Both the position numbers and the translations under genes were made by a program. The notes under the pieces are model-generated. The model saw only the letters and a list, made by a program, of their open reading frames with translations. It was not told where the DNA came from and did no database searches. DNA of 32,000 nucleotides from Bdellovibrio sp. GT3 (GTDB taxonomy: Bacteria > Bdellovibrionota > Bdellovibrionia > Bdellovibrionales > Bdellovibrionaceae): assembly GCF_037996765.1 (NCBI RefSeq), contig NZ_JBBNAD010000005.1, positions 1-32,000 of the forward strand. The letters run 5' to 3'. Below are positions 1 through 32,000 of the stretch, piece after piece; the first letter of the stretch is position 1; the number at the start of each line of letters is the position of its first letter.

Positions 1-159
1 CCCTCTCTAGCCATCGGAGACGGGACTGTAGAAGTAGCGGCGACCGCCATCCTAAGTTGTATTGAAACAACAACCGGAAATTCTGTATCCAATGCTCTAT
101 GCCCACCCGCATCTTCTGCTCCCCAAGCGCTCTTATCAGTCACCAGCTGGCTCAATTGA
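1..159 (+). CDS. 3' end of an ORF entering from upstream of the window (frame 1, ...AIGDGTVEVAATAILSCIETTTGNSVSNALCPPASSAPQALLSVTSWLN*)
   Basis: My own translation of frame 1 is open from nt 1 to TGA at 157-159. It overlaps the first 98 nt of the RCC1 ORF in frame 2. I recognised no domain. Confidence 0.3.
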   Translation, partial: PSLAIGDGTVEVAATAILSCIETTTGNSVSNALCPPASSAPQALLSVTSWLN

Positions 160-1366
160 CATTGCCATTGAGGGTGCTGTAGGCGGCAAAGCCACTGTTG
201 GCGTCGCGTTGGGTGGGCACTTCGATACTGGTACTCAAGCTGGTCAAAATAAAATTGCAGCTGCTCTAGTTTGCGATACCGCTTATGAAAAGACTGGTTC
301 AACCTGCGAAGTTGCCATTCTAAAAGCCAAGCTTCTACGAAATACTGGTGGTTCTGGCACATGCGTGATCACCTTAGAGGACAAAGTTAAGTGTTTTGGA
401 ACAGGGTATTTTGGTAGCGGAACATCTTCAGCATTTTCAGTTCCCACTGAAGTAACTGTCTTCCAAGGTGCAAAAGATATCGCACTAGGTGCTCACATGT
501 GCGCAATTATGTCTGATAATAGCGTTAAATGTGGCGGTCGAAATAATTATGGTCAATTGGGTTTAGGAGACACCACAGATCGTGCAACTCCAGTGACCGT
601 ATCAGGTTTTCAAGGTGCAAAATCTATTTACACTGGCCCGTTTACAACATGTGCAATTTTCAATGACAACTCCGTTAAGTGTACGGGAGCGAATGGTCTC
701 GGGACTCTCGGTTTGGGTGACTACAATGACAGAAGCTCTGCCGTAACAGTTCCTGGCTTTGCTGGAGCAACACAAATTGTATTCGGAACGAGCAACACCT
801 GTGCATTACTCTCAAACCAAAAGGTTGTTTGCACTGGCTATCTTGGCTATGGATCACTTAGTCTTTCCAATTCTCCTTACCGAAACACGCCCGTCGAGAT
901 CCAAGACTTTGCCGGAGCCCTAGAGATCACAGCGGGTGCGTTGCATACTTGTGCAAGAATCGCCGATGGCTCAGTAAAATGTATCGGCCAAAACTATAGC
1001 TACCAACTTGGCGATGGTTCAAATACTGATCGACCGTCTGCCGTAACAATTCCAGAACTTCAAAACGCGGTTTCGATATCCGCAGGCACTTACTCAACTT
1101 GCGCAGTTCTGCCTGGGGGATCTGCAAAATGTGCAGGCTGGAATACAAGCGGAGAACTAGGCACAGGTAATGTCTCCAACCAGCCAAGTCCAGTAGCCGC
1201 CTACTCTTCCAACACAGTCTCGTCAATATCTGTCAGCATCAGTCACTCCTGCGCAATTGTAGCGAACAGCAAAGTTAAGTGCTCGGGTGACAATGGATAT
1301 TACCAACTCGGCAACATTGACCAAGTTGACCATACCACCCCAGTTTTTGTGGTTAAAGGGAACTAG
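62..1366 (+). CDS. RCC1 (regulator of chromosome condensation)-repeat beta-propeller protein
   Basis: Six or seven repeats of about 50 aa carry the RCC1 signature (C-A/G-x-x-x-D/N-x-S/K-V-K-C-x-G-x-N-x-x-G-Q-L-G-x-G-D). The start is uncertain. TTG at 62 and ATG at 92 both lack a convincing Shine-Dalgarno, and there is no signal peptide. Confidence 0.75.
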   Translation: MKQQPEILYPMLYAHPHLLLPKRSYQSPAGSIDIAIEGAVGGKATVGVALGGHFDTGTQAGQNKIAAALVCDTAYEKTGSTCEVAILKAKLLRNTGGSGTCVITLEDKVKCFGTGYFGSGTSSAFSVPTEVTVFQGAKDIALGAHMCAIMSDNSVKCGGRNNYGQLGLGDTTDRATPVTVSGFQGAKSIYTGPFTTCAIFNDNSVKCTGANGLGTLGLGDYNDRSSAVTVPGFAGATQIVFGTSNTCALLSNQKVVCTGYLGYGSLSLSNSPYRNTPVEIQDFAGALEITAGALHTCARIADGSVKCIGQNYSYQLGDGSNTDRPSAVTIPELQNAVSISAGTYSTCAVLPGGSAKCAGWNTSGELGTGNVSNQPSPVAAYSSNTVSSISVSISHSCAIVANSKVKCSGDNGYYQLGNIDQVDHTTPVFVVKGN

Positions 1367-1726
1367 ATGGGTAATTTCATAGTGTTCATAGTGTTAGCGA
1401 TAGGTGTTCTTATCTACAATATGCAACTCAGTTCCATGGGAGGAAAAGAAGGGGCTCTAGCATACGACCTAATCCGGCAAGAGTTAAAAGACCCAAGCTC
1501 CGCTTCTTGGGACTCAATCAAAGTGCTGTCAAAGGAGAATGGCAGAAGCTTAGTGGTTGCGGATATCACTGCGAAAAATAGCTTCAACGCAAATGTAAAA
1601 TCTCGCTTTTGTGTTTGCGTCGCCTTGGCCGATAAGGTCGGAAAAGTACTATCAACCGATGGTGGTTGCCAACCAATAGAAATGTTTAAGAATGAATGTG
1701 CCTCCCTTACGATTCATAAACAATAA
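1367..1726 (+). CDS. hypothetical small protein with N-terminal transmembrane anchor
   Basis: The ATG directly abuts the RCC1 stop (TAG ATG), which suggests translational coupling. The N-terminus is hydrophobic (FIVFIVLAIGVLIY). I recognised no family. Confidence 0.5.
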   Translation: MGNFIVFIVLAIGVLIYNMQLSSMGGKEGALAYDLIRQELKDPSSASWDSIKVLSKENGRSLVVADITAKNSFNANVKSRFCVCVALADKVGKVLSTDGGCQPIEMFKNECASLTIHKQ

Positions 1727-2174
1727 AGTTTGCCTTCTAATAGGGGCACTATTTTGCTTGGGATGCTCACCAGCTTCTCCCAGGGTATACTCTCTTAGTG
1801 AGCTTGGATCACTCAAAGAAGTTTTCTCTTACTCAACAGATACCTTTGATCCGAACTTTATTTCGACCGACGCTTCCATTGGGATAAAAACATTCATCAA
1901 GCAGTTTCAGGTTACCAAGCTAAACAATGGAGCTGCATTTGTCTCAGCCACAGTTGTTTCAGATTCCGGTGTATTACCGATAACTGAATACATGATCTCT
2001 TCGGAAAAGATCAGCAACATAGGTTATTTCGACTCTTCCGCTTCAAAGGTTTATTATGAAATTGATCTTACGAGCGAACTTCCTAGCCTAACCATAGAAG
2101 CTGATTTTGATGGAGATAGGACAAACAATACGCCAGCAACTGTTACTGCCTTGCGAAAATCTCCCCTAAAATAG
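1692..2174 (+). CDS. hypothetical putative lipoprotein
   Basis: The N-terminus looks like a signal peptide ending in a lipobox-like LFCLGC|S. The ORF overlaps the previous one by 35 nt. Confidence 0.45.
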   Translation: MNVPPLRFINNKVCLLIGALFCLGCSPASPRVYSLSELGSLKEVFSYSTDTFDPNFISTDASIGIKTFIKQFQVTKLNNGAAFVSATVVSDSGVLPITEYMISSEKISNIGYFDSSASKVYYEIDLTSELPSLTIEADFDGDRTNNTPATVTALRKSPLK

Positions 2175-2175
2175 C

Positions 2176-3423
2176 TCAAGCTTTGTGAAAACTGAAACCA
2201 CAAATGGTTTCCAAAACCTTCATCATGTTACCAAAATCGTAGCTGGCTACTGAAGATCGTCCGTCCTTGATATCCAAAAGAATTTTATCAAAGCTAGCCT
2301 GGATATCTGCCTTTCTGGATACTTCCCCCTGATACTTTTTCTGTCCTTCGATGAACCCCTTCCAAATAACTGGATGGAACATGCCCAATTGATGCCTCAA
2401 TGCCTCGACCGGAAAATATAGCTCAATGCTTCCGGCAAGACCATTCACGTCCATATCAACTGACCCTTGTGGGCCAACTGTCGGGTAGTTTTTCAAAAGA
2501 TCAATATCTGGAAGTGACACGATTCTGATGTTTTTGCGTAGTTTTAACTCCTTAAGATACTTCATTGAGTCTTTAGCCGCTGTGTCGTTATCAAAGACGG
2601 CTACGATATCATTACTAATTCCCGCTGCGGATAGCGCTTTGATTGTGTGAATCAGAGACGAAGCACTGCCCTGAAGTTTATTCTCTTCAAAGTCCAAGAA
2701 AGAATAACAACTTGCTAAATGTGGCTTAAGAATTTGCAAAGATGCTTCAATGTATCGTCTATCAGTCACGCCCTCCGTAAGGATGACGGTTTTCGATTGA
2801 GGTGAATTGCTCGACAGATCTTCTTCTGCATCAACATATCCTCCATGTACGAGTTCGCTATATTCCATGGTCACAAACGTTCCCAGCTTGTCTGGAAATG
2901 TTGATAAAATTGCAAGAAATGCGTTGTTATCTAAACTTGAAAGCCCGTAATCATTAAAGTCACTGTGTTCAAGGAACAAAAAATCAATCTCATTTTCAAC
3001 ATAAAAGATGTATGTAAAAGGCTCGGGATTTGAGGTTTTCTCCCCTGCCATATATCTCTGAATGAGCTTTCCCCACGCATCAAAATCAATGACCTTTATA
3101 AGTTCCAAACTCTTTTCAATCTTTGCAACATCCGTGTATCTGTCTTGATCAGCAAGGCGCGATTCAAAATCTGCAATCACTTCCGCTTTATATCTTTCAA
3201 ATGATTCACGTCCGGCATCTAACGTAGCGCCGCATGCTTGGAGCCTCTCAATAGCCGTAAAGATAGGTACTGTATATTTATAGACAACAGACTCCCCGTC
3301 TTCTGTGTTTTCTGTCGAGATGACCTTATCTTGGGGAGTAAAAAAATCTGTGGTGATTGGATAAGACTTACTGCTTAAAACCTCTTCGTTTCCAAAATAC
3401 AGACCGCACCAGCTTCCCACCAT
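2176..3423 (-). CDS. Toprim-domain protein with a large N-terminal HEPN/Toprim-associated-like domain (putative nuclease)
   Basis: The C-terminal half carries a Toprim acidic signature, TVILTEGVTDRRYIE (conserved Glu) and VAVFDNDTAAKD (DxD). GGAGG (plus-strand 3427-3431) precedes three consecutive in-frame starts: TTG 3426, ATG 3423 and GTG 3420. GTG has the best spacing and would give an N-terminus of MGSWCGLYFG. Confidence 0.7.
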   Translation of the reverse strand: MVGSWCGLYFGNEEVLSSKSYPITTDFFTPQDKVISTENTEDGESVVYKYTVPIFTAIERLQACGATLDAGRESFERYKAEVIADFESRLADQDRYTDVAKIEKSLELIKVIDFDAWGKLIQRYMAGEKTSNPEPFTYIFYVENEIDFLFLEHSDFNDYGLSSLDNNAFLAILSTFPDKLGTFVTMEYSELVHGGYVDAEEDLSSNSPQSKTVILTEGVTDRRYIEASLQILKPHLASCYSFLDFEENKLQGSASSLIHTIKALSAAGISNDIVAVFDNDTAAKDSMKYLKELKLRKNIRIVSLPDIDLLKNYPTVGPQGSVDMDVNGLAGSIELYFPVEALRHQLGMFHPVIWKGFIEGQKKYQGEVSRKADIQASFDKILLDIKDGRSSVASYDFGNMMKVLETICGFSFHKA

Positions 3424-3572
3424 CAACCTCCGACTAGACCTTCTAAAAAAAGATCCATGGGGACTTAGATATCATGAAAACAAAAATAATTTAAAAAAAG
3501 ACAGAAAAGTTCATCAGAGCAGAATTTTTTTGGAACGAAGTTGGTAAAGGCTTTGAAAAGGAGGACTACAAC

Positions 3573-5516
3573 ATGAACAAGTCCACAGAATCGAACAAGC
3601 CATTCAAACTAATCGGTATTAAAGAACAACGTGACAGCCAAGCAGAGGGTCGCCCGGCAAAGAGTTTCCAGGAGTACCCAGGATTAACTCCAGCGAATGA
3701 GGAGCTAGAGACGGCTTCGGATAATGTGTCTCAAGATGAGAACAAAGAGGAAATTCAAGAGGTTACAGAGATCAATATCAATGAATTTCATGAATCTCGT
3801 CGCCCATTACTTCACCTTTCTGTTGATATTGACACGGATGGCCATTATAATAAAGAAGACACTTCAAATGTTACTCAAGTAGCTGAAAAGACTAAGAAGT
3901 CTAAGAAGGGTTTCAAAGTGAAACAGACAGACCGTTTCAAGACCCCATGGTTTGAAAATTTGTATGCCTCAATTAAAGACAGTAAAGTTGGTCACACCAG
4001 CCTATTAAGCGAGAAGGAACTGGAAAAGCGCTTATTGGAGCCCTTGCCTGAAGGCTTCACAATGCTAGAAGTTCTAGAAGCAATTCGCTACAGACAGCGT
4101 GAATATCGTAAAGACATCATGCCGCAAGTATCAAACTGGGAAGAGTTAACTGGTTTAACGCTTGAAGATTATAGACCAGCACTTGGTAAGCTTTTAACGC
4201 CACAATCCTTGAAGCAAACATTAAGCGCATTAACTCGCCACTACATTGAATTCCTGAAAGATACTTACTCCAGCGACGTAAAGTCTGGAGTCCATAGACT
4301 AAAAGATCCATGGTCAATCAAAGTTCTACACCTTAAATCGGAAGTCATTGGCCAGTTCAACGAATGGCTGGAACATCTAGAAACAGGTTACCATCTCTCG
4401 GATGCTTCAAAAATACGTGGCGTTGCAAGACTGATCTTTGAACGTACAAGCAACCCCATTCGCACACGTGCGACAAGATATTCATCGTTTAATCCAGAAA
4501 TCGAAGATCTTCTGAGATTGTATCAAACGACTGGTACAAGCAACGAAGACTCCAAAAGCGTTGCATCTGCCGCCCGCAAGGCAATTAAGCTTGCTGGAAT
4601 TCAAACTGCAGACGAACTTAAATCTACCAAAGGTTTAGAGAAAATCGCGTTTCTCAATTACAGTGGAGAGGTTTCTGATGGCGACAAATCACGCAGCAAA
4701 AAGTTCTTTTGGTGGCTGGGACAGGAATTTAAATTCAAAGTGCCACCCTACTTCGAGTCCAACAAAATCGAGACCATTCATCAGTTAACAGATGATCAAA
4801 ATGCTTGGTTTCAACTCAACATTGCCCAAGTCTTGGATAAAAGCATCTCCAAGCGTAAGGACTACAAACAACAGTTGGACCTATATCGTTTGATTATGGC
4901 CCAGCTGAGCACAAGAGATGTCCATAAATTTACTGACGTCCTGCCGTCAGACTTCATTGCGGCAGCCGCACTCGCGTCCAAACACCAACGTAACCTAGGC
5001 ATTTTGCGCGGACTAAAAGGAATATCACAAGCTTTAGTAACCTATTCATCTCAAAAGAATAAGTGGAAATACTGTTCTGCGGAAACGTTCGATCAATTTG
5101 AGAATCGCTGTTTGGATTCAATCGAAGGCTGCGGTGACCGCAATCTGGAACAACTCGATCTTAATCGCTACAAACCCGTATTTAATTCACTAGATGGATC
5201 ATGGAGCGCTTTCTTCCCTCTGATTATGCAGGACTTCAGAGCAGCTGCTTTGGCTGACGAAAAATGCAGAGAAGGAAAAAGATCAGTTAAAAAATCACTG
5301 GCAACTCCTGAACACTACAAACTCATCTATGAAAACTTATTAACCGTTGGTCATGGCAAACCCTGCGGCAATCGCAAAACAGGTGCGGTGCAAGATTTAT
5401 ATGGGACGTATAGAACTGGTGGATTACTGGATAAAAATCCGAACACCCTTTCCCAAGATGAAAAAAGAAGCTTAGAAAAGTATACGGCTTATGCGCTCCA
5501 AGCATTTGGGGGTTAA
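3573..5516 (+). CDS. N-terminal 647 codons of a large tyrosine-recombinase-like protein (acidic N-terminus, repeated helical core-binding-like modules); reading frame ends at a G5 run
   Basis: A strong RBS, AAAGGAGGA, lies 7 nt upstream of the ATG. The ORF stops at TAA 5514-5516, immediately after GGGGG at 5508-5512. The catalytic domain continues in another frame (see next feature). Confidence 0.7.
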   Translation: MNKSTESNKPFKLIGIKEQRDSQAEGRPAKSFQEYPGLTPANEELETASDNVSQDENKEEIQEVTEININEFHESRRPLLHLSVDIDTDGHYNKEDTSNVTQVAEKTKKSKKGFKVKQTDRFKTPWFENLYASIKDSKVGHTSLLSEKELEKRLLEPLPEGFTMLEVLEAIRYRQREYRKDIMPQVSNWEELTGLTLEDYRPALGKLLTPQSLKQTLSALTRHYIEFLKDTYSSDVKSGVHRLKDPWSIKVLHLKSEVIGQFNEWLEHLETGYHLSDASKIRGVARLIFERTSNPIRTRATRYSSFNPEIEDLLRLYQTTGTSNEDSKSVASAARKAIKLAGIQTADELKSTKGLEKIAFLNYSGEVSDGDKSRSKKFFWWLGQEFKFKVPPYFESNKIETIHQLTDDQNAWFQLNIAQVLDKSISKRKDYKQQLDLYRLIMAQLSTRDVHKFTDVLPSDFIAAAALASKHQRNLGILRGLKGISQALVTYSSQKNKWKYCSAETFDQFENRCLDSIEGCGDRNLEQLDLNRYKPVFNSLDGSWSAFFPLIMQDFRAAALADEKCREGKRSVKKSLATPEHYKLIYENLLTVGHGKPCGNRKTGAVQDLYGTYRTGGLLDKNPNTLSQDEKRSLEKYTAYALQAFGG

Positions 5517-5539
5517 GATTTCGCTCTGAAAGTGATTCT

Positions 5540-6313
5540 TTGATTTACTATGATTATGCTCCGCTTTTAAATGAAGACACCGAATCTTGTATTTTCCCAA
5601 AAACCTATAAAGACAAATACTTAGGTGAAATCACATGTCTTGCACTCTTTCAACAAGGCGAGAATAGAAAGGTAGACTTAAGCTATTTGGTTCCTTTGAG
5701 TACGCTTTGCGACGAGTTTTTACTGATGCATCTCGCAGCACAAAACATTAAGCATGGTCAAAAAATCTTTACTTTAAATGTTTCAACACTCGCCGATGAC
5801 ATCAAAAGAACCTCGTGCAAATGGTTTAAAGCTAACATGAGCTTTGAAAAACTGCTGGAAGGAGAGACAAATAAGGCTTTTACAACTCACCGTTTTAGAA
5901 ACATCTTAGTACGTTCGATCGCTACATACTACGATGGAAGCGACTCAATTGAGATCCAAGCGCTAGTGTTGGGCCATACTCCAGATAGAACCGAAGGGTC
6001 TTCATCGACGGATATTTACACTGAATATCTAGACAATTGTGAAAAACACTTTGCAACTCTGAGACGCATTAAAGATCAAAACTACAATACGGATTCTGAT
6101 CTAAGAAACCTACGCCTTGAAGAAAGCATTGCAAAATTAAAAGCTGAGAATGAGCAATTGCACTTTAAAACTCATTTAGGAATCGACGAGATTCTGGATA
6201 AAGTGGCGGCGCAAGAGAAGCAAAAGCAACTTGCCCTTGAATGGATTTCCCAAAATCTAAGTGAGGCACTTCAGGCCACAGCGAAGCAAATCGAAAGCTC
6301 TGTGAAAAAGTAA
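5540..6313 (+). CDS. C-terminal catalytic domain of a tyrosine recombinase (HxxR / LGH / Y motifs) followed by a coiled-coil tail; probably the frameshifted continuation of 3573..5516
   Basis: Motifs present are HRFRNILVRS (HxxR), LVLGHTP (His/Trp box) and DIYTEY (nucleophile Tyr). There is no SD before TTG 5540. This frame is open back to 5462 and there reads ...GLRFRSE, which matches the box-I Arg motif. Confidence 0.65.
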   Translation: MIYYDYAPLLNEDTESCIFPKTYKDKYLGEITCLALFQQGENRKVDLSYLVPLSTLCDEFLLMHLAAQNIKHGQKIFTLNVSTLADDIKRTSCKWFKANMSFEKLLEGETNKAFTTHRFRNILVRSIATYYDGSDSIEIQALVLGHTPDRTEGSSSTDIYTEYLDNCEKHFATLRRIKDQNYNTDSDLRNLRLEESIAKLKAENEQLHFKTHLGIDEILDKVAAQEKQKQLALEWISQNLSEALQATAKQIESSVKK

Positions 6314-6324
6314 GCGTTGTGCTT

Positions 6325-6347
6325 GGGCGCCATCCGTACTGGCGCCC
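6325..6347 (+). terminator. GC-rich hairpin downstream of the recombinase-like gene (GGGCGCC-9 nt-GGCGCCC)
   Basis: The stem is a perfect 7 bp. No T-run follows, so function as an intrinsic terminator is uncertain. Confidence 0.35.
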
Positions 6348-6444
6348 CTATCAAGAACCTTCGATGAAGGTCCAATTCTTTTAGGTTTGAGTGATTTTTG
6401 ACTCCAAAATAAATACTATTTGTTTATTTACAAGGGAGTTCAGC

Positions 6445-6936
6445 TTGGCGAGAAACGTATTCTACAGCTTTCATTATTTAGTAGATGCATTCCGTGTATC
6501 ACAAGTCAGAAATATGGGTGTCATTGAAGGAAATCAGTCCATTCGTGATAACGACTGGGAAACAGTAAAAAAGGGCGGCGATGCCGCTATTCAAAAATGG
6601 ATAGACGACCAACTTCAAGGCAGATCCTGTGCAGTAGTCCTTATCGGCAAAGATACTTACGGTCGAAAGTGGATCAATTACGAAATTCAGAAAGCGTGGG
6701 CATCCGGAAAAGGTGTTGTGGGAATTCATATCCACAATTTAAAAGATTCTGGTGGAAATCAAACTACAAAAGGGGTCAATCCTTTCTCATATTTCAACAT
6801 CAATGGAACTCCTTTCAACAATATCGTTAAAGCCTACGATCCCCCACACTGGGACAGTAAAGAAGTCTACGCTCACATCAAGGCGAACATTGAACATTGG
6901 ATTGAAGAAGCAATTGCCATCAGAGGGAAGTACTAG
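6445..6936 (+). CDS. thsB: Thoeris ThsB, TIR-like (DUF1863 / MTH538-type) protein
   Basis: The sequence NVFYSFHY...VSQVRN...CAVVLIGKDTYGRKWINYEIQKA...GVVGIHIHNLKD matches the ThsB/DUF1863 pattern, including the catalytic-Glu motif W-x-x-Y-E-I. The likely start is TTG 6445, preceded by AAGGGAG at 6432-6438. The ORF track starts earlier, at GTG 6391. Confidence 0.85.
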   Translation: MARNVFYSFHYLVDAFRVSQVRNMGVIEGNQSIRDNDWETVKKGGDAAIQKWIDDQLQGRSCAVVLIGKDTYGRKWINYEIQKAWASGKGVVGIHIHNLKDSGGNQTTKGVNPFSYFNINGTPFNNIVKAYDPPHWDSKEVYAHIKANIEHWIEEAIAIRGKY

Positions 6937-6939
6937 TCT

Positions 6940-8397
6940 ATGATTAGCAGCCCACAAGAAGTTGAACGTTTTGTAGAAGATTTCGTACTAGCCCTGAGAG
7001 AAGATAATGCTGCGCTGTTTGCTGGCGCGGGGCTCTCTATCCCGTCAGGATTTGTAAACTGGAAGGAACTCCTTAGGGACATTGCAAAAGACGTGAACTT
7101 GGACGTCAATAAAGAATCTGATTTGGTAGCAGTAGCGCAGTACCACATTAACAGTACTGGCAATCGTAATAAAATTAATCATCAGTTACTAAATACTTTC
7201 TCGCAGAAAGCAAAGCCTTCAAAAAGCCACGAGATCATCGCATCCCTCCCCTTCAAAACGGTTTGGACAACGAACTACGACACCTTAATTGAAGATGCCT
7301 TTACTCATGCAGGAAAAGTTGCGGACGTAAAACACAATCACAGCCAATTACCACTTACTAGGGCTGGTCGATCTGTCGTTGTCTACAAAATGCATGGAGA
7401 TGCATCCGCGCCAAGCCAAGCAGTCTTAACGAGAGATGACTACGAATCGTTCTCAGAGAATCGAAGCCTGTTTACGACTGCACTTCAAGGGGACTTGGTT
7501 AATAAAACTTTCCTCTTTCTTGGATTTAGCTTCTCTGATCCAAACATCAATTACATTCTTAGTAGAGTCAGAATATTACTCGGCAACCAAAATCAACGGC
7601 AACACTACTGTCTCATGAGGAAAGTTCAGAGGAAAGACTACGTCAAAATCGGTGACTTTCGATACGACGAGAATAAACAAAAACTACAAGTTGATGATCT
7701 GAAAAGATATGGAATCAAAACACTGCTTCTTAGTGATTTCGGTGCCGTCACTGCAATTCTAAAAAAGATACAGAGCAAGTTTAAGCGTCATAGAGTTTTT
7801 ATTTCAGGCAGTGCATTTACTGGAGCTTATTCTCCACATTGGTCTTCAGACCTCAAGTCCCAGAAGTTCATTCACGGTCTTGCCTATGAATTAGTAAAAA
7901 AGGGCTATGATGTGGCTTCAGGTTTTGGCGATGGCGTGGGCAGCGCTGTAATCAATGGTGCCTTGCAGTTTTCGGATGAGACCGGCCAAGAACTAGGCGA
8001 CAAACTTGTATTGAAGCCATTTCCTCAGTTTGCCACTACCCCCCGAGAACTAACATCCATGTGGCAAGAGTACCGAAAGAGTATGCTGAAAAATGTAGGT
8101 GTAGCCGTCTTTGTCTTCGGCAGCAAACTTCACGAAAATGGCGGCATTGTAAATGCTCCTGGAGTAAGGAAAGAATTTGAAATTGCCAGACAACTTGGAA
8201 TTAAGCTGATTCCTGTGGGCGTCACTGGATGGATGTCCGAACAGCTTTGGAATGAAGTTGAAACAAATTTTAAATTATTTTACGGAGACAATACAAAAAT
8301 CCGGGCCCAGTTCAAAAAGCTGGGAAATACAGATTCCACGCCCAACCAAGTTACTAAAGCAATTTTAAATATTATTGATTTGATCACACAGGAATAA
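6940..8397 (+). CDS. thsA: Thoeris ThsA, SIR2 NADase domain fused to a C-terminal SLOG nucleotide-sensor domain
   Basis: As I recall Bacillus ThsA, the resemblance runs along the whole length. Shared motifs include AALFAGAGLS, WTTNYD (Asn112), VYKMHGD (His152), FLFLGFSFSDPN, FISGSA and SGFGDGVGSAVINGAL (SLOG Gly-rich motif). The start lies 3 nt after the thsB stop, with a GAGGGAAG RBS. Confidence 0.92.
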   Translation: MISSPQEVERFVEDFVLALREDNAALFAGAGLSIPSGFVNWKELLRDIAKDVNLDVNKESDLVAVAQYHINSTGNRNKINHQLLNTFSQKAKPSKSHEIIASLPFKTVWTTNYDTLIEDAFTHAGKVADVKHNHSQLPLTRAGRSVVVYKMHGDASAPSQAVLTRDDYESFSENRSLFTTALQGDLVNKTFLFLGFSFSDPNINYILSRVRILLGNQNQRQHYCLMRKVQRKDYVKIGDFRYDENKQKLQVDDLKRYGIKTLLLSDFGAVTAILKKIQSKFKRHRVFISGSAFTGAYSPHWSSDLKSQKFIHGLAYELVKKGYDVASGFGDGVGSAVINGALQFSDETGQELGDKLVLKPFPQFATTPRELTSMWQEYRKSMLKNVGVAVFVFGSKLHENGGIVNAPGVRKEFEIARQLGIKLIPVGVTGWMSEQLWNEVETNFKLFYGDNTKIRAQFKKLGNTDSTPNQVTKAILNIIDLITQE

Positions 8398-8401
8398 TTC
8401 T

Positions 8402-8944
8402 ATGGCTCTATACAAAAAATCAGAACTTAAAGCAAAAGCATTGAACAAATCTCTTACTAAAAGCATGGCAGAGGACAGATTTGTAAGAGGACTTATTACC
8501 TTAAATGAAAGTTCCAACTTTGACGTTTTTCTCTCGCACCGTTATTTAGATGCAGATGAAATTGCAATACTTGCTGACGAGCTTCGCGGAGAAGGTCTGA
8601 GCGTCTATATCGACTGGCAGGTTGACAAAGGTTTGGATAGAGGAAAAGTCACTATTAAAACTGCTGAAATCCTTAGGAAGCGCATGAAACAAAGTAAGAG
8701 CTTGATCTTCATTACGTCACAAAACTCTTCGGATTCAAAGTGGATGCCTTGGGAACTAGGATTTATGGATGCACGCACTTCACGCGTTGCAATTCTTCCG
8801 GTTGTGGACGACAACTCTACATCATATCAAGGTCAGGAATATCTTGGACTGTATCCATATATATCAAAGACCGGCACCACTATCTTGGTAAATGATCCAC
8901 AAACAGGTGCACAGAAAACAATCCGCCATTGGTTGATGCCTTAG
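8402..8944 (+). CDS. thsB: second Thoeris TIR protein, canonical TIR-domain type
   Basis: FDVFLSHRYLD...SKSLIFITSQNSSDSKWMPWELGF is the classical TIR pattern (DVFxSH ... S-x-W-x-x-x-E-L), with the putative catalytic Glu at residue 118. The start lies 4 nt after the thsA stop. Confidence 0.85.
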   Translation: MALYKKSELKAKALNKSLTKSMAEDRFVRGLITLNESSNFDVFLSHRYLDADEIAILADELRGEGLSVYIDWQVDKGLDRGKVTIKTAEILRKRMKQSKSLIFITSQNSSDSKWMPWELGFMDARTSRVAILPVVDDNSTSYQGQEYLGLYPYISKTGTTILVNDPQTGAQKTIRHWLMP

Positions 8945-9030
8945 TCGTCCGGAAAATGAACTCATTCAATAATCTATTCGTCTTCGATTCCGTCTGATTT
9001 GTTGCAAAGGAACAACAATAGAGGTGAAGT

Positions 9031-9195
9031 GTGAACGAACTATCCGAAATAATAAAAACTCTCCGACTTGCGGCAATTCAGAATGATATGTGGGTCGAGT
9101 ACTTTCGACTCGTTGCCATTCAAAACTTTATAGAGTCAATCGAAGGGCAAAGCTCCGCCCCCTCGAAGACAAAATCTTTAAGTAAACTTCATTAG
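9031..9195 (+). CDS. 54-aa hypothetical helical micro-protein (MNELSEIIKTLRLAAIQNDMWVEYFRLVAIQNFIESIEGQSSAPSKTKSLSKLH)
   Basis: The ORF is below the 60-aa cut-off of the ORF track and was found by eye. GTG 9031 lies 6 nt after GAGG. The TAG stop at 9193-9195 directly abuts the 12-bp hairpin at 9196..9226. It is on the same strand as the Thoeris operon. Confidence 0.35.
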   Translation: MNELSEIIKTLRLAAIQNDMWVEYFRLVAIQNFIESIEGQSSAPSKTKSLSKLH

Positions 9196-9226
9196 AATAT
9201 TTCCGAGGGTACCTCTCGGAAATATT
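9196..9226 (+). terminator. perfect 12-bp inverted repeat AATATTTCCGAG-GGTACCT-CTCGGAAATATT
   Basis: The repeat is seen directly in the sequence. It lies 251 nt after the last Thoeris gene and directly after the 54-aa ORF. A moderately T-rich tail follows (TGTTCAATTTT). It could instead be a protein-binding palindrome. Confidence 0.5.
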
Positions 9227-9309
9227 TGTTCAATTTTGCTCTACTATTGCTTTTAGGAAGCCGATAACAGACACTGTATTTATTCAGAATTCAGTAGTCT
9301 GTTACCTGC

Positions 9310-9519
9310 TCACCTAAAGAATTGCATCACCGTATCTAATATTACTGGATGCCTTTCCAAGAACTCGTAAAGAGCAAATACAACCGTCATCAGTGTCGCC
9401 AGATCAACTCTGACGACGGTATTTGGTTGTTGCGGTTGCGGGAAGCTCACAACCGTTATTGTTGTTTCTCGCAGCTGCTTCCTGGGCTGCGCTTGTTTCA
9501 CGGCTTTTTTCGCTGCCAT
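9310..9519 (-). CDS. 69-aa hypothetical protein with basic N-terminus and hydrophobic C-terminal half
   Basis: On the minus strand, GGAGGA sits 4 nt before the ATG. A TATAAT hexamer on the same strand lies about 60 nt upstream. I recognised no family. Confidence 0.4.
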   Translation of the reverse strand: MAAKKAVKQAQPRKQLRETTITVVSFPQPQQPNTVVRVDLATLMTVVFALYEFLERHPVILDTVMQFFR

Positions 9520-9811
9520 GTTGTCCTCCGGGACGTTTTTGAAAGCAGACTATCTACCTTCAAGATTCATATTCAAACGAAGTATTATATCCCCTATTTC
9601 TGGTTATCTTGGTGGCGAAGGGGCGTATTTCTCATAAATAGTTTGAGACCCTCCCCCTACTCCTTACCGGATAAAGAAAGGCTTTCCTCAACTGGATATG
9701 CTATGGCCGAAGGAAAATACCGTAAAAAGTATGAATTACTCTTTCATATTGAACTAATTCGATCTGAAGCTTGAATACATCTTCTAGATTAGTTATTGAG
9801 TATTCATTGGT

Positions 9812-9820
9812 CCCCCCCCC
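9812..9820. repeat. C9 homopolymer tract 24 nt upstream of the 9845 start
   Basis: The sequence reads directly as tattcattgg-t-ccccccccc-aatcgg. Confidence 0.9.
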
Positions 9821-9844
9821 AATCGGAAACCATGGAGTTGATGT

Positions 9845-10195
9845 TTGAATCAGGAAACACTTCAAATACACCATGAGGCAGCCATAAATAAGATAAGGGC
9901 ACAGCTCTTTAAAGGTGCCTCTGCGTCGTCATTAAAGATCCTAGTGGAGAGTGAGGTGGTAATACCACCTACCCTTCCCCAGAATCGCCAACGAAATGCT
10001 TTACTGGGTGGTTTAAGATATGAATTGGAAAAACACCCAGGATGCCATATCGAAATAAAGCATGAGGGTGGTGATCTATTTACAATCTATAGCACCAGAA
10101 CTGTACTTAGCAGAGTTCACACTGGTTTCGTGAGAACGGTAAAGTTCAGCGAGATTCAAGCCGTTGCAAAATCATTCATTCTGGCGACCAGTTAG
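9845..10195 (+). CDS. 116-aa hypothetical protein
   Basis: The start is TTG, with GGAG 7 nt upstream. The stop overlaps the convergent SRAP stop (TTAG). I recognised no domain. Confidence 0.45.
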   Translation: MNQETLQIHHEAAINKIRAQLFKGASASSLKILVESEVVIPPTLPQNRQRNALLGGLRYELEKHPGCHIEIKHEGGDLFTIYSTRTVLSRVHTGFVRTVKFSEIQAVAKSFILATS

Positions 10196-11160
10196 GCACC
10201 TGACGATATGACATGTTCATACACATGTGATGCAGGACTATCCAAAACAGTTTCTATGGCCCTACTCCCATAGCGTTCGGGCTCCATCCAAACTCCCAAA
10301 TTTTGCTCCTGCAAAGCGATAATTAGACGATCATGCCCAGCTTCCCGTACCTCGGACGTTGGCTCATGAGTGAGCGCAGCAAAGGAGTAAAACCCATCAG
10401 ACGGACCAGACTCCCAATAGTCATAAAGGCATGCAATTAGTAAGTCCGAACGATCTTTGGGACTAAACTGAAGAACCATATTTGTGTCCTTCTCTCCATC
10501 CTTTAACGAACGGCGTTCGTAGTCCGCCTTGGATACATTCTCATAGAAGCTCTCAACGACGAAGAATCCATGTTTATGAAGATAGAGGTCCTTCCAAAAT
10601 GCATTGCCAAGGTTGTCTCTTCTGGCGTTGTAAAGACCATTATACTTTACATCAATTGATTCGGGCTTATCGGAAGGTCGACAATGGTATCGAGCTAACT
10701 TGATGATGTTTTGGTCGTTCTCACGGACGATGATTGGAGCAAATGTCATTGGAAAAACTCTTGAATCCGTGGGAATCAACTCAGTTCGCTGAATTCCTTT
10801 AATCCGTTGCGAGTAGTACTCGATCTTATCCGTCGAAATGCGCTTTTCATTTAAGGCTTTCTTGGTTTCTTTCACCGACAGACTCAGTTCTGCCGCGTGC
10901 ATACGCTTACCCTGAAAGCGTAAATGCTCTTCAAGATCTTTGAGCTTCAACTTTCTGTACGCTTGAATTAGTTTTGAAATCTCTTTGTCTTCGTTGTTTT
11001 CAGGATGATCAAATTCAGCCTCAAGTGCTTTGCAAATCTTAATACGCTCATCAGTTAAACGACGATAAAACATCTCTTGAAATAGTTCATAGTCGATTCG
11101 TGCGTCGTATTTGATACCAAGTTTTCTAATTTGTTGCTTTACCATGGCGCTATAACACAT
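10192..11160 (-). CDS. SRAP (SOS-response-associated peptidase, YedK/HMCES family) protein with a helical insertion of about 110 aa
   Basis: From ATG 11160 the N-terminus is Met-Cys, the nucleophilic Cys2 typical of SRAP. Also present are YNARRDNL (Asn), FVVESFYEN (Glu) and GHDRLIIAL (His). A charged helical segment sits between Cys2 and the conserved core. The ORF track starts 2 codons earlier. Confidence 0.8.
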   Translation of the reverse strand: MCYSAMVKQQIRKLGIKYDARIDYELFQEMFYRRLTDERIKICKALEAEFDHPENNEDKEISKLIQAYRKLKLKDLEEHLRFQGKRMHAAELSLSVKETKKALNEKRISTDKIEYYSQRIKGIQRTELIPTDSRVFPMTFAPIIVRENDQNIIKLARYHCRPSDKPESIDVKYNGLYNARRDNLGNAFWKDLYLHKHGFFVVESFYENVSKADYERRSLKDGEKDTNMVLQFSPKDRSDLLIACLYDYWESGPSDGFYSFAALTHEPTSEVREAGHDRLIIALQEQNLGVWMEPERYGSRAIETVLDSPASHVYEHVISSGA

Positions 11161-11273
11161 AGACAAATTACAGCATAAATTTAGATTCCTACCAAAGGCT
11201 AAATTGAAACGTTCACCAACGCAAAATCTAGAACCAATTTGTAATAACCCTATAAATAATTTACTGTTTTACA

Positions 11274-12146
11274 ATGAAAGACCAAACATTCATCCTAGAT
11301 GTTAATGCCCTACTAAAGTTCCCCCAAGTTCTTGCAACCTCTAGTCTCCATCAAAAAATAATTATCCTCCCGGGTGTGCGAAAAGAACTCGAGGAGTATA
11401 TTCAACTGAATAAACCTTCTTTCGGAAAAACCTTAATTTCAATGATTGAAAATAAGGTTGTGGGTACATCAATCCGAATTCTAGAAAGTTTAGATCCATT
11501 GCTCCTTAATACACCTTCGGACATCCCGACGGGCAAAGAGGCTCTAGATCGACAACTGATTCTGTATACAGACGCTCTTCAGAAAGCAAATCCCGACAGT
11601 GAGGTATATCTTGTCACTGATGATGCGAGAATCTCCACCGCGTTTCGTCTTGCGGGAAGAGAAAAGCTAACATTACCGGTACGAGAATTTCAAGAAAAGA
11701 TAGACTCCATTCATCAGGATTCAGGCGTAAAGGGTGATATTGAAAATGCAAAGAAAGAATCAAGCAAGCGACTAGCGTTTGACGTCATCAATGCATTGCT
11801 TGCAGTCTTCGCAGCGATAGTTTCTGTCACTGGTTGGGATAAGATCCAAACATTTTTAACTTCTATTCCAATAGATGGGTTGATCTATAGTGGAATTTTA
11901 ACACTTCCCTTTATTTTATATTTTTGTCGATTCAAATGGAGATGGAAGTACGGATTAGCAGAGCTGGTGTTTGGTTTATTATTAACGGGAACATCAATCC
12001 ACATTGCAACACTAGATAAATTTGAAACAATCGCTAAAATCGCATCCGGTCTATTTCTTTGTGTTCGAGGCCTAGATAGTTTTCACGTGGGAATTAGCGA
12101 TTCAGAATGGGCTGTTAGATTTCCCATCCTGAAAATCAAAAAGTGA
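11274..12146 (+). CDS. PIN-domain nuclease fused to a C-terminal 3-4 helix membrane domain
   Basis: PIN acidic residues are in the expected context: FILDVNALL (Asp), GVRKELEEY (Glu) and YLVTDDARI (Asp-Asp). The C-terminal 130 aa contain hydrophobic spans FDVINALLAVFAAIVSVTGW, LIYSGILTLPFILYFC, LAELVFGLLLTGTSIHIA and IAKIASGLFLCVRGL. Confidence 0.7.
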   Translation: MKDQTFILDVNALLKFPQVLATSSLHQKIIILPGVRKELEEYIQLNKPSFGKTLISMIENKVVGTSIRILESLDPLLLNTPSDIPTGKEALDRQLILYTDALQKANPDSEVYLVTDDARISTAFRLAGREKLTLPVREFQEKIDSIHQDSGVKGDIENAKKESSKRLAFDVINALLAVFAAIVSVTGWDKIQTFLTSIPIDGLIYSGILTLPFILYFCRFKWRWKYGLAELVFGLLLTGTSIHIATLDKFETIAKIASGLFLCVRGLDSFHVGISDSEWAVRFPILKIKK

Positions 12147-12206
12147 TGCTATTCAGGATAAGCCGGATAAGGATCATTGGTCTGAGACCGGAATCACCTT
12201 TTGTCC

Positions 12207-13886
12207 CTAGCTTTTTAGCAAGATCTCCACACGTTGATCAGGGTAAACCACCACTCTCTCTAGCAGTGCAGAGACGATCGCCTTTCTATGGTCAAAACTT
12301 ATACTTTCACCAATAAATCCTCTCACGCTGTCCAAAGGGTTGATGCGATTCTGATTACTGCTGATTTTTTTGGTTTGAATTCTAATACAATCTTGGACTT
12401 GCTTAGCGACCTTATCCAGCTTCGACTTCTCGTCATCAATACGATTTTTTTGCATCGTCCAATCTTCCTCAGTGAGAATCCCTCTTCCTAACAACGAAAC
12501 AAGATTATTTCTCTCAGTATTAAGCTTCTTCTGATCTGCCAGTAAAACTTCTAGATCCGCCTGCAGCCGATCTAACTCTCTTCTTAGAAATTCCGTGGAC
12601 TTTTTCTTCTGATGAACAAGATCTATTACGTCATTCTTCAGGTAATGCTCAACTCTTTCCCATACGATCTTATCAATGGAATCACTTACATGGTATTTAC
12701 GATGATCACATGCCTCATGTAGACCATTTTTCTTGGTCTGACACGCGTAGTACTTTGCTACACTCTTTTCAATGGATTTGGTTGATTGCTTATAGAAGTC
12801 ATTGTGTCTTGCTCTAACACCCATTTTTCTGCCGCAAGTTCCACAATAAACATTCCCCTGCAGTAGATACTCCTGAACGGCATGTCTCGGCGTCACACAT
12901 GCTCTTCCAAGACGAGCTTGCTTTGCTAAGGCCCAGTCTTCCGGCGAGACAATCGCCGGAATCTTAACGGTGATTTTCTCCCGAGCTACTTCGGAATTTT
13001 GTTTCTTACCTACTTGCGCTACATGCTTGAGATGATACACGTGCTCTCCTGTATATCTATCATCACGGTAAATATTCGTTAGCCAGTTACGCGGCAATCT
13101 ACCAAGTGGGTTCTTTTGTGCTGCCACTCTGAAATTGCTTCTTCTGAAGTAGCTTAGAAGATTTACTCCCGCCAACTCTAGTGCAGAAATCACCTCCTTA
13201 TCGGACACCCCGAAAGCATTCTTTTCCACCAACAACTTCAAAGAAGCAGGCATGTCGCCTGTGGTGTTGCCTGAAGCTAATGCCACTGCCCAACGTACGG
13301 CTTGCGCCTCATAAGGCACTACACTCCATACATTCTGGATCTTATCAAATTCATACCCCCAGAAGGCTCTGCCATTAGGCGGACGTCCATTGTTTTGAAC
13401 TTTAAATTTCTTCCCGATGTGCAGCTTTCTGAGTGTCTGCTTTTTATCCTCCGCACCAATTGCAGACATGAACTGCAAAACCAAACCACTATTCACATGA
13501 CCAGTCGGAGTATAGATCTGAACTTCGTGCTCCTCGATCAAATCCATGATTTGACCGCGAACACTGTGCGAACGAGCTCTAAATATACGATCTATATTAT
13601 CTACGTAGATGCCGTTGATTTCTCTATCTCTACAAAGCTGTAAGAGCTGGTAAAATGCGGTACCCTCACGGATTTCCTCAAGGTTGTACGCTTCATCAAT
13701 AAAGTATTGATCACTTAAAGCTTCGCCAGCTGACCTCGCGTAGAGGGTTGTACTCCCACCGTCTAAGAGCCCTAGTCTCTTCAACTCAATTGCTGCTTGC
13801 TCTATTTGGCGATGGATATTCCCACCGGTTCTTTGCTCGTCAGACGACACTCTGCAGTAAACTGCCAGAGAAAGTTTTGCTGTCAT
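12207..13886 (-). CDS. large serine recombinase (integrase)
   Basis: The resolvase catalytic motif is AVYCRVSSDEQ. It is followed by a recombinase domain, a zinc ribbon (CGTCGRKM ... YYACQTKK ... CDH) and a C-terminal coiled coil. ATG 13886 is preceded by GAGGAGG at 6 nt. The ORF-track start at 13892 is a TTG. Confidence 0.9.
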   Translation of the reverse strand: MTAKLSLAVYCRVSSDEQRTGGNIHRQIEQAAIELKRLGLLDGGSTTLYARSAGEALSDQYFIDEAYNLEEIREGTAFYQLLQLCRDREINGIYVDNIDRIFRARSHSVRGQIMDLIEEHEVQIYTPTGHVNSGLVLQFMSAIGAEDKKQTLRKLHIGKKFKVQNNGRPPNGRAFWGYEFDKIQNVWSVVPYEAQAVRWAVALASGNTTGDMPASLKLLVEKNAFGVSDKEVISALELAGVNLLSYFRRSNFRVAAQKNPLGRLPRNWLTNIYRDDRYTGEHVYHLKHVAQVGKKQNSEVAREKITVKIPAIVSPEDWALAKQARLGRACVTPRHAVQEYLLQGNVYCGTCGRKMGVRARHNDFYKQSTKSIEKSVAKYYACQTKKNGLHEACDHRKYHVSDSIDKIVWERVEHYLKNDVIDLVHQKKKSTEFLRRELDRLQADLEVLLADQKKLNTERNNLVSLLGRGILTEEDWTMQKNRIDDEKSKLDKVAKQVQDCIRIQTKKISSNQNRINPLDSVRGFIGESISFDHRKAIVSALLERVVVYPDQRVEILLKS

Positions 13887-14031
13887 TAGCAACCTCCTCT
13901 TGGGCCTTTACCAAGATCGCATGCAGAATTTTTTCGACTCTTGCTAATTCCAGCTCTGAAATAGCTTTTTCTGACTTTTTTAAGATGATTTTGTAGGGCT
14001 TGGGCTTTGGACCGCGCTTGTTTGCAGGCAT
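13840..14031 (-). CDS. 63-aa basic protein upstream of and overlapping the integrase start; candidate recombination directionality factor or DNA-binding accessory protein
   Basis: ATG 14031 has AAAGGAG 6 nt upstream. The N-terminus, PANKRGPKPKPYK, is basic. The ORF overlaps the recombinase start by 47 nt. The longer ORF-track version (to 14271) runs into the tRNA gene and is rejected. Confidence 0.4.
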   Translation of the reverse strand: MPANKRGPKPKPYKIILKKSEKAISELELARVEKILHAILVKAQEEVANDSKTFSGSLLQSVV

Positions 14032-14231
14032 TAGGTACTCCTTTTGGAATGAAATCCAAAAGGTCTTTACCAATATGAACCATAAAACTGCGGGATTTGA
14101 ACGATAAAAAACGACGATACAGATCACCCCGAGGGGGTAAAATTTGTCGCACTTGTCTAAAAGTTTTCCAGGGAACCGACATCCGGGAGAGACCTCTCCG
14201 GAGTTTAAATTGTGTCGATTAGTTTTAGATT

Positions 14232-14314
14232 TGGTGCCCCGCGAGGGACTTGAACCCCCACGCTTGCGCACTAGATCCTAAGTCTAGCGTGTCTGCCAAT
14301 TTCACCAGCGGGGC
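14232..14314 (-). tRNA. tRNA-Leu, anticodon UAG, CCA encoded
   Basis: The reverse complement is GCCCCGCTGGTGAAATTGGCAGACACGCTAGACTTAGGATCTAGTGCGCAAGCGTGGGGGTTCAAGTCCCTCGCGGGGCACCA. It has a 7-bp acceptor stem and anticodon stem CTAGA/TCTAG with loop CTTAGGA. It also has a long variable arm (class II) and a T-arm with GGTTCAAGTCC. Confidence 0.9.
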
Positions 14315-14372
14315 AACACCGTTTTAGCGGAAACAAAGATTTAGCGAATTGTGCCCACTAAATCAATAGAAA

Positions 14373-14762
14373 TTATTTGTCTGCGATCAATTTTTTGTAA
14401 TCTGGAGCGCGCATCAAGTTAGCAAGCTCCTTTTCAGTATCCATTTCGATACGAACCAACCAGCCTTCGTTCACTGGATCGTCGTTCAAAACTGATGGAT
14501 CGTCGCCCAAAGACGCGTTTACTTCGATTACCGTGCCAGAAACTGGCGCGTAAAGGTCAGAAACCGCTTTTACGGACTCAACCACCCCAAAGATTTGACC
14601 TTGAGTGATCTTTTGACCTTCTTCTGGAAGTTCAACGTAAACGATCTCGCCCAAAGAATCCTGTGCGAACTCTGTGATGCCGACAGTCACGATGTTCTCG
14701 TCAACTTGAGCCCATTCGTGTTCTTTTGTGTAGTAATAGTCTTCAGGAATATGAAATGCCAT
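14373..14762 (-). CDS. gcvH: glycine cleavage system protein H
   Basis: The lipoyl-lysine motif VESVKAVSDLYAPVSG is present and the length is a typical 129 aa. AAGGAG precedes ATG 14762. Confidence 0.93.
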   Translation of the reverse strand: MAFHIPEDYYYTKEHEWAQVDENIVTVGITEFAQDSLGEIVYVELPEEGQKITQGQIFGVVESVKAVSDLYAPVSGTVIEVNASLGDDPSVLNDDPVNEGWLVRIEMDTEKELANLMRAPDYKKLIADK

Positions 14763-14772
14763 GATGGGCTCC

Positions 14773-15855
14773 TTATTTCGAAATAAATGGTGTTTTAACA
14801 ACAACCGCTTTCACTTTACGGCCGCGGATATCCAGAAGGAACTCGGTCCCTTCTTTGGCATAAGCTACATCAATAAATGCGATGCCAATTGGTTCATCCA
14901 GGCTTGGTGAGTGAGTACCACTAGTTACCTTGCCGATTTCTTTATTGTCAAAAGAAAACAGGCTGTATCCCTGACGGGGAATGCCCTTCTCAAGCATCTT
15001 AAATCCCACAAGATTTTGCTTCAATCCGGCCTCTTTGACCCCAACGATTTGCGCCTTGTTCATAAAGTCTTTTTTAGCTGGTTTAATCACCCAACCAAGA
15101 CCCGCTTCATAAGGATTCGTCGTGTCATCAATCTCATGACCATAAAGGGAATACTTCATCTCGGTGCGCAGAGTATCGCGAGCGCCCAACCCGATCGGAG
15201 CCACTCCCAAGTCTTTCCCTTGCGCCAAAAGCTCGTTCCAAAGCGCCGGCGTTCCCGCAGCGTCCACGAACACTTCGCAGCCCTTCTCCCCTGTGTAACC
15301 AGTGGTAGCGACCATAATATTGTGGTTTTGGAATTTGCCGGATTTCACAGTGAAAGGCTTCATTTCGCTGACTTTGAAACCAAAGACGCGGTCACAAAGT
15401 TCCAAAGCTTTCGGGCCTTGAATCGCGATCTGACCCCACTTATCGGATTCGTCCGTCATATCAGAACCCTTGTTGTGTTTCGTCATCCACGCAAAGTCTT
15501 TGTCTTTGTTAGAGGCATTCACACAAACCAGGTAGTCAGAGTTTTTGGAAAGGCAATAAACGATAATATCGTCGACCAGGCCGCCTTGATCATTAGGAAG
15601 AAGGGAATACTGAGCTTCGCCATCATTCAAACGAGCCACATCATTCGTCGTCAACCACTCCAAAGTTTCAAGGGCTTTAGGCCCTTTCACACGGACTTCG
15701 CCCATGTGAGAAACGTCAAACAAGCCCACGTTCTTGCGAACATTGTCGTGCTCTTCACGAAGACCTACATATTGAACAGGCATGTACCAGCCGGCAAAGT
15801 CGACCATGCGGGCACCCAAAGAAACGTGTGTATCAGCTAATGGAGTTTTTTTCAT
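14773..15855 (-). CDS. gcvT: glycine cleavage system aminomethyltransferase T
   Basis: The protein resembles GcvT along its full length (MVDFAGWYMPVQY, GLFDVSHMGE, TGYTGEKG). It lies immediately upstream of gcvH. Confidence 0.93.
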   Translation of the reverse strand: MKKTPLADTHVSLGARMVDFAGWYMPVQYVGLREEHDNVRKNVGLFDVSHMGEVRVKGPKALETLEWLTTNDVARLNDGEAQYSLLPNDQGGLVDDIIVYCLSKNSDYLVCVNASNKDKDFAWMTKHNKGSDMTDESDKWGQIAIQGPKALELCDRVFGFKVSEMKPFTVKSGKFQNHNIMVATTGYTGEKGCEVFVDAAGTPALWNELLAQGKDLGVAPIGLGARDTLRTEMKYSLYGHEIDDTTNPYEAGLGWVIKPAKKDFMNKAQIVGVKEAGLKQNLVGFKMLEKGIPRQGYSLFSFDNKEIGKVTSGTHSPSLDEPIGIAFIDVAYAKEGTEFLLDIRGRKVKAVVVKTPFISK

Positions 15856-15942
15856 GGCCGTGAGTCTCCGATTTACCTAAGTAACAGTCAAGGAAGGCCA
15901 CGATTGCAACGCCGCCGCAGCTTTAGTAAGAACTCTTGAATC

Positions 15943-16449
15943 ATGTTTAAACTTTCCGATCGCATGCAAGCCGTCTATGACCATTTGATTCCAGGGGAAC
16001 CCGTCTGGGACTTTTGCTGCGATCATGGCTATCTGGGACTCAGTGCGTATCGCAGCGGAAGATTTCCCGAAGTGCACTTTGTTGACCAAGTGCCACATAT
16101 CGTCTCCGCCTTGAAAGAACGCTTCGAACAAAAGCACCAAAAGTACGAGCAGGATCAGCGGGCCTTCTTTTGGGCTCAAAGCGGAGAGTCCTTAACACAC
16201 AAAGTCAGCGGCACCGTTGTTATCATCGGAGTGGGGACACATACCATCGCCGACATCATGCGCGGAATTCACGAGAAAAATTCATCATTTATCAAACGGT
16301 ACATCATTAGCACACACAACTATGAAGAGAAATTGGATGCGTTTTTTGATGATTTTGAACCCTTCAAATCATCGTTCCAATTCACCAAATTCTGTAATGT
16401 TCCAGAAAATGGAAGAGTTCGTAAACTATTGATATTCGATAAAATTTAA
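15943..16449 (+). CDS. class I SAM-dependent methyltransferase, TrmK (tRNA m1A22)-like
   Basis: The N-terminus, LSDRMQAVYDHLIPGEPVWDFCCDHGYLGL, resembles the TrmK family motif (L-S-x-R-L ... D-x-G-x-D-H-x-Y-L). It is shorter than a typical TrmK. Confidence 0.55.
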   Translation: MFKLSDRMQAVYDHLIPGEPVWDFCCDHGYLGLSAYRSGRFPEVHFVDQVPHIVSALKERFEQKHQKYEQDQRAFFWAQSGESLTHKVSGTVVIIGVGTHTIADIMRGIHEKNSSFIKRYIISTHNYEEKLDAFFDDFEPFKSSFQFTKFCNVPENGRVRKLLIFDKI

Positions 16450-16544
16450 AAAACCTAACGCACCCCGCATGGCTCTATTAAATTAGTGTAAGACTGTGAA
16501 CAAAATATTGATTATTCGGTCCCCTGCAAATAGACACTTCGGTC

Positions 16545-17027
16545 ATGCAAGAACAAATCAAAAACTCAGATTTCCGTCAATTCCTTGAAGAAGAGCTCGC
16601 TCGTCGCAGCCAAAACTATCCACGTTATTCTTTGCGTGCATTCGCAAGACACCTGGAAGTGGACTCATCTTTCCTTTCAAAAATCCTGAACGGCAAACGC
16701 ACTGTAACTATGAGAACTATTCGTATGTTTGGTGAGCGTTTGAATTTGCCAGGTGAGCAGCTTCAACAATTCGCTGAAGTAAGCCGCGAAAAGAAAATGA
16801 AACGTAAACTTGAGCGCTTGCTTGAGAAAATGCCTAGCGAAGACCGCGAGCAATCAACAATCACTATCACTGTTGATGAAACGCGTTTGGATGAGGCTAA
16901 GGAAAAAATCAAATCATTCCGCAAGGACCTTGCGCAATGGTTGGATGCTGGCGTGACTCAACAGGGTAAGACTTATCAGATCTCTGTTTCCATGTTCCCG
17001 GTTTCCGGTTTTGGTCTTAACGACTAA
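16545..17027 (+). CDS. HTH-containing hypothetical protein (TIGR02147-like N-terminus)
   Basis: FRQFLEEELARRSQNYPRYSLRAFARHLEVDSSFLSKILNGKR resembles that family's HTH region. Confidence 0.5.
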   Translation: MQEQIKNSDFRQFLEEELARRSQNYPRYSLRAFARHLEVDSSFLSKILNGKRTVTMRTIRMFGERLNLPGEQLQQFAEVSREKKMKRKLERLLEKMPSEDREQSTITITVDETRLDEAKEKIKSFRKDLAQWLDAGVTQQGKTYQISVSMFPVSGFGLND

Positions 17028-17050
17028 TCTTGCATAAGTAGTTTGAAATT

Positions 17051-17087
17051 AAAAAGCCGAGTGTAACAGCACTCGGCTTTTTTTATT
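17051..17087. terminator. bidirectional rho-independent terminator
   Basis: AAAAAGCCGAGTG-TAACAG-CACTCGGCTTTTTTT forms a 9-bp stem flanked by A5 and T7. It lies between convergent genes. Confidence 0.85.
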
Positions 17088-17104
17088 TCTGCGAATCTTA
17101 AAAG

Positions 17105-17515
17105 CTATTCTTTCTTTTCCGTCGCAATCGGCTTGCAAACAATAGATCCAAAATTTGAAATCAATTTATAACCAGTCGGGCAATCCCCGTCGACAGGTTC
17201 AACGGTCGCAAGTTTTCTATTTTTGATTTTGTCGTAGGTATTGTAGGGTTCACAGCTGGAAAACTCTGTCGCCGAAGGATTGATCGTCCTCATGATCATC
17301 ACACAGGCCATATACGTCTTTCGTTCATCGGAAGCACTGGCCAGATCATTACGGAAGGAATGACTGTCCTCCGCCACCATGGAACCGAAGCTGATCATAA
17401 AGTACATACAACTGGCCACTGCGCCCCAGAAAACCAGGTTCAGAAAGTACGCGCGGTAGACCTTCAATTGCGCAAGCTCTCGTTCTAAGTTGAATTTATA
17501 GCGAGACGGTTCCAT
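17105..17515 (-). CDS. hypothetical membrane-anchored protein
   Basis: There is one hydrophobic span (FLNLVFWGAVASCMYFMISF) and several Cys in the C-terminal part. Confidence 0.5.
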   Translation of the reverse strand: MEPSRYKFNLERELAQLKVYRAYFLNLVFWGAVASCMYFMISFGSMVAEDSHSFRNDLASASDERKTYMACVMIMRTINPSATEFSSCEPYNTYDKIKNRKLATVEPVDGDCPTGYKLISNFGSIVCKPIATEKKE

Positions 17516-17547
17516 ACCGATTTATTATACCCACTTCAAATTTGAAT

Positions 17548-17571
17548 AAAAAGCGGCCCCTTTGGGACCGC
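17548..17571 (-). terminator. rho-independent terminator downstream of 17620..18261
   Basis: On the minus strand the sequence reads GCGGTCCCAAAGGGGCCGC followed by TTTTTATT. Confidence 0.6.
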
Positions 17572-17619
17572 TTACCGTGTCTCTAAATGATATTTTCTTT
17601 ATAGCCCTAATGCAAGAGA

Positions 17620-18261
17620 CTAGGCCGCTTTAAGACCTGCTTTAGAGGCTTCTTTGCATTGATTCAGCATCTGTTCATAGTAACTCAGCGTCTGCTTCAG
17701 ATTCTGCAACACGACCGTCTGGTGATGTTCCGGCAAAGTCGCAATCTTGGACAGAGCTTCGTCGGTGTGACCCACGTCCTCTTCGGCGTGCACGCGAATG
17801 AAATGCGCAGCTTTAGGGCCCCAGGCTTTCTCGACCCTTTTATTGATGTGCTCGCCAAAATAGGCGGCCAAGGCTTCAAGCCCCAGAATATATCCAAAGA
17901 ACGCCATCGGTGATTGATGTTCAATGTAATAGTACTGCGTTTGATAAAGCGCGCAGGCGCCAGGCATCTCCGGCCACTCTTCCATTTTACTGCCGAGGGT
18001 CTTTAGATCGTTAACCAACAATTTGTCGTGACCTTTTTCCTCCCCACTATGCGCCAGGAACCGATTGTGAAATTCGGGCGCCGCAAACTCGGTGCGGGCG
18101 CTGGCCAACGCCAACAAACGCGTCGTATGACGGGCAAAATAATAGGTTTGGGATACCCAGGCCGAGTAAGCCTGCTTGTCTTCCCACGGGAAAGATTCAA
18201 TTTGTTTTTGCGAGTCTTTAAGAAGGGTTTTAAGTTCGTCGTTTACGTTCTTGTGCTTCAT
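17620..18261 (-). CDS. heme-oxygenase-like fold, iron-containing redox enzyme family protein
   Basis: The protein looks all-helical, with metal-ligand-like motifs GEEKGHDKL and VHAEEDVGH. The likely start is ATG 18261 (MKHKNVND). The ORF track extends to 18378, which would overlap the upstream gene. Confidence 0.5.
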   Translation of the reverse strand: MKHKNVNDELKTLLKDSQKQIESFPWEDKQAYSAWVSQTYYFARHTTRLLALASARTEFAAPEFHNRFLAHSGEEKGHDKLLVNDLKTLGSKMEEWPEMPGACALYQTQYYYIEHQSPMAFFGYILGLEALAAYFGEHINKRVEKAWGPKAAHFIRVHAEEDVGHTDEALSKIATLPEHHQTVVLQNLKQTLSYYEQMLNQCKEASKAGLKAA

Positions 18262-18302
18262 TTGCTTCTCTTTTCTGGTTTTTAGAAAATGATTAAATTG
18301 AA

Positions 18303-18986
18303 TTACGCTGCTTTTTTGGTTGGAACCGTGATCAGGGACTCGTTCAGAATATCGGTATGATTGGCCTTGGCATCCCACAACACATCAACCAAATCCGCAT
18401 GTTTCGAATCCGGCAATCGCTGCACGCGACCTCTTTGCGTCATCACGATTTCACATTCGTAGTTCATCTTCTTCACGCTGCCAAAATAGTTCGTGCCGCT
18501 TTTTTCAGCTTTACGACGAACATGCAGGTCCTTGCGGGCTGTGCCGACCAAGCCATCCCACCCCCCGGCTTCCATCACTTTGCTACCCAAGGCGATTATT
18601 ATTTCCGCCCAATTCACGTCACTGTTGCGCGAACGATAATCGGGAGACACCGTTAGATATTCCATACTCATAATCGTATTGATGCCCAGGGATTTGAATT
18701 TCTGAATGATGATGTCATCAAAGGCCGCCATATAGTGATGATCTCTTAAAGCGTTTGAACGCAGATCAAATACACTGTACATATGAAATCCAAAGACCTT
18801 ATTATTATCGGTCACTGCGACGATCACGTCACATCGATGAAAATCATCCGGATTTAACGGTTCACCGACACTTCCCAAAACATCTTTGTAAACTTTTTTC
18901 CACAAATCATAGACATCGTTGCTAAGTTGTACCGTGTCTGCGCTCAGCGCCCGTGGATTGAATAAATGATACTGAAATCGCCCCAT
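18303..18986 (-). CDS. GNAT-fold acyltransferase, N-acyl amino acid synthase / autoinducer-synthase-like
   Basis: The call rests on general pattern resemblance only (DVIVAV...GFHMYSVFDL...MEYLTVSPDYR). The family assignment is tentative. Confidence 0.4.
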   Translation of the reverse strand: MGRFQYHLFNPRALSADTVQLSNDVYDLWKKVYKDVLGSVGEPLNPDDFHRCDVIVAVTDNNKVFGFHMYSVFDLRSNALRDHHYMAAFDDIIIQKFKSLGINTIMSMEYLTVSPDYRSRNSDVNWAEIIIALGSKVMEAGGWDGLVGTARKDLHVRRKAEKSGTNYFGSVKKMNYECEIVMTQRGRVQRLPDSKHADLVDVLWDAKANHTDILNESLITVPTKKAA

Positions 18987-19330
18987 GCATATTCCTCCGC
19001 GATGATCTTTCGGAACGTGCTTGCGCGAACTTGAAGGTTGATTTTTTAGTATTGAAATCGAACGTGCAAATTCTGGAATTACTAGAGAGGAACTCTACAA
19101 ATCCTTATTTGATACGTAAATAAACGGTTTTTGGATTATTTCAATTCGAGACTCCAACATTTGTAATTAGAGTCGAACGCTGATTTCAGCGACTTCAAAA
19201 TTCAAAATTTCCGGAATCGTGTGAAGATATCTTCAAACGTTTTAATGGAACACAAACTTCGACTAGACTTGTTAGTATTTTCTAACTTTCTGAGTTGCTT
19301 AAACACACTGAGGGTTGTTATTCAATTTGT

Positions 19331-20836
19331 ATGAGCACAAATACAAATCAAACCGAAGTCTTATTGGAAGAGAATAATCAAACAGAAATGTCGCCAACAA
19401 AGAAGAAGTCGACATTTGAAAAGAAAGCTCTGTTGGTCCTATCAGCTGTTTTCGTGGCAGTTCTGATTGGCGCATGGGGCTACGCAATGCGCGTGCAGCA
19501 AGGAGTTGCAGCCAATGGCATCACAACACATGCCGATCCAGCAGCCTTGATCGAAATCGAACGCATGCGTGGGATCGCTTCGTCGCAACTCGACAACAGC
19601 CGCGCCTATTTTCTTTTAGGTTCCCAAAATATTTACGATAAACAAAAGAATGAAAAAGAATCCCTGCTGACGGCACTGACGTCCTTCGAAAAACAACACA
19701 GCCTTCCGGGCATTCCAGCAATTGTAAAACGAATCCAGGATATTCAGGTTAAGAATCAAGAGTACTTTGACCAAGCCATCGAACACCGTGACAAGAAAAC
19801 GGAGTCACGCATCGTCGGCCAATTCTTTCAGTCGAAATCCACTCCCCTTCGTTCCCAGCTCAACGAAGCCTTTGATGATATGATTCACCTGCATCAGGTT
19901 CAAATCGACAAAGCACAGGAAGAAATCCGCACCGCTGCTGCACAAGCAGAAATCCAGATTCCTTTTGGCATGACCTGGCTTTCAGGCTCCTTGATTTTCA
20001 TTTTCCTGGGCATGGCGTTCCTGGTTGTTCGCTTGCTTAGCAAACAGTCTTTTCAACTGGCACAGCAAAACCGTCTTTATGAAGAGGCGAAAAAAGCAGT
20101 TCAGGATCGCGATGAAGCGCTGTTCGCCATTTCCCACGATCTTCAGGACTCTTTGAATATGATCTCGTCAACCGCGGATCGTATGGCTTCCACTCCGCAG
20201 GGATTGGATATCGTTGAAAGCGGCGAGCTTATGAAAAGCACCGTGATCAATATCGAAGGTTTGATCAAGGATATCCGTGATCAAAAGAACACCGAAATGC
20301 ACGGCCTGACGTTGCGCATGGATCAGTTGTCCGTCGATAACGTTCTGGATAGTGCCCGCATGCAAATGCAAGCCATGGCCAAACAACACGATGTGCGTCT
20401 TCAGATTGACAGTGTCAACCCTCCCGTCCTGGCATTCTACGACAATGAACGCGTGCTTCGTGTCCTTGCGAACCTGATCGGAAACGCTATCAAATTCAGC
20501 CCTAAAGGTGAAAAAGTGGTGGTGAAAGTTCGCAGTGACCAGAAGTACGTTAATATTTCTGTGATCGACAGTGGACCTGGCATTCCGTCGCATCAATTGG
20601 CCGGTGTCTTTGATAACTTCTGGCAAGCCAAAAAGACCGCCGACAAGGGCGCTGGCATTGGACTGGCCATTGTGAAAACAATTGTGGAAGCACACGGTGG
20701 AACCGTTCAGATCCAAAGCCAAACCGGGCGCGGAACCACAGTGACCTTCTCACTTCCACGTCGCAGACCAGTGGGTGCATCTTTGAAAAAGCCCAACGTC
20801 ATCGTAAAAAGCAACCACGCACCAGAGTGGCAATAA
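19331..20836 (+). CDS. membrane sensor histidine kinase
   Basis: There are two TM segments, an H-box FAISHDLQDSL, an N-box LANLIGNAIKF and G-boxes DSGPGI and GAGIGLAIVKTIVEAHGG. The likely start is ATG 19331. Confidence 0.9.
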   Translation: MSTNTNQTEVLLEENNQTEMSPTKKKSTFEKKALLVLSAVFVAVLIGAWGYAMRVQQGVAANGITTHADPAALIEIERMRGIASSQLDNSRAYFLLGSQNIYDKQKNEKESLLTALTSFEKQHSLPGIPAIVKRIQDIQVKNQEYFDQAIEHRDKKTESRIVGQFFQSKSTPLRSQLNEAFDDMIHLHQVQIDKAQEEIRTAAAQAEIQIPFGMTWLSGSLIFIFLGMAFLVVRLLSKQSFQLAQQNRLYEEAKKAVQDRDEALFAISHDLQDSLNMISSTADRMASTPQGLDIVESGELMKSTVINIEGLIKDIRDQKNTEMHGLTLRMDQLSVDNVLDSARMQMQAMAKQHDVRLQIDSVNPPVLAFYDNERVLRVLANLIGNAIKFSPKGEKVVVKVRSDQKYVNISVIDSGPGIPSHQLAGVFDNFWQAKKTADKGAGIGLAIVKTIVEAHGGTVQIQSQTGRGTTVTFSLPRRRPVGASLKKPNVIVKSNHAPEWQ

Positions 20837-20841
20837 AAAAA

Positions 20842-20865
20842 GGGAGCCTTGAGCTCCCTTTTTTT
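20842..20865 (+). terminator. rho-independent terminator after the histidine kinase gene
   Basis: GGGAGC-CTTGA-GCTCCC is followed by T7. Confidence 0.8.
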
Positions 20866-20920
20866 GACTTCAATAAGCGGCTGGATAAAGATCAAATCTT
20901 CACGAAGAAGGTTTGCAAAC

Positions 20921-21358
20921 ATGAAGGCCGTTGTACAAAGAGTCCTTTCCGCTTCCGTCACCGTCGATGGAAAAATCATTTCCTCCATCGGTCCGGGATT
21001 TCTGACACTTCTGGGAGTTGCCAAAGGCGACACCGAAGTACAATTGCAAAAACTCATTTCTAAAATTGCCGACCTCCGAGTTTTCCCCGATGCCGATGGC
21101 AAAATGAATCTTTCTCTGAAGGATGTGAAGGGAGAACATCTTTTGGTTTCGCAATTCACACTTTTAGGTGACACATCGAAAGGCAAACGTCCCAGCTTCA
21201 TCAACGCTGAATCACCGGCACTGGCAGAGCCCCTTTATCAAAAAGCCCTGGAACTCAGTCAATCTGCCGGAATTCCAACACAAGGCGGAATATTTGGGGC
21301 TGATATGAAAATCGCCTTGCTCAACGACGGTCCCGTAACCTTGCTCCTTGAAGTTTAA
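20921..21358 (+). CDS. dtd: D-aminoacyl-tRNA deacylase
   Basis: MKAVVQRV..., [17 protein letters not shown] and [10 protein letters not shown] are present. The length is a typical 145 aa. Confidence 0.92.
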
Positions 21359-21423
21359 CGTTTCACAGGCTACATTCGGTCACACCCATGGCACGTTGCT
21401 GCCAAACGATGTAAGGACACACA

Positions 21424-21552
21424 ATGGAATTGGATCCAAAAACAGAACCCGAATCAAAGCAAATGTATGTTTTGCTCGGAACCATTGCTGCTATTCTTTT
21501 GGGATTTCTGACTCTGGCCATCCTTATCTATATCTATTGGGTTTTACCGTAA
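21424..21552 (+). CDS. 42-aa hypothetical single-pass membrane micro-protein
   Basis: The ORF was found by eye: MELDPKTEPESKQMYVLLGTIAAILLGFLTLAILIYIYWVLP. AAGGA lies about 6 nt upstream. It is below the ORF-track cut-off. Confidence 0.3.
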   Translation: MELDPKTEPESKQMYVLLGTIAAILLGFLTLAILIYIYWVLP

Positions 21553-21619
21553 ATAAGCTCGACCAACGGCCAGCTCCGATACATACAGCTCCCTGCCTTA
21601 AATTCCGATAATAATCTGT

Positions 21620-22753
21620 ATGAAAAAATCAGGATTAGTTTTATCTGGGGGTGGGGCGCGTGGTGCATATCAAGCAGGTGTCTTGCTTGCGATCTATGAA
21701 ATTGCCCAATCCTCGGGAGTTCCGCTTAAATTCGATTTTCTCTCTGGCGTAAGTGCCGGAGCGATCAATGCAAGTTCGTTGGCCAGCAATGCCCACGACT
21801 ATAAATACGCCACAGATTCTTTGGCTCGCTTGTGGAGTGAAGTCCATTTTGATCAGGTCTTTTCCACCGACTCCCTGACCATGGGAAAAATTGGCATCCA
21901 GTGGCTAAAAGAAATATCTTTGGGTGGAATCGCCGGTACAACACCAGGCCGAGGACTTTTGGACACCACGCCCCTGCGTGGACTTATCAGTCGCAACATG
22001 AACTACGACCAGGTCCGTGAAAATATTGAAGTCGGTCATATTGATGCTCTTTGCATCACCTCCATTGACTACGCAAAATCCGCAACGACATCTTTCGTGC
22101 AAAGTAAAAATGAAATTTCCTCCTGGGATAAAGGGCGTAAACGCAGTGAGCTTAGTGAAATCAACACTGAGCACATCATGGCGTCCTCGGCAATTCCGTT
22201 GCTGTTTCCACCAATCAAAGTGAATGAAAGATTTTTCGGTGATGGTGCTGTTCGTAATCATGCACCCTGCAGTCCGGTGATTTATCTGGGTGCAGAAAAA
22301 CTTATGGTGGTCGGAGTCCGTTTACAAAGTTCCACCGCCTATGATTTGCATGCCGAAAATTCCGAAACCGCACCAAGCCTTGCCCGCGTGATCAACACGA
22401 TCCTAAATGGCGTGCTGCTGGATGCTGTCGAGCAGGATATCGAAAAACTGCGTCGCCTGAATGAATACGCCAAAGCAATCACACCCGATCAACAACGCAA
22501 AGTCGCGTTACGTCCTTTGGACTATCTTTTCATCTCGCCATCTGAAGATATCGGCGAAATGGCTGTGCAAAAGGCCGCAAAACTTCCCCGTATCATTCGC
22601 TATTTGATGAAAGGTTTGGGAAGCATGCAGGATGCCAGCGAAATCATCAGTTATCTGATGTTTGATCCGACATTCTGCTCGGATCTGATAGAAATAGGTC
22701 GCAAAGACGGTTATGCTCAAAAGGAAGAAATTATTAAATTCCTTTTGAAATAG
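21620..22753 (+). CDS. patatin-like phospholipase
   Basis: The motifs present are GLVLSGGGARGAYQAG (oxyanion), GVSAGA (GxSxG) and FGDGAVRN (catalytic Asp). Confidence 0.9.
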   Translation: MKKSGLVLSGGGARGAYQAGVLLAIYEIAQSSGVPLKFDFLSGVSAGAINASSLASNAHDYKYATDSLARLWSEVHFDQVFSTDSLTMGKIGIQWLKEISLGGIAGTTPGRGLLDTTPLRGLISRNMNYDQVRENIEVGHIDALCITSIDYAKSATTSFVQSKNEISSWDKGRKRSELSEINTEHIMASSAIPLLFPPIKVNERFFGDGAVRNHAPCSPVIYLGAEKLMVVGVRLQSSTAYDLHAENSETAPSLARVINTILNGVLLDAVEQDIEKLRRLNEYAKAITPDQQRKVALRPLDYLFISPSEDIGEMAVQKAAKLPRIIRYLMKGLGSMQDASEIISYLMFDPTFCSDLIEIGRKDGYAQKEEIIKFLLK

Positions 22754-22758
22754 GCGTC

Positions 22759-23634
22759 ATGGGCAATAAAGCTGATTCAATCAAACGACGACACCCTTTG
22801 GAATCACTGGGTGTTAAAATGGTTCGACGCGGAGACATCCGCATTGAACGTTTGAAAGACAGAATCACTCCGAAGGTTGCTTTTCCTCACAAGCATGATT
22901 TCTATCAAATCGTGGTCGTGCACAGATCCACGGGCTGGCACGAGATCGACTTCACCACCTACCCCGTCAAAGGATCTCAGGTTTTTCTGATTAAGCCTGG
23001 CCAGATGCATGGCTGGAAGCTTGCAAAAAACAGCAAGGGCTTTGTCATTGAATACACCGAAGAGTCCTTTGGAAAAAATCTGTTGGGGAATCTGCGTTTG
23101 TCCCAGCACAGCCGACTGGTTCCGGATCACTTCAAGATTCCCACAGGCAATGATATATTCTCTGAAAAGTTTTTGGCGATGATGGAAAGTGAATTCCTTA
23201 ATCAGGGAGACAACTACGAACTGTCATTGCAAAGCTATTTAAGTCTGGTTTTGCTGGAAGCCTTGCGGGTCACCAAAGCCGCTGACCGCCAATTGGGCGA
23301 AAATAACGACGTGGTAACACAGTTCACCGATCTGGTGGAAGAGCACTTTCAGGACGAGCATCTGGTGGAATTCTATGCGGCTCAATTGAAAGTAACTGCA
23401 AAGTCACTCTCCGCAAAAGTTCAAAAGGAACTGGACGTTTCGGCCAAGGAATACATTTTAAATCGCTGCCTGCTGGAAGCGAAACGAATGCTATCATATT
23501 CCGACTTGAGTATTGCGGAAATCGGCTACGCCCTTGGTTTCGATGACCCCAACTATTTCAGTCGTTTTTTAAAGAAGAATATGAAAGTAAGCGCCGGCAA
23601 GTTTCGCAAAACCGGCAAGCCCAGCCAGACTTAA
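22759..23634 (+). CDS. AraC-family transcriptional regulator
   Basis: There is an N-terminal cupin-like domain and a C-terminal AraC HTH (LSIAEIGYALGFDDPNYFSRFLKK). Confidence 0.88.
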   Translation: MGNKADSIKRRHPLESLGVKMVRRGDIRIERLKDRITPKVAFPHKHDFYQIVVVHRSTGWHEIDFTTYPVKGSQVFLIKPGQMHGWKLAKNSKGFVIEYTEESFGKNLLGNLRLSQHSRLVPDHFKIPTGNDIFSEKFLAMMESEFLNQGDNYELSLQSYLSLVLLEALRVTKAADRQLGENNDVVTQFTDLVEEHFQDEHLVEFYAAQLKVTAKSLSAKVQKELDVSAKEYILNRCLLEAKRMLSYSDLSIAEIGYALGFDDPNYFSRFLKKNMKVSAGKFRKTGKPSQT

Positions 23635-23816
23635 AACTTGTCCGTGAAGTGCTCTGGTGCGTTTTGCCCTTCGCCATGGCTGCGTTCGGTGTCCAAGGCC
23701 ACCTTACCTGTGATCCCCACCCATTCCGGGAAAAAGAAGGCCAGGACGGCATAGGCTAGAAAACTGAAAATCGAAATTATGATCGCGCCACCCACGACCC
23801 ACATTGTGCTGTCCAT
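23631..23816 (-). CDS. 61-aa hypothetical membrane protein
   Basis: GGGAG precedes ATG 23816. There is one TM span (WVVGGAIIISIFSFLAYAVLAFFF). Confidence 0.45.
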   Translation of the reverse strand: MDSTMWVVGGAIIISIFSFLAYAVLAFFFPEWVGITGKVALDTERSHGEGQNAPEHFTDKF

Positions 23817-23957
23817 ATTGGCTCCCTTCTGAATGTCATTATGTCCGAATTCCCGGTTTTTGACCATGGAGCAATTGCCCACGGACTAGCACAAATTTCC
23901 CATTTGAATCACCTTGGGGATGGGTTTACAATTTTGCTTTAACAAGGAAGTTAACAA

Positions 23958-25154
23958 ATGAAACTGGGTATTGAGGTTTTGCTTTCCGATGCAAAGATGT
24001 TGAAGTCACTAAAAGGAAAGCGTGTGGGCCTGGTCTGCCATCCCGCCAGTGTAAATGAAAATCTGGAACACAGCCTGGATCTGCTATCTAAAAAAATCAA
24101 ACTTTCCTGCGCCTTCGGACCACAACATGGTGTTCGCGGTGACAAACAGGATAACATGATTGAAAGCCCGAACTTCGTGGACCCCGTTCATAAAATTCCC
24201 ATCTTCAGTCTTTACGGCGAGGTTCGCAGACCCACCGCTGAAATGATGAGCCACTTTGATGTCCTTTTGTTTGATCTTCAGGACCTCGGTTGTCGCATTT
24301 ATACATTTATCACCACTTTGCTTTACGTGATGGAAGAATGCGCGAAGCTGGATAAAACCATCATCATCCTTGATCGTCCGAATCCAGCGGGCCGCCCTAT
24401 TGAAGGATTCAAAATGCTTCCGGGTTGGGAGTCCTTTGTTGGAGCAGCTCCAATTCCAATGCGTCATGGTCTGACGGTCGGCGAATTGGCTTTGTACTTT
24501 GCTGATTTCTACAAAATGGATTTGGATTTGAATGTCATCAAAATGAAAGGTTATGCGCCAAACAAAGCGCCTGGATTTGGCTGGGAGCAAAAACGTGCGT
24601 GGGTTAATCCATCACCGAATGCCGCGAATTTGAATATGGCCCGCGCCTATCCGGGAACTGTTTTGATCGAAGGCACAACACTTTCCGAAGGCCGCGGCAC
24701 GACTCGCGCACTGGAAGTCATTGGTGCCTCTGATATCGACTTCAGCGAAGTGCTGGTAAGAATGAAAAAGAAAGCACCGCAATGGCACAAGGGTGCGATC
24801 TTGCGTGAATGCTATTTTGAACCAACTTTCCATAAACATGTCGGGAAGCTGTGCCACGGATTCCAATTCCATACGGACACCGTCGCTTACAAGCATGAAC
24901 TGTTTAAACCATTCCGTTTAACCGCCCTGATGCTAAAAGTAATCCGCGAAATGCATCCACAGTATCCAATCTATCGCGACTTTGCATATGAGTATGTGAA
25001 AGACCGTTTGGCCTTTGATGTGATCAACGGCGGTCCGGCTCTGAAGAATTGGATTGAGGATAAAAAAGCCACGCCAAAGGATCTGGATCAGGCACTGGCT
25101 AAAGACGAAAAAAGCTGGGCAAAAGAACGCAAAAAGTATCTGTTATACAAATAG
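23958..25154 (+). CDS. DUF1343 family protein (exo-beta-N-acetylmuramidase NamZ-like)
   Basis: GKRVGLVCHPASV, FGPQHG and DLQDLGCRIYT are characteristic of DUF1343. Confidence 0.85.
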   Translation: MKLGIEVLLSDAKMLKSLKGKRVGLVCHPASVNENLEHSLDLLSKKIKLSCAFGPQHGVRGDKQDNMIESPNFVDPVHKIPIFSLYGEVRRPTAEMMSHFDVLLFDLQDLGCRIYTFITTLLYVMEECAKLDKTIIILDRPNPAGRPIEGFKMLPGWESFVGAAPIPMRHGLTVGELALYFADFYKMDLDLNVIKMKGYAPNKAPGFGWEQKRAWVNPSPNAANLNMARAYPGTVLIEGTTLSEGRGTTRALEVIGASDIDFSEVLVRMKKKAPQWHKGAILRECYFEPTFHKHVGKLCHGFQFHTDTVAYKHELFKPFRLTALMLKVIREMHPQYPIYRDFAYEYVKDRLAFDVINGGPALKNWIEDKKATPKDLDQALAKDEKSWAKERKKYLLYK

Positions 25155-25168
25155 TTCTAACCGACAAT

Positions 25169-25198
25169 AATGGTGGGGGACATTCTCCCACCATTTTC
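25169..25198 (+). terminator. rho-independent terminator after the DUF1343 gene
   Basis: AATGGTGGG-9 nt-CCCACCATT is followed by TT. Confidence 0.6.
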
Positions 25199-25402
25199 AT
25201 TTGCAGCGATCGAGTACTCAATATACTGCAAACTTCTTAAAAGCTTGCGACGCAAGATACGATCCGCAACCGACGCCTCCGAAACTGAAAAAGCGAACTG
25301 ACTTACTAACACCAGTGAAAAAATTAAGAACCGCATCCTGGCCCCCTTTCCTATTGATAAGACAGGGAGTGCTGGACCTTCGGTTAATGAAATCGCGATT
25401 CT

Positions 25403-26404
25403 CTAAGATTTCCTCATCAGCTGCGATATAAGCTCGAAAGAGCGCAATCTGTCGCTGTGATTATACTGATCCGAAACTATCATCAGCTCATCGGCCTGGG
25501 TGGCATTGATGAACTCCTGCAGTTTACGGATTACTGTCTCCGGCCCGCCAATAATGGACGTCGCCAAGCGGGATTTCACCAGTTGCTCCTCGGCCACGGT
25601 CCAATAAGCAGCCATCGAGTCCACCGGTGGTTCCATGTTCACTCGTTGATTACGGATGATCCCCAGGAATCGTCTCATCATCGTCGTCGACAATCGTTGC
25701 GCTTCCTGATCTGAATCTGCTGCGACAATTTGAATTCCAAGCATCACATAAGGTTTCTTTAAATGTTCAGAGGCCTGAAATCCTGCGCGATAAATTTTAA
25801 TGGCATCCATCATTTCGTCAGGAGCAAAGTGGCCCGCAAAAGAATACGGCAACCCTAAATATGCAGCCAGCTGCGCGCTGTAAAGTGAAGAGCCCAATAT
25901 CCATAGCGGAACATTCACACCCGCCCCTGGAATCGCCCGAACCTTTTGATCGGGATATGATTCCTTGAAGTAACCTTGCAGCTCCAGCACCAATTCACCA
26001 AAATCCGGTTCACGTCGCAAATCCCGGCGCAGCGCCCGCATCGTCAATCCATCGGTCCCCGGTGCTCGCCCCAATCCCAAATCAATTCTTCCCGGATACA
26101 AAGTCCCCAATGTTCCGAATTGTTCAGCGATCACTAGCGGCGCGTGATTCGGAAGCATGATGCCGCCCGAACCCACGCGAATGCTCTTGGTTCCTCCAGC
26201 GATGTAACCGATCAGTACCGAAGTGGCGGCACTGGCAATGCCTTCCAGGTTGTGATGCTCTGCCAGCCAATAGCGATTGTATCCCCACTGTTCTGCATGA
26301 CGAGCCAGATCCAGGGAATTGTGAAATGAATCCGCGATGGATTTCCCTTGAGCGATCGAGGCCAAATCCAAAATAGAGTATTTTACTTCAGAGAGAGTTT
26401 TCAT
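25403..26404 (-). CDS. LLM-class (luciferase-like) flavin-dependent oxidoreductase
   Basis: LDLA...[23 protein letters not shown] is typical of the YhbW/MsnO8-like LLM family. Confidence 0.88.
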
Positions 26405-26490
26405 ATTTGTAATTCCTAATTCAGCCTTTACGCTTTGTGATTCTGCAATTTAAGTGTAGATCGACATCTTCAAATGAAGAGAGGTCAAAA

Positions 26491-26859
26491 ATGAAAACAC
26501 TAATCACAGCACTATTCCTATCCTTCGGTTTCATCAGCGCAGCTCATGCGAATCAATGGACCCATGTTCTTACAACAACGATCACAACGCAATCACCTGA
26601 CTATAAAGACATTCTGATTCACAATCGCGGGACTTACTCTCAAATCATGGTTGAAACGGGCTCCAAAGCACACATCGAACGCATCGACACGATCTCTCAC
26701 ATTCTTTGGGGTAAACAAGTTTCCGGAATCAGCGGAGTTTATGCTGCTGGCGAAAGCAAAACAGCTTACTTCGGTCCTTCCAAAGTTCGCTTCTTGCGCA
26801 TTTACGTCACTTCAATTCCATTCGGAATGCCCGTGCCTGTGAAAGTTTGGATGCGATAA
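26491..26859 (+). CDS. hypothetical secreted protein
   Basis: The signal peptide is MKTLITALFLSFGFISAAHA|NQ. GAGAGG lies upstream of ATG 26491. Confidence 0.55.
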   Translation: MKTLITALFLSFGFISAAHANQWTHVLTTTITTQSPDYKDILIHNRGTYSQIMVETGSKAHIERIDTISHILWGKQVSGISGVYAAGESKTAYFGPSKVRFLRIYVTSIPFGMPVPVKVWMR

Positions 26860-27552
26860 GCCCAATGGATCGTGAGGGTGATTAACTTTATTACCCTCTG
26901 AATCCACCCATTCAAACTGAACCGCATTTTTAAATTCCTTGCGACGAAGGAAGTAGTAAACCAACGCAAATCCAATTCCCAGAACGAATCCGGTGAAATG
27001 GGCACTGTAACTGACTTGTGGATCAAAGGCCGATGTCGGCATAAACACCCCAAGTCCCACGCCAACGGCTCTAATTCCTCTATGAAGTCGCGATCTTTTC
27101 TCATCGAGCAGGCAATACAGAGCGAGCCACGCTCCGCCCATCCAATATACAACGCCCGAAGCCCCCAGCAAGTTCACTTCAGGTGGATAACCTTTAAGTA
27201 CGATGTAGTTAATTATTCCGCCGAAAAACAAAGCTGCCGTTGGAAACATCCAAAGACCAAAAAATCCCACCAGCAAATAGCCTAATACAAAGAATAGAAT
27301 CATGTTGCTAAGCAAGTGCCCGATGTCAGCGTGGGAGATCAAAGCCGTCCATAAGCGCCAGTACTGCTTCTTTTCAAAGACATTCTGTCCTGATGCAGGC
27401 ATCCACTGATCTGCACCTGCAAATCCATCCCAATATCCAATCGCGCCAATCACCAGGATTAATACCGTCAATGCCGATATGAATCCTGCTAATGGCGATG
27501 GTCTATGGCTGAGCCAGGTGGCTCTTACGTTCTTCCATATGGTTTGTTCCAT
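26812..27552 (-). CDS. rhomboid-family intramembrane serine protease
   Basis: There are multiple TM helices, plus HADIGHLLSNM and GASGVVYWMGGAW (GxSG). GGAGGA lies before ATG 27552. Confidence 0.85.
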   Translation of the reverse strand: MEQTIWKNVRATWLSHRPSPLAGFISALTVLILVIGAIGYWDGFAGADQWMPASGQNVFEKKQYWRLWTALISHADIGHLLSNMILFFVLGYLLVGFFGLWMFPTAALFFGGIINYIVLKGYPPEVNLLGASGVVYWMGGAWLALYCLLDEKRSRLHRGIRAVGVGLGVFMPTSAFDPQVSYSAHFTGFVLGIGFALVYYFLRRKEFKNAVQFEWVDSEGNKVNHPHDPLGLSHPNFHRHGHSEWN

Positions 27553-27611
27553 CGATCCTCCAAAGCGTTGCACTTAATTCTGAGTCCAATCCAAGGGAAG
27601 TCAAGGCAGCC

Positions 27612-27645
27612 AAAAAAAAAGGCCGTCCATCGGACAGCCCTTTTA
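27612..27645 (-). terminator. rho-independent terminator downstream of 27668..28078
   Basis: On the minus strand, GGCTGTCC-GAT-GGACGGCC is followed by T9. There is one G-U pair in the stem. Confidence 0.75.
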
Positions 27646-27667
27646 TATTTGATTTGAAGTCGAATCC

Positions 27668-28078
27668 TTACGGGTTGTAAGTTTGGTGACTGTTTTCCTT
27701 GGAATCAAACAACGCCTTGATATACGCCGCTGCAGTGGCGTTGTCGTTGTTTTGCAAAGAAGTCTGAATTTGCACAGCCAATCCCGCTGCATATTGAAGA
27801 TGCTGCTGATAGTTTTGCCATACAGCCGGTTGTTGATCTTGAGGCCATCTGTTCAGGATTTCCGGAACCTTTTGCATATTCGCCTGAAGCAATAAGGCAA
27901 TCTGATTTGCGTAAACTGCGTTTTGCTGATTCTGAGATGGATCATTCACAGAAGCTTTGATCAGCTTTGCCATTTTTTCGATTTCCATCATGTCTTGTTT
28001 GATGCTGGTAACTTCAGCGTAGGCCGCCAACACAACCACTGACAATGCTACAAAAACTGAAACTAAAATTTTACGCAT
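27668..28078 (-). CDS. secreted four-helix protein, cytochrome b562-like
   Basis: There is a signal peptide. A Met lies near the mature N-terminus (QDMMEIEKM) and a C-terminal His sits in ENSHQTYNP. These echo the b562 Met/His heme ligands and the ...AYHQKYR tail. Confidence 0.5.
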   Translation of the reverse strand: MRKILVSVFVALSVVVLAAYAEVTSIKQDMMEIEKMAKLIKASVNDPSQNQQNAVYANQIALLLQANMQKVPEILNRWPQDQQPAVWQNYQQHLQYAAGLAVQIQTSLQNNDNATAAAYIKALFDSKENSHQTYNP

Positions 28079-28098
28079 AACTCTTCCTCTGCTGATTC

Positions 28099-28596
28099 TT
28101 AAATTTTCTTGTGGGCTTTGTTAACTTTGTTGTTAACTTCCTGGTTTTTTTCCACGATCGGAGCGTAATCACGCTGAGCTTCGGGAGTTGCCAGGGTTTT
28201 TACCAAAAGATCGCGATATTCAACTAAGGCATCACGGAACTCTTCCATGAAGTACAGGTAGTATTCTTTCAACTCTTGTTTTTCTTTAGGGTCAGTCATC
28301 AGACCGCCTTTGGAAGGCAGCACGGACTCCGTCGGATTAGCCATCACAGCTTCCGCACAAGCGATGGAAATATTCAAACCAGCAATACCTTTTTCGATAT
28401 CCTGATCAGTCACTTTATCCCAAGGATCTCCGATTTTGCGCGCCACTGTTTCAGCATCAGCAAAATACTTTCCGAAATTACGCATTACTCGGTTGATCGT
28501 TAATTCAGTTTCATTATTGCGTAGCGGGCAGGTTTCTTTTGCCAAAGACACAGCCGGCATCAATAGAGCGATCGCGATAACAATACGAGAAATCAT
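28099..28596 (-). CDS. secreted helical protein, cytochrome b562-like paralogue
   Basis: A signal peptide begins at ATG 28596 (MISRIVIAIALLMPAVSLA). The architecture is similar to the neighbouring gene (INRVMRNF ... NKAHKKI). Confidence 0.4.
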   Translation of the reverse strand: MISRIVIAIALLMPAVSLAKETCPLRNNETELTINRVMRNFGKYFADAETVARKIGDPWDKVTDQDIEKGIAGLNISIACAEAVMANPTESVLPSKGGLMTDPKEKQELKEYYLYFMEEFRDALVEYRDLLVKTLATPEAQRDYAPIVEKNQEVNNKVNKAHKKI

Positions 28597-28760
28597 GGGC
28601 ACCCCTTTAATAAACAGTGCCAAGCTAGTAACTGAGGGTTGCTTGGAAGTCATGCGAGGGGCCAGCCAGCACTCTAATTGAAAACCAAATGGCTTGCCGA
28701 TAAGGAAAAATTTACCAGTTTTTCAGTCTTAACAGGTATTTACCCGGGATAAGAGCTTTC

Positions 28761-29417
28761 TCAATTAGCCTTGCGAATCTCAAGTAGACTGGTTCCGCGG
28801 ATATCCCCAAGGATCTCCAGGCTCATAACTGATGACAGATGTTGCCCGGCCAGATGAAAGGCGCTCCAACCATGTTGGCGCTGCTCGCGCAACAAAACAT
28901 AGGCGCGTCCCCCGGGGCGAAGCGAGTTTTCAATTCCACGCATCAGATTGGCGAAATCAGAATCGATAAAGAAACGACATCTGTTTTTAAAATCGGAGGG
29001 GGATAAAGTTCCTTGGTCCCGATGGAAGTAAGGGGGATTGCATAATATTAAATCATACTGATTTTTATACTTTTCCGCCTGAAGCACATCATAGTTCTCG
29101 CCAACAAAATTCAGATTCGTTTTGGAGTCCGTCACGTGCTTGGAGTTTTTGCTAAAATGCTCCTGATAAATTTCGGACTGAACCTCCAAAAAATCAAAGG
29201 CTCTTGGAACAACTCCGCGCTCCTTTTGATTATGAAATAGAAAGTCCAATCCGATAATCCCGCAACCCGCACACAAATCCAGACATGTCGCCGGAGCCAG
29301 TCCCTCGTCTCGATAGATTTCATAAACTTGTCGAGCAAGGAATACCGAATCGTGAGAGAAATGGTATTCCTCGGGTTGAGAATATTCAAAGGTGTAGTGC
29401 GGGTTGACTGATGACAT
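28761..29417 (-). CDS. SAM-dependent N6-adenine-type methyltransferase (TrmN6/YfiC-like small MTase)
   Basis: Motif I is LDLCAGCGIIGL and motif IV is LILCNPPYF. Confidence 0.8.
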   Translation of the reverse strand: MSSVNPHYTFEYSQPEEYHFSHDSVFLARQVYEIYRDEGLAPATCLDLCAGCGIIGLDFLFHNQKERGVVPRAFDFLEVQSEIYQEHFSKNSKHVTDSKTNLNFVGENYDVLQAEKYKNQYDLILCNPPYFHRDQGTLSPSDFKNRCRFFIDSDFANLMRGIENSLRPGGRAYVLLREQRQHGWSAFHLAGQHLSSVMSLEILGDIRGTSLLEIRKAN

Positions 29418-29443
29418 ACAGCCACTTTATCCCCGACTTCCCC

Positions 29444-30592
29444 CTATGGCAATGATCTGCACAGCTTTAATCCCAAAGACTCATTAATATCCAGCATCCT
29501 CTGTGTTCCGTAGTGTTTGTTTAAATAGTTCAGAACCGCCCTGTCGCCACCAGAACCCATGGGATAAATCTTTACACCATTGCGAACGGTCGGCGTATAT
29601 GCGACCCCGGTGATCTGAGCTTTGCCCTGATCGTTCTTGGCAAGTCCCAGATACATAACCGCAGACGCCCGACGCTCGACATCCTTTTGACCTGCTACGA
29701 AATTTCCCAACGAGTAGACAATGAAGGTTTCCCGTCCATCCTTGGTCACGTATTTATCCCAAGGCTGCAGCACATGAGGATGCGAGCCGACCACGGCGAC
29801 AGCACCTGCATCCAGAAACCTTTTGGCGCCAGCAACTTGCTTCGAATTCGGTGATTGCTTGTACTCTTCCCCCCAATGAGGATAGACGATCACCGCATCG
29901 ACATCTGAACGCCCCGCCAACTCCCTGACTAAACTCTCGGCTTCGGGTTTGAAACAATTCAATACCTGAGATTTGGAATCACTGCGCCCGTTGGTGGATT
30001 CAGTACAACCCACAAAAGCCACGTTAATCCCACGAATTGAAACCGTTTTATAATAAGCCCCGTTTCGTTCCTGGGAATGGCGAACTCCCACCGTTGGAAT
30101 TCCATAACTTCTGGCTGCATTGACAGTTTTATCAATACCGATAGCACCGCGATCCAAAGAATGATTGTTGGCCAAGGTCAAAAGATCAATGCCACTGTTG
30201 CGAAGGTTTTCCAGAATTCGCGGATGGTAATTAAAGACCATGTTGGTGCCCGAATAAACCCGGTCATCATAAATAAATCCGACATCGCCCCAGTCCCGGC
30301 CTTGGGCATCGATCCCCATTGCCGCAGGACCTTCAAGATTAGCTATTGAAAAGTGCGCTTTTGCGAACAGGGGGTTGATGGATCTCCAGATCTGGGAGAA
30401 GTCCTTCGACTCGCTCACCACATTCAGGTAAAGCATTTTGTGAATCAAAACGTCCCCGACAAACGAGATCGCCGCAAATGGAGAATTTTCCTGGCACCTG
30501 CCACTGAAATTCAGATCCTGTCCCTGTGCCCATGTTACTGATGGAAGAATCCCCAGCATCACTGCCAGGGATTTAAAAAATTTGTTTTTCAT
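29444..30592 (-). CDS. CapA-family metallophosphatase (poly-gamma-glutamate synthesis-like)
   Basis: LTLANNHSLD and VVGSHPHVLQPW are present. A signal peptide begins at ATG 30592 (MKNKFFKSLAVMLGILPSVTWA). Confidence 0.85.
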   Translation of the reverse strand: MKNKFFKSLAVMLGILPSVTWAQGQDLNFSGRCQENSPFAAISFVGDVLIHKMLYLNVVSESKDFSQIWRSINPLFAKAHFSIANLEGPAAMGIDAQGRDWGDVGFIYDDRVYSGTNMVFNYHPRILENLRNSGIDLLTLANNHSLDRGAIGIDKTVNAARSYGIPTVGVRHSQERNGAYYKTVSIRGINVAFVGCTESTNGRSDSKSQVLNCFKPEAESLVRELAGRSDVDAVIVYPHWGEEYKQSPNSKQVAGAKRFLDAGAVAVVGSHPHVLQPWDKYVTKDGRETFIVYSLGNFVAGQKDVERRASAVMYLGLAKNDQGKAQITGVAYTPTVRNGVKIYPMGSGGDRAVLNYLNKHYGTQRMLDINESLGLKLCRSLP

Positions 30593-30599
30593 TTTTGTA

Positions 30600-31139
30600 T
30601 TATGCCTCTGAAGAATTGCGACGATCCCGAGCCACTTGCCCTTTGCGTGAACGGGCACTGGAATATCCGGCAATCCGCTTGCCCACGGTTCTTGTCGCCG
30701 ATAGATTGCCCCGGGGTTCGGTGGTCTCTTTGGCGTACATTTTTCTTTTGGTCTTAAGCATGAAATCCTCGCGAGGTTCATCATTGCGCTTCAAATTCAT
30801 TTTGGGTTGTGCGGTCATGCTTTTTTTGCCTCGTAAAGCCTTGGCCTTACGTTTTGCAATACGTTCCTTGTTCAGGACACGATCGAAACGATCCAAAGTT
30901 CTTTCCATACTGCGCAAACGGAATGTTGCCTCACGCACGACAGTTTTATCATCCGCTTTTGCACGAACAGTTTTACGATGACGTTTGATTAAATCCACAG
31001 TACGAGCCCGGGCTTTTTTCAGTCGATCATGAGGAACTTTTTTAAGATCGGAGGATTGACCTTGAGTGAATAGTTTAAACTCCGCTTTTGTCAGTCTTTT
31101 TTTCGCCGCTTTTTGCGTGGCGGACATTGTCGTTGTCAT
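30600..31139 (-). CDS. 179-aa highly basic (Lys/Arg-rich) hypothetical protein
   Basis: AAGGAG lies 6 nt before ATG 31139. The composition is low-complexity and K/R-rich throughout. Confidence 0.55.
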   Translation of the reverse strand: MTTTMSATQKAAKKRLTKAEFKLFTQGQSSDLKKVPHDRLKKARARTVDLIKRHRKTVRAKADDKTVVREATFRLRSMERTLDRFDRVLNKERIAKRKAKALRGKKSMTAQPKMNLKRNDEPREDFMLKTKRKMYAKETTEPRGNLSATRTVGKRIAGYSSARSRKGQVARDRRNSSEA

Positions 31140-31249
31140 AGTTACTCCTTGTTGTTCGAATCTAAATAATACGAGCAAGCTTCCTCGCTACCCTATTGAC
31201 AAATAGGGCCTTTGTTGGAAAGCATGAGGTAACCCAAAAGAGGACTATC

Positions 31250-31792
31250 ATGAAGATCAAAAGAATTTGCGTGTACTGCGGAGCGAACCCCGGCAACAAA
31301 ATTGAATATGGCGAAGCCGCGCGTGAATTGGGTTATCTGTTGGCCGATCACAAAATCGAACTGGTTTATGGCGGTGGCAAAGTGGGCTTAATGGGAATCA
31401 TCGCCAATGCCGTTTTGGAAAAAGGTGGACTGGTCACGGGCATCATTCCGCAAAAACTGGTCGAGCTTGAACAAGCTCATCATGGTCTGACTGATCTTCG
31501 TATCGTCAATGATATGCATGAACGCAAAGCCACGATGGCTTCACTCGCAGACGGCTTCATCGCATTGCCGGGTGGATTCGGCACATTGGAAGAACTGTTC
31601 GAAGTTTTGACATGGTCACAAATTGGCTATCATCAGAAGCCAATTGCCTTGGTAAACGTGCAAAACTTCTTTGACCATCTCCAACTTTTTGTCAGTCATG
31701 CAACTTCTACAGGTTTGTTAAGAAATGAATATTCCAGATTTTTTCAGTTAAAAGAAACGCCTCAGGAAGCCTTAAAAGCAATACTTTCTTAG
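31250..31792 (+). CDS. LOG-family (TIGR00730) nucleotide phosphoribohydrolase
   Basis: ICVYCGA, YGGGKVGLMG and PGGFGTLEELFEVLTW are present. Confidence 0.9.
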   Translation: MKIKRICVYCGANPGNKIEYGEAARELGYLLADHKIELVYGGGKVGLMGIIANAVLEKGGLVTGIIPQKLVELEQAHHGLTDLRIVNDMHERKATMASLADGFIALPGGFGTLEELFEVLTWSQIGYHQKPIALVNVQNFFDHLQLFVSHATSTGLLRNEYSRFFQLKETPQEALKAILS

Positions 31793-31901
31793 CCACAGAA
31801 TTTTGCCTCGAATTCATATGGCATAAGTGGGGTCACAACTAAATTCGTTTCAAATTTGCAATTGGTGTTGCGAAACATTGTCGGGTAATTAAATAGCCGC
31901 A

Positions 31902-32000
31902 ATGAAATTTAATTTAAAGACTGAACCATACATTCAAAGTTATCGCGAAGACCTGGTGGAGCTTTCTCTGGTGCTGGAAGCTTTTGGCTATAAGGTTGAA
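31902..32000 (+). CDS. 5' end of an unidentified ORF running out of the window
   Basis: The frame is open from ATG 31902 to the window end (MKFNLKTEPYIQSYREDLVELSLVLEAFGYKVE...). There is not enough sequence for a call. Confidence 0.3.
   Translation, partial: MKFNLKTEPYIQSYREDLVELSLVLEAFGYKVE

Follow-up and report, generated by a model that had tools for sequence, protein, structure and literature searches.

Introduction

Thoeris anti-phage systems now number types I to XI and use several different signals; those described are triggered by a phage structural protein, for example the major capsid protein. Their effectors differ, the type II effector being a TM-macro protein and that of type IV a caspase-like protease. 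In type I, defence is abolished by the N112A and by the E85Q substitution, and Bacillus dafuensis provides a precedent for two TIR proteins that are unrelated by BLASTP and confer additive specificities (10.1101/2021.01.06.425286). The residues with which B. cereus ThsA contacts 3'cADPR have been defined (10.1101/2022.05.07.491051), and activation through filaments is reported to be conserved in type I ThsA (10.64898/2026.03.01.708072). A different use of two ThsB proteins has been demonstrated in the type I system of Staphylococcus aureus, where a capsid-binding TIR recruits and activates its partner and only the recruited TIR needs catalysis for 3'cADPR production (Roberts et al. 2025, PMC12578639).

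Phage defence in Bdellovibrio has hardly been studied. In the literature searched, Bdellovibrio and Thoeris appear together in three papers, each of which names Bdellovibrio once. Here, we analyzed the first 32,000 nucleotides of a contig of Bdellovibrio sp. GT3 (NZ_JBBNAD010000005.1), hereafter the window. We assign, with a probability of about 0.9, a three-gene locus in it to type I Thoeris as an operon thsB-1/thsA/thsB-2 that would act by the general mechanism set out below. A known defence system explains the stretch, and no new hypothesis is needed.

Results

The operon consists of three open reading frames on the + strand, at 6391..6936, 6940..8397 (485 aa), and 8402..8944 (180 aa), separated by 3 nt (6937-6939) and 4 nt (8398-8401), gaps that were confirmed in the DNA. 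The ORF list and the DNA are in agreement on the three co-strand genes and the spacing that an earlier sequence-only reading had described. The profile families named in that reading, SIR2_2, STALD/SLOG, ThsB_TIR (DUF1863), and TIR_2, were all matched, and PADLOC returned its ThsB, ThsA, and ThsB models in gene order (3e-72, 3e-188, and 2e-54). Together with the catalytic residues, these matches support its call of type I Thoeris, a known family, and standard defence-finder tools would call the locus.

The genes are co-oriented and contiguous, and an SD-like motif can be read in the DNA upstream of each of the three starts. A terminator scan located a terminator-like hairpin on the + strand at 9195..9227, whose 15-bp stem is perfectly paired and whose tail contains U residues. 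It folds at -18.3 kcal/mol (z = -4.7), which none of 200 shuffles equalled, and it probably marks the 3' end of the operon. We considered a 54-aa ORF at 9031..9195 as a fourth gene and set it aside as unproven; it has an SD-like motif but no family match, and it is absent from 80 other ThsA loci.

The middle gene, thsA (6940..8397, + strand), encodes a predicted 485-aa effector that joins, in a single polypeptide, an N-terminal SIR2 NADase domain (Pfam SIR2_2, residues 107-230, 1.5e-31) and a C-terminal SLOG/STALD signal-binding domain (STALD, residues 270-480, 1.2e-66). The protein matched PADLOC ThsA1 over its full length (2.9e-188), B. cereus ThsA (PDB entry 6LHX) over residues 8-482 with 44% identity (6.7e-130), and EcThsA (8WC0; 1e-125). 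Its identity to any other protein in a collection of 5.8 billion, the same strain aside, is at most 56%, and the search for plasmid relatives at the DNA level gave a single 196-bp match of 70% to a Vibrio SIR2 gene.

The Asn of WTTNYD and the His of YKMHGD, proposed earlier as catalytic, are residues 112 and 152. They occupy the same alignment columns as N112 and H152 of B. cereus ThsA, a residue-for-residue match, and are invariant in 119 relatives. The motifs FISGSA and SGFGDGVGSAVINGAL, from which a SLOG-type domain had been proposed, both lie within the C-terminal half.

Compared with the B. cereus pocket (G289, S290, L326, Q359, R371, K388, G399, and E403), seven of the eight 3'cADPR contacts are identical in thsA (G290, S291, Q363, R379, K396, G408, and E412). 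The equivalents of G289, R371, G399, and E403 are invariant or near-invariant in the 119 relatives; those of S290, K388, and Q359 are likewise kept. The eighth contact deviates, with D331 in place of L326, and this counts against the Thoeris reading. That column is variable among the 119 relatives (L, Y, V, E, Q, and others) and holds Asp in none of them. The hydrogen bond of B. cereus L326 runs via the backbone (10.1101/2022.05.07.491051).

The first gene, thsB-1, encodes a protein with a single domain, a TIR of the ThsB_TIR/DUF1863 type. The sequence-only reading began it at GTG 6391, which is merely the furthest-upstream start of the ORF and lies 54 nt too far upstream. Counted from there, every profile and PDB match starts at residues 18-20. 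An SD-like AAGGGAG (6432..6438, + strand, read directly from the sequence) stands 6 nt before a TTG at 6445, and the product of an independent gene prediction from the Logan assembly is 163 aa long, corresponding to 6445..6936 of the window. On these three grounds we rejected GTG 6391. The N terminus predicted from TTG 6445, MARNVFYSFHY, can be set beside MAKRVFFSFHY of B. cereus ThsB. The most likely extent of thsB-1 is thus 6445..6936 on the + strand, 163 aa.

Numbered in this way, thsB-1 carries F6 and a catalytic-type E80, the latter being E98 when counted from GTG 6391. The protein matched Pfam ThsB_TIR (PF08937, 4e-25) and PADLOC ThsB (3.2e-72, profile positions 2-163 of 164). Among solved structures it matched 8wcf (EcThsB) at 1e-40 over 158 residues, and 6lhy and 9b7d (BcThsB) at ~1e-24. 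The Glu of WINYEI, which had been taken as catalytic, is E80 and aligns with E85 of BcThsB.

The third gene, thsB-2 (8402..8944, + strand), encodes a TIR_2-type protein of 180 aa with ~39 residues before the TIR core. Pfam TIR_2 (35.9 bits, above the cutoff of 28; 1.2e-08) and PADLOC ThsB (1.9e-54) both matched. ThsB-2 aligns with a B. cereus TIR protein (PDB entry 8BTN, 5.5e-39) such that its WMPWEL falls on the WMPWEL of 8BTN. F43 and the catalytic-type E118, the Glu that the sequence-only reading had picked out in this motif, are invariant in a 50-sequence family alignment. A TIR fold was confirmed in an AlphaFold2 model (AF2, pLDDT 87), for which the best Foldseek match was 8btn (TM 0.74/0.81), with classical TIR domains next in rank. 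The operon thus holds two thsB genes beside thsA, each with a TIR domain and a catalytic-type Glu (E80 and E118). BLASTP detects no similarity between the two proteins. The PDB titles 8BTN 'Crystal structure of BcThsB' and 8WCF 'EcThsB'; we take the 8BTN protein, the solved relative of thsB-2, to be ThsB'.

ThsB-2 has its nearest relatives (53-54% identity) in loci of two kinds, those with an adjacent caspase-like protease and TIR clusters devoid of a SIR2-SLOG gene. One such locus, L082, combines three TIR genes with a caspase-like protease, and two others, L083 and L084, are TIR clusters without SIR2-SLOG. Given these neighborhoods, the product of this TIR type cannot be read from its family alone, a point that weighs against the reading preferred here. 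As a separate observation, SIR2-SLOG loci share one TIR_2-type sensor family with loci whose effectors are caspase-like, which calls for caution in deducing a signal molecule from the TIR family alone.

These neighborhoods, and the variety of signals across Thoeris types, would suit a reading in which ThsB-2 makes a nucleotide that ThsA does not read (e.g. 2'cADPR or N7-cADPR), leaving ThsB-1 as the sole true partner and ThsB-2 as a remnant of, or a sensor for, another Thoeris type. We consider this very unlikely. There is no alternative effector candidate beside thsB-2, which is followed by the unconserved 54-aa ORF and then the terminator; its spacing from thsA is 4 nt; a TIR_2-type ThsB adjoins a SIR2-SLOG ThsA in 18 of 51 related loci; and the solved relative, 8BTN, is a B. 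cereus protein whose entry is titled as a BcThsB structure.

The same 51 loci bear on how the two TIR proteins might share one effector. ThsA with one TIR of each type is a common gene content, seen in 17 of them. The usual three-gene order in these relatives is B2-A-B1, the reverse of that found here, and none of the 51 loci surveyed, including the 17 with both TIR types, has the exact order B1-A-B2. A DUF1863-type ThsB accompanies the TIR_2-type in 17 of the 18 loci where the latter adjoins ThsA, whereas the DUF1863 type is often the sole TIR with ThsA.

We somewhat favor a model, within the type I assignment, in which the two unrelated TIRs would serve as parallel sensors for one effector and widen the range of phages recognized, as has been demonstrated in B. 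dafuensis. The 17/18 co-occurrence is explained by a TIR_2-type ThsB that depends on its partner no less well than by one that senses independently. Such dependence would follow the S. aureus scheme introduced above, established in a type I locus that encodes two ThsB proteins; its catalytic partner Sau-ThsB2 (F6/E81) resembles thsB-1 (F6/E80). We regard a cooperative pair of this kind as possible but rather doubtful. Sau-ThsB1 (41.8 kDa) has its TIR at the C terminus (E318/F242), behind a large N-terminal extension, whereas the TIRs here are short, and the invariant Glu and Phe of the thsB-2 family are expected of an enzyme and not of a pure adaptor. The B. cereus 8BTN protein, moreover, reportedly needs no partner to make 3'cADPR in vitro (work of Tamulaitiene et al. 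in 2024), which also counts against such a pair.

Two variants would go beyond these models, and we give them jointly an outside chance. Either the locus encodes a minimal cooperative TIR pair, in which one TIR needs the other without the large S. aureus adaptor domain, or D331, at the adenine-stacking position, shifts the ligand preference of ThsA and the TIRs signal via different cADPR isomers. Either, if true, would extend the understanding of multi-TIR Thoeris and open phage defence in a predatory bacterium to experiment for the first time.

The chromosome had been described as Bdellovibrio-like, and rightly so, since an NCBI protein of Bdellovibrio sp. GT3 is 100% identical. The further claim of a serine-recombinase island is plausible: the stretch that holds the operon has a GC content of 0.419 versus 0.463, and a tRNA-Leu and a large serine integrase adjoin this low-GC stretch. 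The locus probably sits on a mobile or integrative element. A search for a duplicated tRNA-Leu end that would mark the island borders found no repeat of at least 13 nt in the window and the 3 kb upstream; with a serine integrase such a repeat is expected to be missing.

An Rfam scan of the window returned the tRNA-Leu only, and PADLOC detected no other defence system among the neighboring window ORFs tested. Upstream of the window, in L001, it identified an IetA-like AAA+ ATPase. Two hairpins lie between an upstream 913-aa gene and thsB-1. By eye, the C terminus of the 913-aa product shows HxxR...LGH...Y; we rejected it as a tyrosine recombinase or system part after null results with Pfam (E up to 1), PADLOC, PHROGs, and PDB sequences.

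Our scan upstream of thsB-1 found no convincing sigma-70-type promoter with a crude, E. coli-type consensus. This result counts against reading the system as active. The operon might accordingly be intact-looking but silent cargo, acquired horizontally on the island and unexpressed or ineffective in Bdellovibrio; its position in a low-GC stretch beside the integrase fits such an origin, as does the state of the 913-aa gene, which in this assembly is split by a homopolymer-length difference between assemblies. We judge silence improbable. None of the three genes is truncated relative to its profile, the invariant catalytic and ligand residues are all kept, the SD-like motifs and tight spacing are retained, and the promoter consensus was crude. 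The operon sequence is identical in two independent assemblies; outside the operon, the homopolymers at window positions 5508 (G5 or G6) and 9812 (C8 or C10) may reflect sequencing error or real variation.

Discussion

Judged from its sequence, the operon is apparently an intact, ordinary copy of a well-known anti-phage system. We infer that it is functional, that is, that it would be expressed, signal, deplete NAD, and protect against phage, with the TIRs sensing independently. In the type I model, phage infection would switch on one or both TIR proteins, and ThsB-made 3'cADPR, the presumed signal, would activate the NADase of ThsA. ThsA tetramers would rearrange or stack into filaments, and the SIR2 site (N112 and H152) would then hydrolyze cellular NAD+, halting phage replication by abortive infection.

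The locus adds sequence diversity and no new principle. It documents type I Thoeris in a Bdellovibrio, on what is probably an integrative island.

Type IV-like loci such as L082 contain, in P0123, the relative closest to thsB-2 among the matches listed with visible neighbors (53% identity). Their effector is a Peptidase_C14 protein and not SIR2-SLOG. The window has no Peptidase_C14 gene, and the only effector-like gene of the operon encodes SIR2-SLOG, as opposed to the type II or type IV effectors.

The S. aureus 08BA02176 ThsA-B1-B2 system is likewise type I with two ThsB proteins, and its catalytic partner resembles thsB-1. It differs in Sau-ThsB1, a two-part protein that serves as a non-catalytic capsid-binding adaptor; neither TIR here (163 and 180 aa) is a long (~42 kDa) ThsB whose N-terminal part binds capsid and whose C-terminal TIR is catalytically dispensable. 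In E. coli Thoeris, EcThsB (8WCF) is the best solved match of thsB-1, and EcThsA (8WC0) matches thsA; we know of no second, TIR_2-type ThsB in that system. B. dafuensis FJAT-25496 (ThsA, TIR1, and TIR2) is alike in gene content, with one SIR2-SLOG ThsA and two TIRs without BLASTP similarity to each other. Both of its thsB genes follow thsA consecutively, whereas here they flank it.

B. cereus MSX-D12 (ThsA 6LHX/8BTO, ThsB 6LHY, and TIR 8BTN) belongs to another phylum, and the locus differs from it in the ~44% identity of ThsA, in the Asp at the L326 position, and in a gene order of DUF1863-type TIR, ThsA, and TIR_2-type TIR. The two systems share the ThsA architecture, the N112/H152 numbering, and the 3'cADPR pocket; thsB-1 aligns with BcThsB, F6 and E85 included, and thsB-2 matches the 8BTN TIR by sequence and, best of all, by predicted fold.

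A type I Thoeris operon and its gene boundaries

The interpretation of the three genes as a type I Thoeris operon proved real and correct, as the SIR2_2, STALD, ThsB_TIR, TIR_2, and PADLOC ThsA and ThsB profiles all match. Its assignment to a known rather than a novel family is borne out by the PADLOC scores (thsA, 2.9e-188 over the full length; thsB-1, 3.2e-72; thsB-2, 1.9e-54). Both reported spacings between these same-strand genes, 3 and 4 nt, can be read in the DNA, where thsA occupies 6940..8397 and thsB-2 8402..8944 on the plus strand, and the peptide motifs quoted for the three proteins were all found.

The start of gene 1 at 6391 has to be corrected. All profile and structure alignments begin only at residues 18-20 of the 181-aa ORF with the furthest-upstream start (6391..6936, plus strand), and the evidence points to TTG 6445, giving a 163-aa protein (6445..6936). 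A strong Shine-Dalgarno-like sequence, AAGGGAG, lies 6 nt 5' of this TTG, and an independent gene call in the Logan assembly of the same organism yields a 163-aa product corresponding to the same interval. The resulting N terminus, MARNVFYSFHY, resembles that of B. cereus ThsB, MAKRVFFSFHY. Shine-Dalgarno-like motifs also precede thsA (GAGGGA, 6923-6928) and thsB-2 (AGGA, 8390-8393). Downstream, a hairpin at 9195-9227 with a perfect 15-bp stem (-18.3 kcal/mol, z = -4.7 by RNA folding) looks like the operon terminator. Between it and the thsB-2 stop lies a plus-strand 54-aa ORF (9031-9195) that has a GAGGTG Shine-Dalgarno-like motif and ends directly against the hairpin stem; it matches no family, and none of 80 other ThsA loci (the best 80 of 316) contains an equivalent.

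ThsA retains the SIR2 and SLOG signatures

Profile searches with the middle protein were positive for both proposed domains, SIR2_2 (1.5e-31) and STALD (1.2e-66), the latter being the Sir2- and TIR-associating SLOG family. The match of ThsA to B. cereus ThsA (BcThsA, PDB entry 6LHX; 6.7e-130) spans residues 8-482 and shows 44% identity. The Asn and His were found at residues 112 and 152 as described, and their numbering is the same as in BcThsA because the alignment is gap-free from the N terminus to residue 210.

The reported 3'cADPR contacts of BcThsA are Glu-403, Ser-290, Arg-371, Lys-388, Gly-289, Gly-399, Leu-326, and Gln-359 (10.1101/2022.05.07.491051). Transferring them through an alignment with 119 relatives, we found seven of the eight positions identical. 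The contact Arg and Glu and the Gly equivalent to Gly-399 are invariant in the family alignment, and the equivalent of Gly-289 is present in 118 of 119 relatives. The sole difference is Leu-326, which is Asp-331 here; this column holds Leu (64), Tyr (29), Val (6), Glu (6), Gln (5), and others, with Asp in none of the 119 relatives. The Leu-326 contact comprises a backbone hydrogen bond and side-chain stacking (10.1101/2022.05.07.491051), and we regard Asp-331 as a minor oddity of this ThsA.

Both flanking genes encode TIR proteins

The proposal that gene 1 is a TIR-type protein with a catalytic Glu agrees with our data. ThsB-1 is of the ThsB_TIR/DUF1863 type (Pfam, 4e-25); among solved structures its best relative is the E. 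coli protein 8WCF (1e-40; entry title, "Crystal structure of EcThsB"), and BcThsB (6LHY/9B7D) follows at about 1e-24. The Glu of WINYEI (Glu-80 when counted from TTG 6445) lines up with BcThsB Glu-85, and Phe-6 with BcThsB Phe-6. The E85Q substitution in B. cereus ThsB abolished both defense and signal production (10.1101/2021.01.06.425286).

Gene 3 likewise encodes a TIR protein with the predicted Glu. ThsB-2 is of the TIR_2 type (1.2e-08, above the gathering score), and shows no BLASTP similarity to ThsB-1 (E = 0.78). Its Phe-43 and Glu-118 do not vary when it is aligned with 49 homologues. The AlphaFold2 model built on this alignment is confident (pLDDT 87.3, pTM 0.84), and in structure comparison it comes closest to 8BTN ("Crystal structure of BcThsB"; TM 0.74/0.81; 5.5e-39 by sequence), with next in rank the classical TIR domains of TLR10, TIR-1, MyD88, RUN1, and SARM1. 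We take the 8BTN protein to be ThsB', which, according to Tamulaitiene et al. 2024, reportedly produces 3'cADPR in vitro on its own.

The closest ThsB-2 relatives with visible neighbors (longer contigs, 53-54% identity) do not lie beside SIR2-SLOG genes. One of them belongs to a cluster in L082 (4115-6564) in which three TIR genes surround one for a caspase-like protease, in the order ThsB_TIR, Peptidase_C14, ThsB_TIR, and TIR_2; this resembles type IV Thoeris. The TIR cluster of another has no recognizable effector. L083 (6001-8881) and L084 have three TIR genes with unknowns of 147 and 260 aa, and neither cluster contains a SIR2-SLOG gene. This TIR family is common to several Thoeris types, so the product of ThsB-2 cannot be deduced from the family. 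We argue that ThsB-2 would signal to ThsA because of the 4-nt junction with thsA, the lack of another effector, and the kinship with the B. cereus TIR protein.

Chromosomal setting

Bdellovibrio sp. GT3 proteins at NCBI match ThsA and ThsB-2 with 100% identity; their annotations go no further than "SIR2 family protein" and "toll/interleukin-1 receptor domain-containing protein." The placement of the operon on a serine-recombinase island is a reasonable inference. The operon stretch has a low GC content (0.419 at 1401-14200 versus 0.463 at 14400-32000) and adjoins a large minus-strand serine integrase (12207-13892; Resolvase, Recombinase, and Zn_ribbon_recom domains; PHROG integrase family, 1.3e-46) and a minus-strand tRNA-Leu (14232-14314) at its end, but no duplicated tRNA segment or att-like direct repeat was found for the borders. 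Its right end also carries an SRAP-domain protein (10192-11166, minus), a PIN_4 protein (11274-12146, plus), and a 63-aa ORF that follows the integrase and precedes the tRNA (13840-14031, minus). Ordinary chromosomal genes follow, including glycine cleavage T and H, D-Tyr-tRNA deacylase, and NamZ. A plus-strand LOG/"possible lysine decarboxylase" protein (31196-31792; PF03641, 2e-43; SLOG cluster4 match) is a SLOG protein of the housekeeping type with no relation to the Thoeris SLOG domain, with which motif scans could confuse it.

Directly 5' of the operon lies a plus-strand orphan ORF of 913 aa (3573-6313; 6633-9374 in L001, which extends upstream of the window) with no match in Pfam, PADLOC, PHROGs, or PDB sequences. 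In the window it is split into pieces of 647 and 257 aa because a run of G residues at about 5508 reads G5, where the Logan assembly has G6. The two assemblies are identical across the operon and differ outside it in three homopolymer runs and three bases; the remaining differences (C8 versus C10 at 9812, C4 versus C3 at 121, and the three bases at 170-216) are either sequencing errors or variable tracts. Further upstream, a minus-strand 416-aa protein (2176-3426), whose N-terminal domain is of the HEPN/Toprim type (PF18871, 4.9e-10), has no PADLOC match and is a possible uncharacterized conflict or defense gene of the low-GC stretch. L001 213-4426 encodes an IetA-like AAA+ ATPase of 723 aa (PADLOC, 1.5e-38), then an HTH_3 protein and an RCC1-repeat protein of 502 aa that reaches window 62-1366.

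Distribution and gene order

In a collection of 5.8 billion proteins, the next-best ThsA has 56% identity, and more than 2,600 proteins from many phyla score below 1e-20. Scanning one genome per GTDB species gave 316 ThsA loci, and TIR relatives were located by tblastn in the best 80. In 51 of these, thsA is flanked by 1.5 kb or more on each side. With A for thsA, B1 for DUF1863-type, and B2 for TIR_2-type thsB, their orders were A-B1 (23), B2-A-B1 (8), A-B1-B2, A-B1-B1, and B1-A (4 each), B1-A-B1-B2 and A alone (2 each), and four singletons. Both TIR types occur in 17 of the 51, and none has the exact order B1-A-B2. The gene content is standard and the order a rare permutation, to which we give little weight. 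A Syntrophomonas MAG (L019, 4627-10430) carries two tandem ThsA-ThsB pairs, whose ThsA copies share 46 and 44% identity with the query.

Comparison with characterized Thoeris systems

In type I Thoeris, ThsB detects infection and produces 3'cADPR, which acts on the ThsA SLOG domain and leads to NAD+ depletion by SIR2 and aborted infection (10.1101/2022.05.07.491051; 10.1101/2021.01.06.425286); ThsA activation proceeds via filament formation, reported to be conserved across type I effectors (10.64898/2026.03.01.708072). We adopt this model because all the sequence features that it requires are present: a ThsB of the operon would detect infection and produce 3'cADPR, which would bind the SLOG domain of ThsA, whose SIR2 domain would deplete NAD+ and abort the infection. 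Thoeris function in Bdellovibrio is predicted. The operon adds a new and fairly divergent member to a thoroughly characterized system, and PADLOC-type tools would call its locus automatically. The small remaining novelty lies in the host, Asp-331, and the presence of two putative sensors.

Two precedents, both with experimental support, bear on the latter. TIR1 and TIR2 of B. dafuensis are parallel sensors with additive phage ranges (10.1101/2021.01.06.425286), whereas S. aureus has a cooperating pair in which ThsB1 binds the capsid and recruits ThsB2, the catalytic partner, activating it (PMC12578639). A cooperating pair of the S. aureus kind is kept alive by the company that TIR_2-type ThsB keeps, the DUF1863 type accompanying it in 17 of 18 loci. 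The S. aureus adaptor, however, has a mass of 41.8 kDa and includes a large extra domain, whereas ThsB-1 and ThsB-2 are both short, single-domain TIR proteins with invariant catalytic residues. We therefore prefer to view them as probable parallel sensors, as in B. dafuensis.
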